This document shows positions 1 through 64,000 of a stretch of 64,000 nucleotides of DNA, one piece after another; positions within the stretch are counted from its first letter, which is position 1, and the number at the start of each line of letters is the position of its first letter. The notes beneath the pieces were generated by a model. It saw nothing but the letters and a program-made list of their open reading frames with translations, was not told where the DNA came from and made no database searches. The position numbers were made by a program, and so were the translations under genes. Origin of the DNA: Bacteroidales bacterium (lineage in GTDB: Bacteria; Bacteroidota; Bacteroidia; Bacteroidales; BM520); NCBI GenBank assembly GCA_050953245.1, contig JBMNMG010000003.1, positions 12,192 through 76,191 on the forward strand. Direction: 5' to 3'.

Positions 1-1112
1 TAAAAGTTTTAGGAAGTCCGGTTCCTAATGATGAATTGCAAGAGCAGATAGATTTTGATAATATGGAAAATTTTGCTTTCTATTTTGATCTTGCATTATT
101 TCCGGAACTTGATTTTGAATTAGATAATAAATTAAGTGTACCATTTTATGAGATCGAAGTAGATGATGAGATGGTTAATAAGTATTTAGAAGATTTGAAG
201 GTTCGTTTAGGTGAGACTATAGAACCGGAAACTATAGAGTTAACTGACTATGTTTATGGTACATTCGTTGAGTTGGATGCAGATGGTAATGTATTAAATG
301 ATGGTATTACCAGTAAAGCAACCATTGCAATGGATATGATAAAATTAGTTACTATTCAACGTAAGTTCGAAGGTAAAAAAGTTGGGGATGTAGTAGTTTT
401 TGATCCATTAAGAGCATTCAAAAATGAAAAAGAAGTTGCTCATATGTTAGGTACAGATGCAGAAATAGTTAAAAATATGAAATCAGAGTTTAATTTTACT
501 ATTGAAAAAATTACTCGAAGAATTCCTGCAGAATTAAACGAAGAAACTTTTAAAAAGGTTTATCCTCAAGATAATATTAGCTCAATCGCTGAGTTGGAAG
601 ATAAAGTTAGGCAAGATGCCAAAGTTTCTTTTAATTCCGAAACAGAACGTAAATACTTTAATGATAGTATAGATAAATTTGTAGAAACAATAAAATTTGA
701 TTTAGCCGAAGATATATTAAAAAAATGGATGATTTCTGCAAATCAAGATAAAGAAAATTCAAAAGAAGAGATAGAGAACCAGTTCGATCAGATAATTAAA
801 AACGTTCGTTGGCAAGTTATTGAAAGCTATTTAATTGAAAAATATAATATAGATATTACCCATAAAGACATTGAAGACCACTTAATTGGCTTATTTTTAG
901 GAAATGCCCAAGGTATTCCTGAAGCTGAAGAAAGGGCAAAAGAGTTTGTAACTCAGTTTTTATCTAATCCGGAAAATCAAAATCAAATTAAGAGCGTTTT
1001 CGACCATATTTTAGAACAAAGATTAATTAGTTTATTCAAAGAAAAAACTGAGCCTGAAACTAAAGAAGTTAGTTACAAAGATTTCATCAAAATAATATCC
1101 GAAACAAAATAA
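1..1112 (+). CDS. tig: trigger factor, 5' end cut by window edge
   Basis: Frame is open from base 3, so the listed TTG start at 36 is internal. About 360 aa of acidic/lysine-rich C-terminal portion. Classic tig-clpP-clpX gene order. Confidence 0.8.
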   Translation, partial: KVLGSPVPNDELQEQIDFDNMENFAFYFDLALFPELDFELDNKLSVPFYEIEVDDEMVNKYLEDLKVRLGETIEPETIELTDYVYGTFVELDADGNVLNDGITSKATIAMDMIKLVTIQRKFEGKKVGDVVVFDPLRAFKNEKEVAHMLGTDAEIVKNMKSEFNFTIEKITRRIPAELNEETFKKVYPQDNISSIAELEDKVRQDAKVSFNSETERKYFNDSIDKFVETIKFDLAEDILKKWMISANQDKENSKEEIENQFDQIIKNVRWQVIESYLIEKYNIDITHKDIEDHLIGLFLGNAQGIPEAEERAKEFVTQFLSNPENQNQIKSVFDHILEQRLISLFKEKTEPETKEVSYKDFIKIISETK

Positions 1113-1150
1113 TAATATTTGCAATATTATTAAAATATTAAATAAGTTAT

Positions 1151-1822
1151 ATGAAAGACGAATTTAAAAAATATGCTATTTACAACTATGGTATTAGTAG
1201 TAATACTCTAAGTGACTATTCCAGTAAGTTGAAAATGAGTTATATATCTCCAACAATCATCGAAGAGCGTCAATTAAACGTAGCTCAAATGGATGTGTTT
1301 TCCAGATTGATGGTAGATAGAATTATCTTCTTAGGTGTTCCTATTGATGATGATGTAGCAAATATTATACAAGCTCAGTTGTTGTTTTTAGAATCCGTAG
1401 ATCCTACAGGAACTATTTATATCTATATTAATACTCCTGGTGGCTCTGTTTATGCAGGTTTAGGTATTTATGATACTATGCAGTTTATTCAATCGCCGAT
1501 TTCTACTATCTGTACAGGGTTAGCTGCATCTATGGGTGCTATTTTATTATGTGCAGGCGAAAAAAATAAAAGATCTGCTTTACCTCATTCCAGAGTTATG
1601 ATTCATCAACCTTTAGGTGGAGTTAGCGGTCAAGCTTCTGATATAGAAATAGAAGCAAGAGAAATTATCAAATTAAAAGAAGAATTATATCATATTTTAG
1701 CTAAACATACTGGAAAATCTTTTGACCAAATTTGGAAAGATTCCGATAGAAACTATTGGATGAAAGCTGAAGAAGCTAAAGAATATGGTATTATTGATGA
1801 AGTTTTAATTAAATCTAAATAG
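1151..1822 (+). CDS. clpP: ATP-dependent Clp protease proteolytic subunit
   Basis: Catalytic contexts GLAASMGA (Ser) and VMIHQPLGG (His). 223 aa, directly upstream of clpX. Terminates in TAG (1820-1822). Confidence 0.95.
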
Positions 1823-1834
1823 GGGTATTAATAT

Positions 1835-3061
1835 ATGGATCATTGTTCTTTTTGTGGTATACCTCGTAAAGATGCTAAAATATTATTTCAAGGTTTAGAT
1901 AATTCCTTCATTTGTGAAGAGTGTATTGATAGAGGATATTCACTTACTCAAGAATTATTTGTTCAAGAAAATCAAAAGAAGGTATCTACATTAAAAAGTA
2001 AGATAAATTTACGGAAACCTATAGAAATAAAAAGTTTTTTAGATGAGTATGTTGTAGGTCAAGATGATGCAAAAAAAATACTCTCCGTAGCAGTATATAA
2101 TCATTATAAAAGAATTTTAAACTTAGATAAATCTACAAATGTAGAGTTAGATAAATCTAATGTAATTTTAGTAGGTCCTACAGGTACTGGTAAAACATTA
2201 TTAGCCCAAACTATTGCGAAATTGTTAGATGTTCCATTTTGTATTGCTGATGCAACAGTTTTAACTGAAGCCGGTTATGTAGGAGAAGACGTGGAAAACA
2301 TTTTAACCAGGTTATATCAAGAAGCGAACTACGATAAAGCTGCAACGGAAATGGGGATCGTATTTATTGATGAGATCGATAAAATTGCACGTAAAAGTGA
2401 TAACCCGTCTATTACAAGAGATGTTTCCGGTGAAGGTGTTCAGCAAGCCTTATTAAAACTTTTAGAAGGTGCTGTTATTAATGTTCCGCCCGAAGGTGGT
2501 AGAAAACATCCTGAACAACAATTTGTTAAAATAGATACTAAAAATATATTATTTATAGCTGGTGGAGCTTTTGATGGAATAGAGCGAAATATTGCATCCC
2601 GACTTAAAACTTCTACTATTGGATATAATACTTCAATAGATAAAAAAACAGAAATCGATAGAGAAAATTTATTACAATATGTTTCTCATCAAGATTTAAA
2701 ATCATTCGGATTAATACCTGAAATAGTAGGTAGAATGCCTATTATTACACATTTGGATCAGTTAGATTCCACAACGTTAAAAAAGATTTTAACAGAACCT
2801 AAAAATGCTATAGTTAAGCAATATACATATTTATTCGAGCTGGATGGAATTACTTTAACCTTTGATAATAATGCATTGGATGTTATTGTAAATACAGCAG
2901 TTGATTTAAAAATAGGAGCTAGAGGTTTAAGAGCCTTAGTTGAAACTATTTTAAACGATGCAATGTTTGAAATGCCATCCAATAAAGAAAAAACAAAATT
3001 GAGAATTACAGAAAAAATGGCATTGAATAAATTGTCCAAGATAAATGCAAATAAGATATAA
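1835..3061 (+). CDS. clpX: ATP-dependent Clp protease ATP-binding subunit ClpX
   Basis: N-terminal zinc-binding CSFCG...CEEC, Walker A GPTGTGKT, Walker [17 protein letters not shown] pore loop. 408 aa. Confidence 0.95.
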
Positions 3062-3127
3062 ATTGATTTGGCACGATTTTAGATTACATATTTACAAATG
3101 CATTTGAGTAAAATCAATTTTTGTAGA

Positions 3128-3757
3128 ATGAAAAGACACAATATTAATTTATATTCGATAATCATAGTATTATTTCTAACCAGCTTAACTCCTTTATTTT
3201 CCCAGAATACAGATGATGTAATAAAACCTAAAACGGAAAATCCCTTTATTGTAGAAATAGGACCTATAATAGGTGAAGATACGATTTATATTTTTACATT
3301 ACCTGAAGTAGAAATTATAGGACGTAGAAATTTTAAAAATAAATGGGATGAACGTCGTTACACCAGATTATATCATAATATTAAAAAAGTTTATCCATAT
3401 GCAAAATTAGCTGGAGAAAAGTTAACTTTATATGCTCCAATTTTAGATAGTTTAGAAACAAAATCCGAAAGAGATAAATATTTTAGTATTATTGAAGATG
3501 AATTGTGGGCTGAGTTTGGTGATGATCTAAAAAAACTTACATATAAACAGGGTGCAATCTTAATTAAACTTGTAGATAGAGAGTGTCAACGAAGTTCATA
3601 TCAAGTTATAAAAGATTTTAGAGGCGGGTTTTCAGCCTTTTTCTATCAGGTATTAGCACGTATTTGGGGTTACAATCTTAAACAATCCTATGATCCGAAC
3701 GGTGCAGATGCAGATATCGAAGAAATAGTAAGATTAATTGAATTGGGAAAACTATAA
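3128..3757 (+). CDS. DUF4294-like conserved Bacteroidota protein with signal peptide
   Basis: Start moved to the internal Met preceding a hydrophobic signal (IIIVLFLTSLTPLFSQ). C-terminal QGAILIKLVDRE...YDPNG pattern recalled from DUF4294. Confidence 0.55.
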   Translation: MKRHNINLYSIIIVLFLTSLTPLFSQNTDDVIKPKTENPFIVEIGPIIGEDTIYIFTLPEVEIIGRRNFKNKWDERRYTRLYHNIKKVYPYAKLAGEKLTLYAPILDSLETKSERDKYFSIIEDELWAEFGDDLKKLTYKQGAILIKLVDRECQRSSYQVIKDFRGGFSAFFYQVLARIWGYNLKQSYDPNGADADIEEIVRLIELGKL

Positions 3758-3819
3758 ATGAATAAAAAAAATCATTAATTTTGCATAATTTAGTAATTTG
3801 ACATTGTAAAATAATAAAT

Positions 3820-5610
3820 ATGATTACAAACTTAATAGTTTCCTCAGCAAAGAAAAGTATTGAAAAATTATATAATGAACCAAACTTTCCGGAGAGTCAG
3901 TTAGTAGTTCAACCTACCAAAGAAGGTATAGACGGCGATTTTACATTAGTAGTATTTCCTATAAGCAGAGTGTCTAAAAAGAAACCTGCTGAAACTGCGG
4001 AAGATCTTGGAAATTTTATTTTAGAAGATGTACAATATATCGAAAGTTATAGTGTTATTAATGGTTTTTTAAATTTTAAATTAAAAAGTGAATATTGGAA
4101 CAATTTATTAAACCAAAACTTTAAGAATATTAATTACGGTTATTGTACGAAATCTAAAGACAAAAAGATATTAATCGAATTTTCATCTCCAAACACAAAT
4201 AAACCCCTTCACTTAGGTCATGTTCGAAATAATTTAATTGGAATGTCTGTTGCTAATTTATTAGATGCTGCCGGTTACGACGTTGTAAAACTTAACTTAG
4301 TAAACGACAGAGGAGTTCATATATGCAAGTCCATGTATGCATGGCAAAAGTGGGGTAATGGCAGTACTCCGGAATCTACAGGTATTAAAGGAGATCATTT
4401 GGTTGGAGATTATTACGTAGAATTTGCTAAGCATTGTCAAGAAGAAGTTGCTAAATTAATTGAAAATAATATTTCAGAAGAAGAAGCTAAAAAGAATGCT
4501 CCATCTATTAAAGCTGCCCAGCAAATGTTATCCCAATGGGAAAATAATGATAAAGAAGTTATAGACCTATGGAAAATAATGAATAATTGGGTTTATGATG
4601 GTTTTGATATTACTTATAAAAGATTAGGGATTAATTTTGATAAAACCTACTATGAGTCTGAAACATATTTATTAGGGAAAAAAATAGTAGAAGATGCCTT
4701 ACAAAAGGGTATAGTTTATAAAGAAGACGATTCTTCAGTTTGGATTGATTTAACAGATGAGGGGTTGGATAAAAAGTTATTATTAAGAGGCGATGGTACT
4801 TCAGTATATATGACTCAAGATATAGGAACTGCAATTTTAAGATTTAATGATTATAGTCCTAATAAAATGATATATGTTGTTGGCAATGAACAAATCTATC
4901 ATTTCGACGTTTTAAAGCAAATTTTAAAGAAATTCGGATATAATTGGTGGAATACTATTTATCATTTATCGTATGGTATGGTAGAGTTGACCACGGGAAA
5001 AATGAAATCCAGAGAAGGTACTGTAGTAGATGCTGATGATTTAATGGATGAAATGAATAGTATAGCCAGTCAGATTATTAAGGAACAGGGGAAAATTGAG
5101 TATGGAACCAAAGAAGCTGATGAATTAGCTGAAATAGTTGGATTAGCTGCATTAAAATATTATATTTTAAAAGTTGATCCTAAAAAACAAATGTTGTTTG
5201 ATCCAAAAGAATCTATTGATTTTAATGGAAATACAGGTCCATTTGTCCAGTATACATATGCCAGGATACAATCTTTATTATCAAAAGCTAATTTTAATGA
5301 AGATAATTTTGATTACACAATAAATAAAGAGTTTAGCAATTATCAGGAAGAAGAAATAGCATTAATAAAAATGCTCCACGATTTTCCTAATATTGTTCAA
5401 AAGGCTGCAAACGATTTAAATCCAGGTCAAATTGCCAATTTCGTTTATGAATTAGCAAAATGTTATAATAGGTTTTATCAATCCATATCAGTCTTAAAAG
5501 AAAACGATCCAGAGTTAAAAAACAATAGAATTCTCTTGTCTTATTTTACAGCAAATGTTATTAGAAATAGTATGCATATTCTTACTATAGAAGTTCCTGA
5601 TAGAATGTAA
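3820..5610 (+). CDS. argS: arginine--tRNA ligase
   Basis: Class I HIGH motif PLHLGHVRNN, KMSK-like KMKSREG, 596 aa, C-terminal anticodon-binding-like region. Confidence 0.9.
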   Translation: MITNLIVSSAKKSIEKLYNEPNFPESQLVVQPTKEGIDGDFTLVVFPISRVSKKKPAETAEDLGNFILEDVQYIESYSVINGFLNFKLKSEYWNNLLNQNFKNINYGYCTKSKDKKILIEFSSPNTNKPLHLGHVRNNLIGMSVANLLDAAGYDVVKLNLVNDRGVHICKSMYAWQKWGNGSTPESTGIKGDHLVGDYYVEFAKHCQEEVAKLIENNISEEEAKKNAPSIKAAQQMLSQWENNDKEVIDLWKIMNNWVYDGFDITYKRLGINFDKTYYESETYLLGKKIVEDALQKGIVYKEDDSSVWIDLTDEGLDKKLLLRGDGTSVYMTQDIGTAILRFNDYSPNKMIYVVGNEQIYHFDVLKQILKKFGYNWWNTIYHLSYGMVELTTGKMKSREGTVVDADDLMDEMNSIASQIIKEQGKIEYGTKEADELAEIVGLAALKYYILKVDPKKQMLFDPKESIDFNGNTGPFVQYTYARIQSLLSKANFNEDNFDYTINKEFSNYQEEEIALIKMLHDFPNIVQKAANDLNPGQIANFVYELAKCYNRFYQSISVLKENDPELKNNRILLSYFTANVIRNSMHILTIEVPDRM

Positions 5611-5657
5611 AATAATCGATTATTTATAGTACTAAATATTAAGTAAATATTTAGTAA

Positions 5658-6050
5658 TTACCTTGTTGTAGATACAAAAATAGGATTAGAATAACCGACA
5701 CCTGCCGAGTTAATAGCATATGCTTTAACTATATAATTGGTATTAGGAGTTAAACCTGCTAACACACCGGTAAAATCGCCTAATGCATGAGAAGCTACTT
5801 TACATCTAACTAAGCAAGAATCTATAGTAGGCTCATAATTAATACTACAGCAAAACCCGACATCGTAAGGAACTTCACCTCCATTGTCAATTAGCACGGC
5901 AGATACTGTTAATGTCCATGGTTCAGCTTTATCTAAAGTTAAATAATTTACTGTAGGAATATCAAATTTTGTACATTTACAAAATAAGAATGGAATTATA
6001 ATAATAAGGCAAAGAGTAGATATTTTATATAATTTGGAATTTCTTTTCAT
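5658..6050 (-). CDS. hypothetical lipoprotein (small beta-rich domain)
   Basis: N-terminal signal with Cys (LFCKC). 130 aa, no recognisable catalytic motif. Confidence 0.45.
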   Translation of the reverse strand: MKRNSKLYKISTLCLIIIIPFLFCKCTKFDIPTVNYLTLDKAEPWTLTVSAVLIDNGGEVPYDVGFCCSINYEPTIDSCLVRCKVASHALGDFTGVLAGLTPNTNYIVKAYAINSAGVGYSNPIFVSTTR

Positions 6051-6096
6051 CTTTTAAGTTTATTAATTACGATTTTATTAATATATATTGACTTAA

Positions 6097-7425
6097 CTAC
6101 TGAGTTTGAACACCTGTTAATCCTATTAATCTATAGTAGTAATCTCCGGGTCCGATGTAATAAACGTAAATGTTATATTGGTTTTTGGTTTCAAAAAAGT
6201 TTCCATCCAATTCAGTGTCGTTTATAACATTTGTAATTTTATCTTTGATAATATATGTGTAATTGTAATATCCTTGTTTTAAATACAATTCTCCTTCGTA
6301 AAACCCTTTTTCGTAATTATATTCCATTTTGTTTTCTTCGTTAAAATCCCATCCGTTAAAGTTGCCACAAATATATACTTCTTTATTGGGCATGGGTAAT
6401 GAAGGGTCTATCAATGTAAAATAAACGGTACCGTATTCAGCTTCGTAGTTAGAGTCTGTTATTGCATCTTGTGAAAATATTTCGAATCTCCCGTTTAAAT
6501 CCATATTAGAAGTATATGCTTTATGCTTAAAAGTTTCTTCGGGAATTAATACTATATGATATTGCCTATTATGTGCTTGAATATCATACATAGATCTAGT
6601 TAAAAATTTAAATGTTTTTAAATCTGCTAATCTAAATTCATTATTTCCATGAAATTCAAACACATCATCATAATTATAAATAAGTTTATTTCCTGAAATA
6701 TTACGTGGTTTTATACAAGACTGAATGTTATAAGTTCTGTTATTTTGTTGTACTAAAACAACTAAACTGGTATAAGGATCATAAATATGAAAGTTGTTAC
6801 AATCTAAAGTTATATCTACCTTTTGATTCATTTGTTTGTACAGTGGGTTTCTGCTATTTCCTGTTTTTGCTATAATATCGATGGTGTTATCTTCACAAAC
6901 ATAAAACCGAGCAATAAAAGAAGGTTCTTCAGGAGTGTCTTTGTAAACAATTAATGCGTAGTTTCCACTATAAGCAAAGTTTATATATTCATTAGGAAAC
7001 GAAAATGTATAATTATTATATGGCTGTAAAGTGTTAAAAGAAGAAGAGTAATTTCGTATTTCATCATAATAATAATAGCCGGATAAATATTCGTTTTGTT
7101 GAATATTTTCAGTTTGTTTCCAGTTAGGATCACAATGAACTACTGTATATCTATAATTTGATATATAATCATCAAAATCATCAAAAGAGCAATAAAGTTT
7201 ATCTCTTGAATTTAATTTGATTACGGGAACACTAGAAGCCCAGCCTTGATTGCTAACTACAACAGAATTAATGTTATTATCGAATATATAAAATTGCCGT
7301 GTAGCTAAATAATCTTCAATTTTTACTGATTCTAATATCTGTGCAATAATTACATTATTTGCAAAAACACAAATTACTAATAATAGTATAACTTTTATTT
7401 TATTTTTTGTTTTAATAAACTTCAT
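6097..7425 (-). CDS. DUF5103 / T9SS plug-like domain protein
   Basis: Signal peptide. The FDDFDD...YRYTVVHCDPNW...SGNYALIVY pattern matches my recollection of DUF5103 (annotated as T9SS plug protein domain). 442 aa. Confidence 0.5.
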   Translation of the reverse strand: MKFIKTKNKIKVILLLVICVFANNVIIAQILESVKIEDYLATRQFYIFDNNINSVVVSNQGWASSVPVIKLNSRDKLYCSFDDFDDYISNYRYTVVHCDPNWKQTENIQQNEYLSGYYYYDEIRNYSSSFNTLQPYNNYTFSFPNEYINFAYSGNYALIVYKDTPEEPSFIARFYVCEDNTIDIIAKTGNSRNPLYKQMNQKVDITLDCNNFHIYDPYTSLVVLVQQNNRTYNIQSCIKPRNISGNKLIYNYDDVFEFHGNNEFRLADLKTFKFLTRSMYDIQAHNRQYHIVLIPEETFKHKAYTSNMDLNGRFEIFSQDAITDSNYEAEYGTVYFTLIDPSLPMPNKEVYICGNFNGWDFNEENKMEYNYEKGFYEGELYLKQGYYNYTYIIKDKITNVINDTELDGNFFETKNQYNIYVYYIGPGDYYYRLIGLTGVQTQ

Positions 7426-7449
7426 AATTAGTATGATAATGAGAATTTT

Positions 7450-7968
7450 TTATTTAAAAAGCATAGATTTTTGTGTTTTTATTTTTCCTGTATTTATTAG
7501 TTTATTCAACTCATTAATTTCATCTTGATATTGTGCCCTTAAACCACAATTATACATTTCTGTAAAAGGAAATTTTTCTACTATCATTTCTAATAATTCC
7601 TCTATCGAAGGTGCTTTTTCAAGTTTTGAATATTCTTCATAAGTAAGGTTGATAAATACGGAATTAGCATTTATACCTCTATTGTCTAAGAGATAACCGT
7701 TATTTAACTTTGTAGGTAAAGCCAATTCACCCTTATAATAAATATCTTTTGGCGAAGGGTAAGAAACTATTTCTGTTTTTTCGGAATTTAAAGTAATGGG
7801 AACCAAATTGTAAAAATCGCCAGTAGTTTTATAAACTACTGCACTAGGACCCGGTACAGCAACTAAGCCGCCAACTTGTTCAGGAGAATTTGTTTCTGAA
7901 GTTTTTTTAGTAGAAACACATGAAATATTTAAAAGCACTATTAAAAATAAATAAAAAGCATTTTTCAT
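7450..7968 (-). CDS. hypothetical lipoprotein
   Basis: Internal Met followed by a lipoprotein signal (FLIVLLNISC). No recognisable motif. Confidence 0.45.
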   Translation of the reverse strand: MKNAFYLFLIVLLNISCVSTKKTSETNSPEQVGGLVAVPGPSAVVYKTTGDFYNLVPITLNSEKTEIVSYPSPKDIYYKGELALPTKLNNGYLLDNRGINANSVFINLTYEEYSKLEKAPSIEELLEMIVEKFPFTEMYNCGLRAQYQDEINELNKLINTGKIKTQKSMLFK

Positions 7969-8125
7969 ATTGTTCAATTTTAAATTTTTACAAAAATACA
8001 TTAAAAAATAATAAATTGATACAATAAAAATATTAAGTTTTAATATTATTCATAGTATCAATATTTGTACAAATTTAATAATTTTTTTTCATTAAATTTC
8101 CTGAAAAAAAGGTTATATTTGTATT

Positions 8126-8782
8126 ATGATAGAAATTAAAAAATCGGAAAAAATAATTGGTCTTTGTCCAAATTTAACTATTGCCGCAATTGAATGTGAT
8201 GTTGTAAATAGCGATTCATCTTCTAAGTTATGGGACGAAATCCATTCAGTTTGCAAAAACTTAGAAAAAACTAAAATACAAGATGTTAAAAAAAATATAA
8301 ATATTGCAGCTACTCGAACTGCTTATAAGGCAACAGGAAAAGATCCAAACAGATACAGACCATCAGCTGAAAGTTTACAAAGAAGAATTATCAGAGGGTT
8401 AGGCTTATATAAAATTAACACCTTAGTAGATTTGATTAATTTAGTATCCTTAAAGTCGGGATTTTCTATAGGAGGGTTTGATGCGGAAAAAATAAAAGGA
8501 GATTTAGTTTTAACGGTTGGAGAAAAAGAAGATATTTTTTATGGAATTGGAAGAGGACTATTAAATATAGAAGGATTACCGGTTTACAAAGATTCAGTTG
8601 GTGGAATTGGTACTCCAACTAGTGATGAAGAACGAACTAAAATCCAAAATAATACTTCTAAACTCTTAATGTTAATCAATGGTTATTCCGGAAAAGAATA
8701 CCTGCCGGATACGGTAGAATATTCTTTAGATCTATTAACTCAATATGTAGAAGCAACTAATATTGATGTTAGATATATATAG
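8126..8782 (+). CDS. B3/B4 tRNA-binding-domain protein (PheT-related)
   Basis: DPNRYRPSAESLQRR and following pattern typical of stand-alone B3/4 domain proteins. 218 aa. Confidence 0.65.
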   Translation: MIEIKKSEKIIGLCPNLTIAAIECDVVNSDSSSKLWDEIHSVCKNLEKTKIQDVKKNINIAATRTAYKATGKDPNRYRPSAESLQRRIIRGLGLYKINTLVDLINLVSLKSGFSIGGFDAEKIKGDLVLTVGEKEDIFYGIGRGLLNIEGLPVYKDSVGGIGTPTSDEERTKIQNNTSKLLMLINGYSGKEYLPDTVEYSLDLLTQYVEATNIDVRYI

Positions 8783-8848
8783 TATTGATTTATAGGTTTA
8801 TATGAAATTTAGCTGTGTAATTTATTTAATGTTTTAATTATTTAGTAA

Positions 8849-10342
8849 ATGGAAATCAACAATAAAGATTTTTTAAATACAAAAAATATTGCAAATCCTA
8901 AGATCTTAAAATTTTTACAAGAATTTTACAATTGTAATGGTGAAAATATTAATATAAAACAGCTTCCTAAAAACTCTGCATCCGATAGAGTTTATTATCG
9001 ATTATTTTTTGAGGACGGTTCTACACAAATCTTAGCATATACTGAAAATTTCTTAGAGTCGGAAACTTTTTTATATTTTTCAGATGAATTGTGTAAAAAT
9101 ACAGCAAACGTTCCTAAAGTTTTTTTTAATTCAAAAGATAATAGTATTTATACTATTCAAGATTTAGGATCTGTTTCATTGTTTGATTTAATTAATAATA
9201 GAAAATCGGATGATCTACCCCAAAATGTTTTAAATTATTGTTTAGAATCTTTAAAGCATTTAGTTTATATTCAAAGAGTTGCATCTAAAAATATTGATTT
9301 TACTAAAGCATATCCTATAGATGCATTTAGTAAACAAGCAATTTTATGGGATTTCAATTATTTTAAATATTGTTTTTTAAAGCCTTTAAAAATTGACTTC
9401 TTTGAAAAAACATTAGAAGAAGATTTTCTTGAAATTATAGAGAAAATTCTCAAAATAAAAGTCGTTGGTTTTATGTATCGTGATTTCCAAAGTAGAAATA
9501 TTATGATATATAAGAACACCCCTTATTTTATAGATTATCAAGGAGGGAGAAAAGGGCCTTTAGTTTATGATGCAGTATCTTTTATTTATCAAGCCAAAGC
9601 CAAATTTTCAGTTGCAGATAAACAAAAGATGTTAGATTATTACTATAAGGAGTTAACAAATTATATAACAGATTATTCAATAGAAGATTACAAAATTGAC
9701 TGCTTGTTAATGCGACTCGAAAGAGCGATGCAAACTTTGGGAGCATACGGGTTTAGAGGCATAATAGAACATAATAAGTACTTTTTAGAAAGTATTCTTC
9801 CCGGAATTCAAAATTTTGTAAATATTATCAATGCAATTCCTAAGAATTTTTTAGAAATAAAAGAATTGAGGAATATTGCAAAACAGCTTGATGATTATGC
9901 TAATAGATTATTACTTGAGGAGAAAAAAATAGAAAATTCTGATAAATTAACCTTAGAGATTAACTCTTTTTCTTATTCCTATAATAGAATTCCTAAAAAT
10001 AATAAGCATGGAGGCGGTTTTGTTTTTGATTGCAGAGCTTTACCAAATCCGTATTGGGTTGAAGAATTACGTTTGCATAGTGGTGACGAGGAGCCTGTAA
10101 TTAACTATTTAACTGAGAAAAAAGAAGTTCAAAATTTTCTGCAAAATGTAACTGAATTAATTTGCAATGCTTTAGATGAATATATTAATAGAAAATATAA
10201 ATATTTAATGGTTTCGTTTGGATGTACAGGAGGGCAACACAGATCTGTTTTTTGTGCTGAACAGTTATATAAAATTATTAGACAAAAATATGACATTAAT
10301 ATAAAAATTAATCATTTAAGTAAAGGTCAATGGAAAAAGTAA
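8849..10342 (+). CDS. APH/AmgK-like sugar kinase fused to a RapZ C-terminal (PFK-like) domain
   Basis: N-terminal half has the kinase catalytic loop YRDFQSRNIM and FIDYQGG...YDAVSF. The C-terminal ~140 aa align by eye to the E. coli RapZ C-terminus (ALPNPYW...GCTGGQHRSV). Confidence 0.75.
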   Translation: MEINNKDFLNTKNIANPKILKFLQEFYNCNGENINIKQLPKNSASDRVYYRLFFEDGSTQILAYTENFLESETFLYFSDELCKNTANVPKVFFNSKDNSIYTIQDLGSVSLFDLINNRKSDDLPQNVLNYCLESLKHLVYIQRVASKNIDFTKAYPIDAFSKQAILWDFNYFKYCFLKPLKIDFFEKTLEEDFLEIIEKILKIKVVGFMYRDFQSRNIMIYKNTPYFIDYQGGRKGPLVYDAVSFIYQAKAKFSVADKQKMLDYYYKELTNYITDYSIEDYKIDCLLMRLERAMQTLGAYGFRGIIEHNKYFLESILPGIQNFVNIINAIPKNFLEIKELRNIAKQLDDYANRLLLEEKKIENSDKLTLEINSFSYSYNRIPKNNKHGGGFVFDCRALPNPYWVEELRLHSGDEEPVINYLTEKKEVQNFLQNVTELICNALDEYINRKYKYLMVSFGCTGGQHRSVFCAEQLYKIIRQKYDINIKINHLSKGQWKK

Positions 10343-11073
10343 ATTTTTTTATTCCGGCAGCCGGCTTGGGAAGTAGGTTATATAGTTTAACTGAAGATAA
10401 ACCGAAGGCGTTAGTTGAAGTTCAAGGTAAACCAATGATTAATTACATTTTAGATAAAGCTATAAAGTTAAATGTCTCTGAAATTATTGTAAATGTTCAT
10501 CATTTCAGTGAAAAGATGAAGGAATATTTAAATGCAAATTATCCTAAGGTGTTAATTTCCGACGAAACGGATAAGCTGTTAAATACAGGTGGTGGTTTAA
10601 AAAAAGCATTAAATATTTTAAAAACTAAAAATAATTATCCCACAATAGTTTGTAATGTAGATATTAAAACGAATTATAATTTCAGTAAATTAGTGAAATT
10701 AGCATCTGAAATTACTTCTAATATTAATAATTATAATGATGTTTTGGCATTTCTGATTGTAAGTAATAGAAAATCTTCAAGATATTTACATTTTAATAAA
10801 AATATGGAATTAATTGGATGGGAAAATGTTAATACTAAAGAAGTTATCAAGGCAAAAGAAGAGGGTGTATGCTATAAACTTGCGTACTCTGGAATTCAAT
10901 TAGTAAATAATAAAATCTTATGTTGTTTTTCAAAAGATGACGAATTCCCATTGATTCCAGAATATTTAAAATTGAGTGAAAATCATACTATAATTGGAAT
11001 CGAAGTAAAAGATACTTTTTTAGATTTAGGAAAATATGATGATTTAATAAAATTAAATAAGAATACTATATGA
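10330..11073 (+). CDS. sugar-1-phosphate nucleotidyltransferase (MurU-like)
   Basis: N-terminal FIPAAGLGSRL nucleotidyltransferase loop. 247 aa. Overlaps the upstream kinase gene by 13 nt. Confidence 0.7.
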   Translation: MEKVNFFIPAAGLGSRLYSLTEDKPKALVEVQGKPMINYILDKAIKLNVSEIIVNVHHFSEKMKEYLNANYPKVLISDETDKLLNTGGGLKKALNILKTKNNYPTIVCNVDIKTNYNFSKLVKLASEITSNINNYNDVLAFLIVSNRKSSRYLHFNKNMELIGWENVNTKEVIKAKEEGVCYKLAYSGIQLVNNKILCCFSKDDEFPLIPEYLKLSENHTIIGIEVKDTFLDLGKYDDLIKLNKNTI

Positions 11074-14000
11074 TAATAGAAACTTTTGTTAATCAGTTAA
11101 CTGCAAAATATAATACTAAGGAATTGGCTGATATATGTATTGTAGTACCAAATAATAGAGCTAAATTATATATTAGAAAAGAATTAATAAATGCTATTAA
11201 TAATTATGCAGTTTTACCACAATTGTTATCTATCCAGGATTTTATGCAAATAACTGCATCGCTAATTAATAAAATAGAGATTGCAGATAATTTAACTCTA
11301 ATATTAAAATTATATGAAGTTCATAAAAATATTTACAAAACCGCTGACAATGCGGGCGATTCCCCATCATTCAGAGCTTTTTTAACCTTAGCATATACAA
11401 TTTTAAGAGACTTTAATGATTTAGATTTATACTTAGCAGATACTGACAGGGCATTTAAATATATAAATGAGGAAAAAACATTATCTATGTGGGGTATAGA
11501 TATGAATAAATTATCTGATGCAGAAAGTACTTATATTAAATATTTTAATTTTTTAAAAGATTATTATAAAAACTTTAAGGAAGAATTATTCTCTGAAAAT
11601 TTAGGGTATACAGGACAAGTGTACAGGATAGTTGCTGAAAATATAGATCAGATAATAGAGAAATTAGAGTGGAATAAGGTATTCTTTGTTGGTTTTAGTG
11701 CATTAACCAATAGTGAAATAGTTATTTTTGATAAACTTTATAAAAGTGGAAAAGCAGAGATGGTTTGGGATGTTGATTCATACTATATTTATTCTCCTCA
11801 AATCAATAAAAATGATGACAACATTCAAGAAGCAGGTATATTTTTAAGAAGATATTATTACAATAAAATTAGAAGTTTAGATTATATATCTCCTGAATTT
11901 AAACCAATTAAGTTTGATGGGTGGAAAGAAACATTTCCCAAAGAAATTCCAAATAATTTTTTAGAAAAGCCAAAAAACATTAATGTGGTATGTTCGCCCG
12001 GAGATTTTCAACAAGCACAAATAGTTGGTGAGATTTTAACCAAGAATCAATATAAAACAGGTGAAACTGCTATTATTTTAGCCGATGAAAACTTATTACT
12101 CCCGGTACTATCTTATATCCCGGATAAATACGATAGTATTAATGTATCTATGGGAGTACCCATCAGTGGAAGCAATATAAGCAGCTTAGTTGAAAATTTA
12201 TTTTTGTTATATGACAGTTACAATACTAAGAATTTTGCCTTTTATAATACAAAATACTTATTAAATATTTTTCTCAATCCAATATTTAATGATTTATTTA
12301 TAAATGCTGATGATCTAAAAGCGAAAATAGTTGAGCAAAATCAGTACGATCAGATTAGTTTACAGACATTTAAAGCTTCTTTTGATTCAGCTATTAGTGA
12401 TGGTGATCTAAAAAAAATGTTTTCTATTTTATTTGAAAATAATAATGAGCAAACTAAAATCAACACTGCAATTGTAATAGATAAGATCAATTATTTCTTA
12501 AATGTTTTTATTGAGAAATATGCAGAAGATATAAATTACTTAGTCGATATTGAAGTGGCCTTAAGCTTTGTAAAAACGTTAAATAATATCAAACAAAAAA
12601 TCTCGGATTATGATTATTTAAATGATCTTAAAAATTTCTTAGTAATATATCAAAATATTTTAAAAGAAATCTCAGTATCCTTTAAAGGAGATCCGTTCCA
12701 AGCGCTTCAAATCTTAGGAATATTAGAAACCAGATTGCTCAATTTTAAAAACTTGATAATAGTATCTGTAAATGAGGGAGTATTGCCAAAAGTAAACTTC
12801 CAAAATACTTTTTTACCTTACGAATTATCAATGGCAATAGGTATGCCGGGTAGAAAAGAAAAAGAGGGGATATTTGCTTACCATTTTTATAGATTACTTC
12901 AAAATGCAGAAAATATACACCTAATCTATAATGCTACAATAGAGGATTTTGGAGCTAATGAGAAAAGCAGGTTTATCTTACAGATTCAACATGAAATAGA
13001 TAATTATAAAAATAATATTACTTTTAAGAATGAAGAACATATAGACAATAAATATAATATTGTTAATAAAATTTCAGATTTAAATACATTATCTGAAAAA
13101 AAATCAGAAAATCTAGCAGGGATTAATGTTACTTCCGAAATTAGAGAAGTAGTTGATGACTTTTTTTCAAAGTATAGCTTATCCGCTTCATCATTTAATA
13201 TATATCTTAGATGTCAAGCGATGTTTTTTTATACTGAAATCTTAGGCTTAAAAGATGAATCGAAAGGAAAAGATAATAGCGGTGTTTTAATTGGAAGCAT
13301 AACACATAAAGTTTTAGAAGAATTATATACAACTTTCTGTGACACGAAAGACGATTCAAATAAATCAAACCTCAAATTAACAGTAGAAAAATTAGACAAC
13401 ATTGATTCAGTAACAATTAATAATCAAATAATAAAAGCATTTAAAGATGAAAATATAGATCCCTCAATTGGCTTAAATGTATTAATGCGTGAACTTATAG
13501 CACAATATATTGTTAAAATGATAAATACAGATAAGACCTTTTTATTATCAGGAGATAAAGACAACAATTATAATACATTAGAAATTCAATATTTAGAGAA
13601 AAGTTTAGAAATAAATCCTATATTAGAAGGAAACAAATATACCATTAAAGGTTTTTTAGATAGGGTAGAAAGAGCAAATGGTCAGTTAGTAATAATGGAT
13701 TATAAAACCGGTTCTTTTGATTCAAACATAACTGAAATAAATGCAGAAGAATTTTTTGAGAAATTAAAAGAAGATGAAATAGACTTAGACTATTTTGCTT
13801 TTAAAAAATCTTCTGATATTAATCAATATATAGTACAGTTATTAAATTATGCATATTTGTATTTTAAAGATAATACAAAACTGACAAAAGGAAAAGACAA
13901 ACACATCAAATTAGGAATTTATGCTTTAAAGCATCACGATCATTCTGCAAATATTGACTCTACAAATGATGAAAATATTATCAAAAAACTCTTATTAGTA

Positions 14001-14192
14001 AAAAAAGATAATGATGATACAAAGAAATCTACAGAGTTAATCACAGAACAAGATATTAATTTATTCGAAAAACTCTTAGTGACCTTTTTAAAAACGTTAA
14101 AAGAACAAAGCTGTTTTAAATATACTGACCAATACGGTATTTGTGAACTTTGCGACTTTAACACAATTTGCAAGGGAAGTAAGTGCAAATAA
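11070..14192 (+). CDS. PD-(D/E)XK nuclease family protein (AddB-like)
   Basis: 1040 aa. C-terminal nuclease motif GFLDRVE...VIMDYKTG and terminal Cys cluster CFKY...CELCDFNTIC, as in AddB-type Fe-S nuclease domains. ATGA overlap with the upstream gene. Confidence 0.7.
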   Translation: MIIETFVNQLTAKYNTKELADICIVVPNNRAKLYIRKELINAINNYAVLPQLLSIQDFMQITASLINKIEIADNLTLILKLYEVHKNIYKTADNAGDSPSFRAFLTLAYTILRDFNDLDLYLADTDRAFKYINEEKTLSMWGIDMNKLSDAESTYIKYFNFLKDYYKNFKEELFSENLGYTGQVYRIVAENIDQIIEKLEWNKVFFVGFSALTNSEIVIFDKLYKSGKAEMVWDVDSYYIYSPQINKNDDNIQEAGIFLRRYYYNKIRSLDYISPEFKPIKFDGWKETFPKEIPNNFLEKPKNINVVCSPGDFQQAQIVGEILTKNQYKTGETAIILADENLLLPVLSYIPDKYDSINVSMGVPISGSNISSLVENLFLLYDSYNTKNFAFYNTKYLLNIFLNPIFNDLFINADDLKAKIVEQNQYDQISLQTFKASFDSAISDGDLKKMFSILFENNNEQTKINTAIVIDKINYFLNVFIEKYAEDINYLVDIEVALSFVKTLNNIKQKISDYDYLNDLKNFLVIYQNILKEISVSFKGDPFQALQILGILETRLLNFKNLIIVSVNEGVLPKVNFQNTFLPYELSMAIGMPGRKEKEGIFAYHFYRLLQNAENIHLIYNATIEDFGANEKSRFILQIQHEIDNYKNNITFKNEEHIDNKYNIVNKISDLNTLSEKKSENLAGINVTSEIREVVDDFFSKYSLSASSFNIYLRCQAMFFYTEILGLKDESKGKDNSGVLIGSITHKVLEELYTTFCDTKDDSNKSNLKLTVEKLDNIDSVTINNQIIKAFKDENIDPSIGLNVLMRELIAQYIVKMINTDKTFLLSGDKDNNYNTLEIQYLEKSLEINPILEGNKYTIKGFLDRVERANGQLVIMDYKTGSFDSNITEINAEEFFEKLKEDEIDLDYFAFKKSSDINQYIVQLLNYAYLYFKDNTKLTKGKDKHIKLGIYALKHHDHSANIDSTNDENIIKKLLLVKKDNDDTKKSTELITEQDINLFEKLLVTFLKTLKEQSCFKYTDQYGICELCDFNTICKGSKCK

Positions 14193-14446
14193 ACTATAAT
14201 GAAAATTGAAAACTAGTTTGTTTATCTTAATAGTTGGTGCATTACATGAGAATTGCTAATGATTATTTAATCGTGGTGCATTTTCTATCAGTTTTTTTAG
14301 CATTTTTGTTATTTGATAAGTGAAATTAGTCATAGAAATAAATATTTTTACACATCTTATTAATTTGTAAGATAAGATGTTATATAATTATTACAAAAAA
14401 ACAAAAAAAAGTTTTGTAAAATGTGTTGTTATTTACAAAAATATTA

Positions 14447-14454
14447 TATCTTTG
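14447..14454 (+). promoter_or_regulatory. Bacteroidota -7 box (TATCTTTG) for tRNA-Val
   Basis: Matches the TAnnTTTG consensus, 16 nt upstream of the mature tRNA 5' end. Confidence 0.5.
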
Positions 14455-14470
14455 CAACGCAAAACCATTA

Positions 14471-14545
14471 GGGAGTTTAGCTCAGTTGGTTCAGAGCACC
14501 TGCCTTACAAGCAGGGGGTCACTGGTTCGACCCCAGTAACTCCCA
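14471..14545 (+). tRNA. tRNA-Val (anticodon UAC)
   Basis: Cloverleaf readable by eye: acceptor GGGAGTT/AACTCCC, D-loop AGCTCAGTTGGTTCAGAGC, anticodon stem CCTGC/GCAGG with loop CTTACAA, T-arm GGTTCGACCCC. CCA not encoded. Confidence 0.9.
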
Positions 14546-14552
14546 CAATAAA

Positions 14553-14592
14553 ACAGGAATTTTGATTTTTTTCAAAGTTCCTGTTTTTTTTT
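14553..14592 (+). terminator. intrinsic terminator after tRNA-Val
   Basis: Stem ACAGGAATTTTG/CAAAGTTCCTGT (one mismatch) followed by a T-run. Confidence 0.7.
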
Positions 14593-14816
14593 ATTTCCCC
14601 TCTTCCGGCTCAATTTCCATCAATAGGATTAGTAAAGCATTAGAATTTTGAATAAATTTGTAGGACTAAATTCTCAAAGAACTGAAGGAATAGATACAAC
14701 TATTTGAGATTTGCTTGAAGTCCTGAAACAAATGCATCAAAAAATTTTAGGTTTGAAAAGAAGCGAAAAGGAAAGGAAAGCATATGTGGAGAATGAAGTA
14801 CTAAATAATCTTTGAT

Positions 14817-15808
14817 TTACGGTTTTATAGTCCAGTTTATGTTAGACATCCTTTTACGGATTATTACCAATGTTTGAAAAACATCATCGCTACTAGGAAA
14901 ATCTCCATAAACCAAATTTCTAAAACTGCCGTTATATGTAGTTTCTAATTTTGACCATATATTGTCTAGATCTTTAAATATAAGTGATTGATTGGGATGA
15001 TTGACTAACCACTGATTATTATTTTTAAAACTTTTAATATCGTCATTAGCAACTTTTAGTAACATAGTTTCAAAGTTGGATGAGCAGAGAAAATTGGAAA
15101 ATTCTTCATTTTGCAGCAGCTGATGTAAATCGTAAGTGTGACGAATTTTATTTTTCAATTCAATTATTGGGTTATTGCTGTACGAAAACCGAACTAAACT
15201 CATTATTTTTTCACAGATTGTCCTTTTAGGTTCAAGAACTTGAACTGTACATGCTTGCATTTCGTATTTTTCAATAAGCTTAAGTTGTTTTGTGTTGAGC
15301 ATCATTTCACCAATATAAGAATTAATGTTTTTCTTTGTAAATGGTTCATAATATCCAAGCCAAGTGACTTCTAACACTATTTTATCTCGGACTTGTCCAT
15401 AATCACCTGAAAACTCTTTATCGTATCGGTGTGCTGTTTTTCGGAGATTCCCAACTTTGTGTGTCAATCCCTGGATTTCAATTTCTGGGAGTGTATCGTT
15501 AATCGCATTTTCAATATCTTTTAGTTTACGTTTCAACTTATTATCGTTTTCCCCCGTTTCTTCTAATTACCACTATATCTATGTCTTCGGAGAATCTGTT
15601 AATTAATTTGAAACATTTAGCTAAAGAAGTTCCACCTTTGAAAATAGTGTCTGCTCCAATTTTTTTTGCTAAAAATTGATTTTAATGCAAATGTAACCCA
15701 ATAATCTTTTTCAATATATATTGCAGGTAAATTCATTTGCTGTGCAGTCATATTGACAGCATCTCGAAACAGTTTTTTATTCGTGTGAAGTATCATATAA
15801 TATTCCAA
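14817..15808 (-). pseudogene. AbiEii/AbiGii-family nucleotidyltransferase toxin, two frameshifts
   Basis: Three frames join to one DUF1814-like protein: N-terminal ...[12 protein letters not shown], middle [31 protein letters not shown], then the 239-aa C-terminal ORF. Shifts map to a T8 run (15660-15667) and a C5 run (15551-15555). Confidence 0.75.
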
Positions 15809-16521
15809 TTTTCAATAGTTGGCAAATCTGATTTACTTAAGCCTAAATCTATTTTTGTCAATGGGTTAATGCTATTTAATAATGGTTTGGTAATGTTTTC
15901 GGGTTTTTCTAAATTTTCTAGAATTGCACCTAATAGTGCACGCACTCTTGGCGGATACATTAGAGCGTATTTAATCATTAGAGCAATTTCCTTTTCGTCC
16001 ATTTTTGCGATTTTTGTAGTAAGAATTTTTACGGATTTTTGAATAGTTGTATCCGGAATTTTTTTAATGTCTTTGAGTGCATCTAAAAAGCCTAAAATAG
16101 TATAATTGCTTTCAGTCACTTCTGCATAACTCTTTACGGCATCTGCTTTCAATGCTCCCCGATTAATACTTATTCGCTTGCTTCGAGATGCAATTTTTAC
16201 ACGAACAGCCATTTGTGTTGTCAACCCTAACTGATTATATAAATAAGTTCCTGTAACATAGGCAATTCGCTTTCCATCTTTATACAAAAATGGTCGAAGT
16301 TGCTCGTAATAATCGGGTTTCAGTTCACCAAATGCAGTTTTTACTGGTTTATAAAACATCCCTTTGGATATTTTTTTGATTATATTTTTGTTTTGCAGAC
16401 GCTCTATTATTTTAGCAACTGACTGATAATCTTCTCTATAAATTTCCAAATCTGAATAACCGAAAATCTTACCTTCAGGAAATCCCTTTATTTGTTTTTC
16501 TATTTGAGTGGTTAAGTTCAT
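15793..16521 (-). CDS. AbiEi-like / DUF6088-type antitoxin (transcriptional regulator)
   Basis: 242 aa, immediately upstream of the AbiEii gene and overlapping it by 16 nt. Family name is from recollection of this gene pairing. Confidence 0.55.
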   Translation of the reverse strand: MNLTTQIEKQIKGFPEGKIFGYSDLEIYREDYQSVAKIIERLQNKNIIKKISKGMFYKPVKTAFGELKPDYYEQLRPFLYKDGKRIAYVTGTYLYNQLGLTTQMAVRVKIASRSKRISINRGALKADAVKSYAEVTESNYTILGFLDALKDIKKIPDTTIQKSVKILTTKIAKMDEKEIALMIKYALMYPPRVRALLGAILENLEKPENITKPLLNSINPLTKIDLGLSKSDLPTIENWNII

Positions 16522-16550
16522 AGTGCAAAGATAATATTTATTTTCAAATA

Positions 16551-16578
16551 GTCAAGTTTTCTGAGCAATTTACTTGAC
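16551..16578. promoter_or_regulatory. inverted repeat in the abiEi promoter region (candidate operator)
   Basis: GTCAAGT-N14-ACTTGAC lies between a -7 box (TATCTTTG on the minus strand, just upstream of the ATG) and the upstream region. Confidence 0.3.
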
Positions 16579-16902
16579 AATAGTTTAGTTTATTTGAAAA
16601 AGAAGACCATACTCTTTCTATATAATATAAATATATTATATAGAGAGAATTATTATTATAAAACTGAAAAAATTGTAATTATAATCCATAAATTACCATT
16701 TCAAACATTAATTGGAAAATAGTATTATATTCCTTAAATAAATATTCTTGTTATTAGTCGATGACCACATGAATTTCTGGCATAAATGCTTTTTTTTGAT
16801 TAAATTTGTAGGACTAATATATTACGTAACTAATTAATATAGATATTAAATCATTATTAAAATAGTAATGTTTTAATTATTAACCTTTTAAATATTCATA
16901 TT

Positions 16903-17367
16903 ATGAAACCAAGAAAAATTTTAATTTTAACCTTCAGTTTATTCCTATTATTAAACTTTGGTTGTGATAAAAAAGATGATTCTAATACTTATCCGATAGA
17001 TATTAGTTTTACAGAAATTCGAAAAGGAGATGTTTTCACCGCAAATTATAATCCAACCCAACATGGAGAAATATTTACAAATCAAAATGATTGGGATTAT
17101 TTTGTGGATAGTATATGGCAAATTGATCCAATACCATCTGAAGCTAATGTTAACTTTAGTAAAAATATTGTTATAGCAGTTTTTGATAAACCTAGGACAA
17201 CAGGAGGGTACGACATTGAGATAAAATCGATTGTAGAAAATGAACAAAATGTTGTTGTCAATTTTCAAACAGGTGCTGGAGATGTAACTCAGATGCCAAC
17301 AAGATCATATCATATTGTTAAGATCCCAAAAACTACAAAGCCAATTACATTTGAAAATGTTGAATAA
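16903..17367 (+). CDS. lipoprotein, PrcB C-terminal-domain-like
   Basis: Lipoprotein signal (LLLNFGC). VNFSKNIVIAVF...TTGGYDIEI...HIVKIPK pattern recalled from the PrcB_C family. Confidence 0.45.
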   Translation: MKPRKILILTFSLFLLLNFGCDKKDDSNTYPIDISFTEIRKGDVFTANYNPTQHGEIFTNQNDWDYFVDSIWQIDPIPSEANVNFSKNIVIAVFDKPRTTGGYDIEIKSIVENEQNVVVNFQTGAGDVTQMPTRSYHIVKIPKTTKPITFENVE

Positions 17368-17598
17368 AATTCTATAAACACGATATCGGAATTGAGTCCA
17401 AAATAACGCTTATCAATCAATTGATAGGCGTTTTTTCTTTAAAATCACAATTTGTTGTGATACTTTTTTCTTATTATACCAATATTTAGTTATTCTCTAC
17501 ATTTACTTAGCACTATATCTTTGTCCCGAGTTCTTAAGGATAAAATCAAGAGTGATTTATTCTTTGAAATTTTTATTTATTTATTTTTTTATTTATTT

Positions 17599-18102
17599 AT
17601 GAAATCAATTGGTATTTTTTATGGAAGTTCATTAGGAACTACAGCAGACATTGCAAGTAAGATTGCAGATAAGATAAAAGTAGATTCGAGTAATGTATTT
17701 GATATTTCCTCAGTTGAGGCCGGTAAAGTAAATGATTTTGAATGTATTTTACTGGGCTCCTCAACTTGGGGGTTAGGTGAATTACAAGATGATTGGACTA
17801 CATTTATAGAGCAATTAAAAAAGCAAAGCTTATCAGGAAAGTTAGTTGGATTATTTGGAACAGGTGATTCTGAAGCTTATTCTGATACTTTTTGCGATGC
17901 CTTAGGTATAATATACGATGAGTTGGAAAATACAGGTTGTAAATTTATTGGTCAATATGAACCAAAGGGATATTCAGCTACAGATTCTAAAGTTAATATA
18001 TATGGTAAATTTGTTGGATTAGCTGTCGATGAAATGAATGAAAGCAATAAAACAGATGAACGTATTGATATGTGGTTAGCTGAGGTATCACAAGCGTTAT
18101 AG
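17599..18102 (+). CDS. fldA: flavodoxin (long-chain)
   Basis: Start moved to MKSIGIFYGSSLGTT (FMN phosphate loop). STWGLGELQDDW and GTGD motifs. 167 aa. Confidence 0.85.
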   Translation: MKSIGIFYGSSLGTTADIASKIADKIKVDSSNVFDISSVEAGKVNDFECILLGSSTWGLGELQDDWTTFIEQLKKQSLSGKLVGLFGTGDSEAYSDTFCDALGIIYDELENTGCKFIGQYEPKGYSATDSKVNIYGKFVGLAVDEMNESNKTDERIDMWLAEVSQAL

Positions 18103-18170
18103 CAATTATATTATTTTAATATAATCACATACATAATTTTCTCTAATTTTATACCATTATTCAAACAAAA

Positions 18171-18197
18171 AGCCGATATCATTATCGGCTTTTTTTA
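18171..18197 (+). terminator. intrinsic terminator after flavodoxin
   Basis: AGCCGATA/TATCGGCT stem plus a T7 run. Confidence 0.75.
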
Positions 18198-18240
18198 TAT
18201 ATTTTTTAATTATTAATTTCTAATTTCTAACTTCTAACTT

Positions 18241-18822
18241 CTAATTTTTAAATTCATCTATTGTAACCATCTTATTAGTTATGGCATAAATAGTTAATCC
18301 GGAGACACTATGGATTCCTAATTTGGAAACAATATTTCTTCTGTGTGTAACTACTGTGTGAATGGAAATGCACATTTCATCGCTTATTTCCTTGTTGGTT
18401 AATCCCTTTACTACATATACCAATACTTCTTTTTCTCTATTACTAAGTTCTTTTTTAACATCATCTTCTTTATTTGCAGTTTTTGTGATGATTTTTTCTT
18501 TAATAGTTTCAATAGTATCAGCTGTAGTTATACAATCGTCAAAATAATTTAAAATTCCTTCGTCTATATAATTAGATATTAAAGCTATTATTTTAGTTTT
18601 TTTAAAATTTTCTCTAAGAATTTCTATAGATGAAAAGTTTACTATACAAGGATTAATTATTAACACATGAGGTTTTAGTACATTTAATCTTTCCGTAAGT
18701 TTTCTATAATCTATTATTTCAATAATTTCGAATTTGGAAGATATGTGACATAAAATTTCTCTAATGCCTGCACATATTATAGCTGATGGTTCTACTAAAC
18801 ATATTGTTAAATTTCTTGTCAT
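18241..18822 (-). CDS. LuxR-family regulator with atypical (Asp-less) receiver-like domain
   Basis: C-terminal LuxR HTH (LSNREKEVL...GLTNKEISDEMCISIHTVVTHRRNI). The N-terminal receiver-like fold has EP in place of DD and LIINP at the phospho-acceptor position. Confidence 0.7.
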   Translation of the reverse strand: MTRNLTICLVEPSAIICAGIREILCHISSKFEIIEIIDYRKLTERLNVLKPHVLIINPCIVNFSSIEILRENFKKTKIIALISNYIDEGILNYFDDCITTADTIETIKEKIITKTANKEDDVKKELSNREKEVLVYVVKGLTNKEISDEMCISIHTVVTHRRNIVSKLGIHSVSGLTIYAITNKMVTIDEFKN

Positions 18823-19526
18823 TATATGGTGTTATTTATTTGTTGTTCTAAAAGCTCTACTGCAGGCACAAACAAATTATCTTCAATAATATTGTGAGTT
18901 TTTAAATCTTCTGCACATACAAAAATGTCAAATAAGATATTGTATAAAGCGTTGGTATTATCTATATTATAATATTTAATAATAATACTTGTAAGTTCTT
19001 GGAGTTTGCTTTCTACTTGGTCATGATTTTTTTTAAAAATATCAATGTTATAATCTAACATTTTTTTCTTGGATAATAAATCATTTACATAAATAAATAC
19101 TGTAGTTTCTTCATACATCATATGATTGTTTACCTCTTCTACGTATTCATCATAATATTTCATTATTACTGATGCAGTTGGCTTATCCCCGACAATTAAA
19201 GCTTTTTCCAACTCGCTTCTAATCTTGCTAAATTTATAGTTTAAAAAATAATCGTGCGATTTGTTTAAAAATTTAATTAAAAATTTTAAGTTTAAAGATT
19301 CTAAAACTTGATTAGTAGTTTTAAAAAAGTTGGGGTTAGATAATAAATTAACTATTATTAGGAAGGTATTTAAATCTACTTTATTTTCTTCACAAATTTG
19401 TTTAATGTTTTTGTCACCAAAGCCAAGTGGAATTCCAAATCTACTGAAAATTGACAATAAAAAATAATTTTCAGATATTAAATCGTAAACTTTATCAGTT
19501 TCTTGATATTTAAAATTTTGTTTCAT
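18822..19526 (-). CDS. hemerythrin-like di-iron (RIC/ScdA-like) protein
   Basis: HxxxE-type motifs NNHMMYEE and THNIIEDNLFVP plus further His residues. N-terminus resembles the ScdA_N region (FGIPLGFGDKNI). 1-nt overlap with the LuxR gene. Confidence 0.55.
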   Translation of the reverse strand: MKQNFKYQETDKVYDLISENYFLLSIFSRFGIPLGFGDKNIKQICEENKVDLNTFLIIVNLLSNPNFFKTTNQVLESLNLKFLIKFLNKSHDYFLNYKFSKIRSELEKALIVGDKPTASVIMKYYDEYVEEVNNHMMYEETTVFIYVNDLLSKKKMLDYNIDIFKKNHDQVESKLQELTSIIIKYYNIDNTNALYNILFDIFVCAEDLKTHNIIEDNLFVPAVELLEQQINNTI

Positions 19527-19849
19527 ATTTAATGATTATTAATATTTTCATTGAGTCTTTAAAATGTTACTACATAATATATTAACATATTTGAACTCTA
19601 CAAAAATAAGAAATAATTCTAAATTGTAAAGTAAAAAAAGGTCGAGTGAACGACCTTTTTTAATGGCATATTTATAGAGAAAAAATATTAATAAATTATT
19701 TCATTACAAAATTACATCTATTATTAAGTATTGGAAGTAACTGATTATGGTGATTTTTCAGATATAAATCACTATTTATTATGATGAAAATTTTATACCC
19801 TTTTAACTATCTTTGTAATTAATATTTTAACATTTAAAATCTTTATTAT

Positions 19850-22288
19850 ATGAAGAAATTATTCACACTTTTTATTATTTTATTTGCTTTAGCATTGACT
19901 AATGTTTCCTACTCACAAGAAAAAACTGATGCAATGTTGTTCGGTCATGTATTATCTAAAGAAACAGGTGAACACTTACCATATGTTTCTATAGTTTTAA
20001 AGGGTACTAATAAAGGTACAAGCACCGATGCTACCGGACATTATGCATTATCTAATTTACCTATTGGAAAACAAACTATAGTTGCTTATTTATTAGGGTA
20101 TAAGGCACAAGAAAAAGAAATTGTTTTAGAAGCAAATTCTTCAAGCGTGTTGTTTTTTGAATTGGAAATAGATGCCTTAAATCTTGATCAAGTAGTTATT
20201 ACCGGTACTAGGACAGAACATTATGTAAAAGATGTTCCTATTCGTACAGAAGTGGTAACTTCCAAATCTATAGAAAATTTAAATGCGGGAAATTTATTTG
20301 AAATCTTAGAAACAGTACCTGGAGTTAGGGTAGAAAGCCAATGTCAATATTGTAATTTTACGATGGTTAGGATACAAGGTTTAGGAGCAGAGCATACTCA
20401 AATGTTAATAAACGGTCAACCTATGTATTCCGGATTGGCCGGGGTTTACGGTCTCCAACAATTAAGCACTGTAAATATTGATCAGATAGAAATTGTAAAA
20501 GCTGCAGGATCAGCTTTATATGGAAGTGGAGCGGTTGCAGGTGCTATTAATATTGTAACAAAAAAACCTTCCTTTACTCCACAAACTATTTTAGATGTTC
20601 AATTAGGTAAATATGGCACTAATAAACTGGACTTATCATCTTCCTTAAGAAATGAGAAAGGTAATGTAGGTTTAAATGTTTATGCTCAAATTAATACAGG
20701 TAAACCTATAGACGAAACAGGAGAAGGATCAACAGTAAAAGAAGTTAAACAGCCGGATGGCATCTCCGATAGAATAGCTTCTAAATTAACTAATGCAGGT
20801 TTCGATTTATATGTGGATAAATTATTTGTGGAAAATGATGAGTTTGTTGTAAGAGGGAAAACTATCTTAGAAACAAGAGATGGAGGAATATTGAATGACG
20901 ATTACTATTTAAATCCATTTACAGATGGTACTGAGTCAATTAAAACGGATAGATACGAAGCTGAATTAAATTATAAATTACCTATAGGAAATCGTTCAAA
21001 ATTAAATTTTTTAATTGGATATGTAAATCATAACAGAAATGCCACCAACGATGCTTTCTTGAGTGATTACATGGATACACACGATGATGAGGTCCCTGAT
21101 TTAAGAACCTTACGCCCATATATAGCTATTGAAAATACTTTAACTTCTACTTTATCTTTCAGCTCAAAATTAAAAAATCATAGTCTAATTACCGGCATTC
21201 AAGCTTTTTATGATAAATTGTCAGAGTCAGCAATGTATGTTGTTGTTGATGAAGATAATCCTTATTTTGGGGAACCTTATAAGTCATTTGCAAAAAAATC
21301 TGCATTTGAATTTGGAGCTTTTGTCCAAGACGAATGGGCTTTATTTAAAGATAAATTAGTAATAGTTCCCGGTGTTCGTTTTGATTATCATAATTCAGGT
21401 GAAGAATATACATCATCTGAGCAAATATCAATAGAAAATTTATTTCCAACAACATCATTTAAAGAAGCAACATTTAACCCAAGATTAGCAATTAAATACG
21501 ATATCAATCATCGGATTACTTTAAGAGCTAATGTAGGAACCGGATTTAGAGCTCCTTACGGCTTCTCGGAAGATTTACACTTATGTAGCGGATCTCCCAG
21601 AGTTTGGAAATCATCGGAGTTAAATCCGGAACGTTCGTTAAGCTATAACTTTTCTGCAGATTACTACGGGAAAAAGGTAAATGTAAGCTTAAACTTATTT
21701 AGAACTGATTTAAAAGATAAAATAGGATTTAAAGATGCAGAAGATAAAGTATCTGCACTTGGGTATGATTATCAATGGGATAATATAGATGATGCTTTTG
21801 TACAGGGTGTTGAATTAACAATTTCTTCTAATCCCGTTAAAAACTTAAATATTGGTGTAGATTTCACATTAAATCAAGGCAAATATAAAAATGTTCGTGA
21901 AGATTGGGTAGGGACGGAGTACGAAGAAATAAGCAAATATATTTCCAGATTTCCAATGACAACAGGAGGTCTAAAATTGGAATATACTCCAAAAACTTGG
22001 ACCTTTAGTATAAATTCTTCTTATCAAGGCACTATGTATATTGATTATTATAATGAAGATATTGATCCGGTAATTGGAGATCAATCAAAAATTAAGAAAA
22101 CTAAACCTTATGCATTATTAAATGCGAGAATTGCTAAGGATTTTAAAGGCGTAAGATTATATGCAGGAGCTAATAACATTTTTAATTATGTTCAGGATGA
22201 AAAACATTTAGATGATGCAGCATTTATTTATGCCCCTTTGTATGGAATAATGTTTTATGGAGGAATCAGAATAACTCTAAAACATTAA
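19850..22288 (+). CDS. TonB-dependent receptor with carboxypeptidase-regulatory-like N-domain
   Basis: Signal peptide, CarbopepD_reg-like segment, plug (IEIVKAAGSALYGSGAVAGAINIVTK), 812 aa beta-barrel. The C-terminus lacks the usual terminal aromatic residue (ends in His). Confidence 0.9.
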   Translation: MKKLFTLFIILFALALTNVSYSQEKTDAMLFGHVLSKETGEHLPYVSIVLKGTNKGTSTDATGHYALSNLPIGKQTIVAYLLGYKAQEKEIVLEANSSSVLFFELEIDALNLDQVVITGTRTEHYVKDVPIRTEVVTSKSIENLNAGNLFEILETVPGVRVESQCQYCNFTMVRIQGLGAEHTQMLINGQPMYSGLAGVYGLQQLSTVNIDQIEIVKAAGSALYGSGAVAGAINIVTKKPSFTPQTILDVQLGKYGTNKLDLSSSLRNEKGNVGLNVYAQINTGKPIDETGEGSTVKEVKQPDGISDRIASKLTNAGFDLYVDKLFVENDEFVVRGKTILETRDGGILNDDYYLNPFTDGTESIKTDRYEAELNYKLPIGNRSKLNFLIGYVNHNRNATNDAFLSDYMDTHDDEVPDLRTLRPYIAIENTLTSTLSFSSKLKNHSLITGIQAFYDKLSESAMYVVVDEDNPYFGEPYKSFAKKSAFEFGAFVQDEWALFKDKLVIVPGVRFDYHNSGEEYTSSEQISIENLFPTTSFKEATFNPRLAIKYDINHRITLRANVGTGFRAPYGFSEDLHLCSGSPRVWKSSELNPERSLSYNFSADYYGKKVNVSLNLFRTDLKDKIGFKDAEDKVSALGYDYQWDNIDDAFVQGVELTISSNPVKNLNIGVDFTLNQGKYKNVREDWVGTEYEEISKYISRFPMTTGGLKLEYTPKTWTFSINSSYQGTMYIDYYNEDIDPVIGDQSKIKKTKPYALLNARIAKDFKGVRLYAGANNIFNYVQDEKHLDDAAFIYAPLYGIMFYGGIRITLKH

Positions 22289-22313
22289 TAAATAAAATTA
22301 AGATATTTTTATG

Positions 22314-22344
22314 AAAAAAGGAAGGTAATTACCTTCCTTTTTTT
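22314..22344. terminator. bidirectional intrinsic terminator
   Basis: GGAAGGTAA/TTACCTTCC stem flanked by an A-run and a T-run. Confidence 0.75.
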
Positions 22345-22402
22345 AATGTAATTTAAGAACAAATAAATTCCAAATAATTAAAAAATTATCCTTATGAAAA
22401 AA

Positions 22403-22783
22403 TTATTCGATATTGTTTTTCAATAAAATGTCCTCTAAAATTTTTGATTTATCTATTGAGTCGCAATCACAAGAATTAACTAATTCTTTAGCCTTCTTAG
22501 TCAGTCTAAAATACATCTGACGTTTATCTTCTTTATCTATTATTCTTTCAATTAAACCTTTCTTTTCAACAGATTTAATTACTTTAGAAGTATTTGAATT
22601 AGACAAATGAAGCTTTTTAGCTAATTCTCCGGCAGTAAGTTTTTCATCTTTTAAAGTACAAATAAGCATACCTTCATTTAATGATAAACCATACTCTTTT
22701 TGAAACAACTCTTCAAAGTTTTTTATTGCGATAAAAATATCTCTAATGTAGCAAAGTGTGTTAATACTCATTTTACTCCTCAT
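22403..22783 (-). CDS. MarR-family transcriptional regulator
   Basis: Winged-helix pattern LTAGELAKKLHLSNSNTSKVIKSVEKKGLIER...DKRQ. 126 aa. Overlaps the thioredoxin gene end. Confidence 0.8.
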   Translation of the reverse strand: MRSKMSINTLCYIRDIFIAIKNFEELFQKEYGLSLNEGMLICTLKDEKLTAGELAKKLHLSNSNTSKVIKSVEKKGLIERIIDKEDKRQMYFRLTKKAKELVNSCDCDSIDKSKILEDILLKNNIE

Positions 22784-23249
22784 TTTTCTTTAATAAGACA
22801 TTTTCTATTGCATCTTTTAATGCTTCCTTAGGAAGTGCACCATTAGCTATTTGAGGTTGTCCATCTAAAGGAATAAATAAAAGAGTAGGTATTGAACGTA
22901 TATTAAACGCTGCTGCCAATTCTTGTTCTTCTTCTGTATTTACTTTATAAATATAAATTTCTTCTTTATATTCTTCTGCCAATTCTTCTAAAATAGGAGA
23001 AATCATTTTGCATGGACCGCACCACGAAGCATAAAAATCCACAATAGCAGGTTTGTTACCTAAATATTTCCACTCGTTAGGATTGTTCTCATAATCCACG
23101 ACTTTCTTTAAAAAATCTTCTTTTGTTAAATGAATTGTTGCCATACTATTAATATTATTATTGTTATTGTTATTGTTATTATTATTTTTACATGAAACTG
23201 AAAATAGTATCAAAATAATCAATGATACAAAGCCTAATTTTTTATACAT
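22773..23249 (-). CDS. thioredoxin lipoprotein with poly-Asn linker
   Basis: WCGPCK active site, lipoprotein signal (FSVSC), run of 13 Asn after the lipobox. Confidence 0.85.
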   Translation of the reverse strand: MYKKLGFVSLIILILFSVSCKNNNNNNNNNNNINSMATIHLTKEDFLKKVVDYENNPNEWKYLGNKPAIVDFYASWCGPCKMISPILEELAEEYKEEIYIYKVNTEEEQELAAAFNIRSIPTLLFIPLDGQPQIANGALPKEALKDAIENVLLKKNEE

Positions 23250-23412
23250 AATTTTGTTTTTTTTAATTTTAGTTTTGCAAATATAATATAAATTTTACAA
23301 TAGAAATAGATTATAGTAGAAAATAATTTTAATTAATTGCTTTTATGTTTTTTTGTAATTGTTTTCTGTATATAACACCTTGATTATTTGAGTGTTATGT
23401 ATTGTCAACAAA

Positions 23413-23440
23413 AAAATAACATTTTTTAACATGTTATTTT
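23413..23440. promoter_or_regulatory. perfect 10-bp inverted repeat upstream of the peroxiredoxin gene (candidate operator)
   Basis: AAAATAACAT-N8-ATGTTATTTT, ~25 nt upstream of a TATCTTTG -7 box (23465-23472). Confidence 0.35.
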
Positions 23441-23514
23441 GTTGCATATTAAAATAAAGTATTATCTTTGTATAGAATTTAAATAGAAAGTTTAAGTTTT
23501 AAAATAAAATAGAT

Positions 23515-24219
23515 ATGGAAGAAACAATGAATGTAATGCCAAGAATTGGCGACAAAGCTCCGGAATTTAAAGCAATAACTACTCAAGGTACAATAAATTT
23601 CCCTAAGGATTATAGAGGGAAATGGGTTATTTTATTTAGCCATCCGGCAGATTTTACACCTGTTTGTACTACAGAATTTATGACATTTGGAAAAATGGCT
23701 CAAGAATTTGAAGAGCTAAATTGTGAATTGGTAGGCTTATCAATTGACGGTATTTATAGCCACATTGCATGGTTAAGAACAATAAAAGAAAAAATAGAAT
23801 TTAAAGACATGGAAAATATCGAAATTAAATTTCCTTTAATAGAAGATATTACCATGAATGTTGCTAAATTGTATGGAATGCTTCAACCTAATGAGAGTGA
23901 AACAAAAGCAGTAAGAGCTGTGTTCTTTATAGATCCAAAAGGAATAATTAGAACAATTATGTATTATCCTGCTTCGTTAGGAAGAAATTTCCAAGAAATA
24001 AAAAGAGTTTTAATAGGCTTACAAACAGCTGATGAATTTGGTGTGGCTACACCTGCTGATTGGAAACCCGGTGATGAAGTAATAGTACCAACTGAAGGAT
24101 CGTGTGGAGGAGCTAATAAAGCTGTAGAAAATGAAGAAACACATTGCTATGATTGGTTCTTATGTACAAAGGTTATCCCAGAAGAAGAAATTAAAGCTAA
24201 ATTATTAAAGAAAAAATAA
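23515..24219 (+). CDS. peroxiredoxin (1-Cys/Prx6-like)
   Basis: PADFTPVCTTE peroxidatic Cys motif. 234 aa. Confidence 0.9.
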   Translation: MEETMNVMPRIGDKAPEFKAITTQGTINFPKDYRGKWVILFSHPADFTPVCTTEFMTFGKMAQEFEELNCELVGLSIDGIYSHIAWLRTIKEKIEFKDMENIEIKFPLIEDITMNVAKLYGMLQPNESETKAVRAVFFIDPKGIIRTIMYYPASLGRNFQEIKRVLIGLQTADEFGVATPADWKPGDEVIVPTEGSCGGANKAVENEETHCYDWFLCTKVIPEEEIKAKLLKKK

Positions 24220-24274
24220 TTAATTAATAATAAGTTTTTTTATAGAATTTTTCTATACAATTGACTTAATACTT

Positions 24275-24310
24275 AAAAAAAGCTGTCTAACAATAAGACA
24301 GCTTTTTTTT
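24275..24310 (+). terminator. intrinsic terminator after peroxiredoxin
   Basis: AGCTGTCT/AGACAGCT stem plus a T8 run. Confidence 0.75.
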
Positions 24311-24418
24311 GTTTAGCCTTTACTTTAATAAATTTATAATTAGAAAATTAATAGCATTAAAACGTAAACTTATTTTAAAAATTTTTATATTTGCAAAGTT
24401 GAATTAATAATCTTTTAT

Positions 24419-25765
24419 ATGAAAAAAAATTTACTAACCTTAACACTTATTTTAGTGGTATTAATAATCCCGTTAAATTTATTTTCCCAGCAAATAAAAA
24501 TTAGCGGAGAGTTTAGGCCTAGAGCAGAAGTTAGAAGTGGTTTTCAAAAACCATTACTTAAATCAGAAGATCCTGTATTTGCTATTTTTCAAAGAACAAG
24601 ATTGGATGTAGGCTATGAAAGCAAATTGTTTGAAACTAAAATATCTTTACAAGATGTTAGAGTTTGGGGTCAAACCAATCATAAATCTGCAGGCATACCA
24701 ATTAATTTGTTTGAAGGCTGGATGCGATTTTATTTTCTGAATTATTCCAGTGTAACCATAGGTAGACAAGTCATTAAATATGATGATAATAGGTTGCTAT
24801 CCGCATCTAGTTGGTCCGCAACGGGATATTCCCACGATTTAATATTGTATAAATATAATAACAAAAATAATAATTACTTTTTAGATTTAGGATTAGCATA
24901 TAATAATTCCAAAGACGTTAAGAATTCAGCATATTATTACGATAATGCAGGGAGTTTTTATAAAATGATGAATTATTTGTGGACACAAAAAGGGTTTAAG
25001 AAAGGTTTAAGCTTAAGTGGTATTTTTATTCATGAATTACATCAAGATCCTAAGATGGTCGATAATCCTATAGTTGATATTAATAATTATAGTAGATTTA
25101 CTACAGGGCTCAATTTAAAGTTAAGTGACAAAAACTTACCCATCGGGTTTTTATTATCAGGATATTATCAATTTGGTCAATCTACTAAAACATATATAAA
25201 TAATGGACAATTACAACATAAAGATTTAAGTGCATTTTTATTAGCTGCTAAAATCAATTATTTTATTAATAATAACTTTACTTTTACTCTTGGTTGTGAT
25301 TTATATTCAGGAACAAAATATAATTTAGAAGATAACAATTCTACAAACAATAAATCAAATACATGGCAAAAGTTATACGGTTCAAATCACTCATTTAATG
25401 GATCTATGGAGTATTGGAGATCAATTAATGATTATGGATTAGCAAACTTTTATGGAAAATTTGTTAGCCATGTTAACAATAATCTATCATTTGGATTAAC
25501 ATATCACTTTTTTAGTTCTCATCAAAATTTAAGTTCTTACGAAGGTACATCCGGTAAGTATTTAGGTTCGGAATTAGATCTTGATCTATCTTGGAAATTT
25601 ATGAAATATGCTGAGCTAACAGGAGGGTGGAGTACATATTTTAATTCCAATAATACTTTATTAGTAAAAGGTATGGCAGCAGATGCTGATATCAGATTTC
25701 CACAATGGGCATTTATTTCAATATCATTTAAACCTGAATTTTTTAAATCAAATAAACTCTTTTAA
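24419..25765 (+). CDS. outer-membrane beta-barrel, alginate-export-family-like porin
   Basis: Signal peptide, ISGEFRPRAEVRSG start typical of that family, alternating beta-strand pattern, C-terminal Phe. Confidence 0.55.
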   Translation: MKKNLLTLTLILVVLIIPLNLFSQQIKISGEFRPRAEVRSGFQKPLLKSEDPVFAIFQRTRLDVGYESKLFETKISLQDVRVWGQTNHKSAGIPINLFEGWMRFYFLNYSSVTIGRQVIKYDDNRLLSASSWSATGYSHDLILYKYNNKNNNYFLDLGLAYNNSKDVKNSAYYYDNAGSFYKMMNYLWTQKGFKKGLSLSGIFIHELHQDPKMVDNPIVDINNYSRFTTGLNLKLSDKNLPIGFLLSGYYQFGQSTKTYINNGQLQHKDLSAFLLAAKINYFINNNFTFTLGCDLYSGTKYNLEDNNSTNNKSNTWQKLYGSNHSFNGSMEYWRSINDYGLANFYGKFVSHVNNNLSFGLTYHFFSSHQNLSSYEGTSGKYLGSELDLDLSWKFMKYAELTGGWSTYFNSNNTLLVKGMAADADIRFPQWAFISISFKPEFFKSNKLF

Positions 25766-25775
25766 ATAAATAAAT

Positions 25776-27119
25776 ATGAAAAAAAGATCTATAAACGAGG
25801 ATTGGGCAGCAACGTATACAGGCTGGTTTATTATTTTTTTAGTGTTTTGTGTTTATTGGATTTTGAATCCAATAATTGGGGAAAATTTAAATTTGAAAAG
25901 TTACTGGCCTTCTTTTACATTTGGAAATTCCGAACAATTTCTAAAAATATTTCATTATACAAACCTACTTAAGATATTATGGGTGTATGTTGTGTTTGGA
26001 ATATTTGTAATAATAGCAGGTGTAATAGCCGGTAAAGCAAATAAGCTAACTACTTCAAAATTTATTTCTCAAACTTTAGCAGGTTACACAGTAATATTTC
26101 TATTAACAATTTTAGCAAATATTATTAGTGGAAATGTATTTTTAAAAGCTTGGGGTTTAGAAACAGTAATTTTTTGTTTATTTTTAGGTTTAATAATAAG
26201 TAACTTTTTTAAGGTGCCCGAATGGCTTACTAAAACATTAAATTCTGAATTTTATATTAAAATAGGTTTAATATTATTAGGCGCAACTATTCTTTTTAAA
26301 GATATAATGCAATCAGGATTAAAAGGAATGATACAAGCACTTGTAGTAATTCTTGCTGTTTGGAATTTTTGTTTTTGGGTATGTAAAAAAATGAAAATAG
26401 ATCGAGAATTGTCCGTAATGTTATCTAGCGGTGTTTCTATATGCGGTGTTTCTGCTGCTGTAGCTACAGCTGGCGCTATTAATGGAGATAAAAAGAAATT
26501 GTCTTTTGTAGTTTCCTTAGTCTTAATAGTAGCAGTTCCGATGATAATTATTTTACCTTTTCTTGCCAAAATCTTAGGTTTTTCACAAGCTTTAGCAGGT
26601 GCATGGTTTGGGGGGACGATCGATACTACAGGAGCAGTTGTAGCAAGTGGTGAGTTTTTTGGTGAGGAAGCATTGAAAACCAGTACCATCGTTAAATTTT
26701 CGCAAAACGTTTTATTGGGTGTTGCAGCATTTGTTATTTCATTATACTGGTCTATGACAGGTCAGGGAGATAGAGAGGAAAGACCTTCTCCAAAAGTTAT
26801 TTGGGATAGGTTTCCAAAGTTTGTTTTAGGGTTTATTATTGCTTCAATGGTATTCTCCTTTATAGTTCCAAAAGCAACTGCCGATATTACTGTCCCATTT
26901 ATTAAAAAAATGCAGGGATTTTGGTTTGCCTTAGCATTTACATCTATTGGCTTGGAAACTAACTTTAAACAGTTATTTAACAAGTCTAATATGCGTGCTA
27001 CATGGGCCTTCTTAATTGCACAAACATTTAATATATTTTTCACATTATTAATTGCTTGGTTGTTATTTGCCGATGGATACTTAATAATTTGGAACTTCTT
27101 AGTTTCATTGTTTTCATAA
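25776..27119 (+). CDS. YeiH/UPF0324 family putative sulfate exporter
   Basis: Polytopic membrane protein with the SSGVSICGVSAAVATAGAI signature. 447 aa. Confidence 0.65.
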   Translation: MKKRSINEDWAATYTGWFIIFLVFCVYWILNPIIGENLNLKSYWPSFTFGNSEQFLKIFHYTNLLKILWVYVVFGIFVIIAGVIAGKANKLTTSKFISQTLAGYTVIFLLTILANIISGNVFLKAWGLETVIFCLFLGLIISNFFKVPEWLTKTLNSEFYIKIGLILLGATILFKDIMQSGLKGMIQALVVILAVWNFCFWVCKKMKIDRELSVMLSSGVSICGVSAAVATAGAINGDKKKLSFVVSLVLIVAVPMIIILPFLAKILGFSQALAGAWFGGTIDTTGAVVASGEFFGEEALKTSTIVKFSQNVLLGVAAFVISLYWSMTGQGDREERPSPKVIWDRFPKFVLGFIIASMVFSFIVPKATADITVPFIKKMQGFWFALAFTSIGLETNFKQLFNKSNMRATWAFLIAQTFNIFFTLLIAWLLFADGYLIIWNFLVSLFS

Positions 27120-27167
27120 GATATAAATTAAAAATAAAAATTATAAGTTTAATTAAAGTTTAATAAA

Positions 27168-29420
27168 ATGAAAAATTTTTTTATATTAATTGCTACTATA
27201 CTATTATTTGTAGGAGTAGCAAATTCGCAAGAAAAAGCTCTTTTATTATCAGAGTCCTTCGATGGACCGAATATGCCTGCCGGTTGGAGTATAAAAGGTG
27301 TTGGTCTCAATAATTGGAAAATAAAATCAACTATGGAGGCCGGCGGAGAGCCTAATGAGATATCTTGTAATTGGAATCCGCAGTTTACTGGAATATCCAG
27401 ACTTGTTTCACCAGCAATAGATTTAAGTGGAATCAGTTCTTTTAATTTTACCTTTAAAATGAATATAAATTTTTATTCAGGATCTATTACAATAGGTGTT
27501 GCAACATCGTCAGATAACGGAGCAAACTGGAATAATGGATGGTCTAAAGCTTATAGCACAAATACTACTACTACAGTTTTCGAAGAAATAAGCACACCTG
27601 ATTGTGGGGAATCTAACGTTTTAGTTTGTCTTTATATTAGTGGAAGCAGTTATAATTTTAATGACATATATTTTGACGATATAGAAGCTTTTACACTCGA
27701 AAATTTAGATGCTAAAGTACAATCTATAAACTTAGATAATATTATAGATTTAGGAGAAAATGAAGTAGGTTTTTCTGTTGCAAATTATGGGTTAGAAACA
27801 ATTAATTCCTTAGATGCAGATTTGTATATTAATGATGAGTTAGTAACAAACGAAGAATTTACCGATTTATCTATTGAATCGCTAAATAGCAAAGATTTGA
27901 CTTTTACCTATAAACCGGAATTTAATAAAGAAGGTATCTATGAAGTTAAAGTAGTGATAAATTTAGCAAATGGACAACAAGATGATGAAGAATTGAACAA
28001 TAGTTTAATAAAATCAGTTTCTCCAGCAATCTTGAGTACAGATAGAACAGTTATGGTTGAATTGTTCACAAGTTCTACATGTGGCCCTTGTGCAGGTTTT
28101 AATCCGACTTTAGATAATTTATTAGCAAATAATCCCGGAAAATATACTATTAATAAATATCAGATGAATTGGCCCGGAGCAGGCGATCCTTATTATAATG
28201 ACGATGGTGCTACAAGAAGATTTTATTATGGAGTATCAGGTGTTCCTGCTTGTTACATAGATGGATCACAAACTTATAGTGTAAATCAATATTTATTTAA
28301 CAATGCTTTAGCAGAACCTGCCTATTTAGACATTATTGGTAATTATACTATTGATGGTAATACAGTGCATTTAGACTTTGATGTTGTATCATTTGCAAGT
28401 GTTGTTGATGTGTGTTTATTAGTATCTATAAATGAAAAAAAGACAACAGGGAATGTTGGTGGTAATGGTGAAACAGAATTCCATCATGTTATGATGATAA
28501 TGTTACCTTCAGGTAACGGCTCAACTATTAGCTTAGAAGCTGGAGTTCCTAAACATTTTACCTTTTCACAAAATATGGCTGATACGCATGTTGAAGAAAT
28601 GGATGATTTAGAAGTTTCAGTATTTGTTCAAAAACCAGCAACAAGATATGTTTTTAACTCTAAGTTTTTAGAAAGTGTTGATCAATTATTATTACCTGTT
28701 CAAAATTTAACTTGTACAAGTTCTGATAATATTAAAGCAACTTTAAGTTGGGAAAAACCTGAAGGAGCAAACCCGGTTAGTTACAATGTTTATTACGATA
28801 ATGATTTAATTTCAAATACAACTGAATTAACTATGGAGGTAGATGTTGATAATGAATTAAATACTTATAGTGTAGAAGCAGTTTATTCCAATGATTTAGT
28901 TTCAGTTAAATCTTCAGTATTATATTATGCCGGAGGTGAAATAGAAGAGTTATTACCTGTACAAAACTTAGTAGTATCAAATGAAGAATTTATGATTAGC
29001 TGGGATGCACCTGCAGCAGGTAATCCATTAAGTTATAATATTTATGTAAACAACGAAGTAGTAGGTAATACTACAGATTTATTTTATGTATTTGATGAAA
29101 TAACAAAATCAGCAGATGTTTGCGTAACTGCTTTGTATCAAAATGGAGAATCTCCAAAAGAATGTATAACAGTAGATTGGTTAAATATTGGAAATATAAA
29201 TACAAATATTACTTTATATCCTAATCCTGCTAAGAATGTAGTAAGTATTGATGGAGTTAGTGTTCAAAAAGTACTTATTTATAATAATTTAGGACAATTA
29301 GTACAAGAATTTTCCAATACTAATCAAATTAACATATCTAATTTAAATCAAGGTGTTTATTTCTTAAATATCATAGATATTAATAACAATAACTACAATC
29401 AAAAATTAATGGTAGAATAA
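27168..29420 (+). CDS. T9SS-secreted multidomain surface protein
   Basis: Signal peptide. The N-terminal LLSESFDG...PAGWS module resembles choice-of-anchor-J. FN3-like repeats. C-terminal sorting domain LYPNPAKNVVSIDG...GVYFLNI. Confidence 0.7.
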   Translation: MKNFFILIATILLFVGVANSQEKALLLSESFDGPNMPAGWSIKGVGLNNWKIKSTMEAGGEPNEISCNWNPQFTGISRLVSPAIDLSGISSFNFTFKMNINFYSGSITIGVATSSDNGANWNNGWSKAYSTNTTTTVFEEISTPDCGESNVLVCLYISGSSYNFNDIYFDDIEAFTLENLDAKVQSINLDNIIDLGENEVGFSVANYGLETINSLDADLYINDELVTNEEFTDLSIESLNSKDLTFTYKPEFNKEGIYEVKVVINLANGQQDDEELNNSLIKSVSPAILSTDRTVMVELFTSSTCGPCAGFNPTLDNLLANNPGKYTINKYQMNWPGAGDPYYNDDGATRRFYYGVSGVPACYIDGSQTYSVNQYLFNNALAEPAYLDIIGNYTIDGNTVHLDFDVVSFASVVDVCLLVSINEKKTTGNVGGNGETEFHHVMMIMLPSGNGSTISLEAGVPKHFTFSQNMADTHVEEMDDLEVSVFVQKPATRYVFNSKFLESVDQLLLPVQNLTCTSSDNIKATLSWEKPEGANPVSYNVYYDNDLISNTTELTMEVDVDNELNTYSVEAVYSNDLVSVKSSVLYYAGGEIEELLPVQNLVVSNEEFMISWDAPAAGNPLSYNIYVNNEVVGNTTDLFYVFDEITKSADVCVTALYQNGESPKECITVDWLNIGNINTNITLYPNPAKNVVSIDGVSVQKVLIYNNLGQLVQEFSNTNQINISNLNQGVYFLNIIDINNNNYNQKLMVE

Positions 29421-29450
29421 TAGTTATTTAGTTAAAACAACCTAAAATAG

Positions 29451-29481
29451 AAAAAGCCGTTGATTTTTCAACGGCTTTTTT
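29451..29481. terminator. bidirectional intrinsic terminator
   Basis: AGCCGTTGA/TCAACGGCT stem flanked by an A-run and a T-run, between convergent genes. Confidence 0.75.
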
Positions 29482-29507
29482 ATTAAAATTTGATTAATAA
29501 TTAATTT

Positions 29508-29666
29508 TTATAGAGGTGAAAAACTTGATTTATCTACTCCACAATCCGGACATGTCCAATCATCTGGAAGATCTTCAAAAGCTGTTCCGGCAGGAATTCC
29601 ATTAGCTGGATCACCTACTTCTGGGTCATAAACATAACCGCAAATATCACATTCATACTTTCTCAT
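29508..29666 (-). CDS. rubredoxin (52 aa; absent from supplied ORF track)
   Basis: My translation: [52 protein letters not shown]. It has both CxxCG knuckles and the conserved YDP/DDW residues. Confidence 0.9.
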
Positions 29667-29712
29667 AAAAACTTTTTTTAATTGATTTAATTTATTTATT
29701 ACTAATTTATTT

Positions 29713-30213
29713 TTAAAAAGGATAATTATCCTTGTTTATTCTTTGCAATTTCATAGATAAACCAAAAAGTTTTACGCCTACATATCCTTTTAATATTATT
29801 TCTTGATCATTTTCTATTTCAATATAGGCTTTATAAACTTTATCATTTTTTGGATTAACTATAGATCCATTTACCCATCTGTTTTTATTAGGATCAAATT
29901 CAAAGTCTTTAAATATTACCATGGGTTCGTTATCACTAATATTTATTATTTTTGAATCATTAGTTTTTTTTCCATTTTCGTATATCTTAATTTTTAAAAC
30001 TTTACCATAAAATTTGTCATTTTCTTTATATATTTCTATTACGGATTCATCATCGGAAAAAATGTCAACAACGTGATATAAACCTAAAATGTCGTTTTCA
30101 GAATAATTTTGTGCAAAAATATTTTCATTTGAAAAAAAGCATAATAGAAGTAAATTACAAACTCTTAGTACTGAATGGAAATAATTATTATTAATATTCA
30201 AAGATATTGTCAT
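29713..30213 (-). CDS. DUF2147-like periplasmic protein
   Basis: Signal peptide. The GLYHVVD...GKVL...[17 protein letters not shown] pattern recalls DUF2147. Confidence 0.5.
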
Positions 30214-31366
30214 TGTTTTTAATAGTTAACTTTTTGCCTTCATAAGATAAGCATTTTCCTATTATTTTAGCATCAATATTAAAATGCTTACTTATGTCAA
30301 TAATAGTGTTCGCGTACTTTTCCGGAAGATAAATTTCTAAACGATGTCCCATATTAAATGTTCTATACATTTCCTTCCAGCTTGTATTGCTTTGTTCTTG
30401 AATAATTGAAAACAAAGGAGGAGTGTCAAATAAATTATCTTTGACTAATTGCAAATTATCTATAAAATTTAATATTTTAGTTTGTCCACCACCGGTACAG
30501 TGTATCATCCCATGGATTTCTTGTTTAATTTCTTTAAAGATCTCCATAATTACGGGTAAATAAGTTCTTGTAGGTGATAATACAAGTTTTCCCATAGGAA
30601 TATTAAAACTGTCAATAGATATATTATTATCTAAATTATAGTTTCCGCAATAAACTAAGTTATAAGGAATTGATGCATCATATGACTCAGGATATTTTTC
30701 TGCATATTTTTTACAAAAAACATCATGGCGTGCCGAAGTTAAGCCATTACTACCCATTCCTCCGTTATATTCATCTTCATATGTAGCTTTACCGAAAGAT
30801 GCTAATCCAACAATAACATCACCTTCTTGGATTTTTTCGTTAGTTATTAGAGAGCTTCTTTTAGCTCTGGCTGTAACTGTTGAGTCGACGATTATAGTTC
30901 TAACCAGATCTCCAACATCAGCTGTTTCGCCACCTGTAGAATAAATATTTATTCCATTATCTCTAAGTTTTTGCAAGAATTCTTCAGTTCCTTCAATAAT
31001 TGCTGAAATAACTTCACCGGGAATAATGTTTTTATTTCTACCTATAGTAGAGGAAACTAAAATATTGTCTGTTATTCCAACACACATAATATCGTCGGTG
31101 TTCATTACAATAGCATCTTGTGCAATACCTTTCCAAACATTTATATCACCTGTTTCTTTCCAATAAAGATATGCTAAGGATGATTTTGTGCCTGCACCAT
31201 CTGTATGCATAACATTACAATAATCATCGTTATTACATAAAATATCCGGAATTATTTTACAAAATGCTTTTGGGTATAAACCTTTTGAAACGTTTTTAAT
31301 AGCGTTATGAACATCTTCTTTTGAAGATGAAACACCTCGTTGTTCGTATTTGGATTTCTCAGACAT
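30191..31366 (-). CDS. purM: AIR synthase-related protein (PurM-like)
   Basis: 391 aa. DGAGTK and GGETA-type motifs of the PurM/AIR synthase fold. N-terminus typical of the Bacteroidota long form. Confidence 0.7.
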   Translation of the reverse strand: MSEKSKYEQRGVSSSKEDVHNAIKNVSKGLYPKAFCKIIPDILCNNDDYCNVMHTDGAGTKSSLAYLYWKETGDINVWKGIAQDAIVMNTDDIMCVGITDNILVSSTIGRNKNIIPGEVISAIIEGTEEFLQKLRDNGINIYSTGGETADVGDLVRTIIVDSTVTARAKRSSLITNEKIQEGDVIVGLASFGKATYEDEYNGGMGSNGLTSARHDVFCKKYAEKYPESYDASIPYNLVYCGNYNLDNNISIDSFNIPMGKLVLSPTRTYLPVIMEIFKEIKQEIHGMIHCTGGGQTKILNFIDNLQLVKDNLFDTPPLFSIIQEQSNTSWKEMYRTFNMGHRLEIYLPEKYANTIIDISKHFNIDAKIIGKCLSYEGKKLTIKNNDNIFEY

Positions 31367-31371
31367 TTATC

Positions 31372-34059
31372 TTATTCAAATATTATTAACTTATTAATAT
31401 CATCAACAATAATCATGCCAACGCGTTCAAGAGTTTTCTTGTTAAAAAGAAAGTCATAAGGTATCTTATTGTTGACTACCACGGGAACATCATTAATTTC
31501 TTTATTTCCAAATCTGACACTCTTTATGTTAATTACAGCTTTCTCTTTAATCATTCCTTGAGAAATTAATTGAGTTGGATCTCCTTCAAAGTCTTCAATA
31601 GTAATTGAACCCTTTTGAAGTAAATCTACTGCTTTTTCTTGTGAAATATAGTTAACTCCCATTAATGGCTCATATTCAAAACTTGCAGTATAACCATTGG
31701 CTATACATTTAGATATCATTTTATTATTTTTTGTTAATACGTAACTTACAAAGTTTTGATTAGGGTCTACAACTATATTTATAAATTCCTGATAATCTGC
31801 AATTTGTGTAGTGTCTTCAGGGTTGTATGTTTCTTGAACAAAATCTCTACTAATAATTGTAAATTCCGTACGTCTGTTTAATGTGTTTGCAGCAAGTTTA
31901 ATAGTTTGATTTGGAAGGGTTTCAATATAATCTTCTGTTAAAGTAGTGCCGGCTGGAAAAGTAAAACCGTTAACGGAATAATCTTCATATAACGTACGAG
32001 GTCTTCGTTCACCATATCCCTTTGCAACTAATCTCTTAGAATTAATTCCTCTGTCAATTAAGTAGGAAACTACTGACTCTGCACGTTTTTGTGATAAAAT
32101 GTCATTACTTTCCAAACTTCCAACCATATCAGTATGTGAGGCAAGTTCTATTACGATATTAGGATTGTCATTTAAGGTTTGAATTAAACCTTGTAATGAG
32201 TCTTGATATTGAGTTCTCAATTCCCATTTGCCAAATTCATATAAAATATCAGGTAATACGATTGGAGCTTCCGGGATAGGGGATAAAATGAAGTTTTGAG
32301 TAAAATCTTTACTTTCGTTTAATCCTATAGTACTAAACTCTCCGCTTACATTAAAATAGCCTTCTTTTTCTGCAATAAGCTCATAAGCGTTATTTTCTTT
32401 TAATTGCGATTTAGTAAAAGTATATTTTCCATTATCATTAGTTCTTACTTCTGCAGTTTTGCCATCTGTTCCCGTCAGTTTTACTATTACATTAGGAACA
32501 TATTGTAATGTGTTTTTATCCGTGATAATACCTGAAACTGTAAATTCTACAGCTGGAATTACAAATGCATATATGTCATCACCACCTCTTCCTCCTTTTC
32601 TGTTAGAAGTGAAGAAACCTTCTTCTTTTTCAGGATGAAATAAAATTCCAAAATCGTCACTACTTGAGTTAATTGGTGCACCTATATTTTCAGGAATACT
32701 CTTAGGGAAACCGTCATTTCCTAAATAAACTCTAAATATATCTAAACCTCCTAATCCTGGATGTCCATTAGATGCAAAATATAAAGTAGTATCGTTTCTA
32801 AAATATGGAAAAACTTCATCTCCTTTAGTGTTTACTAAATTACCCATATTTATCGGCATATCAAAGTTATCACTAACGTTTTCCCTTGTAGCAAAATATA
32901 AATCCTTACCTCCTAAAGAACCCTTTCTATCACTGGCAAAAACTATAGTTAATTCATCGGGACTAATAGCGGGATGCCCATCTATACACAAACTATCGTC
33001 GCCTAATTGAACCGGTTGAGGATCAGACCATCCAAAACCTCCGGTTCGTTTGGCTACAAATATTTTACAACCCCCAAAAATATCTTTGCTATCAGGGCAG
33101 TAAGTGTAATATAATCTATTTGCTCTAAAATTAGTATGACCTGCACCTTCATTACCTGTAGTATTAATAACTTCATCTGTATCTGCATTTTCAGGTTTGC
33201 TCCATTTACCATCTACATCATAACTTGCAGTAAAAAAATCACTAAAATGCTGACCTGTCCATAAATCTATTTCTTTACCTGTAGCCTCAGATCTGGCAGA
33301 TGTATATATAATTGAAGTGTATGATTGGTCGTCCCAAGTAGGACAAAAATCGTCATATTTAGAGTTAATAATTTTAACTTTAGATATTTCGCATTTATTA
33401 GGATTTTCTTGTAGTTTTAAAACTAAATCACAAGATTCTAACCCAGCTAATGCTAAAGGATTATTAGGTGAGAGTTCCAAAAACTCAGCATATTTTTCTT
33501 TTGCTAAAATGTAATCTTCACTATAACGCAATGCATCAGCATATTTTAAGATCACAGTAGAATCTACTAAATGATGTTTATATCTTATGGCGTTTTTGTA
33601 TTGTGCTGTAGCTAATTTTGAATTCCCGGTATTTACATAGCAATCGCCCAAGTTATTTGAAATTCTTCCTCTTTCCTTTCTGTCCTTTTTTGAACGAGAG
33701 TAAGCTTTCTTATATTTTTTAATTGCAGTAGAGTAATAGTTTTCCTGAAATAATTTGTCTGCGGCAACTACGTGTTTATTTTCTTTTTGTTTTTTGTTTT
33801 TTTCTTTTTTATCTTTCTTTTTATTATTTTTTGTTTTTTTCTTCCCTTTATCTAAAAAATCATTTGAACTCTCTGTGTCGCTTGTAGTAATAAACTCGAT
33901 ATCTTCAATTTTTAAAATATTAGAAGACATATTATCTTGTACTAATATATTATTATTTGCAAACGTATATTGCACATTTACAGATAGTATCAAAACAGTA
34001 ATACTTATACTTATATTTAATATCTTTCTATTCATTTTTTTCAATTTCACAAAATACAA
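31372..34059 (-). CDS. OmpA-family protein with TPR, PD40/WD40-like and CarbopepD_reg-like domains
   Basis: C-terminal OmpA peptidoglycan-binding motif (ELASHTD...SNDILSQKRAESV), Lys-rich low-complexity linker, TPR-like segment. An alternative start at 34035 (MNRKIL...) gives a better signal peptide. Confidence 0.85.
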   Translation of the reverse strand: MYFVKLKKMNRKILNISISITVLILSVNVQYTFANNNILVQDNMSSNILKIEDIEFITTSDTESSNDFLDKGKKKTKNNKKKDKKEKNKKQKENKHVVAADKLFQENYYSTAIKKYKKAYSRSKKDRKERGRISNNLGDCYVNTGNSKLATAQYKNAIRYKHHLVDSTVILKYADALRYSEDYILAKEKYAEFLELSPNNPLALAGLESCDLVLKLQENPNKCEISKVKIINSKYDDFCPTWDDQSYTSIIYTSARSEATGKEIDLWTGQHFSDFFTASYDVDGKWSKPENADTDEVINTTGNEGAGHTNFRANRLYYTYCPDSKDIFGGCKIFVAKRTGGFGWSDPQPVQLGDDSLCIDGHPAISPDELTIVFASDRKGSLGGKDLYFATRENVSDNFDMPINMGNLVNTKGDEVFPYFRNDTTLYFASNGHPGLGGLDIFRVYLGNDGFPKSIPENIGAPINSSSDDFGILFHPEKEEGFFTSNRKGGRGGDDIYAFVIPAVEFTVSGIITDKNTLQYVPNVIVKLTGTDGKTAEVRTNDNGKYTFTKSQLKENNAYELIAEKEGYFNVSGEFSTIGLNESKDFTQNFILSPIPEAPIVLPDILYEFGKWELRTQYQDSLQGLIQTLNDNPNIVIELASHTDMVGSLESNDILSQKRAESVVSYLIDRGINSKRLVAKGYGERRPRTLYEDYSVNGFTFPAGTTLTEDYIETLPNQTIKLAANTLNRRTEFTIISRDFVQETYNPEDTTQIADYQEFINIVVDPNQNFVSYVLTKNNKMISKCIANGYTASFEYEPLMGVNYISQEKAVDLLQKGSITIEDFEGDPTQLISQGMIKEKAVINIKSVRFGNKEINDVPVVVNNKIPYDFLFNKKTLERVGMIIVDDINKLIIFE

Positions 34060-34195
34060 ATTTAAAAGTTTTTTTCTAATAAACTACTAACAAAACAAAA
34101 ATATACTAAGAAGTTGATTATTATAGTTTATGTATTATTAGTATTTTTATTCTGTTACAAGAGAAAAGTATTTCTGAACTCTTTAAATAGGATAT

Positions 34196-34330
34196 CCCCA
34201 AAAATACGCCACCCCAAATATATAATTCAAATTAATATATTTGGGGTGGGAGTGGTACGAACCTTTCGGCACGATCCTGTCTGATAATTTATTAATCCCC
34301 ATCAGCATCAGGGGAAACTGTACATTCGAT
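34196..34330 (-). ncRNA. family A structured RNA, copy 1 (leader of the OmpA-family gene, ends in a terminator hairpin)
   Basis: Core GGACAGGAUCGUGCCGAAAGGUUCGUACCACUCCC is shared with copy 3. Bipartite helix CCUG..CUGAU/AUCAG.CAGG. 15-bp perfect hairpin 34209-34249 plus a U-run, ~135 nt before the ATG at 34059. Confidence 0.45.
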
Positions 34331-34393
34331 GTAAGTATAATATTATTTTTAATAAATCTTATATCTACAATAAAATTAATAAGATTTATGTAA

Positions 34394-34490
34394 TGGGAGA
34401 GCCCGATAATTTAATATCGAGCTCAACATCTGGTCCGAACCTTTCGGCACGATCCTGTCTGATAATTCCAAACCCCATCAGCATCAGGGT
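34394..34490 (-). ncRNA. family A structured RNA, copy 2 (tandem, upstream of copy 1)
   Basis: Same 5' helix and GAAA hairpin as copy 1. It has a different 3' hairpin (GAGCTCGATA/TATCGGGCTC) and no U-run. Confidence 0.4.
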
Positions 34491-34535
34491 TATTTTTAAA
34501 TTTTTTTGCAATTATAATTATAATGCAATTTTTTT

Positions 34536-34615
34536 AAAAAAAATATGAGTGAACATTACATCCACTGCCCCGGCTAAGCTCATGAATCACTCGCCGCCTT
34601 CGGCTTTTTACAGCA
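34536..34615 (-). ncRNA. family B small RNA cassette, copy 3
   Basis: Own TATATTTG -7 box (34619-34626, minus strand). Conserved GCUGUAAAAAGCCGAAGGCGGC...AGCUUAGCCGGGG scaffold. Terminator AGTGGA/TTCACT plus a U8 run. Confidence 0.45.
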
Positions 34616-34765
34616 TTACAAATATACATAAATTTTTTAAGAATAACAAAAAAGCAAAAAAACTTTTTTTATTAAAATAAATATTTTAAATTTGTAAAAA
34701 TTATTTTATAAGTATTAAATAATTTTAACGAAGATTAATTAACTAACCAAATTAAATTTAAAATT

Positions 34766-35862
34766 ATGAAATTAAATTCTAGACACATTAAAGTTATCAT
34801 TTTGGGTATTTTTGCCCTTTTTTCAGTTGCTGTAACAGCACAGAATATGGACCGCTACATAAGCTTCAAGTAGTTCCGGGACAACGAATTGGTATTGAGC
34901 TCTCGTCGCAAAACGTTAACAATGTCATTGCGAGAATAGTTAGTGGCTCTACAGATGTAACAGTTCCGGTTGAAAATTAGTGGTGGTCGGATGTAGAGTA
35001 TTATCTTGCAGATGCCGACACAATGGTAATTTATGGTGATGTTGAACAGTTTGATTGTCAAGAGAATGGTTCTAAAATAACAGGTTTGGACGCATCTCAT
35101 AATGACTTGTTGGATTATTTAGATTGTACCAATTGTGAAATAGAATCATTGAATATCAGTGGTTGTTATAGATTAACTGATTTATATTGCATGGGAAACA
35201 AGATCCCAGAGATCGACCTAAGTAGTTGTGCAAGCGTTATGGGTCACCTGTTTTGTTTCAATAATGAAATTTCAGAGTTGGATTTGAGTGGCTGTGTTAA
35301 AATGAGAGAACTTGATTGCCATAATAATAATATTTCCAGTTTAGATGTTTCGGACTGCCAGAGATTGATATTTTTGAGTTTTTATGGCAATCCTATAACT
35401 ACTGAGGTTGTTGATAAGATTTATTGTGATGTGGGAGATAATCATGGTGAAGAATTTCCAGGAAACATTATGCCTTTGTATAATGAAAATGATGAAAACT
35501 TCGATATTGTGATGCAAACAAATAAGGAAAATGCTACTGTTAAGAACTGGAAAGTTGTATTTAGCTCTTATAATGATATTCCACCTACTTCCGGAGATTA
35601 CGATTGTAATGCAAGTATAGATGAATTTGCAAATGTTGAAAATGCAACGATAGATATTATTCCTAATCCTGCCATATCTTCTGTTACGATTTCAGTTGAC
35701 GAATCAATTTCAGGTAAAACTTTGAAAATTTTCGATATTTCAGGAAGATTAGTTTATCAAAGTGAAGCACAAAACCAACAAGATATTTCTGTAAGCGAGT
35801 GGGCAAGCGGAGTATGTTTTGTAAAGATAGGTAATACTACAACTAAATTGATAAAACAATAA
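34766..35862 (+). pseudogene. leucine-rich-repeat T9SS surface protein, frameshift plus in-frame TAG
   Basis: A signal-peptide ORF (34766-34873) is out of frame with the LRR body. The body frame carries TAG at 34978-34980 (VEN*WWSD). LRR units (LDxSxCxxLxxLxCxxNxI) and a C-terminal sorting domain follow. Confidence 0.7.
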
Positions 35863-35929
35863 AAGATAGTCCTCGCTGTCCTAATGACAGTTTTGAGTTA
35901 TTTATTATATATAAAAAATATAATTTGTT

Positions 35930-35961
35930 AAAAGCTGTCTCATTATGAGACGGCTTTTTTT
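35930..35961 (+). terminator. intrinsic terminator
   Basis: GCTGTCTCA/TGAGACGGC stem (one G-U pair) plus a T7 run. Confidence 0.7.
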
Positions 35962-36195
35962 ATTTTGCTATACAATAGTAAGAGTTATGAATCAGAAAGA
36001 AGGAATGTTTTTTCTTTTTTCAAAAGGTGTGTGTTGCTATCTGAATAAATGCAAAAGAATATTGATAGAAATAATTTTTTTTGGATGCGATAATTAGAAA
36101 TTATTAATTTTTTATCGCTAAATTTTACTTAATACAAAATTTAAATTAATTTTGTAGATAATTGCAATTAATATTTAAAAGTAAAATTGAAAAAA

Positions 36196-38526
36196 ATGAA
36201 AAAAATATTTGTTAGTTTATCTGTTTTGTTTTTTATTGTATTTCATGCATTCTCTCAAGAAGCAAAATTTGATGCAATAAATTACCAAATTCATATAGAT
36301 TCTATTAATATTAACACTAAAAGTTTACATGCAAAAACTTTGATTAAATTAAAACCTTTATCTAACAATGTAAATACAGTTACTTTTGATCTGCTTAATA
36401 TGAATATTAACTATGTTAAGGAGAACAACGTTGAAAATAGTAATTATACATCAGATTCATCCTCTATTACTATTAATTTAGCAAATGATTATGCACAAGA
36501 TGAAGAATTTCTGATTGAAATATCTTATTTTGGAATACCGTATTCGGAAGATTGGGGTGGTGTAATATTTAATGGAGAATATGTTTATAATTTAGGTGTT
36601 GGGATTAATACTATTCCGCATAATTTAGGAAAGGCATGGTTTCCATGTTTTGATAATTTTACAGATAAAGCTACGTTTGAATATTTTATAACAGTTCCAA
36701 ATAATAAGGTAGCAACTTGTGGAGGAATTCTGATAGACATTACAGAAAATGACAATGGAACTACTACTTATTATTATAAATCTAATTTTGAGATAAGTAC
36801 TTATTTAGCATCTTTTGCAATTGGTGAATACGAAGTTATTGAAGATAGTTATACAAGTATAGACGGTTCAGAAATACCTATTACTTTTACAGTGAAACCT
36901 TCTGCTGTTAATGCAGTTCCTTTAATGTTTTCAAATTTAAAAACAATATTAAATATTTTTGAAACTCATTTTGGTCCTTATACTTTTGAAAGAGTTGGAT
37001 ATACCGGAACATCCATTGGTGCAATGGAACATCAAAATAATATTTCATTTCCAAATATGTGTATTGTTCCAAGCTTAGAATATGAACCTTTATATGCTCA
37101 CGAATTATCGCATTCATGGTTCGGAAATAAAATTACTTGCGAAACAGCTTTCGATATGTGGATTAACGAAGGGTGGGCATCGTTTTGTGAATATTTTTTT
37201 AAAGAAAAACTCTACAATAGGAAGTCATATATGAACGATATTTTATCTGCAAAATCAGCAGTGTTAAATTCTGCCCATGGAAATATTTCAGGTGGGGGTG
37301 ATGGTGGATATGTGGCATTAAACAATTTACCTTTGGAAGCAACTTATGGAATTTCTGCATATAAACGAGGTGCATTAGTGGCACACTCATTGAGAAGTTA
37401 TTTAGGGGATGATGTCTTCTTTGATGCTATAAAAGAAGTATTTGACAATTATTCATTCCAAACATTTAACTCCCAAAAATTATGTGATGCTTTATCTGAA
37501 GCATCTAATGTAGATTTATCTTATTTTTTTACGAATTATGTTTTTACTCCCGGAGTTGCCGGTTATATTATAGACTCTTGTGTTATAAATAATTCCGTAG
37601 CTAAAATTTATGTACAGCAAAAAGGATTAGGGCGTTCCGAAATTGTAAATCCAACGTATGTTGATGTTACACTTTTTGATGAAAACTTCAACAGGCAAGA
37701 TGCAAAAATAAATATTACAGGAAAATACGGTTCAGGAGAGATTAATTTAGATATAGAAGAGCCCATAGCAACAATTTTAAATTTTGAGAACTTATATTAC
37801 GATGCAAAGTTAAATGATAGCAAGGTGATTTCTAAAGCGAATAGTTCTTATTATTTTTCTAAAATGAATTTTGATGTGGAAGTTGAAACATTAACGGATT
37901 CTGCACTTGTTTATGTTTCAAAATCTTATGTGGGTTGTGATAACAACAACTTAGTTCCGGATAATTCTGAAATCTCAGAAAGTTCCTTTTGGCAAGTTTA
38001 TTTTATTCCATATAATAAAGAGTCGTTTAATTGTGTTGCCAATGGTATCTTTTATTATGATAAATATAGTATTGACAGTACTTTTTTAAATTCAAGAGAA
38101 GATAAACAAATAATTTTACTATATCGAAATAAACCGGGAGAAATCTGGCAAAAAATAGATGCTACTTTATATGGTGATAATGAGTCGGGAATAATTTATG
38201 CAAAAAACATTAAATCAGGAGAATATGCATTAGCTTTTGAGGAGAGTAGTGGAATAGATAATTCTAATAAGAAAGAAAAACTACTTAATATTTATCCAAA
38301 TCCTACCAAGAATAGTTTTGAAATAAAGTTTAATGCATCTCAATCTAATAAAAAACTTATTATATATACAGTTGATGGATTCAAGGTATTTGAAACTGTT
38401 TTATTACCTAATCAGAATAGTTTTATTTGGTCACCAAATAATAAAAAAAATCAAACCTATATATTTAATTTAATTGCTGAAGATGGCAATATTGTAAGCA
38501 GTAAAGGAGTGTTTTTTCACAAATAA
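36196..38526 (+). CDS. M1-family zinc aminopeptidase with T9SS C-terminal sorting domain
   Basis: HELSHSWFGN plus WINEGWASF (HEXXH-18-E). C-terminal LLNIYPNPTKNSFEI. ATG at 36196 preferred over TTG at 36187. Confidence 0.85.
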   Translation: MKKIFVSLSVLFFIVFHAFSQEAKFDAINYQIHIDSININTKSLHAKTLIKLKPLSNNVNTVTFDLLNMNINYVKENNVENSNYTSDSSSITINLANDYAQDEEFLIEISYFGIPYSEDWGGVIFNGEYVYNLGVGINTIPHNLGKAWFPCFDNFTDKATFEYFITVPNNKVATCGGILIDITENDNGTTTYYYKSNFEISTYLASFAIGEYEVIEDSYTSIDGSEIPITFTVKPSAVNAVPLMFSNLKTILNIFETHFGPYTFERVGYTGTSIGAMEHQNNISFPNMCIVPSLEYEPLYAHELSHSWFGNKITCETAFDMWINEGWASFCEYFFKEKLYNRKSYMNDILSAKSAVLNSAHGNISGGGDGGYVALNNLPLEATYGISAYKRGALVAHSLRSYLGDDVFFDAIKEVFDNYSFQTFNSQKLCDALSEASNVDLSYFFTNYVFTPGVAGYIIDSCVINNSVAKIYVQQKGLGRSEIVNPTYVDVTLFDENFNRQDAKINITGKYGSGEINLDIEEPIATILNFENLYYDAKLNDSKVISKANSSYYFSKMNFDVEVETLTDSALVYVSKSYVGCDNNNLVPDNSEISESSFWQVYFIPYNKESFNCVANGIFYYDKYSIDSTFLNSREDKQIILLYRNKPGEIWQKIDATLYGDNESGIIYAKNIKSGEYALAFEESSGIDNSNKKEKLLNIYPNPTKNSFEIKFNASQSNKKLIIYTVDGFKVFETVLLPNQNSFIWSPNNKKNQTYIFNLIAEDGNIVSSKGVFFHK

Positions 38527-38532
38527 TATTTA

Positions 38533-40896
38533 ATGACTACCCACAAAAATATATTATTAATATTATTCTTTCTTTTAGTTGTAAATATTGCAAAAACTAA
38601 TAATTTTACAAATTTCTCATCTGAAAATAATTATTTATCATCAAAAATAAACCTTAATAATAAATTAAGTAATTCTAGTAATCTTAATTATTTCCTTTTA
38701 GGTGATTCAACAAAAAAAGATAATTTTTTAGGATTAACTTTTAGTGGAGGAGGGGCCAAGGGCTTAGCATATATTGGAATGATGGAGGTTATTGAAAGCA
38801 CAGGTATGCCAATACATTACATATCGGGAACTAGTATTGGTAGCATCATGGGCGGACTTTTTGCATTAGGATATTCCACAGCATATATTAGAGAATTGAT
38901 GGCAAATCAAGATTGGTCTTATCTAATTGGTAATAAGATAGATAAAAAAAACATGTCCTTAAATGAAAAAAGATTACGTACTAATTATATCTTTACTTTA
39001 TCTATTGAAAAAAACTTTAAAATTAAAGATAGAGTTGGTTTTTTGTATGGTCAACATATAGATGATTTATTTAGTAGATTGTATAGTCCATTTTATTATA
39101 TAACAGACTTTTCTGAGTTTCCAATTCCATTTGTATGTGTAGCTGTTGACTTAGTTACAGGAGAAGATAAAGAAATTACCAGCGGTTATTTTCCGGATGC
39201 CATTAGAGCAAGTATCGCTATTCCGATTGCTTTTACACCAAAAATAATTGAAGATATTGTGTTTATTGATGGTGGATTTGTTAATAACTTTCCTGCTACT
39301 AACTTAAAGAAGAGAGGCATAGAATATATTATAGGATTAGATGTACAACATAGATTATTATCTCCTGATTCAATAAGCACCTTGTTAGATGTAACTCGAC
39401 AATATATGGATTTAAATAGGTTAAAATCTAATATTGCGGGCAGAAATAATGCAAATATATTAATACGTCCCGATATTGAAAGTATTACTATTGCAGATTT
39501 TAGTAAAGCTGATGATATTGTTCAAAAGGGGTATGATGCTGCTTTAGAATATAGAGACACGCTGAAATATATATCTGATTCAATTCAAAACTTGGGATAT
39601 CAACCTTATAGATTTATTAATACCAAGCCCTTAGATTCTGTTTATGTGGAAAAATTAACTTATCGTGGATTAAAATATATTAATCCAAACATTGTAACTC
39701 AAATCTTAACATTTAATGTCCCCGGATATGTTACATTAGACAATATAGAGTTAACCTTAGAAAAATTGCGAGGAACATATAATTTTGAATCTGTTACTTA
39801 TCAGTTAGCTCCTGGTTCTTCAATAGAAAGAGCTGAATTGATATTCAGATTTAAAGAAGAATTATTTAATACTGTAAGTGTAGGTTTTAATTATAATAAT
39901 ATTAAATATTCTACTTTAATGGCCAATGCTACATATAGAAATTTTTTATATCACGGATCTTTCTTTTCCCTAGACCTTGGAATAAGTACTTATCCGTATC
40001 TGTATGCAACTTATATGGCAACTCAAAGTAACTTGTTTAATCCCGGGCTATCCTTAAAAGTTTATTCTTTGCCTTACAATATTTATAACGAAGAATATAA
40101 ATTAATAAATAAATCCTTTTTCTTAAATTCCATATCGGATTTATTTATCAGATCCGATTTAAGTTCTAACATGTATTTCAAAAATGGTGTTACATTCGAA
40201 ACTTATTCAAGAATAAACAGATTAATATCAATAGAATATTCTGATTTCTTTAGACCGGACAATTACTGCTTATCTGCATATTCCCAATTTAACTTGAACA
40301 CTATAGATGATATGTTTTTCCCAACAACAGGATTATTATTGGATTTAAAGGCAAAATATATTATTAAAGATTTTTCATTAGAAGATTTTAAACCTATATT
40401 TACAGCGCAATTAGATGCATTGTTTTCTGAAACTATCAATCTTAAAAAGATAAAAGTAACATTTAATACAAATATTAATATGGGAATTACATTATTTTCT
40501 CAAAAATTTAACCCATATTACAATGAACTTAATGACTTTTATTATTTTAATCCACATTCATATTATTTAGGAGGGAGTAATAGTGTTGGATTTATGAATC
40601 AGGTTGTTTTTGGAGGGTACGAATTTATGGCTAAAAAAACTAATAACATAATAAAAATTAATGAAGAACTGTTATGTGAGTTTTTGAAAAACCACTATGC
40701 ATCAGTTTCATTTGGTGTTTCTACCTTAACTGATAATATATATGAAGGCCTTATTGACTATTCTAACTTACATTCTTATATCGGACTATCATATGGGTAT
40801 AAATTTTCTGCAATACCCTTTAAAATATCGATTAATAAATCGTTAAATTATAAAGGATTATTTGTTAACTTGACAGTTGGGAGAAGTTTAAATTAA
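38533..40896 (+). CDS. patatin-like phospholipase with C-terminal beta-barrel (BamA/surface-antigen-like) region
   Basis: GGGAKG oxyanion loop, GTSIGS nucleophile elbow, DGG catalytic Asp. 787 aa. Confidence 0.85.
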   Translation: MTTHKNILLILFFLLVVNIAKTNNFTNFSSENNYLSSKINLNNKLSNSSNLNYFLLGDSTKKDNFLGLTFSGGGAKGLAYIGMMEVIESTGMPIHYISGTSIGSIMGGLFALGYSTAYIRELMANQDWSYLIGNKIDKKNMSLNEKRLRTNYIFTLSIEKNFKIKDRVGFLYGQHIDDLFSRLYSPFYYITDFSEFPIPFVCVAVDLVTGEDKEITSGYFPDAIRASIAIPIAFTPKIIEDIVFIDGGFVNNFPATNLKKRGIEYIIGLDVQHRLLSPDSISTLLDVTRQYMDLNRLKSNIAGRNNANILIRPDIESITIADFSKADDIVQKGYDAALEYRDTLKYISDSIQNLGYQPYRFINTKPLDSVYVEKLTYRGLKYINPNIVTQILTFNVPGYVTLDNIELTLEKLRGTYNFESVTYQLAPGSSIERAELIFRFKEELFNTVSVGFNYNNIKYSTLMANATYRNFLYHGSFFSLDLGISTYPYLYATYMATQSNLFNPGLSLKVYSLPYNIYNEEYKLINKSFFLNSISDLFIRSDLSSNMYFKNGVTFETYSRINRLISIEYSDFFRPDNYCLSAYSQFNLNTIDDMFFPTTGLLLDLKAKYIIKDFSLEDFKPIFTAQLDALFSETINLKKIKVTFNTNINMGITLFSQKFNPYYNELNDFYYFNPHSYYLGGSNSVGFMNQVVFGGYEFMAKKTNNIIKINEELLCEFLKNHYASVSFGVSTLTDNIYEGLIDYSNLHSYIGLSYGYKFSAIPFKISINKSLNYKGLFVNLTVGRSLN

Positions 40897-40912
40897 TTAT
40901 TAGAAAAAAAAT

Positions 40913-42061
40913 ATGGTAATATCAATAATAAAAGATTTAGAAAAACAAATACAAAAGATTTATCCTGAAATAGTTTCAGTTAGACGAAAACTTCACCGAT
41001 ATCCGGAACTATCTTTTAACGAAAAATATACATCATCCCTAATTGTTGATTTTTTAGAAAAATGCCAATTGAAACCTAAAATAATTGAAGAATCCTATTC
41101 AGTTGTTTGTGATATAGTTACAGATGAATCAATTAAAAAAACTGTATTAAGGGCAGATATAGATGCATTACCAATTCAAGAAGAAACAAGACTTTCCTTT
41201 AGTTCTATAAATAGAGGGGTTATGCATGCATGTGGACATGATATCCACATATCTATTTTGCTTGGAGTTGCAAAAATCTTATCAGAGAATTTAGACCAAA
41301 TAAAAGTTAACATCAGGCTGTTGTTTCAAAGTGGAGAAGAAGAATATCCCGGTGGAGCTGCTAAATTAGTGGAAAAAGGATATATAAACTCGGAAGAAGT
41401 AAAAAGAGCTTTTGGACTACATGTAAGCCCAGAATTAAAAACCGGAACAATAGGGCTTCATGCAGGCAACTTTATGGCATCTGCAGATGAAATCCACATT
41501 AAAATAATAGGTAAAGGAGGTCATGCAGCAAAACCTGATGAATTTATTAATCCTATCTATTTTGCATCTAAAGCTTGCGTAATGCTTTGTAAACCAATAC
41601 CTAACATCAAAAATAAATATATTTTGTCGATTGGCAAATTTATAGCTGATGGTGCAACTAATGTAATACCTAACTGTGTTGAAATGCAAGGCACATTGCG
41701 GACTTTTGACGAAGCTGATAGAAAAAAACTACACAAATTTATTAAAGACACCTTAAAATTTTCGGCACTTCATAATGTAAAGTACAAGTTAGAAATCTTA
41801 AAAGGTTATCCGTCATTATATAACGATCCTGACTTAACTGAATACGCACAAGAAAAGCTCTCCAATATATTAGGCAAAGAAAATGTGGTAGAAGTACCTG
41901 AAAGATATACATCAGATGACTTCGCATATATTTCAAAAGCAGTTCCCAGCTGTTATATGAGATTGGGCTGCAATTCAAATACACGACAACATACCTCGAA
42001 ATTTAATCCTGATGAGAAAAGTATCTACTACGGGATGTTAACTTTTCTTATTCTTCTTTGA
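40913..42061 (+). CDS. M20-family amidohydrolase (N-acyl-amino-acid amidohydrolase type)
   Basis: MHACGHDIH metal-binding motif, QSGEE, dimerisation insert. 382 aa. Confidence 0.8.
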   Translation: MVISIIKDLEKQIQKIYPEIVSVRRKLHRYPELSFNEKYTSSLIVDFLEKCQLKPKIIEESYSVVCDIVTDESIKKTVLRADIDALPIQEETRLSFSSINRGVMHACGHDIHISILLGVAKILSENLDQIKVNIRLLFQSGEEEYPGGAAKLVEKGYINSEEVKRAFGLHVSPELKTGTIGLHAGNFMASADEIHIKIIGKGGHAAKPDEFINPIYFASKACVMLCKPIPNIKNKYILSIGKFIADGATNVIPNCVEMQGTLRTFDEADRKKLHKFIKDTLKFSALHNVKYKLEILKGYPSLYNDPDLTEYAQEKLSNILGKENVVEVPERYTSDDFAYISKAVPSCYMRLGCNSNTRQHTSKFNPDEKSIYYGMLTFLILL

Positions 42062-42067
42062 TTCTTT

Positions 42068-42296
42068 GGGATGGCTTCCCGAAAAATCTGGGATGGCTTC
42101 CCGAAAAATCCGAGATGGCTTCTCGAAAATATTGGGATGGCTTCCCGAGAATTCCGAGATGGCTTCTCGAAAAAATGTTGTATATATCAGTATATCAGAG
42201 CTTTATGTTTGGGATGGCATCCCCAGAAATCTGAGATGGCTTCCCTGAAATATTGAGATGGCTTCCCGAAAATATTGAGATGGCTTCCCGAAAAAT
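42068..42296. repeat. tandem array, 9 copies of a 22-bp unit (consensus GAGATGGCTTCCCGAAAATATT), one 33-bp interruption
   Basis: Counted directly. Units start at 42068, 42090, 42112, 42134, 42156, 42211, 42233, 42255 and 42277. The array runs from just after the M20 stop codon to the terminator at 42297-42330. Confidence 0.9.
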
Positions 42297-42330
42297 AAAA
42301 AAAGTCGTGTAAAAACTTACACGACTTTTT
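42297..42330. terminator. intrinsic terminator
   Basis: AAGTCGTGTAA/TTACACGACTT stem flanked by an A-run and a T-run. Confidence 0.75.
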
Positions 42331-42381
42331 ATTATGATTTAATATTTTAATCTTAGCTATTTTTTCTATTGGTACAACATA

Positions 42382-44427
42382 TTATAATGAGTAGTTTTTA
42401 CTCATTTCTAACATTTGTTCAACGTAGTTGTCTGGATAGCTAATTTCGATGTCTTTTATTGTATTATCATCGTTGTAGATAGGGGTTAATTTTGGATTTA
42501 CAAAACCTCCGTATGGAGCTAAGTTTAATGCTTGATATCTATCTTTAACTTCTTTGTGAAGTTCAGGATCAATATTTACAGCATATGTGTTAATTAAATC
42601 AGCTCCTGCTTGATAATCACCTTCAGATTTTATTCGTTGTATTTCTTTTAGTAATTCGCCAAATAAGTTTCTAAGTTTTTCGTAATCGTTGATTTTAACG
42701 TAAGTTTTGTTGTTTTCTTTGTACATTGAAATTACGTTTTCGTCTTTTCCATGTTCGTATGCCCAACGAGAAATTAATGCTCTACATCTCATGTGTGCTT
42801 GATCTATAGTTTTTCCTAATTCGATACGAGCGATTTGATAAATTAACCCGTTACGTATATAACCGTCATATTCAGCTTTGTATGCTTCCATATCAGGTAA
42901 TAATCCTAATTCTACCATTTTAGGATCTGCTAAATAGTATAATGCAAATAAGTCTGCACGTGTTTCTTCTAATGCTGATGAATGGTCTTTTAATGCATTT
43001 GGATCTGTACCAGGTAATAGTTGACCGCTTCCGTGACCTAAACATTCGTGTAAGTTAGTGTGCATATTGTCTGTTTCTGCACCATATTTTCTGACACGTT
43101 TGATTTCGTCTTCATCTGCAGCAAATTCTTCTAAAGTGCCACCTTTTTCTAAAGCAGCTTGATCATATGCATAAGTTAAGTTTGTAATTGTAACGGATTT
43201 TGATCCGTATTCTTTTCTTATCCAATCTGCGTTTGGTAAGTTGATGCCGATTGGTGGTGCAGGGTAACAATCGCCACCTAATGCTACTACATTGATTGCT
43301 TTTGCAGTTACACCTTTAACTTCTGATTTTTTAAATTTGTCGTCAATTGGGCTATTATCTTCGAACCATTGTGCATTTTCACTGATAATGTTTGTTTTAG
43401 CTGTTGCATCTAAATCTTTAAAGTTAGTGATAGCTTCCCATGTTGCTTTGATTCCTAATGGATCACCGTAGTTTTCAATAAATCCATTTACGTAGTCAAC
43501 TCTTGGTTCTGTGTTTTGAACCCACATTATATTGTATTCATCCCAAGTTGTTAAATCACCGGTATGGTAATATTCAATAAGTTTTTTAAGTTCTGCTTTT
43601 TGCTCTTCGTTTTCTGCAAATTCAATAGCTTTGCTTAAGTTTTCTACTATTTTTGCTATGATATTACTATATTTTCCATTTAAGCAATAAACTTCTTCAT
43701 GAATTTCTCCTGTTTCAGGATCTTTGACTAACTTAGAGTTTAATCCTTTAGATATTGGTCTGTTTGGATCGGGTGTAGGCATATTATTATAAAAATTTAC
43801 AACTTCTTGAGCAGTTAAGTTTTCATAAAAGTTTACTGCAGATTCTGCAATAATATCTGCACCAGGATTAGAATTATTTTTAGTTGGATACATTGATGGA
43901 TCAAAAATTATTTTACATAAATAATCTTCGAACTCTTTATTATCCATGCCTTCAGGGCAATTGTTAAAGGCAGTTTCGCAATTATTTAGTGCATTTCTAA
44001 AGAAGTCTTGACTAAATCCGGCAACAAATTTATTGTTGGAGTAATGATGATGGATTCCGTTGGCAAACCAAATCTTCTTTAAATATTTTTCGAATTCTAA
44101 CCAATCATTATTATCTTTTTCACCTGTGTAATTAGTGTATATTTCTTCTAAGGTTTTGCGGATCATTAAATTGTCTTTGCAAAACTGATCTGTTAAAATA
44201 TCTCTTCCCCAATATGCAGCTTCAGAAAGATAATAAATTAATTGTTTTTGATTTAATGTTAATTCATCCCAACCCGGAACTTGATATCTCATTATTTTTA
44301 GATCGTCAAATTGATCTATGTTCCATTTAAAGTCTTGAGGTTCTTCTTGCTCTACCTTCTTAGTATTACAACTAACCATTAATAAAATCGGTAGCATAAG
44401 TAAAATTGCTTTTAAATTTAATTTCAT
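42382..44427 (-). CDS. dipeptidyl-peptidase III (M49) lipoprotein
   Basis: HECLGH (HEXXGH) and EETRAD motifs. Lipoprotein signal (MVSC). 681 aa. Confidence 0.85.
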   Translation of the reverse strand: MKLNLKAILLMLPILLMVSCNTKKVEQEEPQDFKWNIDQFDDLKIMRYQVPGWDELTLNQKQLIYYLSEAAYWGRDILTDQFCKDNLMIRKTLEEIYTNYTGEKDNNDWLEFEKYLKKIWFANGIHHHYSNNKFVAGFSQDFFRNALNNCETAFNNCPEGMDNKEFEDYLCKIIFDPSMYPTKNNSNPGADIIAESAVNFYENLTAQEVVNFYNNMPTPDPNRPISKGLNSKLVKDPETGEIHEEVYCLNGKYSNIIAKIVENLSKAIEFAENEEQKAELKKLIEYYHTGDLTTWDEYNIMWVQNTEPRVDYVNGFIENYGDPLGIKATWEAITNFKDLDATAKTNIISENAQWFEDNSPIDDKFKKSEVKGVTAKAINVVALGGDCYPAPPIGINLPNADWIRKEYGSKSVTITNLTYAYDQAALEKGGTLEEFAADEDEIKRVRKYGAETDNMHTNLHECLGHGSGQLLPGTDPNALKDHSSALEETRADLFALYYLADPKMVELGLLPDMEAYKAEYDGYIRNGLIYQIARIELGKTIDQAHMRCRALISRWAYEHGKDENVISMYKENNKTYVKINDYEKLRNLFGELLKEIQRIKSEGDYQAGADLINTYAVNIDPELHKEVKDRYQALNLAPYGGFVNPKLTPIYNDDNTIKDIEISYPDNYVEQMLEMSKNYSL

Positions 44428-44563
44428 AACTATATTTTTTTTAATTTATTTTTGACTTTATTTTAAATTTTTATTGTTTTTTATTTTATTGAATTGCAAC
44501 AAGAAATAAAGATTATTTATCATTCAATAATCATTCAATGATCGTTCAATAATTATTCAATAA

Positions 44564-46720
44564 TTATTCAATAATTTCCATTTCATCTAATAAATAACCG
44601 GCACCTGCAAATTTATCAATAATAAATAAACAGTAACGGATATCTACCATGATATTTCTACACATATCAGGATCGTAGATTAAGTCGCTCATTGTTCCTT
44701 GCCAGTTTCTATCAAAATTTAACCCAATTAAATGACCTTCAGCATTTAAAACGGGAGATCCCGAGTTCCCTCCTGTAGTGTGATTAGATCCTATAAAACA
44801 AGTATGCATTGTACCATCTTTATCAGCATATCTGCCATAATCTTTCATAGTGTAAAGTTGTTTTAATTTTGGAACTACTACATAATCGTAATTATTTGGA
44901 TCTTCTTTTTCCATTACTCCATCTAAAGTGGTAAAGTAATTGTAATTAGCTCCATCAAAAGGTTTAAAACCTTCTATTTTTCCATATGTTACTCTTAATG
45001 TAAAGTTTGCATCAGGATAAAATGCATTATCTTCTTCAAATTCCATTTGGGCTTTTACGTAAAACCTCATTGTGCTATCTATGGTAGTTTGAATTTTGGA
45101 TAATTCCGGATAAATATTATCAACATAAGAATCTATTAAACTGGAATAGATTGCATATGCCGGATCTTTCTCAAGTTTTTTATAATTAGATGGTTTATAG
45201 TTATTTAAAAAGTTTATTAAATTATCTTTATCAGTAAACATAGTTTTCTTAAACATGTTTTGACTGAATTTATCGAAGTCTCCATTGTATTTTTTATCTA
45301 TAATATTAAAAAAGTCCGGACGTACATCTTGCGGTACGTTCTCATAATACTCTTTTAATAAAATAGGAGTGAGTTCTTCATCTATTGGTTGATGATAATC
45401 TTTAAAGAAAGATTCTGTTTGTGATAATAAACTTTCAATTTCTAATTCTATTGATTCTTTATCTTTATCTTTTACTTTTGATAATCTTACTAACTTTCTG
45501 AAGTTAGCTGAAAATCTAACTATTTCCATACCTAAACCTGCTTCTACAAAGTATCTGTAGGCTTTTTCATAAGGAACAGATTTTTCGTATTGCTCATTTA
45601 ATATTGGAAGTAAATTCAAGTATTCTTTTTTATTGTTTTTGTTACACCAATCAGTGAATTCTTTTTCATAATTAGTTTTAGTTTCTATACCTTTAAAGCG
45701 TTTTATACCTTGAACTTCGCCCTTCCACTTTTTCCAACCATTAGCTACTCCTGCAGTTTTACTGGCATATTGAATTCTAACTTTAGGGTCTGCATCCGAA
45801 TATGCATTCATGGTTTTTAGTTTTAGATCTCTAACGCTAATAGATATGTCATCTCTAACATCTGTTGTCAATTTTATGGCAGATGCAGGTAAATATTCAT
45901 TAGTACTACCAGGGTATCCAAATACAAAAGTAAAATCGTCTTGTTCATATCCTTTTAAGGATATTTTTAAAAATTTCTTTGGGGTATAGGGTTTATTGTC
46001 TTTAGAATACTTTGCAGGCTTATTATCTTTATCGGCATAAATTCTAAATACGGAAAAGTCTCCCGTATGACGTGGCCACATCCAATTATCAGTATCTCCA
46101 CCAAATTTTCCAATGTTTGATGGAGGTGCTCCTACTAATCTTACATCTTCAAATACTTCATAAACAAATAGATAATAGTTGTTCCCATAAAAGAATTCTT
46201 CAACACTTGCTTTGTAATGAGTATCTTTAGTTGCTTCATCTATTACCTTTTGAGAGTTTTCTTTTATTATCTCTCTTCTTTTAACTTCTGTAATATCATT
46301 AGTGACATCTTTTAGGACTTTATCGGTAACTTCTTCCATTCTAACTAATAAAGTTACTTTTAAACCTTCGCAAGGTAATTCTTCATTTTTGTTTTTTGCC
46401 CAAAAGCCATTAGTTAGATAGTCGTGATCGATAGAGCTATGTTGTTGAATTGCACCATATCCACAGTGGTGATTAGTGAAAAGCAATCCATTGTTAGATA
46501 CAATTTCTCCGGTGCATCCGCCTCCAAAAATAACTATTGCATCTTTTAAACTCGCATTATTGACAGAATAAATATCTTCTGTAGTAATTTTCATGCCCAT
46601 TTCCTGCATTTCTTTTTCGTTAAGTAGTTGTAGTAATATGGGTAACCACATACCTTCCTTAGCATATAAAGATGGAAGTGTCATCATTAATGCTATTACA
46701 AATGTTAAAATCTTCTTCAT
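44564..46720 (-). CDS. S46-family dipeptidyl-peptidase (DPP7/DPP11 type)
   Basis: KEGMWLP N-terminus, TNHHCG (His), GGNSGSPV (Ser). 718 aa. Confidence 0.85.
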   Translation of the reverse strand: MKKILTFVIALMMTLPSLYAKEGMWLPILLQLLNEKEMQEMGMKITTEDIYSVNNASLKDAIVIFGGGCTGEIVSNNGLLFTNHHCGYGAIQQHSSIDHDYLTNGFWAKNKNEELPCEGLKVTLLVRMEEVTDKVLKDVTNDITEVKRREIIKENSQKVIDEATKDTHYKASVEEFFYGNNYYLFVYEVFEDVRLVGAPPSNIGKFGGDTDNWMWPRHTGDFSVFRIYADKDNKPAKYSKDNKPYTPKKFLKISLKGYEQDDFTFVFGYPGSTNEYLPASAIKLTTDVRDDISISVRDLKLKTMNAYSDADPKVRIQYASKTAGVANGWKKWKGEVQGIKRFKGIETKTNYEKEFTDWCNKNNKKEYLNLLPILNEQYEKSVPYEKAYRYFVEAGLGMEIVRFSANFRKLVRLSKVKDKDKESIELEIESLLSQTESFFKDYHQPIDEELTPILLKEYYENVPQDVRPDFFNIIDKKYNGDFDKFSQNMFKKTMFTDKDNLINFLNNYKPSNYKKLEKDPAYAIYSSLIDSYVDNIYPELSKIQTTIDSTMRFYVKAQMEFEEDNAFYPDANFTLRVTYGKIEGFKPFDGANYNYFTTLDGVMEKEDPNNYDYVVVPKLKQLYTMKDYGRYADKDGTMHTCFIGSNHTTGGNSGSPVLNAEGHLIGLNFDRNWQGTMSDLIYDPDMCRNIMVDIRYCLFIIDKFAGAGYLLDEMEIIE

Positions 46721-46874
46721 TTTAAATTTTTATTGAGATAAAAAGTTTGATAAAAATATTTTTTTCAATTCTATTGCAAAGGTACTTAATTATATTAAAA
46801 AACGATAAAATATAATAAACAAATATTAGAGATTATTAATAGAAAAGTACGTTCTAAATAAGATAATCAGAAGT

Positions 46875-47948
46875 TTATTCCTTGATTGGCTCAATTTCTA
46901 TAAAATGACATTTCTCACAAAAAATGTGAGGAGTATTCTTAAACCATAACTTTCGAAAATCTCTATAACTATCTGAATTTAAAACATTTATTACCTTATC
47001 ATCTTTTACATTTCCAAAATTAAGTTCTTTAGGAAAAGGTTTTGCACAGCAGGGAACAACATATCCGTCCCAAGTAATATAAAAATGCGACCATGGGAAA
47101 AAGCACTTTTGAAATTCGTTTTTAGTATAAAAATTATTTTTAGTAACTAAGACTTCGGGAGTTTGCTCAATAATTTTATTTAATTCTTTCATTACAGACA
47201 AAAATTCTTCAGATTTGAAAAAATCATAATACTCCACATCAATATCGGTCACAGAAGTCAAATTAAACAAAGTAAAATCTAAATATGGAATCTCAACTTC
47301 TTTTGCATATTTAACTAATAATGGAAGATGAGTGTAGTTTTCTTTAGTAACTACCATATTTAACATCAGATCAGTTTCGGATTCTTTAGCCATTTTAGAT
47401 AGCTCTCTTAAGTTATTATCTAATAACTTAAAGTTGGATTTCTGTCTGATAGTTTCGTAAACCTCATCAATCCCATCTATGGAAATTTGAATAGTATCAA
47501 TTTTTCCTATAACTTTTGAGACTTTTTCAAGAAAATTTGGTAAAACAGCATTTGTAGAAATAGAAATGATAATACCTTTATTTTTACTTTTAATGTAATC
47601 AACAATTTCTTCAATTTCATTAAAGATAAAAGTTTCGCCCATACCGGTCAGACCAATAGAATCCAAATACGGAGATAACTCATCAATAACTTTTTTTGCT
47701 AAATCAATATCAATGTTTCCTTTATCCATCTTCTTCCCGTAATCGTACATACGTGCGCAAGTAGTGCATTCCAGATTACAAAAATTAGTGAGTTCCAACA
47801 TTATTGTAGAAGGATATGCTACTTTAGTAGATTTAGTTGCTTTTAGATAACCACCTTTTATTTTGTTATTTACATATAAAAAGAAATTTTTGTTTTTGGG
47901 TAAATACTTAATTCTTTTAAATGCTTTTTTTCGTCTTCTTTTATTCAT
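46875..47948 (-). CDS. radical SAM / SPASM-domain protein
   Basis: CNLECTTC (CX3CX2C) cluster. C-terminal CFFPW...GYVVPCC...FCEKC Cys-rich SPASM/twitch-like region. Confidence 0.8.
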   Translation of the reverse strand: MNKRRRKKAFKRIKYLPKNKNFFLYVNNKIKGGYLKATKSTKVAYPSTIMLELTNFCNLECTTCARMYDYGKKMDKGNIDIDLAKKVIDELSPYLDSIGLTGMGETFIFNEIEEIVDYIKSKNKGIIISISTNAVLPNFLEKVSKVIGKIDTIQISIDGIDEVYETIRQKSNFKLLDNNLRELSKMAKESETDLMLNMVVTKENYTHLPLLVKYAKEVEIPYLDFTLFNLTSVTDIDVEYYDFFKSEEFLSVMKELNKIIEQTPEVLVTKNNFYTKNEFQKCFFPWSHFYITWDGYVVPCCAKPFPKELNFGNVKDDKVINVLNSDSYRDFRKLWFKNTPHIFCEKCHFIEIEPIKE

Positions 47949-48022
47949 GAGTATTTTTTATCTTTTATCTTTGCAAAGATACAAATTTTAAATACATCAT
48001 TTAAGAAAGAAAATAAAAGTTT

Positions 48023-49240
48023 ATGAAAGTTTACGTTGCAATCCCTTTACTTAGAGAATTCGAAAATATTAATACACTTTTAGAGCATATTTTCAAGCAA
48101 GATTTTAAAAACTTTCATGTTGTGTTTTGCGTGAATAATCCTGCAGAATGGTATGATTTTGTACCCTCTTCAAAAGGGATGGCATCCCAAGTTAATTTAG
48201 AATCATTCCAAATAAAAGAAGAGGAAAATTCTTATCAAAATTCTTATGAAAAAGACTTAAAAGACAATTTAAAAACTCTTGATTATTTGCGAAGTTTAAA
48301 TAATCCGCTAATAACAATTATCGATAAATCAACAAGAAACAATGCCTTCCCATTGAAAAAATCGGGAGTGGGGTATGCACGTAAGGTTATTATGGATAAA
48401 ATAGCATCAATTGCTGATGATAATGATATTATAATAAGCTTAGACGGAGATACTATTTTTAGTCCCCAATATTTTTCTTCTGTATTGTATCAGTTTGAAA
48501 ATAATAAAGATGCACATGCTATTGCAGTTCCATATTATCATAGGTTGGAAGGCACCGAAGAACAAAAAAAAGCAGCTTTAAGATACGAGATTTATATGCG
48601 CCATTATTTAATTGAGATGCTTAAAATAAATAATCCTTATGCGTTTACTGCATTGGGTGCTGCTATTGCAGTAAAAGTCGGTTCATATAAAAAAAGTTGG
48701 TGGTATAACTCCATATTCGTCAGGAGAAGATTTTTATCTGTTGCAAAAAATAAGGAAACTTGGGAGATTTTGTTATGGTGTGATGAACATGTTTATCCTA
48801 AGGCAAGATTGTCGGATAGAGTGGGGTTTGGTACAGGTCCTGCAATTGATAAGGGTATGGGTGGTGATTGGGATTCTTATCCAATTTATAAAACCGAATA
48901 CTTTGAAAATGTCAAAAAAACTTTTGATCTCTTTCCAACTTTATTTGAAAAAGATGTTGATACGCCATTGACTCCTTTTTTGATGAAGCAATTTAATACA
49001 GATGATGTTTGGTCTCCTTTGCGGAAAAATTATAAACAGATAAATCAATTTGTCAGAGCTTGTGAAACTAAAATAGATGGGTTAAGAATTTTACAGTATT
49101 TAAAAAGTTCTTGTGACGATTTTAATTATTTCCCATATCATAAAGAAAACTTATATTCTGTAAGAGATTATTTATATCAAAAAGAAAATAATTTAAGGAT
49201 AAAGTTTGATGTAAATTTTCATTCTGTTTTTAAATGGTGA
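48023..49240 (+). CDS. family-2 glycosyltransferase, ORF intact but ~23 codons read out of the ancestral frame
   Basis: GT-A N-terminus (VAIPLL...FHVVFCVNN; DGDT). The expected ED motif (GGITPYSSGEDFYLLQKIRKLG) is encoded only in the alternative frame, 48696-48764. Confidence 0.6.
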   Translation: MKVYVAIPLLREFENINTLLEHIFKQDFKNFHVVFCVNNPAEWYDFVPSSKGMASQVNLESFQIKEEENSYQNSYEKDLKDNLKTLDYLRSLNNPLITIIDKSTRNNAFPLKKSGVGYARKVIMDKIASIADDNDIIISLDGDTIFSPQYFSSVLYQFENNKDAHAIAVPYYHRLEGTEEQKKAALRYEIYMRHYLIEMLKINNPYAFTALGAAIAVKVGSYKKSWWYNSIFVRRRFLSVAKNKETWEILLWCDEHVYPKARLSDRVGFGTGPAIDKGMGGDWDSYPIYKTEYFENVKKTFDLFPTLFEKDVDTPLTPFLMKQFNTDDVWSPLRKNYKQINQFVRACETKIDGLRILQYLKSSCDDFNYFPYHKENLYSVRDYLYQKENNLRIKFDVNFHSVFKW

Positions 49241-49354
49241 TTTTTGAAAAGTTTAAAATAATTTAGAAATCCAATCTGAAATAAATCTAAAATAACTACT
49301 TTTGCAATAAGAATAGAAGGCTTTTCAACATCAAATTAATAAGACGATTTATTT

Positions 49355-50272
49355 ATGATTGTAATATTAGGACCAACAGCTACAGGAAAAACAAAATTAG
49401 CAGCTGAGATTGCATATAGGCTAAATGCTGAAATAATTAGTGCCGATTCGCGTCAAGTTTATAAAAATATGACAATTGGTTCCGGTAAAGATTACAATGA
49501 TTATATAGTAAACGGCTTTAAAATTCCATATCATTTAGTAGATATTGTTGAACCGGGATACGAATACAATATTTTTGAGTATAAAAAAGATTTTTTAGTT
49601 GCTTACAATGAAATTTTATCCCGGAATAAAAAAGTTATTTTGTGCGGTGGTTCCGGAATGTATTTAGAGTCTGTTATTTCAAAATATCGATTAGATGAAG
49701 TTCCAATTAACAATGATTTAAGAAAAAATTTATGCAGCAAATCCAATGATGAATTGGTTGAGATGCTATCCCAAATGAAAACACTTCATAATATCACTGA
49801 TAGTGAAGATAGAGATAGAATTATCCGTGCCATTGAAATTGAAACTTATATGAAATTGCATCCTGAAGTTGAAGATAATTACGTAGTTCCATCCTCAATT
49901 TATGGAATAAGAGGTGATCGAGAATTTATCAGACAAAGAATTACAGATAGGCTTTATTATAGATTGGAAAATCAAGATATGGTGGGAGAAGTTGAGAGGT
50001 TATTGGATTCCGGTGTTGATTCTGAAAAGTTGAAAAATTACGGATTAGAATATAAGTTTTTAACTAAATATATCTTAGGTGAAATTCCTTACGAGATGAT
50101 GGTAAAAAAGCTAAATATTGCAATTCATCAATTTTCGAAACGTCAGATGACTTGGTTTAGACGTATGGAACGCAAAGGGTTTAAGATCAATTGGATAGAT
50201 GTAGAATTGCCTCTGGAGGATAAGGTGGAATTTATTTTTAATGATTTAAAGAGTAAAAATCTATTTGAATAA
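49355..50272 (+). CDS. miaA: tRNA dimethylallyltransferase
   Basis: P-loop GPTATGKT, DSRQVYK, QMTWFRR motifs. 305 aa. Confidence 0.9.
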   Translation: MIVILGPTATGKTKLAAEIAYRLNAEIISADSRQVYKNMTIGSGKDYNDYIVNGFKIPYHLVDIVEPGYEYNIFEYKKDFLVAYNEILSRNKKVILCGGSGMYLESVISKYRLDEVPINNDLRKNLCSKSNDELVEMLSQMKTLHNITDSEDRDRIIRAIEIETYMKLHPEVEDNYVVPSSIYGIRGDREFIRQRITDRLYYRLENQDMVGEVERLLDSGVDSEKLKNYGLEYKFLTKYILGEIPYEMMVKKLNIAIHQFSKRQMTWFRRMERKGFKINWIDVELPLEDKVEFIFNDLKSKNLFE

Positions 50273-50320
50273 AACATTGAGAATCATCTTGATTATAAAT
50301 AAAATTTGAGCTAAAAAATA

Positions 50321-52006
50321 ATGAAAATAAAAAATAAAGAAATTCTTGAAAAAGTCGAGATCTTTGATGCGGCAAACGATGGAAATGCTGTAGGTAGAAG
50401 TGATAATGATGTTGTTGTATTTGTTCCGTTTGCAGCACCGGGAGATGTTGTTGACATACAAATTACCCGTAAGAAAAAATCCTTCAAATACGGAAAAATC
50501 ATAAAGTTTCATAAATATTCCGAACATAGGGTAGAACCTGTTTGTGAGCATTACGGCTTATGCGGTGGATGTAAATGGCAGCATATAGATTATAACTTCC
50601 AATTACAATTTAAACAAAAGCAAGTAAAAGACGCATTAGAGCGTATTGGACACATCTCAATCAACAATATGATGCCAATTATTGGCGCAGATGATATTTA
50701 TTTTTATAGAAATAAATTAGAATTTACATTCTGCGATTTTAGATGGATGCCAACAGGAGAATTTGAGAGTGAAGATAAAGAAAACCGTAACTTAAACGGA
50801 TTGGGATTCCATCTTCCAAATATGTTTGACAGAGTAATAAATATTAACAAATGTCATCTTCAACCGGATCCATCTAATAGCATTAGAAATTTCGTAAAAG
50901 AATATGCTGATAATCACAACTTAGAGTTTTACAATATTAAAAAACATACGGGATTTTTACGTAATCTAACTATCCGAATGTCTAATACAGGAGGATTAAT
51001 GGTAGTTGTGATTGTAAATAACAAAGACGATGAAAAATTATTTCCGCTCTTAGATAGCATCCATAAAGAATTTCCTGAAATTACTTCCTTAATGTATTGT
51101 GTAAACTCTAAATTTAATGATGATTATTCGGACCAAGAAGTAATATTATATAAAGGAAACGATCATTTAGTAGAACAAATGGATGATTTAAAATTTATAG
51201 TCGGTCCAAAATCATTTTATCAAACAAATCATAAACAAGCATATAAATTGTATTCCAAAGCCTTAGAGTTTGCTAATTTAACAGGTAATGAAATCGTTTA
51301 TGACTTATACACAGGAACAGGTACCATTGCAAATTTCGTTGCTCCTTACTCCAAAAAAGTAATAGGAATAGAAATTATTGAACAAGCTATTGAAAACGCA
51401 AAAGAAAACGCAAAACTTAATAATTTAAATAATACTTTTTTTGTAAGCGGTGACATGGCAAAAATCCTAACAGATGATTTTATTCAACAAAACGGTAAAG
51501 CAGATGTTGTAATCACAGATCCTCCCCGAGCCGGAATGCATACAAACGTCATAAATCAATTGTTGAAATTAGAGCCTAATAAAATAGTCTATGTTAGCTG
51601 TAACCCTTCTACACAAGCACGAGACATTGAACTTTTGTCAGAAAAATATACAGTTGAAAAAATTCAACCCATAGACATGTTTCCTCAAACAAAACATGTG
51701 GAGACGATAGCTTTATTGTCCAAACTAAATACGAAGCATCACTTAGATATAGAAATAGATGAAGATGAATTATCAGAAATTGACTTTTCAAAAGATGCAA
51801 CTTATGGAGAAATTAAAAAGTATGTGTTAGATAAATATAGTTTAAAAGTTTCAAGCCTATATATTGCACAAGTAAAAAGGAAACACGGTCTAATAGAAAG
51901 AGAAAATTATAATTTTAGTAAGAAAGAAAATCAAAGAGTACCAAATTGTCCAGAAGAAAAAGAAAAAGCAATAGAAGATGCTTTAGAGTATTTTGGAATG
52001 ATTTAA
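50321..52006 (+). CDS. rlmD: 23S rRNA (uracil-C5)-methyltransferase RlmD/RumA family with ~90-aa C-terminal extension
   Basis: TRAM domain, Fe-S Cys cluster (C...CGGCKWQH), SAM motif DLYTGTGT, VSCNPSTQARD, DMFPQTKHVE. The ORF continues ~90 codons past the usual end. Confidence 0.85.
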   Translation: MKIKNKEILEKVEIFDAANDGNAVGRSDNDVVVFVPFAAPGDVVDIQITRKKKSFKYGKIIKFHKYSEHRVEPVCEHYGLCGGCKWQHIDYNFQLQFKQKQVKDALERIGHISINNMMPIIGADDIYFYRNKLEFTFCDFRWMPTGEFESEDKENRNLNGLGFHLPNMFDRVININKCHLQPDPSNSIRNFVKEYADNHNLEFYNIKKHTGFLRNLTIRMSNTGGLMVVVIVNNKDDEKLFPLLDSIHKEFPEITSLMYCVNSKFNDDYSDQEVILYKGNDHLVEQMDDLKFIVGPKSFYQTNHKQAYKLYSKALEFANLTGNEIVYDLYTGTGTIANFVAPYSKKVIGIEIIEQAIENAKENAKLNNLNNTFFVSGDMAKILTDDFIQQNGKADVVITDPPRAGMHTNVINQLLKLEPNKIVYVSCNPSTQARDIELLSEKYTVEKIQPIDMFPQTKHVETIALLSKLNTKHHLDIEIDEDELSEIDFSKDATYGEIKKYVLDKYSLKVSSLYIAQVKRKHGLIERENYNFSKKENQRVPNCPEEKEKAIEDALEYFGMI

Positions 52007-52010
52007 GAAA

Positions 52011-52048
52011 AATAATGCCTCAGATTAGATTCTGAGGCATTATTTTTT
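52011..52048 (+). terminator. intrinsic terminator after rlmD
   Basis: AATAATGCCTCAGA/TCTGAGGCATTATT 14-bp stem plus a T-run. Confidence 0.8.
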
Positions 52049-52076
52049 ACTTATTTTAACGCAGTAAATCATATTA

Positions 52077-52106
52077 TTGAAGGGGATCCACTTTATATGC
52101 TATAAT
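52077..52106 (+). promoter_or_regulatory. sigma70/sigmaA-type promoter TTGAAG-N18-TATAAT
   Basis: Hexamers at 52077-52082 and 52101-52106, ~55 nt upstream of the C-protein start. This is unlike the TAnnTTTG boxes used elsewhere in the window. Confidence 0.45.
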
Positions 52107-52159
52107 TAGGTAGTTAATCTATACATTTAGAAAGGTAAAATATAGAATTGGAGAATGAT

Positions 52160-52381
52160 ATGGGATTTTCATATAACAAATTATGGAAGTTATTAATAGA
52201 TAAAAATATGAAAAAAACAGACTTACAATGTGCAATAGCAACAACACCCAAGACAATAGCAAAAATGGGAAGAGACGAAAATGTAAGTTTAGAAACATTA
52301 GGAAAGATTTGTGAATATTTTCAGTGTGATATTGGAGATATTATTGAATACAGAAGAAAGAATGAAGAGGAAATCAAATGA
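52160..52381 (+). CDS. small XRE-family HTH protein (candidate R-M controller, C protein)
   Basis: 73 aa HTH (KKTDLQCAIATTPKTIAKMGRDENVSLETLGKICEYF). GGAG sits 6 nt upstream of the ATG. ATGA overlap with the first methyltransferase gene. Confidence 0.6.
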   Translation: MGFSYNKLWKLLIDKNMKKTDLQCAIATTPKTIAKMGRDENVSLETLGKICEYFQCDIGDIIEYRRKNEEEIK

Positions 52382-53406
52382 GATTTATTGGTGGCAAAAC
52401 GCTGATTATACCATATATATTAGAATTAATTAAAGAAAAAACAATAGATGTGAAAAGTATATCAGATGTATTTGCTGGTTCAGGAGTAGTTTCTCGTGAA
52501 TTTAAAAATCTCGGATATGATGTTATATCTAACGATTTGATGTATTTTTCATATGTGTTATTAAGAGGAACAGTTGGGATAAATTCTAAATTAGAATTTA
52601 TAAATTTAGGTATATCAGATCCAATAGCATATCTAAATAAACTTACTTTAGAAAATATGAATTTAGATTTAGAGAACTGCTTTATTTACCAAAATTATAG
52701 TCCTAATGGTGGAAGAATGTATTTCACAGAAGATAATGCTTTAAAAATTGATTTAGTTAGGGCTCAGATTGAAAACTGGTATGAAGCTTCTATGATCAAT
52801 GAAGACGAGTATTTTTACTTACTTGCATGTCTTATAGAAGCAGTACCTTTTGTAAGCAATATAACAGGTGTATATGGAGCTTATTTAAAGCATTGGGATA
52901 AAAGGGCATTAAATAATTTAGAAATAAAAAATGTAGATTTATCAATTAATAATTCAGTAGGACAAGCATATAATGAAGATTCTAATAAATTAATTGAAAA
53001 TATAAAAACAGATTTAGCATACTTTGACCCACCATATAATCAAAGACAGTACTTGCCTAATTATCATGTATTAGAAACAATTGCTAAATATGATTCTCCT
53101 AGAATAAAAGGAGTGACTGGATTAAGAGATTATTCTGAACAAAAAAGTGACTATTGTAAAAAAGACTCAGTTTACAATGCTTTTGAAGATTTAATCAAAA
53201 AGACTAATTCGAAATATATTATTCTTAGCTATAATACAGAAGGATTATTATCCCATGATGAGATTATTAGTATTTTAGAAAAATATGGAAAGCGAGATAC
53301 TGTAGACTACAAATTTATCGACTATAGAAGATATAAGAACGCACATACAAATAAAAATAAAAACTTAAAAGAAATATTATATTTTGTAGAAAAGGAGCAG
53401 TTATGA
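52378..53406 (+). CDS. N6-adenine DNA methyltransferase (Dam/D12 class), equivalent to the N-terminal half of M.FokI
   Basis: MRFIGGK start, DVFAGSG (motif I), FDPPY (motif IV). 342 aa. Confidence 0.85.
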   Translation: MRFIGGKTLIIPYILELIKEKTIDVKSISDVFAGSGVVSREFKNLGYDVISNDLMYFSYVLLRGTVGINSKLEFINLGISDPIAYLNKLTLENMNLDLENCFIYQNYSPNGGRMYFTEDNALKIDLVRAQIENWYEASMINEDEYFYLLACLIEAVPFVSNITGVYGAYLKHWDKRALNNLEIKNVDLSINNSVGQAYNEDSNKLIENIKTDLAYFDPPYNQRQYLPNYHVLETIAKYDSPRIKGVTGLRDYSEQKSDYCKKDSVYNAFEDLIKKTNSKYIILSYNTEGLLSHDEIISILEKYGKRDTVDYKFIDYRRYKNAHTNKNKNLKEILYFVEKEQL

Positions 53407-54251
53407 GCGGAAATTATATAAAATCACCATTTAATTACATTGGAAATAAACATAGATTATTAGCTCAAATATTGCCTCTATTTCCTCAAAATATAGACAC
53501 TTTCTATGATGTGTTTTGTGGTGGTTTAGATGTTTCTGTTAATGTTAAAGCGAATAGGAAAATAGCTAATGATATAAACTATTTTGTAATTGAAATTTTA
53601 GAAATGTTTAAAAAGACTGATAGCAAAGAACTTTTACAAGATATTGATGATGTAATAAGTAAATTTAATTTATCTAAAGATAACAAAGAATCATATTATG
53701 AATTTAGAGAATATTATAATAAAAATAAAGACCCGCTTTTGCTATATGTTTTGATGTGTTATTCCTTTAATTACCAGTTTAGGTTTAATTCAAATCATGA
53801 CTATAATAACCCTGCTGGAACTAATAGGAGTAGTTTTAATGAAAATATGAAAAATAGACTTACTTCTTTTAGAGACAAACTTTTCAATATAGAATTTAGC
53901 AATAAGAATTTTAAAGAATTTGATTTTTCTAAAATTAAAAGTTCAGACTTTGTATATTGTGATCCGCCTTATAGAAGCTCTGTAGGTTCATATAATGATG
54001 GTAAAAGAGGATTTGAAGGATGGACTCTTGATGATGATCTAGCCTTATTTGATATATTAGATGAATTAAATGATAGAAATATTAAATTTGCATTATCAAA
54101 TGTATTTTTTAATAATGGATTAGCTAATAAAGAGTTACAAGAGTGGAGTAGAAAATATAAAGTCCACTTGTTAAAGATAAATTACTCAAATAGTAATTAT
54201 CAACGTAATAAGCTAGGCGAAACTGAAGAAGTTTTGATTACAAATTACTAG
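53403..54251 (+). CDS. N6-adenine DNA methyltransferase (Dam/D12 class), equivalent to the C-terminal half of M.FokI
   Basis: NYIGNKHRLL, DVFCGG (motif I), CDPPY (motif IV). 282 aa. AAGGAG SD and ATGA overlap. Confidence 0.85.
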   Translation: MSGNYIKSPFNYIGNKHRLLAQILPLFPQNIDTFYDVFCGGLDVSVNVKANRKIANDINYFVIEILEMFKKTDSKELLQDIDDVISKFNLSKDNKESYYEFREYYNKNKDPLLLYVLMCYSFNYQFRFNSNHDYNNPAGTNRSSFNENMKNRLTSFRDKLFNIEFSNKNFKEFDFSKIKSSDFVYCDPPYRSSVGSYNDGKRGFEGWTLDDDLALFDILDELNDRNIKFALSNVFFNNGLANKELQEWSRKYKVHLLKINYSNSNYQRNKLGETEEVLITNY

Positions 54252-54259
54252 GAGGAAAT

Positions 54260-56033
54260 ATGGCAGAAAGAACATTGGGTTGGATACAAAATCCATCAAG
54301 TTTTGAAAATTTAAAAAATGTAGTTTCTGTTTTTGATAAAAATACTGATATGTATAAGGAAATCTTAAATACTAAACTTCCTAAATTAGTAAAAGATTTA
54401 GAATTACAAAATAAACTTATTTCAGAAATGAAAAAAGATCCACTTGAAATGGACTATGTTTTATTAAAAGGTCATGGTATAAAATCAGGTCAGAAAAGAG
54501 CAGATGCAGGGTGTAGTGGTATTGTTCAAGCTGCCATTACAACACAAGGTGGTAGAGCTTACACAGATGATTGGACTGCTGATGGATTTTTAAGATGGGG
54601 AATATCCATAGGACTTTTAGATTATGATACAGAAAAAGATACTGTCTCTATAACACAACTGGGAAAGGATTTTGTTTACTCAGATTCTGAAGATTTGGAT
54701 AAAGAAATATTAACTACTGCATTTTTATCATATCCACCAGCAGTAAGAATTTTGACTTTATTAGAAAATGGTGAGCATTTAACTAAGTTTGAATTAGGAA
54801 AACAACTTGGTGGACTTGGAGAAGCTGGATTTACCTCTATACCTCAAGATTTATATATCCAAGCAATAGAACTAGCAGCTGATAAAGACAAAGCAAGTAT
54901 TCGTTCAAATACAGAAGGTTCAGCTGATAAGTATGCTAGGATGATTTCTGGCTGGTTATCTAAAGTCGGGCTTAGTTCAAAGAATTGAAAAAGAAGTTTC
55001 TACTAAGATAGGTAGATGTCGAGTATAAAGTTAAAATTGGTCATTCTTTTAGAATTACATTAAAAGGAATCAAAGAATTAAAAAGGGCAAGGGGTATATC
55101 ATCTTCATTCCAAAGACTGATAAAATAGTGTATTGGCAAATGTTAGCAACTAAGGGCAAGGACAGAGACTATATTAGAAATAGACGTGGACATATAATTA
55201 ATTCAATTACTAATAGAGATAGAACCTTAGAAGATATAAAAGTTTATCTGTCAGAAAATGATATAAAAGAAAGCATTGCAACAATAGAAGATGAATTAAA
55301 AGTTATTGAAGCGATAGGATTATCAGTTAAACATGGTAGGAATGGATATTCGATAGATGATAATATAATTAAATTGGCAATTCCAAGAACAAAGATTTCT
55401 AAGACTAATGTATTGGAATTAAAAGACAAAGTTAGGGATAGATTGAAATATGTTGATCACAGATATCTCGCACTAATTGATTTAGCTTATGACGGAACTG
55501 CTAATAGAGATTTTGAAATTCAAACAATAGACCTTTTAATTAATGAACTTAAGTTTAAAGGGGTTCGTCTAGGAGAAAGCAGAAAACCAGATGGAATTAT
55601 ATCTTATAATATTAATGGCGTAATTATAGATAACAAGGCTTATTCTACTGGATATAATCTACCAATTAATCAAGCAGATGAAATGATTAGATATATCGAA
55701 GAAAATCAAACTAGAGATGAAAAAATAAATTCAAATAAATGGTGGGAAAGCTTTGATGAAAAAGTTAAGGATTTCAACTATTTATTTGTATCATCTTTCT
55801 TTAAGGGAAACTTTAAGAATAATTTGAAACATATAGCTAATAGAACTGGTGTAAATGGTGGAGCTATTAATGTAGAAAATTTATTGTATTTTGCAGAAGA
55901 ATTAAAAGCTGGAAGATTATCTTATATTGATTCATTTACGATGTATGATAATGATGAGATATATGTAGGAAATATTATGGATTATAGTAATGTAAAAATT
56001 GCTGCTGAAGAAGAAAGTCATTATTCGATTTAA
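54260..56033 (+). pseudogene. FokI-family type IIS restriction endonuclease, three frameshifts
   Basis: The N-terminal ORF aligns by eye to the FokI recognition domain (GWIQNPSSFENLK...YPPAVRILTLLE...SADKYARMISGWL). The C-terminal ORF aligns to the FokI linker and cleavage domain (SRKPDG...IIDNKAY...GYNLPINQADEMIRYIEENQTR). Frame path is 2>0>1>0 between 54970 and 55126. Confidence 0.85.
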
Positions 56034-56083
56034 TAACAAGGATTATTTTTATTAAAAATACAATCTAAGTGGAGGATTAAATT

Positions 56084-57724
56084 TTGAAATACGCTCAATA
56101 TTACAAATGTGCTTTGCAAGTAAATCCAAGCGCATACTCTCAATATCGTGGGAAAGAAAAAATGGATGAATCAGAATATAATACACAAATCTTAAATATA
56201 TGTAAAGAAGAAAATATTAGAGTAGTTGGTTTAGCAGATCATGGCTCAGTTGAAAGAGCAGAAAATCTAAGAAAACTTCTAACAGATAATGGTATTTTAG
56301 TTTTTCCAGGATTTGAAATATCTACGGCAGAAAAAATTCATATAGTTTGTTTATTCTCTCCAGAAACAGATGCTAATGAGCTAAACCGTATTCTAGGACA
56401 ATTAGGAATGCCAGAAATAAAAAATGGTACAGAAAAAAGTAATTTATCCTGTATTGATATAGCTAAAAAGATAGCTGAAAATGATGGATTTTGGTATGCT
56501 GCACACATAACTAGTGATAATGGAATTTTAAAGCTAGGTCAATTACAACATGTGTGGACAAATGAATTATTAATAGCGGCTCAAATTCCAGATAGTGAAG
56601 AAAAAATAGATCCAAACTATAAAAATATAATTAAAAATAAAGAACCTCATTATAAAAGAAAAAACGTTGTTGCTTATATAAATGCTAAAGACATTTGCGA
56701 TCCAATGGATTTGAAACTTGAAACTGCAACCACACTTATTAAAATGTCTGAATTAAACTTTGATTCATTTAAGTCTGCATTTACAGATCCAACATCAAGA
56801 ATTAAGCTAAATAGTTCTATAAAAACAAAATATAAAAGTTATATCTCAAGAATATGTGTAAAAGGCGGTTATTTAGATGGGCTGGAGCTAGATTTCTCTG
56901 ATGAATTAAATACTATAATAGGTGGAAGAGGTACCGGAAAATCGACTTTAATTACTTTTATAAGATATGTATTAGGAAACTACTCATATGACAAAGAATT
57001 AGAAAAAGAAATTGAAGACATGATTAAAAATAATTTAGGGACATCTGGAGAAATAAATATCTACTTATCTTCATATTCACTTAATGGGCAAAAATATAAG
57101 TTAATAAAAAGATATAATCAAAATACTACTGTATTTAATGAAGATGGTAGTTTGTCTGAATTAACTATCACAGATCTTTTGCCTAAGATAGAAATTTATG
57201 GTCAAAATGAATTAATCGACGCAATTAAATCTTCAGAAACAATTACTAATATTGTTAAACGTTTAATAAAAATTGATGAGAATATTTTAAAAGAAAAGAA
57301 AATGTTCTATAAAGAATTGAAAGAGAACACCCAAAAGATAATCTCCATTAACGAGGAAATAAATAAATTAGGAGCAACACGTCAGGCATTATTAAATTTA
57401 GCAAATGATATAATTAGGCTAAATGAAGAAAATAAAATTTTAGGTTTAAGTAAAGAAGAACTTTCTTTTTATCATGCAATCAGTAATCCTGAGAATATTT
57501 CTGACTTTTATACAAATAAAGAGTTAATAGACTTAACACAAGACCTGACCCAGACTATTTCAAAGGAGATGACCTCCGACTGGATGATGAGAGAATCTGG
57601 CATAGCAAATATGAGAAGAACAGTAAAAAGGCTGTTGGCAGATTATAACTATCCTGAAAACCATCGAAGTGATATTATTGATCTAATAGTTGAGCAAGCA
57701 GAGTATTTTGATATAGGAGCATAA
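56084..57724 (+). CDS. chimeric ORF: PHP-like domain plus Walker-A ATPase N-lobe fused to an HsdR C-terminal (DUF3387-like) tail
   Basis: N-terminus has YKCALQVNP...GLADHGS...GFEIS..KIHIVCLF (PHP-like), then Walker A GGRGTGKST and a coiled coil. The last ~110 aa (LGLSKEELSFYHAI...DWMMRES...VKRLLADYNYP...VEQAEYF) match the type I HsdR C-terminus. No Walker B or signature region is visible. Confidence 0.55.
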   Translation: MKYAQYYKCALQVNPSAYSQYRGKEKMDESEYNTQILNICKEENIRVVGLADHGSVERAENLRKLLTDNGILVFPGFEISTAEKIHIVCLFSPETDANELNRILGQLGMPEIKNGTEKSNLSCIDIAKKIAENDGFWYAAHITSDNGILKLGQLQHVWTNELLIAAQIPDSEEKIDPNYKNIIKNKEPHYKRKNVVAYINAKDICDPMDLKLETATTLIKMSELNFDSFKSAFTDPTSRIKLNSSIKTKYKSYISRICVKGGYLDGLELDFSDELNTIIGGRGTGKSTLITFIRYVLGNYSYDKELEKEIEDMIKNNLGTSGEINIYLSSYSLNGQKYKLIKRYNQNTTVFNEDGSLSELTITDLLPKIEIYGQNELIDAIKSSETITNIVKRLIKIDENILKEKKMFYKELKENTQKIISINEEINKLGATRQALLNLANDIIRLNEENKILGLSKEELSFYHAISNPENISDFYTNKELIDLTQDLTQTISKEMTSDWMMRESGIANMRRTVKRLLADYNYPENHRSDIIDLIVEQAEYFDIGA

Positions 57725-57959
57725 TGATGTTTTAAGAAAATTAATCAACGATTCAATCAGATCTAAACCTGCAAGTAAACTCTTGATAAATTTTCTGTTA
57801 AAAAAGAAACTGATAGTATTCCTTTTGAAATAAAAAAATTAGGGATATTAATATACCTGATAGACTGGATAAATTAAAATCACTTGCAATGAAAATGATT
57901 AAAAAAACACCTTTTTTGTTTATTTCTTGTGTATTATAAAATAAGTATTATATTTGTAG

Positions 57960-58038
57960 TAATAATTAGTAAGAGTCTTTTTAAACGAGAGCGTGGATTG
58001 TTGTTCCACGAGGCAGTTTAAGAAGACTCTTATTTTTT
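57960..58038 (+). ncRNA. family C small RNA cassette
   Basis: TATATTTG -7 box at 57949-57956. Long hairpin TAAGAGTCTTTTTAAAC/GTTTAAGAAGACTCTTA encloses CGTGGA/TCCACG, followed by a T6 run. Confidence 0.4.
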
Positions 58039-58154
58039 ATTCCAATATCAGATTATTGCTGTTAGAAATACTATTAAAACAGAAATTGTTCTCAACTTTT
58101 TGTTAGCGATAAAATATTCTTTTGTTTATTTGAAAAATATTATTATATTTGTAA

Positions 58155-58231
58155 TGCTGTAAAAAGCCGAAGGCGGCGCGAGTAACGTCAAGCTTAGCCG
58201 GGGAGGTGGATGTAATGTCCACCTTTTTTTT
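58155..58231 (+). ncRNA. family B small RNA cassette, copy 1
   Basis: TATATTTG -7 box at 58144-58151. GCCGAAGGCGGC hairpin. Terminator GGTGGA/TCCACC plus a T8 run. Confidence 0.45.
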
Positions 58232-58272
58232 GTTTTCACTTGTTTATTTGAAAAATATTATTATATTTGTAA

Positions 58273-58348
58273 TGCTGTAAAAAGCCGAAGGTGGCGCGAG
58301 TAACGTCAAGCTTAGCCGGGGAGGTGGATGTAATGTCCACTTTTTTTT
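58273..58348 (+). ncRNA. family B small RNA cassette, copy 2 (118-bp tandem duplicate)
   Basis: -7 box at 58262-58269. Near-identical to copy 1, with one C>U change that keeps a G-U pair in the first hairpin. Confidence 0.45.
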
Positions 58349-58588
58349 GATTAAAAAAATACTTTTTTTTGTGTTAACTCGTTCCCATTATTATTCTTTT
58401 CGAATATTTCCTTACTATATTTCACAGATTTTTTTTCAAACAAAATAACAGTCATTTAGCTTATTGGTTATAAAATCTGTTTTCTATTAACTGTTCTTCT
58501 TGACAATAATTTGTTATTAAATTGATTTCTTTCATTTTTAGCAAATCAAGAATAATAATTTTACATCCTTGTTTTATTGTTTCTGAGA

Positions 58589-58951
58589 ATGATGCAAATG
58601 ATGCAGCAACATTCCATCTTTCAATTTGTAGTTATCATGTTTATTAGTATTCCAATAGGGATAATCTTACTCCATACACTCCATATTCTACCCAAAATGA
58701 TATATGTGATTCTCTAGTGTTACAGGCACATTGGATTCACTTGTTCAAGTTTCGGTTGCAACACTAAAGGAGCTTTAGAAGTAGCAAAATATGCTGCTTA
58801 TAACGATCCTATTTCGTATATAAATGCTCTGTTAAGATATTACAACATATGTAGTAATCCTGAAGAGTTATCAGACGATCAATGGGCATTGCAGTATAAT
58901 TTGCTACTTAGAATCAGAAAAGAAGAAAGTGAAAAAAACTCATTTAAATAG
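58589..58951 (+). pseudogene. hypothetical phage-remnant ORF with internal TAG
   Basis: One 121-codon frame: a 42-codon membrane-like N-terminus, TAG at 58715-58717, then a 77-codon hydrophilic tail ending 127 nt upstream of the tape measure gene. Confidence 0.3.
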
Positions 58952-59077
58952 ATCAAAAAGGTATTTAAACACTCTTATTAAAAAAGCAACAAATAATATT
59001 GCAAGCACAACACCAACTACTGTATATATGATATTCATGGTAACAAGGTAATTAACACACAAATATAATAAAAACTA

Positions 59078-61219
59078 ATGATGCAGGATAATACTGTAAA
59101 TATAATATTTAAGATAAGTGGTAATGCAACTGAAGCGATGCAGGACATTACAAAGCAATCTGCAGAAGTTGCAAAGTCCATTAATAAAACTGCAGGGTTT
59201 TTTGACAGCTTGGGTGGTAAAATACTTGTTATAAATCAAATTACAGCAGGTTTACAAAACTTAAGCAATGCATTTAACAGTGCCATTCAACCGGGCATTG
59301 CCCTTAATTCGCAACTATTAGACTTGTCGGCAATAGCTAATGTTGCAGGTGAAGATCTTAAACGTATTGAGGGCTATGCACGTGAAAGTGCTATGGCTTT
59401 TGGACTTGATGCGGCACAATCAGTAGAAAGTTATAAGTTACTACTATCACAACTGTCACCGGAGCTTGCAAAAGCACCTAAAGCACTTAAGACAATGGGT
59501 GAAAATGTCGCAGTGCTAAGCAAAACAATGGGCGGTGATACAACAGCGGCTGCAGAAGTATTGACAACCGCAATGAATCAGTTCGGAGTAAGCTTAAAAG
59601 ACCCTACAGAAGCTGCAAAGACAATGGCAAACATGATGAATATTATGGCTGCTGCAGGGCGTGAAGGCTCTGCAGAGTTGCCGGCAATTAAAGTTGCATT
59701 GGAACAAGCAGGTATGGCAGCAAAGGCTGCAAACGTATCTTTCGAGGAAACCAATGCAGCAATACAAGTACTTGACAAAGCAGGCAAGAAAGGCAGTGAA
59801 GGTGGTGTTGCACTTCGTAACGTGTTAAACACACTTGCAAGAGGTCGTTTTTTACCTAAAGATGTGTTAGAGGAACTGCAAGCTGCAGGTGTTAATGTAA
59901 GTAGTTTAACGGATAAAACAAAAACACTTACAGAGAGATTGCAGGTGTTACAACCGGTACTTAAAGATGATGCACTGTTTTCAAAACTATTTGGACGGGA
60001 AAACACCAATGCGGCAATGGCACTTGTACAAGGAGTGTCGCAGGTTGAAAAATATACAGAAGCAATTACCGGAACAAATACAGCATTTGAACAAGCAGAT
60101 ATTATTATGGATTCCTATGCAGAAAGACAAAAGAGAGTTCAGGCACGTTTTCAAAACATGAAAATATCAATATTCAATGCAACCGGAAGTCTGGGTATTT
60201 GGGTAGATACTATAGCAAAATCGGCAATACCACTTGCCCAGCTTGTACCACTCATTTATGGAGTTAACTCTGCCACACGTAAAATAACTGCATCTCTTGT
60301 TGCAACAAACGCAAGTATAGTAGGCACGGGAGGAATGTTTAAGTGGTTAGGTGCAACTGCAAAAAGAGTTTGTACACAGATATCTGTTGCAATTATGAAT
60401 ATTCCTATAATTGGTTGGATAGCGGCAATTATAGCAGCAATAATAGCAGTATCGGCAATATTGTGGAATAAAAGTGAGGGTTTTAGAAAGATAGTATTAG
60501 GTGTTTGGGAGGTTATTAAGGGCATAGGACAGTATCTGCTACAGTTGGGTAAAAAGATATTTAGTAACTTTATTGAAGGCTTTAAAAACCTATTAAATGC
60601 ACTTAAAACAGTGTTTAATGCTATTGTAGGTTTTATTAGGAAGATCAAAGACTTCTTTGTAAGAATGTTTAATTGGGTCACTGAAAAGCTAAAAAACCTA
60701 ACCGGTTTCTTAAAGCGTGTATTTGCTCCGGTAATTAAGTTTTTTGAATCATTATGGGATTATATAAAAGCAATATTCAATAACATCTCACAATTTATGG
60801 GAAAACTGTTTAATCCGGTTATTAAGCTATGGAATAAGATGACCGGTAAAACAGTAGAGTTATATACCACAGGAGCAGCTAAAGGGTCAGAGAGTTGGAA
60901 TAAGAAAAACAAAACTCAAGAGGATCAACCCTTAAGTACGTTAGATACCTTAGATGCTATAGGTGGACTTACTGAATCCGCAACAAGCTTTGGAGGTGAT
61001 TATGGTTTTAGTAACAATCTTTCAGAATCCGGTCTTGAAATAACATCAGGAGGAAAGCAGATCAAGAATGTAAACATAAGCATTGGATCACTTATTGGGA
61101 CAAACACAAACATATTCTCATCGTCAAAAGATGATCCAGCTTCTGCAGATGATTTTATGAGCAAATTAAGTAATGCATTGATGCAAATAGTAAACGATGC
61201 AAATTATGTAGTAGAATAA
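59078..61219 (+). CDS. phage tail tape measure protein (TP901-type core)
   Basis: 713 aa, Ala/Gly-rich helical N-terminal core (AIANVAGEDLKRIEGYARESAMAFGLDAAQS...), central hydrophobic segment (IIGWIAAIIAAIIAVSAILW). Visibly higher G+C than the flanks. Confidence 0.8.
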   Translation: MMQDNTVNIIFKISGNATEAMQDITKQSAEVAKSINKTAGFFDSLGGKILVINQITAGLQNLSNAFNSAIQPGIALNSQLLDLSAIANVAGEDLKRIEGYARESAMAFGLDAAQSVESYKLLLSQLSPELAKAPKALKTMGENVAVLSKTMGGDTTAAAEVLTTAMNQFGVSLKDPTEAAKTMANMMNIMAAAGREGSAELPAIKVALEQAGMAAKAANVSFEETNAAIQVLDKAGKKGSEGGVALRNVLNTLARGRFLPKDVLEELQAAGVNVSSLTDKTKTLTERLQVLQPVLKDDALFSKLFGRENTNAAMALVQGVSQVEKYTEAITGTNTAFEQADIIMDSYAERQKRVQARFQNMKISIFNATGSLGIWVDTIAKSAIPLAQLVPLIYGVNSATRKITASLVATNASIVGTGGMFKWLGATAKRVCTQISVAIMNIPIIGWIAAIIAAIIAVSAILWNKSEGFRKIVLGVWEVIKGIGQYLLQLGKKIFSNFIEGFKNLLNALKTVFNAIVGFIRKIKDFFVRMFNWVTEKLKNLTGFLKRVFAPVIKFFESLWDYIKAIFNNISQFMGKLFNPVIKLWNKMTGKTVELYTTGAAKGSESWNKKNKTQEDQPLSTLDTLDAIGGLTESATSFGGDYGFSNNLSESGLEITSGGKQIKNVNISIGSLIGTNTNIFSSSKDDPASADDFMSKLSNALMQIVNDANYVVE

Positions 61220-61230
61220 ACAGTGTTAAG

Positions 61231-61752
61231 ATGATAAGAATAACAACAGGAGACCAAACCATAGATATACATACTTATGACAAAGCAAACTTACGTGTAC
61301 CAACAGTTGCGGGATACCCGCAACATATTATGAGTATTCCTAAGAACAACGTGATATTACGCAATAAAAACAACGATACTATTGAATTTTTTGACGTAAA
61401 AATTGATGTAACTAAAGCAAACAATATTGTAAGTACACCACTTGTAAACAGACATGGTGAAATCAAAGAATTTATACAACAACAAGATTATACAATCAAA
61501 TTTAGTGGTAACATCATAGAAGAACGTGGAATATTCCCGTATGAAGAGTTAAAGAAGTTAAATGACATCTTAAATGAAGAGGACAGTTTAGATGTATCAA
61601 GTGAATACTTAAATTGCTTTGGAATTACTAAAATTGCATTAGAAAAAGCTAATTTTAAACAAAGTAGTATTAAATATTATAATTTAATGCCTTTTGAATT
61701 AAATTTTAAAAGCGATATGGATTATGAGTTTTTAATAATGGATAATCAATAA
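61231..61752 (+). CDS. hypothetical protein in the distal-tail-protein position
   Basis: Starts 12 nt after the tape measure stop. 173 aa. Assignment rests on position only. Confidence 0.35.
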   Translation: MIRITTGDQTIDIHTYDKANLRVPTVAGYPQHIMSIPKNNVILRNKNNDTIEFFDVKIDVTKANNIVSTPLVNRHGEIKEFIQQQDYTIKFSGNIIEERGIFPYEELKKLNDILNEEDSLDVSSEYLNCFGITKIALEKANFKQSSIKYYNLMPFELNFKSDMDYEFLIMDNQ

Positions 61753-62279
61753 TCTTTATATTTTTCGTAATAATCAATGTTAGAATCATTTACATATACT
61801 TTTAAATCAGGAATGCTGTTGTCTATTTCAATGGTAAAATCAGCACCATATGAAGCAAACCTCCATGTACAACATGGATCGGAGCTTGATATTCCAGCAG
61901 CTGTTTCAACAACAATGTCTGCTTCAGATTCATATTGGACAAAACTAACGCTAAAATCTGCACCATATTCAACTATTTCAACCCAACCTTTTAGTGGTAT
62001 TCCTTTATATGTACAGTATTCAAGGTCTAAGTCCGGTCGTGGTCCATCTGATTTGATTTCTATGATTTCTTCATCATTGCTTTTATTGCGAAAGCTATTA
62101 GGTTCGACGATTTCAATGATAGTTCTACCATTTAATTTAAAATATTTCATTAGCACGCCATCTACAATCTTTATGGAATCATATACAATACCAGAATCAT
62201 CATTTGGATCTGTAACTTGTGCTTGTAAAGCTATTGGAAGTAAAATAAGAGTTGTAAAAAATAAAATGAAACGTTTCAT
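61746..62279 (-). CDS. hypothetical secreted protein with internal YGADF repeats
   Basis: Start moved to MKRFILFFTTLILLPIALQAQ (signal peptide). Repeated (V/A)xYGADF(S/T)(V/I) segments. The opposite-strand 170-aa ORF is Ser-rich and looks antisense. Confidence 0.5.
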   Translation of the reverse strand: MKRFILFFTTLILLPIALQAQVTDPNDDSGIVYDSIKIVDGVLMKYFKLNGRTIIEIVEPNSFRNKSNDEEIIEIKSDGPRPDLDLEYCTYKGIPLKGWVEIVEYGADFSVSFVQYESEADIVVETAAGISSSDPCCTWRFASYGADFTIEIDNSIPDLKVYVNDSNIDYYEKYKDY

Positions 62280-62448
62280 AATAGGGTAATTTAACATGTT
62301 AATTTTAAGATGTAACGTACAAATATCATGCAAAAGTGGCAAAATAATTACATTTAATTATGTTAATGAGATAATTGTAAATAAAAAATGGGATTCTATC
62401 CAATTTGCAAACACTTTAAATTCAGGCTATTAACTTGCAATTTCAAAT

Positions 62449-62486
62449 AAAAGAAAGGGAAGCCAAAAGAAAGGGAAGCCATCCCC
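62449..62486. repeat. 2 x 16-bp tandem repeat containing the reverse complement of the 42-kb array core
   Basis: AAAAGAAAGGGAAGCC x2 followed by ATCCCC. 62473-62485 is the reverse complement of GGGATGGCTTCCC. Confidence 0.8.
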
Positions 62487-62611
62487 AAAATAGAGATGTA
62501 ATGGCGCTGTTTAACGAAGGTGATAGTCGTGATTTTGGAATATGAATGTGAAAGAATTATGGAATTTTTTGTTTTACTTGTTTAACTAAAAAAAAGTACT
62601 ATATTTGCAAC

Positions 62612-62747
62612 GTATTAACCTTGATGCCGATAGGTTCATAATTATCGGACAGGATCGTGCCGAAAGGTTCGTACCACTCCCGCCTCAAATAGGTAGAAAT
62701 GTGTAAATAGATAGAATGTATTATGTATTTGAGGCGGTGTATTTTTA
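62612..62747 (+). ncRNA. family A structured RNA, copy 3 (orphan, no downstream gene)
   Basis: TATATTTG -7 box at 62601-62608. The 34-nt core is identical to copy 1. Compensatory changes occur in two helices. Terminator hairpin 62681-62738 plus a U-run. Confidence 0.45.
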
Positions 62748-63177
62748 AGGAGTTCTGACTTGTTTCTCTCCCGTAATAATAATGGATTCAATCTGGTCCA
62801 TGCATGCAAGAAAGATCCCCTAAAAACGACTTTTTCCAATCAAAATTTATTGAAAAATTCTCATTTTTATCTGATAATTAAACTTTTATTAAATCAGATT
62901 AAGAAAAAGCCTTTTTTTATTAAAATATTAGGTACAATTTGGATAAAATCAGAATGATATTAGACTTTTTTTTGTCTTAATTTTATCTATTTTTTGATAT
63001 TAGACATACGGATGGCTGTTCGGCAATTAAGCGAATTTGGAGGTTTGAGTAGAGTAGTTTTTAGATATAATTGATATTAATTATATCAATTATTTTTATT
63101 TACTTGTTACTATTAATTAGCTGATATTAAGCCTACTCAGTACTTTTGTTTTATCAATATGGATTTTGTTATATCAA

Positions 63178-63939
63178 CTAATCAATTTGATATAGGTTAT
63201 GATCTATATCTTTGCGTTCATGTAAATGGATAAAATTCTCAATATCACCGAATAAGCCATAAAAATCAAAAAAGCGCTTATTGAGATCCTTAATGTAATT
63301 TGGATTTAAGAAATCGTTATACGAGCACCATTCATAATCTTTATAGCTTATCCGAGGATTGTGGTGGGTGACATTAGTATTTACATATATGATGCAATTA
63401 CGCAAATACACAGGTGATGTAATCCTCCTGCGCTTATAATTTTTTCTAAATAAACTTCCCGATCTATCATATTTTATATTAAAGTAACTTGCGTATTTAG
63501 AAAAGAAAATTCTAAGTTTTTCACTTACAATACGTGCTGCAATATAAGCTTTAGACTTACCCGCTTCAATAAATTTTTGAGCGAATTTAGCTACATCTTT
63601 ATCCGTTTCTATTAGTTTAAGAATTTTGCTTGGACTTTTAATCTTGATAACAAAATGAAAGTGATTAAATAACAAAGCATGGCAATAAACATATGCCACC
63701 GGTTCCAGATAATGTTTTATTTCATTGATAAATTTCTGACGATCTTGTCTGTCATGAAAAATCATTTCACCATTGTTTCCTTGATTATAGATGTGAAAAT
63801 CTTCAAGTGGAAACATAAGTTCTGTCTTGCTGTTGCCCTGATCCTTGTGGATCCTTTTCTTGTACTTTTTAGAATTAGTATTAATGATTTTCTCGTAAAG
63901 TTCATTAAACTTCCTCTTTTTAATAACATTAATTTGCAT
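63178..63939 (-). CDS. HUH (Y1) transposase, IS200/RAYT-like
   Basis: HUH motif in LLFNHFHFVIKIK and a Tyr-containing helix RNCIIYVNTNVTHHNP. 253 aa. Hairpins flank the ORF (63067-63093 and 63967-63983). Confidence 0.7.
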   Translation of the reverse strand: MQINVIKKRKFNELYEKIINTNSKKYKKRIHKDQGNSKTELMFPLEDFHIYNQGNNGEMIFHDRQDRQKFINEIKHYLEPVAYVYCHALLFNHFHFVIKIKSPSKILKLIETDKDVAKFAQKFIEAGKSKAYIAARIVSEKLRIFFSKYASYFNIKYDRSGSLFRKNYKRRRITSPVYLRNCIIYVNTNVTHHNPRISYKDYEWCSYNDFLNPNYIKDLNKRFFDFYGLFGDIENFIHLHERKDIDHNLYQID

Positions 63940-64000
63940 AATAATAAAGTTTTAAAATTAAACATTAAAGCATTCGATGCTTTCCTTTATTATTAATCTC

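Follow-up and report, generated by a model that had tools for sequence, protein, structure and literature searches.

Results

Family A, a repeated non-coding element upstream of porE

The DNA analysed here, a stretch of 64,000 nt that we refer to as the window, belongs to a Bacteroidales genome with a G+C content of ~29%. The locus of interest lies on the minus strand, upstream of a gene for a PorE-family type IX secretion protein that carries OmpA, PD40, TPR, and CarboxypepD_reg domains and whose closest homologue on record is an 88% identical protein. The initial annotation had given this gene 895 aa, counted from a TTG at 34059 (ORF 31372-34059), which is probably wrong given that the orthologues begin at ATG 34035; we use this ATG (887 aa), as in the orthologues and in the L015 gene call. 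With porE starting there, the U-run of the nearest copy of the element described below, previously placed ~135 nt before the start codon, lies about 165 nt upstream of it. Two copies of the element, here called family A, precede porE and a third is found on the opposite strand. Their parts are listed below, together with the scores of the conserved cores against R1, a covariance model built from the three cores.

34196-34330, minus strand: copy 1
34250-34318, minus strand: conserved core of copy 1 (R1, 90 bits), with a 5' helix or pseudoknot region and a GAAA-capped hairpin
34196-34249, minus strand: distal part of copy 1, with a 15-bp hairpin (34209-34249), a 4-nt spacer, U5 (34200-34204), and GGGG (34196-34199)
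34152-34195, minus strand: 3' tail of copy 1 and homologue of the copy 3 tail (41 nt aligned with a score of 16)
34385-34500, minus strand: copy 2
34428-34494, minus strand: conserved core of copy 2 (R1, 93 bits)
34399-34424, minus strand: distal hairpin of copy 2, GAGCUCGAUA/UAUCGGGCUC, unrelated in sequence to the distal hairpins of copies 1 and 3 and without a U-run
62606-62750, plus strand: copy 3
62614-62679, plus strand: conserved core of copy 3 (R1, 92 bits)
62680-62790, plus strand: distal part of copy 3, with a hairpin (62680-62737), U5 (62742-62746), and then the 3' tail

The 24-mer GACAGGATCGTGCCGAAAGGTTCG, an identical part of the core in copies 1-3, occurs exactly three times in the window, and no match is expected in shuffled sequence, even when three mismatches are permitted. 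The covariance-model search that had been suggested for this element, run over the window with filters off, returned copies 1-3 and nothing besides. The earlier description of a repeated, hairpin-bearing non-coding element in three copies is confirmed, and two of its details likewise hold: the 15-bp hairpin of copy 1 at 34209-34249 with its U-run, and the different distal hairpin of copy 2, which lacks one. Mutual homology between copies 1 and 3 runs ~45 nt beyond the U-run. No reading frame is conserved in family A, as a 2-nt indel shifts the frame of the core between copies 1 and 2, and copy 3 has a stop after five codons; we therefore rejected family A as a coding sequence, its frame not being kept between copies.

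Promoters and companion units

The sequences preceding and following the copies contain promoter motifs, a gene, and two further kinds of unit, which we call B and X.

62578-62607, plus strand: perfect Bacteroidetes-type promoter motif TTG-N19-TATATTTG, found by motif scan directly upstream of copy 3
63178-63939, minus strand: gene for an HUH-motif protein (253 aa, NHFHFVIK)
34530-34653, minus strand: family B unit immediately preceding copy 2, with hairpins, a U8 run, and its own promoter TTG-N20-TATATTTG
57912-58040, plus strand: unit X with promoter, hairpin, and U-run, directly upstream of two tandem B units
58117-58230 and 58235-58348, plus strand: family B units, each with a perfect promoter, internal hairpins, and a U8 run

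A perfect TTG-N19/20-TATATTTG motif precedes copy 3 and also B1, B2, B3, and X. The consensus of its -7 box, TAnnTTTG, is the published sigma-ABfr consensus (PMC7366714), and counting both strands, the 64 kb contain only 34 perfect sites of this kind. Over 47 nt, the promoter block of copy 3 shares ~70-77% identity with those belonging to X and B3 (repeat family D4). Copies 1 and 2 have degenerate boxes only (TATACTTA, TATAATTG) and no perfect -7 box, and the region upstream of copy 1 is a recognisably decayed form of the copy 3 promoter. Both clusters share a B-then-A order, namely B-A2-A1 at 34.2-34.65 kb and X-B-B...A3 at 57.9-62.75 kb, and read-through from the family B unit at 34530-34653 could extend into copies 2 and 1. 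The terminal stem of family B also contains compensatory changes (AGUGGA/UUCACU versus GGUGGA/UCCACC).

No ORF follows copy 3 on the same strand, and the next gene, that of the HUH-motif protein, is convergent. As a separate observation, the 3' half of the copy 1 hairpin together with its U-run (34196-34235, minus strand) reads TTG-N21-TATTTTTG, a possible outward-facing promoter directed towards porE; the counterpart of TATTTTTG in copy 3 is TATTTTTA.

RNA folding and compensatory base changes

The compensatory changes reported in the initial annotation are correct, with three pairs altered on both sides and pairing kept. One of them lies in the helix CUGAU/AUCAG of copy 1, which becomes CCGAU/AUCGG in copy 3, and two lie in the distal stem, where CCACCCC.../...GGGGUGG is replaced by CCGCCUC.../...GAGGCGG in copy 3. 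No disrupting change was found in the CUGAU/AUCAG and distal stems. An additional 5-bp helix can be formed by UCCCC/GGGGA in copy 1, AACCC/GGGUU in copy 2, and AACCU/AGGUU in copy 3; at three positions of this helix both partners differ, the two outer A-U pairs being weak evidence in AT-rich sequence. This helix competes with the outer CCUG/CAGG helix proposed previously and, combined with CYGAU/AUCRG, has the topology of an H-type pseudoknot, three sequences being unable to choose between the models. In total, 3-6 stem pairs are altered on both sides in three copies, two of them nearly identical, which is too few for covariation statistics.

Folding of the 67-nt core by itself is not above that of shuffled sequences (z of -0.4 to -1.3), and the z-scores of whole units (-3 to -3.8) arise mainly from the long distal hairpin. 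The strand defined by the promoter is more stable than its complement by 4-11 kcal/mol (sense versus antisense, -41.3 vs -37.3, -37.6 vs -28.1, and -42.8 vs -31.7 kcal/mol for the three copies) and makes use of G-U pairs. In the stem of the GAAA hairpin, G-U and U-U positions become A-C and A-A on the opposite strand, and family A is therefore not a symmetric DNA palindrome. The U-run of copies 1 and 3 starts 4 nt past the stem; because of this gap, both hairpins fail a simple intrinsic-terminator scan.

Distribution and genomic setting

A 20-mer of the core, searched for exactly in a set with one genome for each GTDB species, yielded no true match, and we set aside the three matches obtained in Rhizobium, a deltaproteobacterium, and an acidobacterium as chance, about one being expected. 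A core 23-mer recovered a single contig from the JGI metagenomes, identical to the copy 3 locus and from the same organism. In IMG/VR, the core and degenerate patterns gave either zero or two chance matches within coding sequence, and no match was obtained with the cores of B and X; neither cluster had a blastn match in the phage and plasmid collections. Over ~355 kb of loci, R1 found only the three copies and same-species duplicates, and in 265 kb of loci from the 88%-identical relative and same-species contigs only the window's own copies. Two viral contigs related through a tape-measure protein (see below) contain no family A copy. Among the collections searched, family A thus appears restricted to one species, and having no homologue beyond it, the family gives no evidence of long-term selection. 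Rfam 15, run over the whole window at gathering scores, matched neither family A nor B nor X, and permissive searches (E up to 10 for the copy 1-2 region and up to 1 for the copy 3 region) produced chance hairpin matches only, so that the element has no known Rfam family, as the initial annotation, which could match it to no riboswitch or Rfam motif, had suggested.

Copies 1 and 2 reside in a segment that distinguishes this species from its closest relative:

34120-36065: ~1.9-kb insert, present in this species and not in the closest relative, with an LRR protein gene and the B unit besides copies 1 and 2
35023-35862, plus strand: gene inside the ~1.9-kb insert, encoding an LRR protein with a C-terminal sorting domain for type IX secretion (Pfam)

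The LRR gene at 35023-35862 is absent from the porE spacer of the 88%-identical species. Near copy 3, we observed a prophage remnant (59078-61752) that encodes a 713-aa tape-measure protein and a baseplate-hub-like DUF6046 protein; no further phage genes were recognised around 59078-61752.

Discussion

Family A as a proposed set of small RNA gene units

We conclude that family A is genuinely repeated and probably represents a new small-RNA family with a narrow distribution. The reading that we favour, and hold with roughly even confidence, is that of a family of paralogous genes for small non-coding RNAs, each a stand-alone unit, which is restricted to this species and lies on variable or prophage-remnant DNA. 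Each unit, ~190-220 nt long, would begin with a promoter block and continue into a conserved structured domain of 65 nt, which combines a 5' helix or, possibly, an H-type pseudoknot with the GAAA-capped hairpin; a long variable hairpin with U-run and a short tail would follow. The A units would be arrayed head to tail with similarly built B and X units and carried in DNA that differs between close relatives, that is, the 1.9-kb insert and the edge of the prophage remnant, and copies 1 and 2 would lie upstream of porE owing to where the acquired DNA landed rather than to regulation of porE. We infer that the units are transcribed and that the hairpin and U-run end the transcript; copies 1 and 2, whose promoters have decayed, might be read from the B promoter or only weakly. 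The RNA itself could act in trans, by base-pairing or protein binding, like known multicopy Bacteroides sRNAs.

This small-RNA reading is supported by the perfect promoter at copy 3, which is shared with the B and X units, by the hairpin and U5 at the 3' end of copies 1 and 3, and by the sense strand, which folds better and keeps its pairs while the reading frame is not conserved. It is weakened by the hairpins of copies 1 and 3, which fail the terminator scan, by copy 2, which has no U-run, by a thermodynamically ordinary core, by the lack of a perfect -7 box at copies 1 and 2, and by the fact that kept palindromes are likewise expected of DNA repeats. When the core was compared with the translation start regions of the 47 genes in the window, complementarity did not exceed that of shuffled controls, with a best core-target duplex of -31.6 kcal/mol versus -26.9 +/- 3.3 kcal/mol for the best duplexes of shuffled cores.

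Bacteroides species possess multicopy sRNA families with canonical promoters, such as FopS with 14 paralogues and the BTnc020 group with six members; one multicopy family is also found in a phage, and the BTnc020 group adjoins transposases or invertases (PMC11697453). 'High-confidence' intergenic sRNAs of Bacteroides have their own start site and a Rho-independent terminator (PMC7366714). Family A is similar to these sRNA families in having several paralogues per genome, a TAnnTTTG promoter (at copy 3, B, and X), a 3' hairpin followed by a U-run, a conserved 5' part next to a more variable 3' hairpin, and an association with phage or mobile DNA. In contrast, its units measure ~110-140 nt rather than 65-70 nt, and its conserved part is predicted to be structured, whereas that of the Bacteroides families is a single-stranded seed. 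The likeness to FopS is one of description, and family A is known from one species only.

If the units are transcribed, an uncultured Bacteroidales lineage would gain a further multicopy small-RNA family, as yet unclassified, and there would be another case of sRNA genes that move with mobile DNA, which has been proposed for Bacteroides FopS. Beyond that, family A matters little at present, being confined to one species and indicating neither a target nor a partner. A bolder proposal, which we consider improbable, is that family A constitutes a new structured RNA class, with an H-type pseudoknot stacked on the GAAA-capped hairpin, which is carried with B and X as an sRNA-gene array on mobile or prophage DNA and acts in element-host conflict or in the control of element genes, for example by protein binding or polymerase modification and not by seed pairing.

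A DNA-level repeat as a possible alternative

A serious rival to the small-RNA reading, albeit one that we judge rather unlikely, is that family A is a DNA-level repeat, i.e. either a mobile element of the non-autonomous kind or the scar of a recombination or insertion event, with hairpins that act as DNA or reflect palindrome maintenance and have no RNA function. Palindromes, breakpoints, and species restriction fit this explanation equally well. Copies 1 (with copy 2 inside the insert) and 3 end ~40-80 nt from breakpoints of homology with related genomes. At copy 1, homology to the closest relative (L004) resumes at ~34120, within about 80 nt of the copy. At copy 3, BLAST-level homology stops at 62968 for strain L023 (94.6% nucleotide identity around the HUH gene) and at 62844 for species L047 (HUH protein 85% identical), and a three-way alignment with L023 and L047 detects weak homology to ~62788, a distance of roughly 40 nt from where the copy 3 unit ends. 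Same-species assemblies break inside A and B, a behaviour expected of repeats, and the ends of the units show short complementarity (CCCC...GGGG in copy 1, CCUU...AAGG in copy 3).

This end complementarity, however, extends over 4 nt only, and the hallmarks of a MITE are missing in so far as there are no terminal inverted repeats beyond these 4 nt and the flanking duplication is not significant at the right edge of the 1.9-kb insert (score 14 against a 95th percentile of 15); as only the left edge is significant, we claim no target-site duplication. Further arguments against a DNA repeat are the small number of copies (just three in 64 kb and none in ~265 kb of related loci), the perfect canonical promoter of copy 3, which is common to other unit types, and the asymmetry of the GAAA hairpin stem between the two strands.

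The vicinity of an HUH-type gene and of small palindromic repeats could also speak for a DNA repeat, and the initial annotation had pointed to the HUH gene when raising a REP- or MITE-like alternative. Its notion of a repeat in variable DNA stands; the link to HUH does not, since HUH homologues occur elsewhere without family A nearby: no copy was found near the homologues or the paralogue in other strains and species (L023-L049). The HUH protein at 63178-63939 has no Pfam or NCBIfam match of its own, its distant homologues carry PF01797, and in the related species the gene is single-copy in the fixed context Rex-HUH-...-DnaE. A paralogue with 50% identity is reported from a contig of 499 kb that belongs to this genome or a nearly identical one, and the motif CAGCCATCCGTAT is located downstream of both paralogues (63005-63020 in the window, ~862-875 in L035).

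REP sequences paired with RAYT (HUH/Y1) genes resemble family A in being hairpin-forming intergenic repeats near a single-copy HUH-type gene, here 63178-63939. REPs are palindromes of 20-40 nt, whereas family A is a composite of ~200 nt with a promoter and three copies, and it is absent beside the HUH homologues of other strains and species. We rejected a REP/RAYT link of family A, as the flanks of the HUH homologues and paralogues that we read contain no family A copy and carry other short palindromes instead. A tandem array at 42043-42338, which is situated at a synteny break after an M20 peptidase gene, consists of ~12 units of 22 nt, each with the palindrome GGGATGGCTTCCC, and more copies occur at 62440-62490, upstream of copy 3; TCCCTTTAGGGA palindromes are found downstream of the HUH gene in L023 (~11140-11190) and L047 (~1290-1340). 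The GGGATGGCTTCCC and TCCCTTTAGGGA palindromes suit a REP role better than family A does and may represent a REP-like repeat paired with the HUH (Y1/RAYT-like) gene.

A possible cis-acting RNA of phage origin

Alternatively, family A might be an RNA that acts in cis within the transcription unit of a phage or mobile element, for instance a put-like antitermination or processing signal after an early promoter, which was left behind after decay of the element. We consider this doubtful. The put RNAs of phage HK022 are cis-acting two-hairpin antitermination RNAs. The succession of promoter, conserved two-hairpin domain of ~65 nt, and terminator-like hairpin would suit such a function, as would the position of copy 3 at the edge of a prophage remnant with tape-measure and baseplate-hub genes and the identical B-then-A order of both clusters. 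The comparison with put is one of layout only (promoter, ~65-nt two-hairpin RNA, terminators, and phage-derived DNA), and family A differs from put in having no downstream phage genes. Copy 3 is oriented away from the remnant and faces the junction and a convergent gene, and the lack of copies in the two related viral contigs, in IMG/VR, and in the phage collection also argues against a phage signal.

The previously proposed cis-regulatory leader of porE

The initial annotation took the element for a leader that would regulate the OmpA/PorE gene in cis, as an attenuator or riboswitch, possibly with tandem sensing domains, through premature termination at ~34200. We regard this as very improbable, although two structured copies and a hairpin with U-run are indeed located upstream of porE on the same strand. 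In the closest relative, a divergent M1 peptidase gene lies 242 nt from porE and the spacer contains no family A, whereas the same pair of genes is 2.1 kb apart in the window; R1 also found no copy upstream of porE in two more distant lineages. Moreover, a putative promoter element separates copy 1 from the gene:

34057-34064, minus strand: -7 box TAAATTTG, 22 nt upstream of porE ATG 34035

Downstream of copy 1, the 90 nt adjoining the ATG, TAAATTTG among them, are almost the same in this species and its closest relative. By comparison of the orthologous loci, porE is thus predicted to have its own conserved promoter region, and elsewhere it manages without family A. Both the absence of the element at orthologous loci and the conserved porE promoter downstream of copy 1 speak against a leader.

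Copies 1 and 2 are without a good promoter, the nearest one above them belonging to the B unit, which itself has a U8 run, and copy 3 has a promoter and precedes no co-oriented gene. The copies are not consistently placed before genes. The G and C tracts located at the 5' end, in the loop, and in the distal stem vary together in copy 3, which could in principle permit alternative pairings, but complementarity between loop and terminator is just 3-4 bp compared with stems of 12-15 bp in the three sequences.

Attenuating riboswitches, including those with tandem aptamers, share with family A the structured domain or domains, the hairpin and U-run before a gene, and the arrangement of two copies in tandem. 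Unlike them, family A is not conserved before the orthologous gene, one of its copies has no downstream gene, and a conserved porE promoter region is situated between the element and the ORF; furthermore, it matches no known aptamer class, with no Rfam match even at E up to 10, and we found no convincing terminator/antiterminator alternative. The leader reading fails three of its defining features and appears already largely refuted by comparison. We suggest that the locus 34196-34490 should not be entered as a candidate riboswitch, and family A would have no bearing on the regulation of type IX secretion.

Other candidates and neighbouring genes

Several other assignments were considered for family A. 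ARAGORN predicted only a tRNA-Val at 14471, and tRNA-like, tmRNA-like, and T-arm readings were rejected by eye. Hammerhead ribozymes (CUGAUG), group II intron domain 5, and glycine, fluoride, and c-di-GMP aptamers were dropped on account of a wrong layout and the lack of an Rfam match, as were type III antitoxin repeats, integron attC sites, and DGR template repeats. IS200/IS605 ends or a TnpB/IscB guide RNA were likewise discarded, there being no tnpA, tnpB, or iscB gene beside any copy and no HEARO match.

Finally, the window contains a defence-type island at 52378-57724, which encodes two D12-class adenine methyltransferases and an AAA/T1RH-like protein. The same island harbours a split FokI-like enzyme, with separate ORFs for recognition (54260-54988) and cleavage (55128-56033).

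What the first reader, a model, noticed from the sequence alone, without database searches (positions are those of the whole stretch)
51690..57727. Firmicutes-style gene cassette grafted onto the 3' end of rlmD in a Bacteroidota backbone
Seen:
- The RlmD ORF runs ~90 codons beyond DMFPQTKHVETIALL, where TrmA/RlmD enzymes normally end. Its tail reads ...YIAQVKRKHGLIERENYNFSKKENQRVPNCPEEKEKAIEDALEYFGMI.
- After its terminator comes a TTGAAG-N18-TATAAT promoter.
- Every downstream gene has a GGAG/AAGGAG/AGGAGG box 6-9 nt before its start (52150, 53391, 54249, 56071), ATGA start/stop overlaps, and one TTG start.
- The other ~45 genes in the window lack SDs and sit behind TAnnTTTG boxes.

Knowledge: Bacteroidota mostly do not use SD-led initiation or sigma70 -35/-10 promoters. 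As I recall it, rum/rumA is a documented integration target of streptococcal and clostridial elements, which bring a replacement 3' end for the gene. This specific tail also looks like ones I have seen on Firmicutes RlmD.

Inference: this is either cross-phylum acquisition of a defence island by insertion into rlmD, or an assembly chimera. No integrase and no second att copy are visible, and the cargo is decayed.
Basis: partly seen in the sequence, partly recalled or inferred. Interest (0 to 1): 0.7.

Follow-up and report, generated by a model that had tools for sequence, protein, structure and literature searches.

The report
Gram-positive mobile element remnant in Bacteroidales rlmD
A Bacteroidales chromosome carries the decayed left end of a mobile element of a kind described so far only in Gram-positive bacteria, inserted at that element family's exact target in the rRNA methyltransferase gene rlmD and bringing a FokI-type restriction-modification system, which is direct evidence of DNA transfer between bacterial phyla.

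Summary
The assembly-chimera alternative is rejected.

- **Left junction.** Native Bacteroidales rlmD ends at the GA of codon E461 (GAG, 51701-51702). This is the target of the rumA/rlmD-specific large-serine-recombinase ICE/IME elements described in streptococci, enterococci and clostridia.
- **Foreign segment.** From 51703 the DNA is foreign:
  - a 100-codon start-less tail, 84-94% identical in protein to Peptoniphilaceae left ends;
  - a terminator, a sigma70-type promoter and an HTH regulator;
  - two Dam-like methyltransferases;
  - a FokI-like endonuclease, frameshifted in this strain;
  - a TrlF-family defence ATPase cut at codon 430 and fused to a 116-codon hsdR 3' fragment.
- **Relatives elsewhere.** The same module occurs behind host rlmD genes at 90-96% nucleotide identity:
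  - in Aedoeadaptatus ivorii;
  - in an intact ~12-kb element that ends in a serine recombinase fused to the rlmD 3' codons;
  - behind a trmA-family gene in Campylobacter ureolyticus;
  - inside a conjugative element.
- **Independent support.** Three independent sequencing runs reproduce the Bacteroidales junction.
- **What is missing.** No recombinase, attR or displaced rlmD 3' end remains in the window, so this is an immobile remnant.
- **Mosaic alleles.** Two strains with near-identical backbones carry cassette alleles about 8% apart. Patches of these alleles are 99-100% identical to alleles in other phyla, which suggests continuing recombinational exchange. This last point needs read-level confirmation.

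The parts
50321..51702 (+). Native Bacteroidales rlmD, codons 1-460 plus the GA of codon 461
   Evidence: It is 80% nt identical to the empty-site relative L085 up to 51702. It is 100% identical to three Logan contigs. The best named homologues are Bacteroidales RlmD at about 64%. NCBIfam rumA matches residues 20-461.
51701..51702 (+). Crossover dinucleotide GA in the GAG (E461) codon of the HVE motif; the attL core
   Evidence: Homology to the Bacteroidales relative ends at 51702. Homology to Firmicute elements begins at 51694-51695. L010 has the same GA at attL and attR. This matches the published target (PMC4120198).
51703..52006 (+). Element-derived 100-codon start-less tail fused in frame to rlmD
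   Evidence: It is 84-94% aa identical to left ends in Peptoniphilaceae and Coriobacteriia genomes and 88-93% to Megasphaera, Anaerococcus, Finegoldia and Peptoniphilus fragments. Many positions are invariant across 30 homologues. No Pfam domain and no fold match were found.
52007..52048 (+). Intrinsic terminator hairpin after the fused rlmD
   Evidence: 18-pair stem followed by a T run.
52077..52106 (+). Sigma70-type promoter-like site, TTGAAG-18-TATAAT with a TG extension
   Evidence: It lies between the terminator and the HTH gene, within the block conserved with L013, L090 and L111. Function is not shown.
52160..52381 (+). HTH_26 (Cro/C1-type) regulator, 73 aa; probable controller of the downstream module
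   Evidence: Pfam HTH_26 E 3e-18. It is 98.6% aa identical in A. ivorii and 98.5% in Anaerococcus sp. directly after the tail. A related HTH_26 follows the tail fragment in Megasphaera.
52378..53406 (+). M1, a D12-class N6-adenine DNA methyltransferase (342 aa), equivalent to the N half of M.FokI
   Evidence: Pfam MethyltransfD12 E 3e-45. PADLOC MTase_II PDLC03287 profile positions 1-339 of 646. The FxGxG and DPPY motifs are read directly from the translation.
53403..54251 (+). M2, a D12-class / Dam-family methyltransferase (282 aa), equivalent to the C half of M.FokI
   Evidence: Pfam E 2.5e-36. TIGR00571 dam scores above its cut-off. PADLOC PDLC03287 positions 361-641.
54260..56033 (+). FokI-like type IIS restriction endonuclease, a pseudogene in this strain (two ORFs: 54260-54988 and 55128-56033)
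   Evidence: FokI_D1 and dom_2 domains are in the first ORF; D3 and the cleavage domain are in the second. The gene is intact at 589 aa in L001, L013 and L111. The intact form matches PDB 1FOK over its full length, E 1e-145. The window has insertions at 54974, 55013 and 55106-55107 relative to L111, and 4 indels relative to L001 and L013.
56084..57373 (+). trlF': the N-terminal 430 codons of a TrlF-family PHP/AAA defence ATPase (TTG start), truncated
   Evidence: NCBIfam TrlF_fam_ATP scores 244 bits, below the 350 cut-off, covering profile positions 1-516 of 944. It is 88% identical to the 858-aa C. ureolyticus TrlF, and the homology ends at residue 430. Nucleotide homology to L090, L111 and L115 ends at 57370-57372.
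57374..57724 (+). 'hsdR: the C-terminal 116 codons of a type I restriction R subunit, fused in frame to trlF'
   Evidence: Pfam T1RH-like_C. PADLOC REase_I positions 855-1021 of 1029. tblastn hits are annotated type I R subunits. The closest relatives (69-75% aa) lie on contigs where about half the ORFs have SD boxes, so the origin is probably also foreign. This is weak evidence.
57725..57911 (.). Unresolved right boundary; Bacteroidota-type promoter/small-RNA-like units start at about 57912
   Evidence: No homology to any fetched locus lies beyond 57712. There is no attR, no displaced rlmD 3' end and no recombinase. It is identical in L001 up to that contig's end at 58151.

Best explanation
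Window 51703-57724 is the immobilised left-end remnant of a rumA/rlmD-targeting integrative element. This class is mobilised by a single large serine recombinase and has been described so far in Firmicutes.

**Steps, each marked shown or inferred**
1. Inferred: an element of the L111 type (about 12 kb) entered a Bacteroidales cell. Its order is tail, HTH, M1, M2, R.FokI-like, TrlF, two reverse ORFs, then a serine recombinase. A larger conjugative relative of the L117 type is an alternative.
2. Shown by the junction; inferred for the enzyme: its serine recombinase recombined attP with the GA of the conserved HVE (GAG) codon of the host rlmD. This replaced the last ~10 native codons with the element's 100-codon tail. 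Large serine recombinases need no host factors (established knowledge), which fits a target and reaction that work across phyla.
3. Shown as a structure; inferred as an event: a deletion then removed everything right of trlF codon 430. The lost parts are the rest of trlF, the backbone ORFs, the recombinase, attR and the displaced rlmD 3' codons. The deletion fused trlF' to a 'hsdR fragment, so the insert can no longer excise.
4. Shown: in this strain the endonuclease gene has also been frameshifted, while the regulator and both methyltransferase genes remain intact. The locus now most likely acts, if expressed at all, as a solitary m6A methyltransferase pair rather than a working defence system.
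5. Shown as a pattern; mechanism inferred: the interior of the remnant has been overwritten in patches by homologous recombination with related cassettes circulating in other phyla.
For: **Junction**
- Homology to the Bacteroidales empty-site relative ends at 51702.
- Homology to A. ivorii (90.4% over 4331 bp, 51694-56024) and Anaerococcus (92.8%) starts at 51694/5.
- A multi-host alignment shows host-specific rlmD up to GTGGA, then a shared GACGGTAGCTCTATTGTCC.

**Class identity**
- L010 and L022 (Peptoniphilaceae) carry the same tail (90% aa). They also carry a 558/560-aa Resolvase+Recombinase+Zn_ribbon protein whose C-terminus is the host rumA 3' end, with GA at both junctions.
- The literature describes exactly this architecture and target (PMC4120198, PMC4701971, PMC5357655).

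**Ancestral architecture**
- L111 has rlmD::tail-HTH-M1-M2-R-TrlF(858 aa)-orf410-orf326-orf54-SerRec::VESVVLMSK* and is 95.6% nt identical to window 52040-57370.
- L115 has a 608-aa serine recombinase directly abutting the tail and cassette.
- L117 has the cassette inside an element with RepA_N, VirD4, Maff2, PrgI and VirB4.

**Not a chimera**
- Three independent runs give the same junction.

**Backbone is Bacteroidota**
- RlmD relatives are Bacteroidales.
- A PorE T9SS protein scores E 8e-168.
- 0 of 35 backbone ORFs have an SD box.

**Remnant status**
- No recombinase, attR or displaced 3' end is present.
- The TrlF breakpoint is at residue 430.
- R carries indels.

**Mosaicism**
- Window versus L001 shows 4 mismatches across 40321-51750 and none across 57251-58151, but about 470 across 51751-57250.
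- Patches are 0-1% divergent from L111, L115 or L090 in different places for the two alleles.
Against: - No recombinase, attR or displaced rlmD 3' end survives in the window. Integration by the element's own enzyme inside a Bacteroidales cell is therefore inferred from the junction, not seen.
- The C. ureolyticus copy (L090) likewise lacks a recombinase within 10 kb. Either two similar decays happened independently, or a recombinase-less module can be inserted in trans.
- The origin of the 'hsdR fragment and the exact right boundary are unresolved.
- The interior of the window allele has no independent confirmation in a Bacteroidales context. L121 turned out to be an L111-type contig. Part of the mosaic could therefore be a metagenome-assembly path switch between co-resident cassettes.
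- Expression of sigma70/SD-driven genes in a Bacteroidales host is untested.
Confidence: 0.85

Rival explanations
1. Assembly chimera: a Bacteroidales contig was wrongly joined to a Firmicute contig inside rlmD.
For: The change of gene-expression signals at 51.7 kb is abrupt. Two Logan contigs (L002, L003) end at window position 52236, just inside the cassette. This shows that assembly graphs branch there.
Against: Identical junctions come from three independent runs, and one contig is continuous from 40321 to 58151. The join lies exactly at the known GA recombination target, which a random misjoin would not hit. A right-hand junction (trlF'-'hsdR) is shared by two different cassette alleles.
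Confidence: 0.02
2. A recombinase-less mini-module (tail-HTH-M1-M2-R-TrlF) was inserted in trans by a serine recombinase from another co-resident or transiently present element. On this reading it is not the decayed remainder of a complete element.
For: Both Gram-negative occurrences contain essentially the same gene set and no recombinase within reach: the Bacteroidales window and C. ureolyticus L090. Tandem arrays and recombinase-to-tail junctions exist (L077, L115, P0181). Several elements can therefore share one site.
Against: Any serine-recombinase integration of a circle leaves an attR and the displaced rlmD 3' codons. Neither is present in the window. The trlF gene is truncated and fused to a foreign gene fragment, which demonstrates a deletion at the right side. 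Intact relatives carry the recombinase in cis (L111, L010, L022).
Confidence: 0.1
3. The two Bacteroidales cassette alleles (window and L001) arose by two independent integrations of different elements, or by assembly path-switching between co-resident cassettes. On this reading recombinational overwriting of one resident remnant did not occur.
For: The two alleles are as far from each other (8.2-8.7%) as from alleles in other phyla. The window is 99.6% identical to the L111-type element over 54630-57279. Stretches identical in all alleles, such as 55.5-56.0 kb, would allow graph switches. No second dataset confirms the window's interior.
Against: Both alleles share the unique trlF(430)-'hsdR deletion junction and are 100% identical from 57251 onward. 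This argues for one ancestral insertion. The window allele carries private R-gene indels and private diverged patches (52.6-53.2 kb) that match none of the other alleles, so it is not a simple splice of two known sequences.
Confidence: 0.3
4. The extension and the cassette are native to this Bacteroidales lineage and were exported to Firmicutes, i.e. the direction of transfer is reversed.
For: The cassette's G+C (27.7%) is close to the backbone's (29-30%). It is foreign by G+C in A. ivorii, whose host flank is 56%.
Against: SD boxes and a sigma70 promoter occur only in the cassette. The tail family was found in 394 stretches from GTDB species genomes; all of the best 80 are non-Bacteroidota. 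The 120 best RlmD homologues, whose named members are Bacteroidales/Bacteroidetes, lack the tail except for the same-species P0001. The recombinase-bearing intact forms are on SD-using Firmicute-type contigs.
Confidence: 0.02

Closest known systems
rumA-targeting single-serine-recombinase ICEs and IMEs of Firmicutes: ICE-r and vanG elements, ICESp2905, ICE_Spy2096_rumA, IME_SpnAP200_rumA, and C. difficile CTn5 in 630Δerm (PMC4120198, PMC4701971, PMC5357655, PMC5704250)
   Same: - Insertion at the GA of the conserved GAG codon about 10-11 codons from the 3' end of the 23S rRNA m5U methyltransferase gene.
- The element's left end is a ~100-115-codon start-less ORF fused in frame to the host gene.
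- The window's tail is homologous to these left ends, including 61-68% aa identity to Streptococcus suis and S. plurextorum copies.
- Close relatives (L010, L022, L111) have the recombinase at the right end fused to the host 3' codons.
   Different: - The host is a Bacteroidales (phylum Bacteroidota). The papers read here report only Firmicutes hosts.
- The recombinase, attR and any transfer genes are gone, so the window copy is a fossil, not an element.
- The cargo here is a FokI-type R-M system plus TrlF, rather than the antibiotic-resistance genes that drew attention to this class.
FokI type IIS restriction-modification system (R.FokI, PDB 1FOK/2FOK; M.FokI two-domain methyltransferase)
   Same: - The intact allele of R (L001) aligns with FokI over residues 4-566, E 1e-145, with all four Pfam FokI domains.
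- M1 and M2 correspond to the two halves of a 646-aa two-domain methyltransferase model.
   Different: - The methyltransferase is split into two genes with an ATGA overlap.
- An HTH_26 regulator precedes the system.
- The recognition sequence is unknown.
- R is a frameshifted pseudogene in this window.
TrlF-family / Ppl-like PHP-AAA defence ATPases (NCBIfam NF045780; PADLOC Ppl)
   Same: The N-terminal 430 residues are 88% identical to an 858-aa TrlF-family protein and match the TrlF and Ppl models.
   Different: The protein is truncated at about half length and scores below the family cut-off (244 versus 350 bits). The C-terminal half of the 858-aa protein, which in P0245 carries the match to the C-terminal part of the PADLOC Ppl model, is replaced by a type I HsdR C-terminal fragment. 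It is presumably non-functional.
Gram-positive-derived DNA in Bacteroides conjugative transposons, e.g. the ermG/ermB regions of CTnGERM1 and CTnBST
   Same: Precedent for Firmicutes-to-Bacteroidota gene flow.
   Different: Those cases are cargo carried on Bacteroides-type elements. Here the junction itself is the product of a Gram-positive-type element's own site-specific recombination on a Bacteroidales chromosome.

Membership tests
rumA/rlmD-targeting large-serine-recombinase ICE/IME | Insertion at the GA dinucleotide of the conserved GAG (HVE) codon near the 3' end of rumA/rlmD | tested here: met
   The breakpoint is bracketed to 51694-51702 by homology to the empty-site relative (ends at 51702) and to Firmicute elements (begins at 51694/5). 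GA lies at 51701-51702. The same core is seen in L010 attL and attR. The published target is in PMC4120198.
rumA/rlmD-targeting large-serine-recombinase ICE/IME | Left end is a ~100-115-codon ORF without its own start, fused in frame to the host gene and homologous among elements | tested here: met
   There are 100 codons after E461. The tail is 84-94% aa identical to Peptoniphilaceae and Coriobacteriia left ends and 55-66% to Streptococcus and Lachnospiraceae ones.
rumA/rlmD-targeting large-serine-recombinase ICE/IME | Large serine recombinase gene at the right end, fused to the displaced host 3' codons (attR inside the gene) | tested here: not met
   tblastn with the L010 and L022 recombinases finds nothing in the window (best E 0.8). 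No displaced rlmD 3' end is present. The feature is present in the closest relatives L111, L010 and L022. The window copy is therefore a remnant, not an intact member.
rumA/rlmD-targeting large-serine-recombinase ICE/IME | Conjugation or mobilisation module | tested here: not met
   None lies between 51703 and 57724. The related L117 has RepA_N, VirD4, Maff2, PrgI and VirB4 next to the same cassette.
rumA/rlmD-targeting large-serine-recombinase ICE/IME | Ability to excise and transfer | not testable with these tools
   This needs PCR for attB and the circular form, plus mating experiments. Excision is not expected, given the missing attR and recombinase.
FokI-type type IIS R-M system | Endonuclease with FokI recognition subdomains D1-D3 and a FokI cleavage domain in one polypeptide | tested here: not met
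   All four domains are present but split across two frames by indels in the window. The feature is met in alleles L001, L013 and L111 (589 aa).
FokI-type type IIS R-M system | Two N6-adenine (D12-class) methyltransferase activities, one for each strand of an asymmetric site | tested here: met
   There are two intact D12 genes matching the two halves of a two-domain methyltransferase model. Actual methylation and the recognition sequence were not tested.
TrlF-family AAA-like ATPase | Full-length (~850-950 aa) protein scoring above the NCBIfam cut-off | tested here: not met
   It scores 244.5 bits against a 350 cut-off. Only profile positions 1-516 of 944 are covered, and homology to the 858-aa protein ends at residue 430.
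Type I restriction enzyme R subunit (HsdR) | HSDR_N nuclease, helicase motor and C-terminal domain | tested here: not met
   Only the C-terminal domain fragment is present (T1RH-like_C; PADLOC REase_I positions 855-1021 of 1029).

The most novel reading that the evidence does not exclude
The rlmD HVE codon may be a near-universal attB for one family of host-factor-independent serine recombinases. Their left ends are found joined to host rlmD/trmA-family genes in Bacillota, Actinomycetota (Gordonibacter), Campylobacterota and Bacteroidota; the other two Coriobacteriia loci were not checked upstream. On this reading the fossil copy in this Bacteroidales species still acts as a homologous landing pad. 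It is repeatedly overwritten by DNA from elements circulating in other phyla. Two observations point this way:
- patches are 99.6-100% identical to a Firmicute-type IME and to a C. ureolyticus allele;
- two alleles about 8% apart sit in backbones that differ by 0.03%.

That would make the locus a natural recorder of frequent, ongoing inter-phylum DNA entry into Bacteroidales.
Probability: 0.4. Interest if true: 0.65.

Novelty: new member of a known kind. Interest (0 to 1): 0.5.

Why it matters
rumA-targeting serine-recombinase elements are known as vehicles of vancomycin, macrolide and tetracycline resistance in streptococci, enterococci and clostridia. A junction made at their exact target in a Bacteroidales chromosome has three consequences.

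- **Host range.** The integration reaction of this family is not confined to Gram-positive hosts. The same left end is also joined to host rlmD in a Coriobacteriia genome (Gordonibacter) and the same cassette sits behind a trmA-family gene in Campylobacter ureolyticus. This bears on predicting where their resistance and defence cargo can end up.
- **A testable attB/attP pair.** The site offers a concrete pair for asking whether a single serine integrase works across phyla. That is also of interest for genome engineering of Bacteroidales.
- **Frequency of DNA entry.** If confirmed at read level, the patchwork identity between alleles in different phyla would be unusually direct evidence of how often foreign element DNA enters and recombines in a gut or mucosal Bacteroidales.

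In itself the locus is a decayed, probably non-defensive remnant.

Tried and rejected
- **Exact-sequence look-ups.** The window's RlmD and M1 proteins are not on record. The 99%-identical P0001 had to be used instead.
- **Second att copy or displaced 3' end.** tblastn with native C-termini and blastn-short with the junction gave only chance matches.
- **Visual check of downstream frames.** The three reading frames downstream of trlF, in the window and in C. ureolyticus, showed no recombinase or rlmD 3' remnants.
- **Serine-recombinase remnants.** tblastn in the window, L001, L090 and L013 found nothing.
- **Taxonomy of the 'hsdR fragment.**
  - Plasmid tblastn gave only <60% hits from many phyla, which is uninformative.
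  - A metagenome scan gave 69-75% relatives whose contigs use SD boxes. This is only weak evidence of non-Bacteroidota origin.
- **Empty-site synteny.** The 84% relative sits on a 1.5-kb contig with 59 bp of flank and no match downstream in the window. The 64% relative has tamB/tsaD after rlmD, which is not syntenic with the window. The native right flank therefore could not be defined.
- **P0253.** It was expected to confirm the window allele independently, but it is an L111-type contig.
- **Fold of the tail.** AlphaFold gave mean pLDDT 68.5 with three helices. Foldseek against the PDB gave no match with E < 1. Pfam gave only a chance-level L23 hit. The function of the conserved tail remains unknown.
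- **Rfam on 57.7-59.1 kb.** Nothing credible was found.
- **Phage database for the tape-measure gene.** Only distant hits were found.
- **Long RlmD homologues P0003, P0005 and P0032.** I considered them as other tailed Bacteroidales RlmDs and rejected that. Their extra length is internal duplication of the catalytic domain.

Full report
**1. What is in the sequence**

The window is about 29% G+C throughout. Several lines place its backbone in Bacteroidota:
- The RlmD N-terminal 460 residues have their best named relatives in Bacteroidales MAGs, at about 64% identity.
- A PorE-family type IX secretion protein (E 8e-168) and TonB-dependent receptors are encoded nearby.
- None of the 38 backbone ORFs upstream of the cassette has a Shine-Dalgarno (SD) box.

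The rlmD ORF (50321-52006) is 561 aa. The RlmD/TrmA models end at residues 461-468, and Bacteroidales homologues are 460-481 aa.

Downstream of rlmD lie, in order:
- an 18-bp-stem terminator (52007-52048);
- a TG-extended TTGAAG-18-TATAAT site (52077-52106);
- an HTH_26 regulator gene;
- two D12-class adenine methyltransferase genes;
- a FokI-like endonuclease split into two ORFs;
- a 546-aa ORF.

These are five tightly packed genes, each with a strong SD box, with two ATGA overlaps and one TTG start. Five of 5 cassette genes have an SD box against 0 of 38 backbone genes, a hypergeometric p of about 1e-6 by my arithmetic. TAnnTTTG occurs upstream of 16 of 38 backbone genes and 0 of 5 cassette genes. 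The cassette's tetranucleotide profile is the least backbone-like stretch of the window: r = 0.48 against 0.60-0.83.

**2. Not an assembly chimera**

A protein 99% identical to the 561-aa fusion (P0001) is encoded on contigs assembled independently from three sequencing runs: DRR784981, ERR13909482 and SRR31066337. All three have the same Bacteroidales genes upstream. The DRR784981 contig (L001) is collinear with the window from 40321 to 58151.

**3. The left junction at nucleotide resolution**

- The closest tail-less relative is P0002/L085: 84% aa identity, 470 aa, ending …HVENIVRLMKIK. It aligns at 80% nt identity up to window position 51702 and not beyond.
- Homology to Aedoeadaptatus ivorii DSM 10022 (L013) begins at 51694. 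It runs for 4331 bp at 90.4% identity to 56024.
- Homology to Anaerococcus sp. (L024) begins at 51695.
- I aligned the junction from the window, A. ivorii, A. acetigenes, Anaerococcus and Gordonibacter. The sequence is host-specific up to …GTGGA and then shared: GACGGTAGCTCTATTGTCCAAACTAAAT….

The crossover is thus the GA at 51701-51702, inside the GAG codon for E461 of the conserved HVE motif.

**4. What kind of element this is**

Srinivasan et al. 2014 (PMC4120198) and Ambroset et al. 2016 (PMC4701971) describe elements with these features:
- their left end is a 101-115-codon start-less ORF fused in frame to rumA;
- their right end is a large serine recombinase gene that becomes fused to the displaced rumA 3' codons.

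IMEs with the same specificity are also known (PMC5357655, PMC5704250).

The window's tail is 100 codons. In a scan of one genome per GTDB species, 394 stretches encode a relative of it:
- The best 80 are Peptoniphilaceae (84-94% aa), Coriobacteriia (Gordonibacter, Olsenella, Lancefieldella; 91-92%), Streptococcus suis and S. plurextorum (61-66%), Lachnospiraceae and Oscillospiraceae, and one Streptobacillus.
- The single 'Bacteroides' MAG contig (L074) has an rlmD 71% identical to a Lachnospiraceae one and 33% to the window's. It is mis-binned.

In L010 (Peptoniphilaceae bacterium AM52-5BH) and L022 (Peptoniphilus catoniae) the same tail is followed within 8-10 kb by a 558/560-aa protein. This protein has Resolvase, Recombinase and Zn_ribbon domains and ends in host rumA residues (…NVETVVLMSRIN*). 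GA is present at both junctions.

**5. The cassette's relatives and the ancestral architecture**

| Locus | Host or context | Content |
|---|---|---|
| L013 | A. ivorii; host flank 56% G+C, cassette 28% | tail-HTH-M1-M2-R in the same order behind its own 534-aa rlmD |
| L090 | Campylobacter ureolyticus | trmA-family gene ending …FPHTKHVE\|SIVILTKLN…, then a decayed tail, a decayed HTH, M1, M2, a split R and an 858-aa TrlF; 90.6% nt identical to window 52068-57372 |
| L111 | Low-G+C, SD-using contig | dnaE-pfk-pyk-rlmD::tail-HTH-M1-M2-R(589 aa)-TrlF(858 aa)-orf410-orf326-orf54-serine recombinase (one internal stop)::VESVVLMSK*; a complete ~12-kb element, 95.6% nt identical to window 52040-57370 |
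| L115 | Metagenome contig | A 608-aa serine recombinase abutting the tail and the same cassette |
| L117 | Conjugative element | The cassette next to RepA_N, a VirD4-type coupling protein, Maff2, PrgI and VirB4 |

The genes immediately downstream of the tail are otherwise extremely variable among 81 loci: 353 ORFs with almost no shared clusters. They include erm, copZ and metal genes, type I and type II R-M systems and helicases. The left end is therefore a cargo hot spot.

**6. The right side of the window copy**

The 546-aa ORF is 88% identical to the TrlF-family protein up to residue 430. After that it matches the C-terminal domain of type I HsdR. Nucleotide homology to L090, L111 and L115 stops at 57370-57372. 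The window contains no recombinase remnant, no second att and no displaced rlmD 3' end.

A deletion has therefore removed everything from trlF codon 431 through attR. The closest relatives of the 'hsdR fragment (69-75% aa) lie on contigs where roughly half the ORFs carry SD boxes. This hints that the fragment is also foreign. The true end of foreign DNA, somewhere between 57724 and about 57900, could not be fixed.

**7. State of the cargo in this strain**

R is intact (589 aa) in L001, L013 and L111, and matches FokI (PDB 1FOK) end to end. In the window it carries small insertions at 54974, 55013 and 55106-55107 relative to L111, and four indels relative to L001 and L013. These are not in homopolymers, and they break the frame between the recognition and cleavage domains. 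M1, M2 and the HTH gene are intact, and their catalytic and SAM motifs are readable in the translations. TrlF is half-length and scores below its family cut-off.

The locus therefore no longer encodes a working restriction or TrlF defence function. At most it methylates DNA, and whether its sigma70/SD signals are used in a Bacteroidales cell is untested.

**8. Mosaic alleles**

The window and L001 compare as follows:
- 4 mismatches across 40321-51750;
- 0 mismatches across 57251-58151;
- about 470 mismatches across 51751-57250.

In five-way alignments the two Bacteroidales alleles are about as far from each other (8.2-8.7%) as each is from the A. ivorii allele and the L111 and L115 metagenome alleles (7.0-9.8%). 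The C. ureolyticus allele is 8.6-9.4% from them over 52068-57372, and 11-12% when its decayed tail region is included. Different patches are nearly identical in different pairs:

| Allele | Region | Closest allele | Divergence |
|---|---|---|---|
| Window | 54630-57279 | L111 | ~8 SNPs plus three indel clusters (99.6% identity) |
| L001 | 53.5-54.7 kb | L111 | 0.3-1.0% |
| L001 | 52.0-52.6 and 55.0-55.6 kb | L115 | 0.3-1.5% |
| L001 | 56.5-57.25 kb | C. ureolyticus L090 | 0.7-1.7% |
| Window and L001 | 57301-57372 | C. ureolyticus L090 | 98.6% identity |

Both Bacteroidales alleles share the unique trlF(430)-'hsdR junction. The simplest reading is one ancestral insertion and deletion, followed by patchwise homologous replacement by incoming related cassettes.

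The caveat is that all of these are assemblies. Stretches identical in all alleles could let an assembler switch paths. The one extra dataset I hoped would confirm the window's interior (L121) turned out to be the L111-type element. I therefore hold this part at about 0.6.

**9. Mechanism, with status of each step**

Shown:
- the junction lies at the class-specific GA target;
- the left end is homologous to left ends of elements that carry the recombinase;
- an intact ~12-kb relative exists;
- the right half is absent and trlF is fused to 'hsdR;
- R carries frameshifts;
- the alleles are mosaic.

Inferred:
- the element entered by conjugation or mobilisation;
- its own serine recombinase was expressed and acted in the Bacteroidales cell, which is plausible because large serine recombinases need no host factors (established knowledge);
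- the order of the decay events;
- recombinational overwriting of the interior.

**10. The tail**

Thirty homologues share many invariant residues, so the tail is under selection as a protein. In P0181 it is read in frame after a recombinase C-terminus. In L115 the recombinase reads across the junction in another frame and stops after 19 codons. AlphaFold gives a modest three-helix model (pLDDT 68.5) with no Foldseek match in the PDB. Pfam gives only a chance-level L23 hit. Its function is unknown.

**11. Verdict**

This is a new member, in a new host phylum, of a known class of elements. It is a decayed one. It is good evidence of inter-phylum transfer and of the breadth of this integrase family's target. 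The possible ongoing allele exchange is the most interesting lead. Interest is 0.5.

Noticed in passing
window 57912-58348: There are two tandem copies (58117-58230 and 58235-58348, 96% identical, spacing 118 nt). Each holds a Bacteroidota-type TAnnTTTG promoter-like box, a ~70-nt G+C-rich segment (GCCGAAGGYGGCGCGAGTAACGTCAAGC…) and a hairpin plus T-run terminator. A third related promoter-like box at 57912-57958 is followed by a different 37-nt-arm hairpin (57961-58041). These look like small-RNA genes. No Rfam family matches. The L001 contig ends inside the first copy.
   Followed up: partly
window 59078-61752: A phage tape-measure-like gene (PhageMin_Tail, 713 aa) lies in the 59-61 kb stretch, which is 36-40% G+C against a 29% background. 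A DUF6046 gene follows it. No upstream phage genes are present, and neither gene has an SD box. It is probably a remnant of a Bacteroidota prophage or tail-like cluster directly beside the insertion. The best phage-database hit is only 36% aa, to an unannotated human-faecal phage contig.
   Followed up: partly
L090 (ENA ERZ27230489 k141_11279; protein named Campylobacter ureolyticus by NCBI), locus 4719-12577: The same FokI/TrlF cassette sits behind a trmA-family methyltransferase gene of a Campylobacterota genome, at the equivalent HVE codon. The tail and HTH are decayed, R is split and TrlF is full length. No recombinase lies within 10 kb. This looks like a second, independent fossil in another Gram-negative phylum.
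   Followed up: partly
L005 (Gordonibacter), L007 (Lancefieldella), L008 (Olsenella): Left-end tails 91-92% aa identical to the window's occur in three Coriobacteriia (Actinomycetota) genomes. In L005 (Gordonibacter) the upstream sequence was examined and is G+C-rich host rlmD up to the same junction. L007 and L008 were not checked upstream. The element family's host range therefore extends beyond Firmicutes there as well.
   Followed up: partly
L004 (Megasphaera vaginalis AWXA01000028.1), locus 10001-19338: A free-standing 139-aa tail fragment is followed by an HTH_26 gene, a complete type I R-M system (hsdM, hsdS, hsdR), a caspase-like protein and a TIR-domain protein. It is preceded by arsenic and copper resistance genes. 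This is an accreted island in which the tail marks the start of a defence-gene block.
   Followed up: no
window 42065-42295: Two ~87-nt direct repeats (about 87% identical; 42065-42151 and 42208-42294) lie in the intergenic region between the M20 peptidase gene (40913-42061) and the M49 peptidase gene (42382-44427). They were seen as secondary BLAST hits.
   Followed up: no
P0003, P0005, P0032 (RlmD homologues from ENA metagenomes): These over-long RlmD homologues (576-650 aa) owe their extra length to an internal duplication of ~100-180 residues of the methyltransferase domain, not to a tail. They are probably assembly artefacts.
   Followed up: partly
L111 locus 15983-17660: The serine recombinase of the otherwise intact ~12-kb element has a single in-frame stop (…HRQMMN*HKCTF…). 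After it the frame continues to the rlmD-derived C-terminus. This is either a very recent inactivation or a sequencing error.
   Followed up: no

What the first reader, a model, noticed from the sequence alone, without database searches (positions are those of the whole stretch)
56084..57724. Chimeric ORF: PHP-like/Walker-A ATPase head fused in frame to the C-terminal tail of a type I HsdR
Seen:
- Residues 1-~250 carry PHP-like motifs, with the first HxH degenerated to ALQVNP. Later motifs are GLADHGS and GFEIS..KIHIV.
- Walker A GGRGTGKST lies at ~283, followed by a coiled coil.
- From ~aa 440 the sequence is the recognisable HsdR C-terminal module (LGLS.EE.SFY.AI...DW..RES....R..VKRLL..Y.YP......V.EQAE).
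- There is no Walker B or ABC-signature half, no helicase motifs, and no hsdM or hsdS nearby.

Knowledge: PHP plus SMC/RecF-like ATPases of ~900+ aa occur in defence islands, often beside type I R-M. I believe NCBI labels one such family TrlF-like, but I am not certain.

Inference: a deletion removed the 3' half of the ATPase gene and nearly all of a downstream hsdR, fusing the ends in frame near 57330-57400. The less likely alternative is a genuine new domain combination that uses the HsdR tail as an adaptor.
Basis: partly seen in the sequence, partly recalled or inferred. Interest (0 to 1): 0.6.

Follow-up and report, generated by a model that had tools for sequence, protein, structure and literature searches.

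The report
Leftover gene fusion from restriction-system swap
This open reading frame is a scar: the front half of a TrlF defence ATPase gene is joined to the last 116 codons of a type I restriction gene. The join dates from when a mobile FokI-like restriction module displaced the resident type I system in a Bacteroidales genome, so it is an ordinary decay product, not a designed protein.

Summary
ORF 56084-57724 (546 aa) has three parts:
- a PHP-fold domain;
- the N-lobe of an SMC/Rad50-like ATPase with Walker A at aa 280-288;
- the last 116 residues of a type I HsdR.

Identity to intact 857/858-aa TrlF genes stops abruptly at nt 57372, inside codon 430. The break sits on a TTAGG (Leu-Gly) that HsdR relatives also carry at that position.

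The TrlF half is the right end of a mobile module: HTH, two Dam-like methylases, a FokI-like nuclease, then TrlF. The module occurs with identical gene spacing in four or more unrelated host contexts at 90-100% nucleotide identity. None of those copies is followed by hsdR.

Conspecific strains are 99.8-99.9% identical up to the rlmD 3' end. They lack the module and carry hsdM at this very site. That HsdM belongs to the same M-S-R operon family that the tail retrieves.

The fusion is therefore the fossil right-hand junction of a type I to type IIS replacement. It lacks the signature motif, Walker B and H-loop, so ATPase activity is very unlikely.

The identical junction in four assemblies is one event in one lineage, not conservation of a design. 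Interest is low.

The parts
56084..57724 (+). Chimeric 546-aa ORF (NCBI MGI6718315.1, annotated 'type I restriction enzyme endonuclease domain-containing protein')
56084..57372 (+). trlF-derived segment, codons 1-430: PHP-fold domain (about aa 1-245), SMC/Rad50-like ATPase N-lobe (about aa 253-395) and the start of the coiled-coil helix
   Evidence: 88% aa identity to intact C. ureolyticus TrlF, ending sharply at aa 430. DNA homology to L004, L040 and L044 ends at 57370-57372. Fold matches.
56921..56947 (+). Walker A GGRGTGKST (aa 280-288)
57368..57372 (+). TTAGG (Leu-Gly), the probable microhomology at the illegitimate junction; the junction is 57372|57373
   Evidence: trlF parent reads ...AAATTAGG|TGAAGAA and the window reads ...AAATTAGG|AGCAACA. 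Most HsdR relatives (10 of 12 whose sequence is shown at that point) have L-G immediately before the (S/T/M)(V/I)R(Q/E)AL stretch. The parental hsdR DNA itself was not recovered, so this is inferred.
57373..57724 (+). hsdR-derived tail, aa 431-546 plus the stop; equals the last ~116 residues of a ~1035-aa HsdR (part of the T1RH-like_C domain)
   Evidence: PF11867, E 5.8e-26. PADLOC REase_I positions 855-1021 of 1029. 75% identical to HsdR 918-1035 of L010. No nucleotide differences among four assemblies.
57725..58151 (.). Chromosomal flank downstream of the hsdR remnant, 100% identical in all chimera-bearing contigs; it ends at a repeated sRNA-like element where all three Logan contigs break
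52148..52381 (+). HTH_26 controller-like gene, first gene of the mobile module
52378..53406 (+). D12-class (Dam-like) N6-adenine methyltransferase M1
53403..54251 (+). D12-class N6-adenine methyltransferase M2
54260..56033 (+). FokI-like type IIS restriction gene, frameshifted in this strain into 54260-54988 and 55128-56033; intact at 589 aa in L001, L002, L040 and L044
51703..52006 (+). Left end of the module: a foreign 3' extension fused in frame to native rlmD at the conserved CATGTGGA (H-V-E) site, making RlmD 561 aa instead of the native 473 aa

Best explanation
The ORF is a by-product of defence-island turnover, not a designed protein.

Proposed history:
1. The ancestral Bacteroidales chromosome read rlmD - hsdM - hsdS - hsdR - flank.
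2. A mobile module entered at the 3' end of rlmD. It comprises an rlmD 3' extension, an HTH gene, two Dam-like methylases, a FokI-like type IIS nuclease and trlF. The same module circulates among Firmicutes-like hosts, Campylobacter ureolyticus and this Bacteroidales.
3. An illegitimate join at a TTAGG microhomology linked trlF codon 430 to roughly codon 918 of hsdR. It removed the 3' half of trlF, any remaining element DNA, hsdM, hsdS and about 90% of hsdR.

Timing of the join is open. I favour a later deletion (roughly 55%) over a single homology-facilitated illegitimate recombination during entry (roughly 30%).

The join happened to be in frame. The result is a 546-aa ORF co-transcribed with the R-M operon.

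The product lacks the C-terminal lobe of the ABC/SMC head (signature motif, Walker B, D- and H-loops). It should therefore be unable to hydrolyse ATP and probably cannot fold a complete head. At most the PHP domain might retain residual activity.

Later, homologous recombination with foreign alleles of the module swapped the interior of the cassette between otherwise identical strains. Homology ends at the junction, so the junction stayed fixed.

Shown: the two ancestries, the breakpoint, module mobility, hsdM at the site in conspecifics, and the mosaic cassette. Inferred: the exact order of events, the microhomology on the hsdR side, and loss of function.
For: 1. Breakpoint. Identity to intact TrlF (858 aa) runs through aa 430 and collapses at aa 431. 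DNA homology to three independent module copies ends at 57370-57372.

2. Mobility. The module occurs with identical gene spacing in four or more host contexts: the window, C. ureolyticus, and two Firmicutes-like contexts. TrlF is 857/858 aa in the other hosts and none has hsdR after it. Nucleotide identity to the window is 90.6-95.6% overall and 100% over 55574-57072 against L040.

3. Conspecific strains. L050 and L055 are 99.8-99.9% identical to the window up to the rlmD 3' end (BLAST alignment ends at 51730; first mismatch at 51703). They have a native 473-aa rlmD followed by hsdM on the same strand.

4. Same operon family. Among loci retrieved using the tail alone, every one with a tail at least 55% identical and enough upstream DNA also encodes an HsdM 78-90% identical to L050's (83-90% where the tail is at least 69% identical). 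Where its start lies within the locus, that hsdM begins 4.4-5.6 kb upstream on the same strand. Loci with tails under 45% identical do not. The operon order is M-S-R.

5. Position in HsdR. The tail aligns to HsdR residues 918-1035 of 1035, and L-G precedes the junction in both parent families.

6. One event. Four assemblies share an identical junction, tail and flanks. There are no differences from 57275 to 58151, and 46200-51800 is essentially identical (two mismatches in 200-nt blocks near 50200-50600). The cassette between them is a 76-100% mosaic.

7. Missing motifs. The signature, Walker B and H-loop motifs are absent.

8. Precedent. Comparable HsdR-tail remnant fusions exist elsewhere: HsdM::tail, AAA Walker A::HsdR C-terminus, tail::serine recombinase, and an internal hsdR deletion. 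Independent trlF truncations also occur (P0139).

9. Support for a two-step history. L051 keeps only the first ~133 nt of the rlmD extension and then diverges, showing that other deletions have hit the same inserted element.
Against: - The parental hsdR was not recovered. The closest tails are only 69-76% identical, and the L050 and L055 contigs end inside hsdM. The claim that the tail is the 3' end of that particular type I operon is therefore strong inference, not observation.
- The ORF is intact in all four assemblies.
- The tail differs at only 1 of 48 sites that are invariant in its relatives, no more than functional homologues do. There is no positive sign of decay, although a recent event predicts the same result.
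- dN/dS of 0.06 in the TrlF part looks like purifying selection. The divergence (dS 0.44 between strains with identical flanks) must have been imported from intact alleles, so the ratio is uninformative.
- The C-terminus of PADLOC candidate PDC-S15 resembles the tail, so this helical module may be reused in other proteins.
Confidence: 0.85

Rival explanations
1. Functional neo-fusion. The HsdR C-terminal helical module acts as an adaptor. It would tether the TrlF PHP nuclease domain to a type I methylase/specificity complex encoded elsewhere in the genome, or it would act as a decoy that sequesters such a complex.
For: - The ORF is intact and in frame in four assemblies.
- The tail keeps 47 of 48 family-invariant residues.
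- The AlphaFold model shows one continuous helix (aa 399-448) across the junction, followed by a helical tail.
- The PHP domain is complete and 100% identical to that of an intact allele.
- The C-terminus of PADLOC candidate PDC-S15 matches tail aa 463-539, hinting that this module occurs outside HsdR.
Against: - It is a single event in one near-clonal lineage.
- No other TrlF::HsdR fusion was seen among 1707 TrlF-type hits or the 150 best of 1468 tail hits.
- The local hsdM and hsdS were deleted in the same event.
- Half of the ATPase head is missing. By established knowledge of Rad50/SMC heads, it needs both lobes to fold and hydrolyse ATP.
- The linked restriction gene is already frameshifted in this strain, so the cassette is decaying.
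Confidence: 0.07
2. Simple local deletion between two adjacent genes of one island. An intact trlF lay directly upstream of hsdR, and only the sequence between them was lost.
For: The junction is a clean two-parent join. TrlF homologues do sit at the 3' end of restriction-type operons.
Against: - In conspecifics the gene next to rlmD is hsdM, and the operon order is M-S-R. hsdM and hsdS must therefore have lain between trlF and hsdR.
- None of the seven contexts examined with an intact trlF has hsdR downstream.
Confidence: 0.05
3. Assembly artefact. A metagenome assembler wrongly joined a trlF-bearing contig to an hsdR-bearing contig.
For: The module is shared at up to 100% identity between organisms that may co-occur. 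Contigs break at repeats nearby.
Against: - The identical junction appears in four assemblies from at least two sequencing projects, made by at least two pipelines: the NCBI MAG and Logan contigs from DRR784981, DRR784979 and ERR13909482.
- Shared sequence at the join is only about 5-11 nt, far below assembler k-mer sizes.
- Both flanks are Bacteroidales chromosome. A species-specific repeat occurs at 58122-58352 and again at 34528-34662.
Confidence: 0.02

Closest known systems
TrlF family AAA-like ATPase (NCBIfam NF045780), e.g. the Campylobacter ureolyticus 858-aa protein P0005
   Same: Residues 1-430 are 88% identical. Shared features are the same TTG start, a PHP-fold domain with the family-invariant CALQVNP / GLADHG / GFEI..AEKIH motifs, Walker A, and the same upstream FokI-like R-M genes.
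   Different: Residues 431-858 of TrlF are missing: most of the coiled-coil insert and the whole C-lobe with the LSKGQQ signature, Walker B and H-loop. The score is 244.5 bits against a 350-bit cut-off.
Type I restriction enzyme R subunit (HsdR) of the HindI-like family with a T1RH-like_C C-terminus (PF11867), e.g. the 1035-aa HsdR in L010
   Same: The last 116 residues are 75% identical to HsdR 918-1035, and 47 of 48 family-invariant positions are retained.
   Different: There is no HSDR_N nuclease, no SF2 motor, no domain 3, and only the last ~40% of the C-terminal domain (profile 190-326 of 329). The NCBI name 'type I restriction enzyme endonuclease domain-containing protein' is therefore misleading.
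Ppl, a single-gene anti-phage protein with PHP and ATPase domains (PADLOC PDLC02208, NCBIfam NF042955)
   Same: It has the same PHP-plus-ATPase plan as intact TrlF. PADLOC Ppl matches P0005 at 138 bits and the chimera at aa 71-383. Ppl is described as an uncharacterised single-gene defence with an ATPase domain and a PHP domain (PMC11482910).
   Different: TrlF is a distinct family: 90.9 bits against a 1000-bit Ppl cut-off. The chimera has only the N-terminal half.
Remnant fusion ORFs from deletions in R-M loci, and homology-facilitated illegitimate recombination (PMC3240628)
   Same: There is a clean two-parent junction at a short shared sequence, with one side of the insert anchored in a conserved gene (rlmD). 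Analogous HsdR-tail fusions exist in the database: P0230, P0219, P0179 and P0177.
   Different: Here both parents and the pre-replacement arrangement can be reconstructed from conspecific strains. The mechanism (one step or two) is not established.

Membership tests
TrlF family AAA-like ATPase (NF045780) | Full-length match to the 944-position model at or above the curated 350-bit cut-off | tested here: not met
   244.5 bits; only profile positions 1-516 are covered.
TrlF family AAA-like ATPase (NF045780) | N-terminal PHP-like domain with the family-invariant motifs, plus Walker A | tested here: met
   C9-N14, D52-H53, E78, H86, H141 and G280-T288 are invariant with seven intact members. PHP fold confirmed.
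TrlF family AAA-like ATPase (NF045780) | C-terminal ABC/SMC lobe: signature LSKGQQ, Walker B LIIDQPEDNLD, H-loop ATHNANIP | tested here: not met
   Absent; the alignment shows gaps from the column after aa 430 onwards.
Type I restriction R subunit (HsdR) | HSDR_N nuclease domain and SF2 helicase/translocase motor (ResIII, SWI2_SNF2) | tested here: not met
   No such Pfam hits. tblastn with a 1035-aa HsdR matches only its C-terminal part, residues 802-1035. The stretch upstream of the aa 430/431 breakpoint is low-identity helical similarity.
Type I restriction R subunit (HsdR) | Complete T1RH-like_C domain (PF11867, 329 positions) | tested here: not met
   Only profile 190-326 is matched, and true homology covers only about the last 116 residues.
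Ppl anti-phage protein | Match at or above the curated cut-off (1000 bits) across the PHP and ATPase domains | tested here: not met
   90.9 bits; the PADLOC Ppl match is partial, aa 71-383.
PHP (polymerase and histidinol phosphatase) superfamily | PHP alpha/beta-barrel fold | tested here: met
   Foldseek matches: EndoQ 5zb8 (E 1.6e-6), RNase AM PHP domain 7ug9 (TM 0.57 normalised by target length), PsfC 7rty, and Pol III alpha/PolC PHP domains. The model has pLDDT mostly 84-98 over aa 1-240, with three 10-residue blocks at 76-83.
PHP (polymerase and histidinol phosphatase) superfamily | Canonical metal-binding motif I (HxH) and a Pfam PF02811 score above the gathering cut-off | tested here: not met
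   LQVN replaces HxH, as in every intact TrlF aligned. PF02811 scores 16.8 bits against a 26.4-bit cut-off.
Product of homology-facilitated illegitimate recombination | A homologous anchor on one side and a microhomology junction on the other | tested here: inconclusive
   The right junction sits at TTAGG, shared with trlF and inferred for hsdR. The left junction sits at a conserved CATGTGGA in rlmD, with about 83% similarity of donor-type rlmD over 51578-52006. A site-specific att site or a two-step history fits equally well.

The most novel reading that the evidence does not exclude
The fusion could be a young functional innovation. The HsdR C-terminal helical module, which by general knowledge mediates R-subunit docking onto the M2S1 methylase, would recruit the TrlF PHP nuclease to a type I methylase/specificity complex encoded elsewhere in the genome. 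That would make an ATP-independent, sequence-targeted nuclease, or alternatively an anti-restriction decoy.
Probability: 0.05. Interest if true: 0.6.

Novelty: new member of a known kind. Interest (0 to 1): 0.22.

Why it matters
The ORF itself is a decay product and is mis-named in the public annotation.

Its value is as a dated, base-pair-resolved fossil of one restriction system displacing another at a chromosomal hotspot, the 3' end of rlmD. The incoming FokI-like R-M plus TrlF module is shared at 90-100% nucleotide identity between Bacteroidales, Campylobacter and Firmicutes-like hosts.

It also shows how in-frame remnants inflate the apparent domain-architecture diversity of defence islands. 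Automated surveys of "new domain combinations" need to filter such cases out.

Tried and rejected
1. Search for the parental hsdR. Nothing above 76% identity turned up in the word-indexed protein search with the tail, the GTDB genome scan or the JGI metagenome scan. A search with the conspecific HsdM fragment gave at most 89% identity, and its best contigs are different hosts.

2. dN/dS as a test of function. It is 0.06 in the TrlF part. I rejected it as evidence because strains with 100% identical flanks differ by dS 0.44 there, so the divergence was imported by recombination from intact alleles.

3. Leave-one-out test for decay in the tail. One change at 48 invariant sites is no different from functional homologues. 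This does not discriminate between a recent deletion and selection.

4. Other proteins of about 546 aa carrying the tail. They proved to be HsdR fragments or unrelated remnant fusions. P0139 (544 aa) is a plain truncated TrlF.

5. Literature on 'TrlF'. Nothing relevant was found.

6. Rfam on the downstream non-coding stretch. No credible match.

7. The sigma-70 promoter scan was at background level.

8. Lookup of contigs carrying the downstream tape-measure gene. They start inside or after the repeat and do not bridge to an hsdR.
Full report
**The object**

ORF 56084..57724 (+ strand, TTG start, 546 aa) is real. The window is part of a 178,864-bp contig of an NCBI 'MAG: Bacteroidales bacterium' with 29% G+C. 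There the ORF is MGI6718315.1, named 'type I restriction enzyme endonuclease domain-containing protein'.

**Two ancestries**

Profile searches split the protein in two.
- NCBIfam TrlF_fam_ATP covers aa 2-468, aligned to the first 516 of 944 profile positions. The score is 244.5 bits, under the 350-bit cut-off.
- Pfam T1RH-like_C (the HsdR C-terminal domain) covers aa 407-542, aligned to profile 190-326 of 329, E 5.8e-26.
- PADLOC agrees: REase_I positions 855-1021 of 1029, and Ppl for aa 71-383.

An AlphaFold model built on 61 sequences has pLDDT 83. It shows:
- an alpha/beta domain at aa 1-245;
- a beta-rich P-loop lobe at aa 253-395;
- one long helix, aa 399-448, running straight through the junction;
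- a helical tail.

Foldseek matches the first domain to PHP-fold enzymes (EndoQ, RNase AM PHP domain, Pol III alpha/PolC PHP). It matches the second to SMC, Rad50 and RecF head N-lobes.

An alignment with seven intact TrlF proteins shows two things.
- The 'degenerate' first motif CALQVNP is invariant across the family, so it is not decay of this copy.
- The chimera lacks everything after TrlF residue 430, including LSKGQQ (signature), LIIDQPEDNLD (Walker B) and ATHNANIP (H-loop).

**The breakpoint**

Against the intact 858-aa TrlF of Campylobacter ureolyticus (P0005), identity is 88% through ...SINEEINKLG (aa 430). It vanishes from aa 431.

At DNA level the trlF parent reads ...AAATTAGG|TGAAGAA and the window reads ...AAATTAGG|AGCAACACG. 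The junction is therefore 57372|57373, inside codon 430. Three independent module copies (L004, L040, L044) all lose homology at 57370-57372.

The tail aligns to residues 918-1035 of a 1035-aa HsdR (L010, 75% identity). Most HsdR relatives (10 of 12 shown at that point) have Leu-Gly immediately before the equivalent of aa 431. TTAGG is therefore the likely microhomology. The hsdR side of that statement is inferred.

**What the TrlF half belongs to**

trlF is the last gene of a compact module: an HTH_26 gene, two D12-class methylases, a 589-aa FokI-like nuclease, then TrlF of 857/858 aa. Gene spacing is identical in every copy. The module was found in four host contexts:
- the window's species, after rlmD;
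- C. ureolyticus, after a 379-aa U5-methyltransferase gene;
- a Firmicutes-like contig, after a 507-aa U5-methyltransferase gene;
- another Firmicutes-like genome, next to dinB.

Members of the same 90% protein cluster come from Streptococcus anginosus and Neofamilia massiliensis. None of the four contexts examined has hsdR after trlF.

More distant TrlF proteins sit directly after a type III R-M (P0021) and after BREX brxL (P0058). TrlF thus appears as a 3' rider on diverse modification-based defences. PADLOC and NCBIfam relate it to Ppl, an uncharacterised single-gene PHP+ATPase defence (PMC11482910).

**What the HsdR tail belongs to**

Contigs carrying the window's exact MiaA protein reveal conspecific strains.
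- L050 and L055 are 99.8-99.9% identical to the window up to the rlmD 3' end (BLAST alignment ends at 51730; first mismatch at 51703). They have a native 473-aa rlmD followed about 0.5 kb later, on the same strand, by hsdM (HsdM_N + N6_Mtase). Both contigs end inside that gene.
- The module-bearing strains diverge from them right after a conserved CATGTGGA (His-Val-Glu) at 51702|51703. From there rlmD continues into a foreign 3' extension that accompanies the module in the Firmicutes-like host and, in decayed form, in Campylobacter.

A consistency test ties the tail to that type I system.
- Among loci retrieved with the tail alone, every one with a tail at least 55% identical and enough upstream DNA encodes an HsdM 78-90% identical to L050's (83-90% where the tail is at least 69% identical).
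- Where its start lies within the locus, that hsdM begins 4.4-5.6 kb upstream on the same strand.
- Loci with distant tails (below 45% identity) do not.
- The operon order is M-S-R.

The ancestral arrangement was therefore rlmD-hsdM-hsdS-hsdR, and the chimera's tail is what remains of hsdR. The intact parental hsdR itself could not be recovered.

**One event, then cassette swapping**

The same 546-aa protein (P0001, 95% identical) occurs on three Logan contigs from other samples.
- Against L001 the window is essentially identical over 46200-51800 (two mismatches near 50200-50600) and has no differences from 57275 to 58151.
- Between about 51800 and 57274 it is a 76-100% mosaic.
- Within the ORF, the TrlF part differs at dS 0.44 (dN/dS 0.06), while the tail has zero differences.
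- Block-wise, the window's 55574-57072 is 100% identical to the Firmicutes-like L040. L001's 56573-57322 is 99% identical to C. ureolyticus.

So a single junction was inherited, and the interior of the cassette was later replaced by homologous recombination with foreign alleles. Crossovers necessarily stop left of 57372, where homology ends.

This makes the low dN/dS uninformative about selection on the chimera. It also shows that 'same architecture in several assemblies' is not independent conservation.

In the window's strain the FokI-like gene is already frameshifted.

**Mechanism**

Two histories fit.
1. The element integrated at the rlmD 3' site, and a later deletion ran from trlF codon 430 to about hsdR codon 918. 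Three points favour this:
   - the identical left-end site in three phyla;
   - recombinase genes downstream of trlF in L040;
   - L051, a conspecific that keeps only the first ~133 nt of the extension before diverging, which shows another deletion in the same insert.
2. A one-step homology-facilitated illegitimate recombination, anchored in rlmD and resolved at the TTAGG microhomology. The concept is described in PMC3240628.

I weight these about 55:30.

Either way the ORF is a by-product. Without the C-lobe, an ABC/SMC head cannot form its composite ATP site; this rests on established knowledge of Rad50/SMC heads. The PHP domain is intact and could retain some activity.

**Is it functional?**

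Nothing requires it to be. Similar HsdR-tail remnants are easy to find: HsdM::tail, AAA Walker A::HsdR C-terminus, tail::serine recombinase and an internally deleted HsdR.

The tail shows no excess change at invariant sites (1 of 48). That fits either a very recent event or maintenance, and the near-clonal flanks favour recency.

A small residual possibility (about 5-7%) is that the tail acts as an adaptor to a type I methylase. The C-terminus of PADLOC candidate PDC-S15 resembles it.

**Verdict**

The finding is an ordinary remnant fusion and is mis-annotated in the public record. It is of modest interest as a base-pair-resolved record of a type I system being replaced by a mobile type IIS+TrlF module at an rlmD hotspot.

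Noticed in passing
window 58122-58235 and 58240-58352 (+); third copy 34528-34662 (-): Three copies of a ~114-nt unit: two in tandem at 97% identity and a third at ~81%. Each has a Bacteroidetes-type promoter motif (TTTG ... TAtaTTTG), then a ~75-nt stretch ending in a GGTGGATGTAATGTCCACC hairpin plus a U-run. It looks like a small-RNA gene family. There is no Rfam match. All three Logan contigs carrying the chimera break at 58151, where the repeat starts.
   Followed up: partly
window 57962-58045 (+): A very stable hairpin (-35.5 kcal/mol, z -8.2) lies about 240 nt downstream of the chimera's stop. It is preceded by the same promoter-like motif and followed by a T-run. It could be a terminator or another small RNA.
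   Followed up: partly
window 54260-56033 (+): The FokI-like type IIS restriction gene is frameshifted into two ORFs (54260-54988 and 55128-56033) by small indels near 54971, 55015 and 55106. Both methylase genes are intact. The gene is whole (589 aa) in L001, L002, L040 and L044, and is independently split in C. ureolyticus.
   Followed up: yes
window 50321-52006 (+), junction at 51702|51703: rlmD is itself chimeric. The native conspecific gene encodes 473 aa. Here a foreign 3' extension that travels with the mobile module is fused at a conserved CATGTGGA (H-V-E), giving 561 aa. Conspecific contigs show rlmD products of 473, 503 and 568 aa, so the rlmD 3' end is an insertion and replacement hotspot.
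   Followed up: yes
window 52040-57372 versus L040, L004, L044: The ~5.3-kb HTH-M1-M2-FokI-like-TrlF module is shared between a Bacteroidales MAG, Campylobacter ureolyticus and Firmicutes-like contigs at 90.6-95.6% nucleotide identity, with blocks of 100% (55574-57072 against L040). This implies very recent inter-phylum exchange and mosaic recombination.
   Followed up: partly
L066/L067 (P0021) and L068-L070 (P0058): More distant TrlF homologues sit immediately downstream of a type III R-M (Mod+Res, on a mobilisable element with a relaxase) and of BREX brxL. TrlF looks like a recurrent 3' accessory of modification-based defence operons.
   Followed up: partly
proteins P0230, P0219, P0179, P0177 (representative library): Other remnant fusions involving the HsdR C-terminus: HsdM::HsdR-tail, AAA_15 Walker A::HsdR domain 3 plus C-terminus, HsdR-tail::serine recombinase, and an internally deleted HsdR.
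   Followed up: partly
window 59078-62342: A phage tail tape-measure gene (59078-61219, PhageMin_Tail) is followed by DUF6046 (61231-61752) and, per the homologous JGI loci L059/L060 (99.3% and 97.4% identical), a Septknot-domain gene on the minus strand (61746-62342). No other phage genes lie upstream. This may be a prophage remnant or a tail-like module next to the defence hotspot.
   Followed up: no
window 42065-42295: Short internal direct repeats of ~86-88 nt at 85-88% identity were seen as secondary BLAST hits between 42065-42174 and 42208-42295.
   Followed up: no

Follow-up and report, generated by a model that had tools for sequence, protein, structure and literature searches.

Short transcripts whose promoter stands closely before a terminator are well known from temperate phages, examples being the lambda PR'-tR' 6S RNA and StxS, lambda oop and P22 sar. 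Another familiar small RNA element is the tRNA anticodon stem-loop, which, like the T-box specifier loop, presents a 7-nt loop on a short stem with a variable central triplet followed by a purine. The small RNA biology of Bacteroidota is young, and very few families have been defined. In Bacteroides, multicopy paralogous sRNA families have been described in which one copy is phage-borne, and spread by phages has been proposed (PMC11697453). FopS, which targets susC-like mRNAs and binds RbpB, is reported as deposited in Rfam (PMC11697453).

The window, by which we mean the whole 64,000-nt stretch of Bacteroidales DNA analyzed here, carries three cassettes on the plus strand at 57,949-58,348, inside a region (57,725-59,077) that holds no ORF of 60 aa or more. 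Each cassette leads from a TAnnTTTG promoter box of the Bacteroidota type through a structured RNA part of 75-80 nt to a U-run; the first unit belongs to a family here called C and the following two to a family called B. The array has a FokI-type restriction-modification system, an AAA_23 protein and tail genes as neighbors, and the ORF upstream of unit C encodes an AAA_23/T1RH_C protein. All of the sequence features that a preliminary description had listed were recovered where it had placed them. The features of the array and of the third family B copy of the window are as follows.

34536-34626, minus strand: family B copy 3 (model R1, 86.2 bits), with the RNA at 34,536-34,617 and the box TATATTTG at 34,619-34,626.
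57896-57917, plus strand: left copy of a 22-nt direct repeat, TGATTAAAAAAACACCTTTTTT, 91% identical to 58,348-58,369.
57949-57956, plus strand: -7 box of family C, TATATTTG, of the Bacteroidota TAnnTTTG type; 22 of 23 viral variants have a box at equal distance.
57960-58040, plus strand: family C RNA, about 80 nt, from the fold and model R2; architecture common to the viral matches.
58037-58102, minus strand: stub of a head-morphogenesis gene, 21 codons plus stop, with an LPD3-type C-terminus ending in QKVENNFCFNSISNSNNLILE and the stop; from direct translation and a motif match.
58144-58151, plus strand: -7 box of family B copy 1, TATATTTG, from the sequence; box conserved in loci L001, L004 and L017.
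58154-58231, plus strand: family B RNA copy 1, about 78 nt (covariance model R1, 102.4 bits), from helices, covariation and a terminator call.
58262-58269, plus strand: -7 box of family B copy 2, TATATTTG, in 118-bp register with copy 1.
58272-58348, plus strand: family B RNA copy 2 (model R1, 96.5 bits), a tandem duplicate of copy 1.
58348-58369, plus strand: right copy of the 22-nt direct repeat; the pair encloses the C-B-B array.

We favor, with moderate confidence, the reading that the array comprises three separate small RNA genes at the border of a decayed prophage, all equipped with a Bacteroidota promoter and an intrinsic terminator of their own, with unit C stemming from a family of phage hairpins and the B units being probable trans-acting siblings. 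The independence of the small RNA genes, already proposed in the preliminary description, is borne out by the preservation of promoter box, structure and terminator across distant lineages in which the flanking DNA is unrelated. We infer transcription of the units from their sequence, and the promoter calls rest on the conservation of a short TAnnTTTG motif in AT-rich DNA. The pair of 22-nt repeats enclosing the array was considered as a target-site duplication, a reading that was rejected; we read it instead as a trace of array growth via duplicated segments made of a T-run and a promoter.

Folding of unit C gave a rod-shaped structure, in which an internal loop separates a 19-bp outer stem (57,968-57,986 with 58,016-58,034) from an apical stem-loop at 57,992-58,010 (CGUGGA-UUGUUGU-UCCACG; 6-bp stem and 7-nt loop), and in which a T/U-run lies at 58,033-58,038. 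The folding energy of -35.7 kcal/mol over 83 nt (z = -8.1) was equaled by none of 200 shuffles, and the apical hairpin scored 33.7 bits (E = 7.5e-6) against model R2. The unit departs from the family consensus, CG(Y)GGA-UUGUAGU-UCC(R)CG, by a single loop change, and its internal-loop sequences GAGAG and AGGCAG are the same as those in viral contig L057. The box, the long pairing outer stem, the internal loop and the U-run, by which members of family C are recognized, are all present. The promoter at unit C leads straight into a terminator, an arrangement that could be transcriptional punctuation without a role in trans.

Exact matches to the degenerate apical pattern CGYGGATTGTWGTTCCRCG were found in 92 viral contigs of IMG/VR, which comprise 23 distinct family C variants. 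The TAnnTTTG box was present in 22 of these 23 variants, 5-12 nt ahead of the stem, and on folding, an equal share (22/23) formed a long hairpin whose tip is the invariant one, the exception being L133 with two such hairpins. The 22 long-hairpin variants reached z values of -5.3 to -8.1 in comparison with mononucleotide shuffles. The outer stems have no common sequence and nevertheless keep their pairing, which was verified by folding every variant singly, because MAFFT combined with RNAalifold could not align these stems. At the tip, an almost invariant 6-bp stem carries a 7-nt loop of the form UU-NNN-(G/U)U, in which positions 1, 2 and 7 never change and the triplet between them reads GUA, GUU, GCA or ACA; a Y:R pair of the apical stem covaries (U-A eight times, C-G seven times). 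Judged from these sequences, family C appears to be a large, hitherto undescribed family of RNAs of about 70-85 nt in Bacteroidota phages.

The genomic slot of family C in the viral loci is likewise characteristic. Where the neighbors were typed, the gene upstream encodes an antirepressor (P22_AR_N or Bro-N+ANT) and the convergent head-morphogenesis gene ends in an LPD3 domain (PF18798); beyond it lies an SPP1-type portal gene. In the window, the slot keeps the stub of the facing gene, whereas the body of the head gene and the antirepressor are gone. A tblastn search of the window with LPD3 proteins missed the stub, which was revealed by direct translation alone; since the stub is too short for tblastn, its likeness to the viral C-termini CLIWSVSDNPSILNNIE, YFYSITDSNKVLQ and IYSVSDNESILNIIK, each followed by a stop, is a motif match only. 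With the stub of the facing phage gene retained, unit C reads as a prophage relic still in its original slot. The preliminary description had also suggested a link between these units and mobile or foreign DNA, and this link turns out stronger than proposed, given the 92 viral contigs with family C and the phage gene stub in the window.

Taken together, the long stem of free sequence, the invariant tip and the slot between antirepressor-type and LPD3 genes make it most likely that the family C hairpin has two jobs, namely bidirectional termination and release of a short RNA. The hairpin would end transcription arriving from both directions and would additionally yield an abundant short RNA, the invariant tip of which would be bound by a conserved partner, either a protein or an RNA loop. 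An alternative that we hold to be unlikely limits the hairpins to punctuation: they would be intrinsic terminators working in both directions, by which convergent phage modules or neighboring genes are insulated from each other, with promoters that are ordinary or by-products and with functionless short RNAs. Such an explanation agrees with the overlap, read off the sequences, of the family C U-run with the last codons and stop of the convergent head gene in the viral loci (the stop codon of the stub in the window overlaps the U-run of unit C in the same manner) and with the many variants that begin with AAAAG, which is a U-run on the opposite strand. It also agrees with the free variation of the outer stems and with the occupancy of the slot in other phages, since loci fetched by their head protein contained C, a small RNA cassette that resembles M2, hairpins unrelated to C, or no recognizable cassette. 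A terminator, however, needs neither the invariant 19-nt tip, which is kept across loci whose head proteins are only 25-34% identical, nor the conserved promoter box 5-12 nt before the stem. The family B loop UGUAAUG, moreover, is kept even where a separate terminator comes after it (copy B1 of L004).

Among the possible partners of the family C tip, tRNA deserves mention, although we consider a tRNA-directed role quite improbable. The 7-nt loop UU-NNN-GU would here either imitate an anticodon loop or offer a codon for a kissing contact with a tRNA, and in phage-host conflict it would titrate a tRNA, an enzyme that modifies tRNA or an anticodon nuclease. The fixed loop positions 1, 2 and 7 around a variable middle triplet are in line with it, as is the complementarity, at six of seven positions, of UUGUAGU to the loop CUUACAA of the tRNA-Val(UAC) of the window; the triplet GUU found in the window is also a Val codon, and family C is phage-borne and adjoins a gene for a polyvalent-protein domain. 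Against this, every 7-nt loop of such a form complements some tRNA loop, neither ARAGORN nor the Rfam tRNA model calls C, and the pattern is not seen in B or M2. If true, this reading would give temperate Bacteroidota phages a minimal means, consisting of nothing but a hairpin, by which to manipulate or protect the tRNAs of their hosts.

Family B differs from C in structure and in distribution. Copy B1 comprises, in order, the 5' segment GCUGUAAAAAGCC, a GGCGGC...GCU..GCC hairpin that is imperfect and varies at its tip, the stretch GGGGAG, a second hairpin on the 3' side (GGUGGAU-GUAAU-GUCCACC) and U8. The 118-bp tandem duplication claimed for B1 and B2 was confirmed both in spacing and in identity: the duplicated units at 58,117-58,230 and 58,235-58,348 lie 118 bp apart and are 96% identical ungapped, or 98% when compared by blastn over 109 nt. 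Two differences separate them: GGCGGC>GGTGGC (C>U at 58,294), a change that, as had been pointed out, keeps a G-U pair, and does so in either candidate helix, and one base at the terminator. The element following B1 is the promoter of B2, and B2 is followed by decayed DNA. The third copy, on the minus strand with its own box, likewise held up, with matching flanks and a different center, the tip of its central hairpin being GAGUGAUUCAUG. The 22-nt 5' flank of B occurs three times in the window against 0.00 expected from shuffles, and a generic terminator scan called the hairpin and T-run of B1 (2 sites, 0.2 expected). A metagenome contig of the same species (L012) starts within B1, where the repeat broke the assembly, and the block formed by B3 and two family A units (A1 and A2), together with an adjoining LRR gene, is missing at the syntenic site of a sister taxon (L036; flanking protein 88% identical).

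In all, family B amounted to nine distinct copies in only four Bacteroidales lineages, counting the three of the window and four in L004, and tandem arrays occur in both of these. TAnnTTTG boxes were found in all copies, 4-5 nt before the conserved GCUG/GCUU start, and six of the eight complete copies end in a hairpin and T-run. In the alignment, 93.8% of the cells were paired compared with 31-44% in slid controls, and four pairs exhibited double changes; the closing pair of the central helix covaries (A-U five times, G-C twice, U-A once). Because only nine copies are available, most of helix 1 is invariant and uninformative on pairing, and other pairings, such as GCCG:CGGC or a 5' GCU:AGC helix, may form instead. 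The 3'-hairpin loop UGUAAUG is among the conserved parts. B stands beside C in two lineages, and the two have a UGUA-containing 7-nt loop in common; on the improbable tRNA-directed reading, B could have a part in the same conflict as C.

The neighbors of B differ from lineage to lineage; copies repeatedly lie near the gene for a small secreted protein, phrog_6462. In a scan of a genome collection, two of ten loci were real (L001 and L004) and the others were GC-rich chance matches, while one of 15 matches was real (L017) in one metagenome scan and none in another. Four patterns applied to the viral collection (IMG/VR) retrieved no real copy of B; L149 and 45 matches to AAAAAGCCGARGGCGGYG, candidates for viral B copies, were rejected as chance or coding sequence (KKAEGG), and 93 viral loci contained no B. 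About 340 kb around orthologs of the OmpA-type gene (from the sister taxon, Odoribacter sp., Lentimicrobium and others) contained none of A, B or C. Family B thus seems, from the copies found, to be multicopy, spread by local duplication and patchy among uncultured Bacteroidales. The order C-then-B was found again in L017. The three units had been viewed beforehand as one system, a view that we abandon: C is a widespread viral family and B a rare chromosomal one with no real match in IMG/VR, and since the two differ in this way they are not members of one system. B may have come to lie beside C through an accident of insertion and not through function.

B1, B2 and B3 would constitute a set of sibling small RNAs of two helices each, for which the likeliest contact surface would be the conserved purine-rich single-stranded segments. 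The mark of sibling sRNAs, paralogous copies with their own promoter and Rho-independent terminator, is seen in B, with the box and the hairpin plus T-run present in most copies, and we infer that B probably acts in trans. Predictions of RNA duplexes between B and the starts of neighboring genes gave nothing interpretable, and the phrog_6462-like starts gave only long, implausible duplexes.

Guide-like RNAs, in which a conserved scaffold bears a variable center that selects nucleic-acid targets, had been suggested on account of the B center, and we regard them as very unlikely here. The center of B3 is indeed unlike that of B1 and B2 between identical flanks, and hairpin tips are common sites of loop-loop recognition. 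The supposedly variable center is, however, the tip of a conserved hairpin, and it changes by compensatory substitutions within a short helix and is no hypervariable spacer: there are only four central forms among the nine copies of the four lineages, most sharing R-UAAY. The complementary target envisaged for the variable 13-mer was not present within the window, the neighbors typed in the four B-bearing lineages include no candidate effector, and contigs of the same species (L012, L034) display no spacer-like turnover.

At threshold, Rfam 15 detected in the whole window only a tRNA at 14,471-14,545, and permissive Rfam scans (E up to 10) of 57,700-58,500, 34,050-34,700, 62,350-63,200 and three viral loci produced only chance-level matches far below threshold. 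BLAST searches of plasmids and GenBank phages with B and C returned nothing meaningful, and no counterpart was found in the literature by sequence strings or in the supplements of the B. thetaiotaomicron sRNA papers. Several specific classes were rejected. The neighbors typed do not fit a retron ncRNA or the repeats of a type III toxin-antitoxin system, and no repeat depends on a shared promoter or terminator, all being provided with both. The best CRISPR-DR match, considered as a solitary repeat unit, reached 17.5 bits against a threshold of 50 bits, on the minus strand over the B1 promoter region and outside the RNAs; a 10-nt stretch of C (GCGUGGAUUG) presumably resembles type I-C CRISPR repeats, whose structure it does not share. 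B is not antisense to the phrog_6462 gene, as its reverse-complement translation is unrelated, and it is no mimic of the rRNA GTPase center, as the common GCUUAG and GUAAU motifs fold differently. An attP or attC site was dismissed in view of a conserved part that is the tip of the hairpin and not its base, and of a promoter that is conserved too; a leaderless mini-ORF AUG-CUG-UAA at the B 5' end was likewise dismissed, the first codon being AUG, UUG, CUG or ACG depending on the copy.

The remaining reading, that the units are ends or fragments of an IS or MITE (named beforehand as the finding that would overturn the small RNA genes) or else cis leaders or riboswitches of downstream genes, could draw on the multicopy nature of the elements, on same-species assemblies that break within the repeats and on the OmpA-type gene downstream of B3, A1 and A2, yet it is highly improbable, since the test for IS or MITE fragments was negative (no terminal inverted repeats flank the units, whose inverted repeats are all internal hairpins; the likeness among copies is confined to promoter through terminator; the flanking ORFs typed include no transposase; the plasmid and phage databases gave no matches), since C faces a convergent stub, B1 the B2 promoter and B2 decayed DNA, leaving no gene to regulate, and since the neighbors change in every lineage and Rfam is empty even at E up to 10.

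Family C is a well-supported new family: it counts more than 90 phage instances, its stem covaries in textbook fashion, its loop is invariant and its genomic slot fixed, so that a covariance model can now be built for it and experiments in lysogens of gut Bacteroides can begin. Two smaller families, B and A/M2, also emerge. As a conserved RNA that many temperate gut phages carry beside genes for antirepressors and polyvalent proteins, C could plausibly take part in lysogeny control or in phage-host conflict. Additionally, small RNA cassettes in Bacteroidales are located where genes have been truncated (LPD3 in the window, phrog_6462-like genes in L004), which raises the question of cassette mobility.

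Compared with known systems, the units resemble FopS/GibS of Bacteroides thetaiotaomicron in phylum, in promoter type, in the many paralogs per genome and in being short RNAs with a Rho-independent terminator. They differ in having no sequence or structure match to FopS/GibS and no Rfam 15 match here, and whereas FopS combines a single-stranded 5' seed with a terminator, B consists of two helices and a GC-rich core. Like Listeria LhrC1-4, Vibrio Qrr and Neisseria NgncR_162/163, which are near-identical tandem or dispersed genes with their own promoter and terminator (PMC4211561), B1 and B2 stand head-to-tail. Those families have defined regulators, seeds and targets, while B is instead patchy between close relatives. 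Family C resembles the tRNA anticodon stem-loop in its stem of 5-6 bp, its 7-nt loop, the UU on the 5' side and the variable triplet, as in GCGGA-UUGCAUU-UCCGC of L243 beside GCGGA-UUGCAAA-UCCGU, which we take to be the corresponding part of E. coli tRNA-Cys. In contrast to a tRNA, C is devoid of acceptor, D and T arms, has G/U-U and not A-A at positions 37 and 38, and leaves tRNA detectors silent, so the resemblance may serve as a lead only. With respect to the short phage transcripts, C lies downstream of the antirepressor on the same strand and is not antisense to its start, its read-through would enter head genes antisense and not late genes, and its invariant apical loop is without a counterpart in those RNAs. 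It nonetheless shares with lambda 6S/StxS, oop and P22 sar a location in temperate phages, a length of about 70-80 nt and a promoter that leads nearly straight into a terminator hairpin, and, as for P22 sar, an antirepressor lies nearby.

Inspection of the sequence confirmed the arrangement reported in the preliminary description: between 57,725 and 59,077 the window has no ORF of at least 60 aa and carries three plus-strand cassettes, one of family C followed by two of family B (B1 and B2), while a third family B copy (B3) occupies the minus strand. B1 and B2 form a 118-bp tandem duplicate (96% identity ungapped, 98% over 109 nt by blastn), and 100 shuffles gave no instance of the family's 22-nt 5' flank, which the window has three times. 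The RNA of unit C is a single rod with a 19-bp outer stem, an internal loop of 5+5 nt, a 6-bp apical stem and a 7-nt loop (-35.7 kcal/mol, z = -8.1), with a U-run 3' of it. The positions read from the sequence are:

57,949-57,956, plus strand: promoter box TATATTTG of unit C
34,536-34,626, minus strand: third family B copy, with its own box

On its left side the array has a FokI-type restriction-modification system and an AAA_23/T1RH_C protein, and on its right phage-like genes, including those for a tape-measure protein and a baseplate hub. The restriction-modification system (52,378-56,033) includes two D12-class adenine methyltransferases, and its FokI homologue comprises two ORFs, one with recognition domains D1-D2 (54,260-54,988) and one with D3 and the cleavage domain (55,128-56,033), being either a split enzyme or a pseudogene. 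The TAnnTTTG boxes (the Bacteroidota -7 promoter element) and many Por_Secre_tail proteins show a Bacteroidota host; judged by an OmpA-type protein, its nearest named relative is Odoribacter sp. OttesenSCG-928-L07 (63% identity), with other Bacteroidales closer still.

The degenerate apical hairpin of family C, CGYGGATTGTWGTTCCRCG, returned 92 exact matches in IMG/VR, representing 23 distinct variants, which together with a phage head-gene stub in the window supports the link to mobile DNA proposed earlier. A TAnnTTTG box lies a few bases 5' of the stem in 22 of the 23, and 22 form an extended hairpin that carries the invariant one at its tip, the exception being the viral contig L133, which has two such hairpins. 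For the other 22 variants z ranged from -5.3 to -8.1 against mononucleotide shuffles; their outer stems are unrelated in sequence, and their pairing thus amounts to wholesale covariation. Within the apical stem only one pair varies, and it too covaries (U-A eight times, C-G seven times). A covariance model of this hairpin (R2) found the tip loops UUGUAGU, which predominates, UUGUUGU, the form in the window, and also UUGCAUU, UUGCAGU and UUACAGU; all agree at positions 1, 2 and 7 and differ in the middle triplet. Family C had no match in Rfam, and a literature search found no paper containing its sequence. Tandem tips with different triplets were observed in two viral contigs, L133 (2,414-2,491; UUGUAGU with UUACAGU) and L116 (1,003-1,098; UUGUAGU with UUGCAGU), which suggests that the tip is a modular unit open to duplication and retargeting.

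The slot of family C was identical across the viral loci examined. Where typed, the gene on the 5' side is of antirepressor type (P22_AR_N, or Bro-N plus ANT), and directly 3' comes a convergent gene for a head-morphogenesis protein of 399-542 aa, with an LPD3 domain at the C-terminus of both typed proteins, followed by an SPP1-type portal. The U-run of the cassette overlaps the last codons of the head gene, which ends for example in GIKKK and the stop. In the window, the minus strand directly past C ends in QKVENNFCFNSISNSNNLILE before the stop, matching the viral C-termini CLIWSVSDNPSILNNIE and YFYSITDSNKVLQ. This 21-codon stub (58,037-58,102) has its stop codon within the U-run of C, and the gene body is truncated at the start of B1. 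The matching C-terminus and the position of the stop codon therefore mark the window's C as a probable relic in its ancestral slot. Among 79 viral loci fetched by the head protein alone, a sampling unbiased with respect to the RNA, the slot held C, another promoter-hairpin cassette (as in L234, with tip GCC-GAAA-GGC), other hairpins or no recognisable cassette.

Most economically, the C hairpin would terminate both convergent transcription units and would also release a short RNA with the invariant tip as its recognition element; termination alone cannot explain that invariant tip. Another surviving but improbable reading, suggested by a pattern in the sequences, is that the loop acts as a mimic or partner of a tRNA anticodon loop.

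For family B, RNAalifold predicted three elements: a short helix at the 5' end, an imperfect hairpin in the centre (GGCGGC..GN-loop-NC..GCU..GCC) and, at the 3' end, a hairpin whose loop, GUAAU, is conserved. Across the two longer helices 93.8% of cells were paired, against 31-44% in slid controls, with both-side changes at four pairs; much of helix 1 is invariant, so alternative pairings are possible. The segment formerly described as a variable, guide-like centre coincides with the tip of that central hairpin. Five copies close this tip with A-U, two with G-C and one with U-A, and R-UAAY is retained in most loops, so that proposal was not supported: the variation is ordinary helix evolution rather than spacer-like turnover. 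A guide-RNA reading accordingly fails a defining test, the centre being a hairpin tip with helix-type changes. In the Lentimicrobiaceae MAG (L004) the 3' hairpin loop is conserved although a separate terminator follows, and this hairpin is more than a terminator.

Beyond the window's species, family B was detected in three places: a Bacteroidales MAG (L001), L004, with three tandem cassettes and a fourth 4 kb away, and one metagenome contig (L017), where a family C cassette lies directly 5' of B in the same order as in the window. All copies have the TAnnTTTG box, 4-5 nt 5' of the conserved GCUG/GCUU start where that start is present. Neither four different patterns nor a covariance model found the family in IMG/VR, and it was not found in about 340 kb of DNA of relatives, including the syntenic site of a sister taxon (flanking protein 88% identical), which lacks the B3-A1-A2 block together with the LRR gene next to it. 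In same-species assemblies the breaks fall inside the repeats. Family B is thus rare, multicopy and chromosomal.

Within the 2.17 Mb fetched, small secreted proteins that have a signal peptide and hit phrog_6462 occurred only beside B cassettes:

window 61,746-62,342, minus strand: phrog_6462 protein
L017 2,584-2,913, minus strand: phrog_6462 protein
L004 4,175-5,517, minus strand: three paralogous phrog_6462 proteins

The protein has repeated VRIVEYNEDF-like motifs, and its JGI label, PF19647 Septknot, was not reproduced by a Pfam scan. Repeats of about 70 bp bracket the L004 array; judged by eye, they look like the initial codons of phrog_6462-like genes and the DNA upstream of them, and they are read as remnants of the 5' ends of such genes. 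Comparison across the B-bearing loci found no other recurrent neighbour, and duplex prediction found no convincing base-pairing of B with the starts of these genes.

Further cassettes belong to family A, each copy combining a 5' module (CCCCUGAUGCUGAUGGGG...AUCAG), a 3' module M2 (AUCGUGCCGAAAGGUUCGUACCA) and a terminator:

34,196-34,497, minus strand: copies A1 and A2, upstream of an OmpA/PorE-like gene
62,600-62,745, plus strand: copy A3, which lies in the phage remnant and has a perfect TATATTTG box

The 5' module of A3 covaries to AACCUUGAUGCCGAUAGGUU...AUCGG. In a Mu-like viral contig (L028) M2 occurs by itself, with a promoter of its own, in a slot of the family C kind, whereas in L001 it is fused behind B; family A/M2 had no match in Rfam. 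Upstream of the L001 B copy (5,590-5,650, minus strand) are a short tandem repeat of CGATGTACGATYGA units and a terminator-like hairpin. Elsewhere in the window, the gap between the M20 and M49 peptidase genes contains nine 22-nt units in tandem (42,067-42,297), which include GATGGCTTCCC, and one more copy, in inverted orientation, is found at 62,473-62,483, some 130 nt 5' of A3. The total is 12 matches, against an expectation of 0.17, and the array may consist of sites bound by a protein. Next to tRNA-Val(UAC) (14,471-14,545), an AbiEii-type nucleotidyltransferase toxin and a DUF6088 protein (14,817-16,521) make up a small islet of defence or toxin-antitoxin type.

Together, the box, stable fold and U-run, with boxes in all B copies and nearly all C variants, support reading the array as three putative small RNA genes, each transcribed on its own as had been proposed, which represent two new families and lie in a decayed prophage border. 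Identities as cis leaders, CRISPR repeat mimics, retron or toxin-antitoxin RNAs, or MITE/IS fragments each fail a defining test. Family C, being widespread, sharply defined and experimentally tractable, is the main draw. For family B a sibling-sRNA role fits best, alongside the precedent of FopS in Bacteroides, which establishes that multicopy sRNA families exist in the phylum, possibly spread by phages (PMC11697453).
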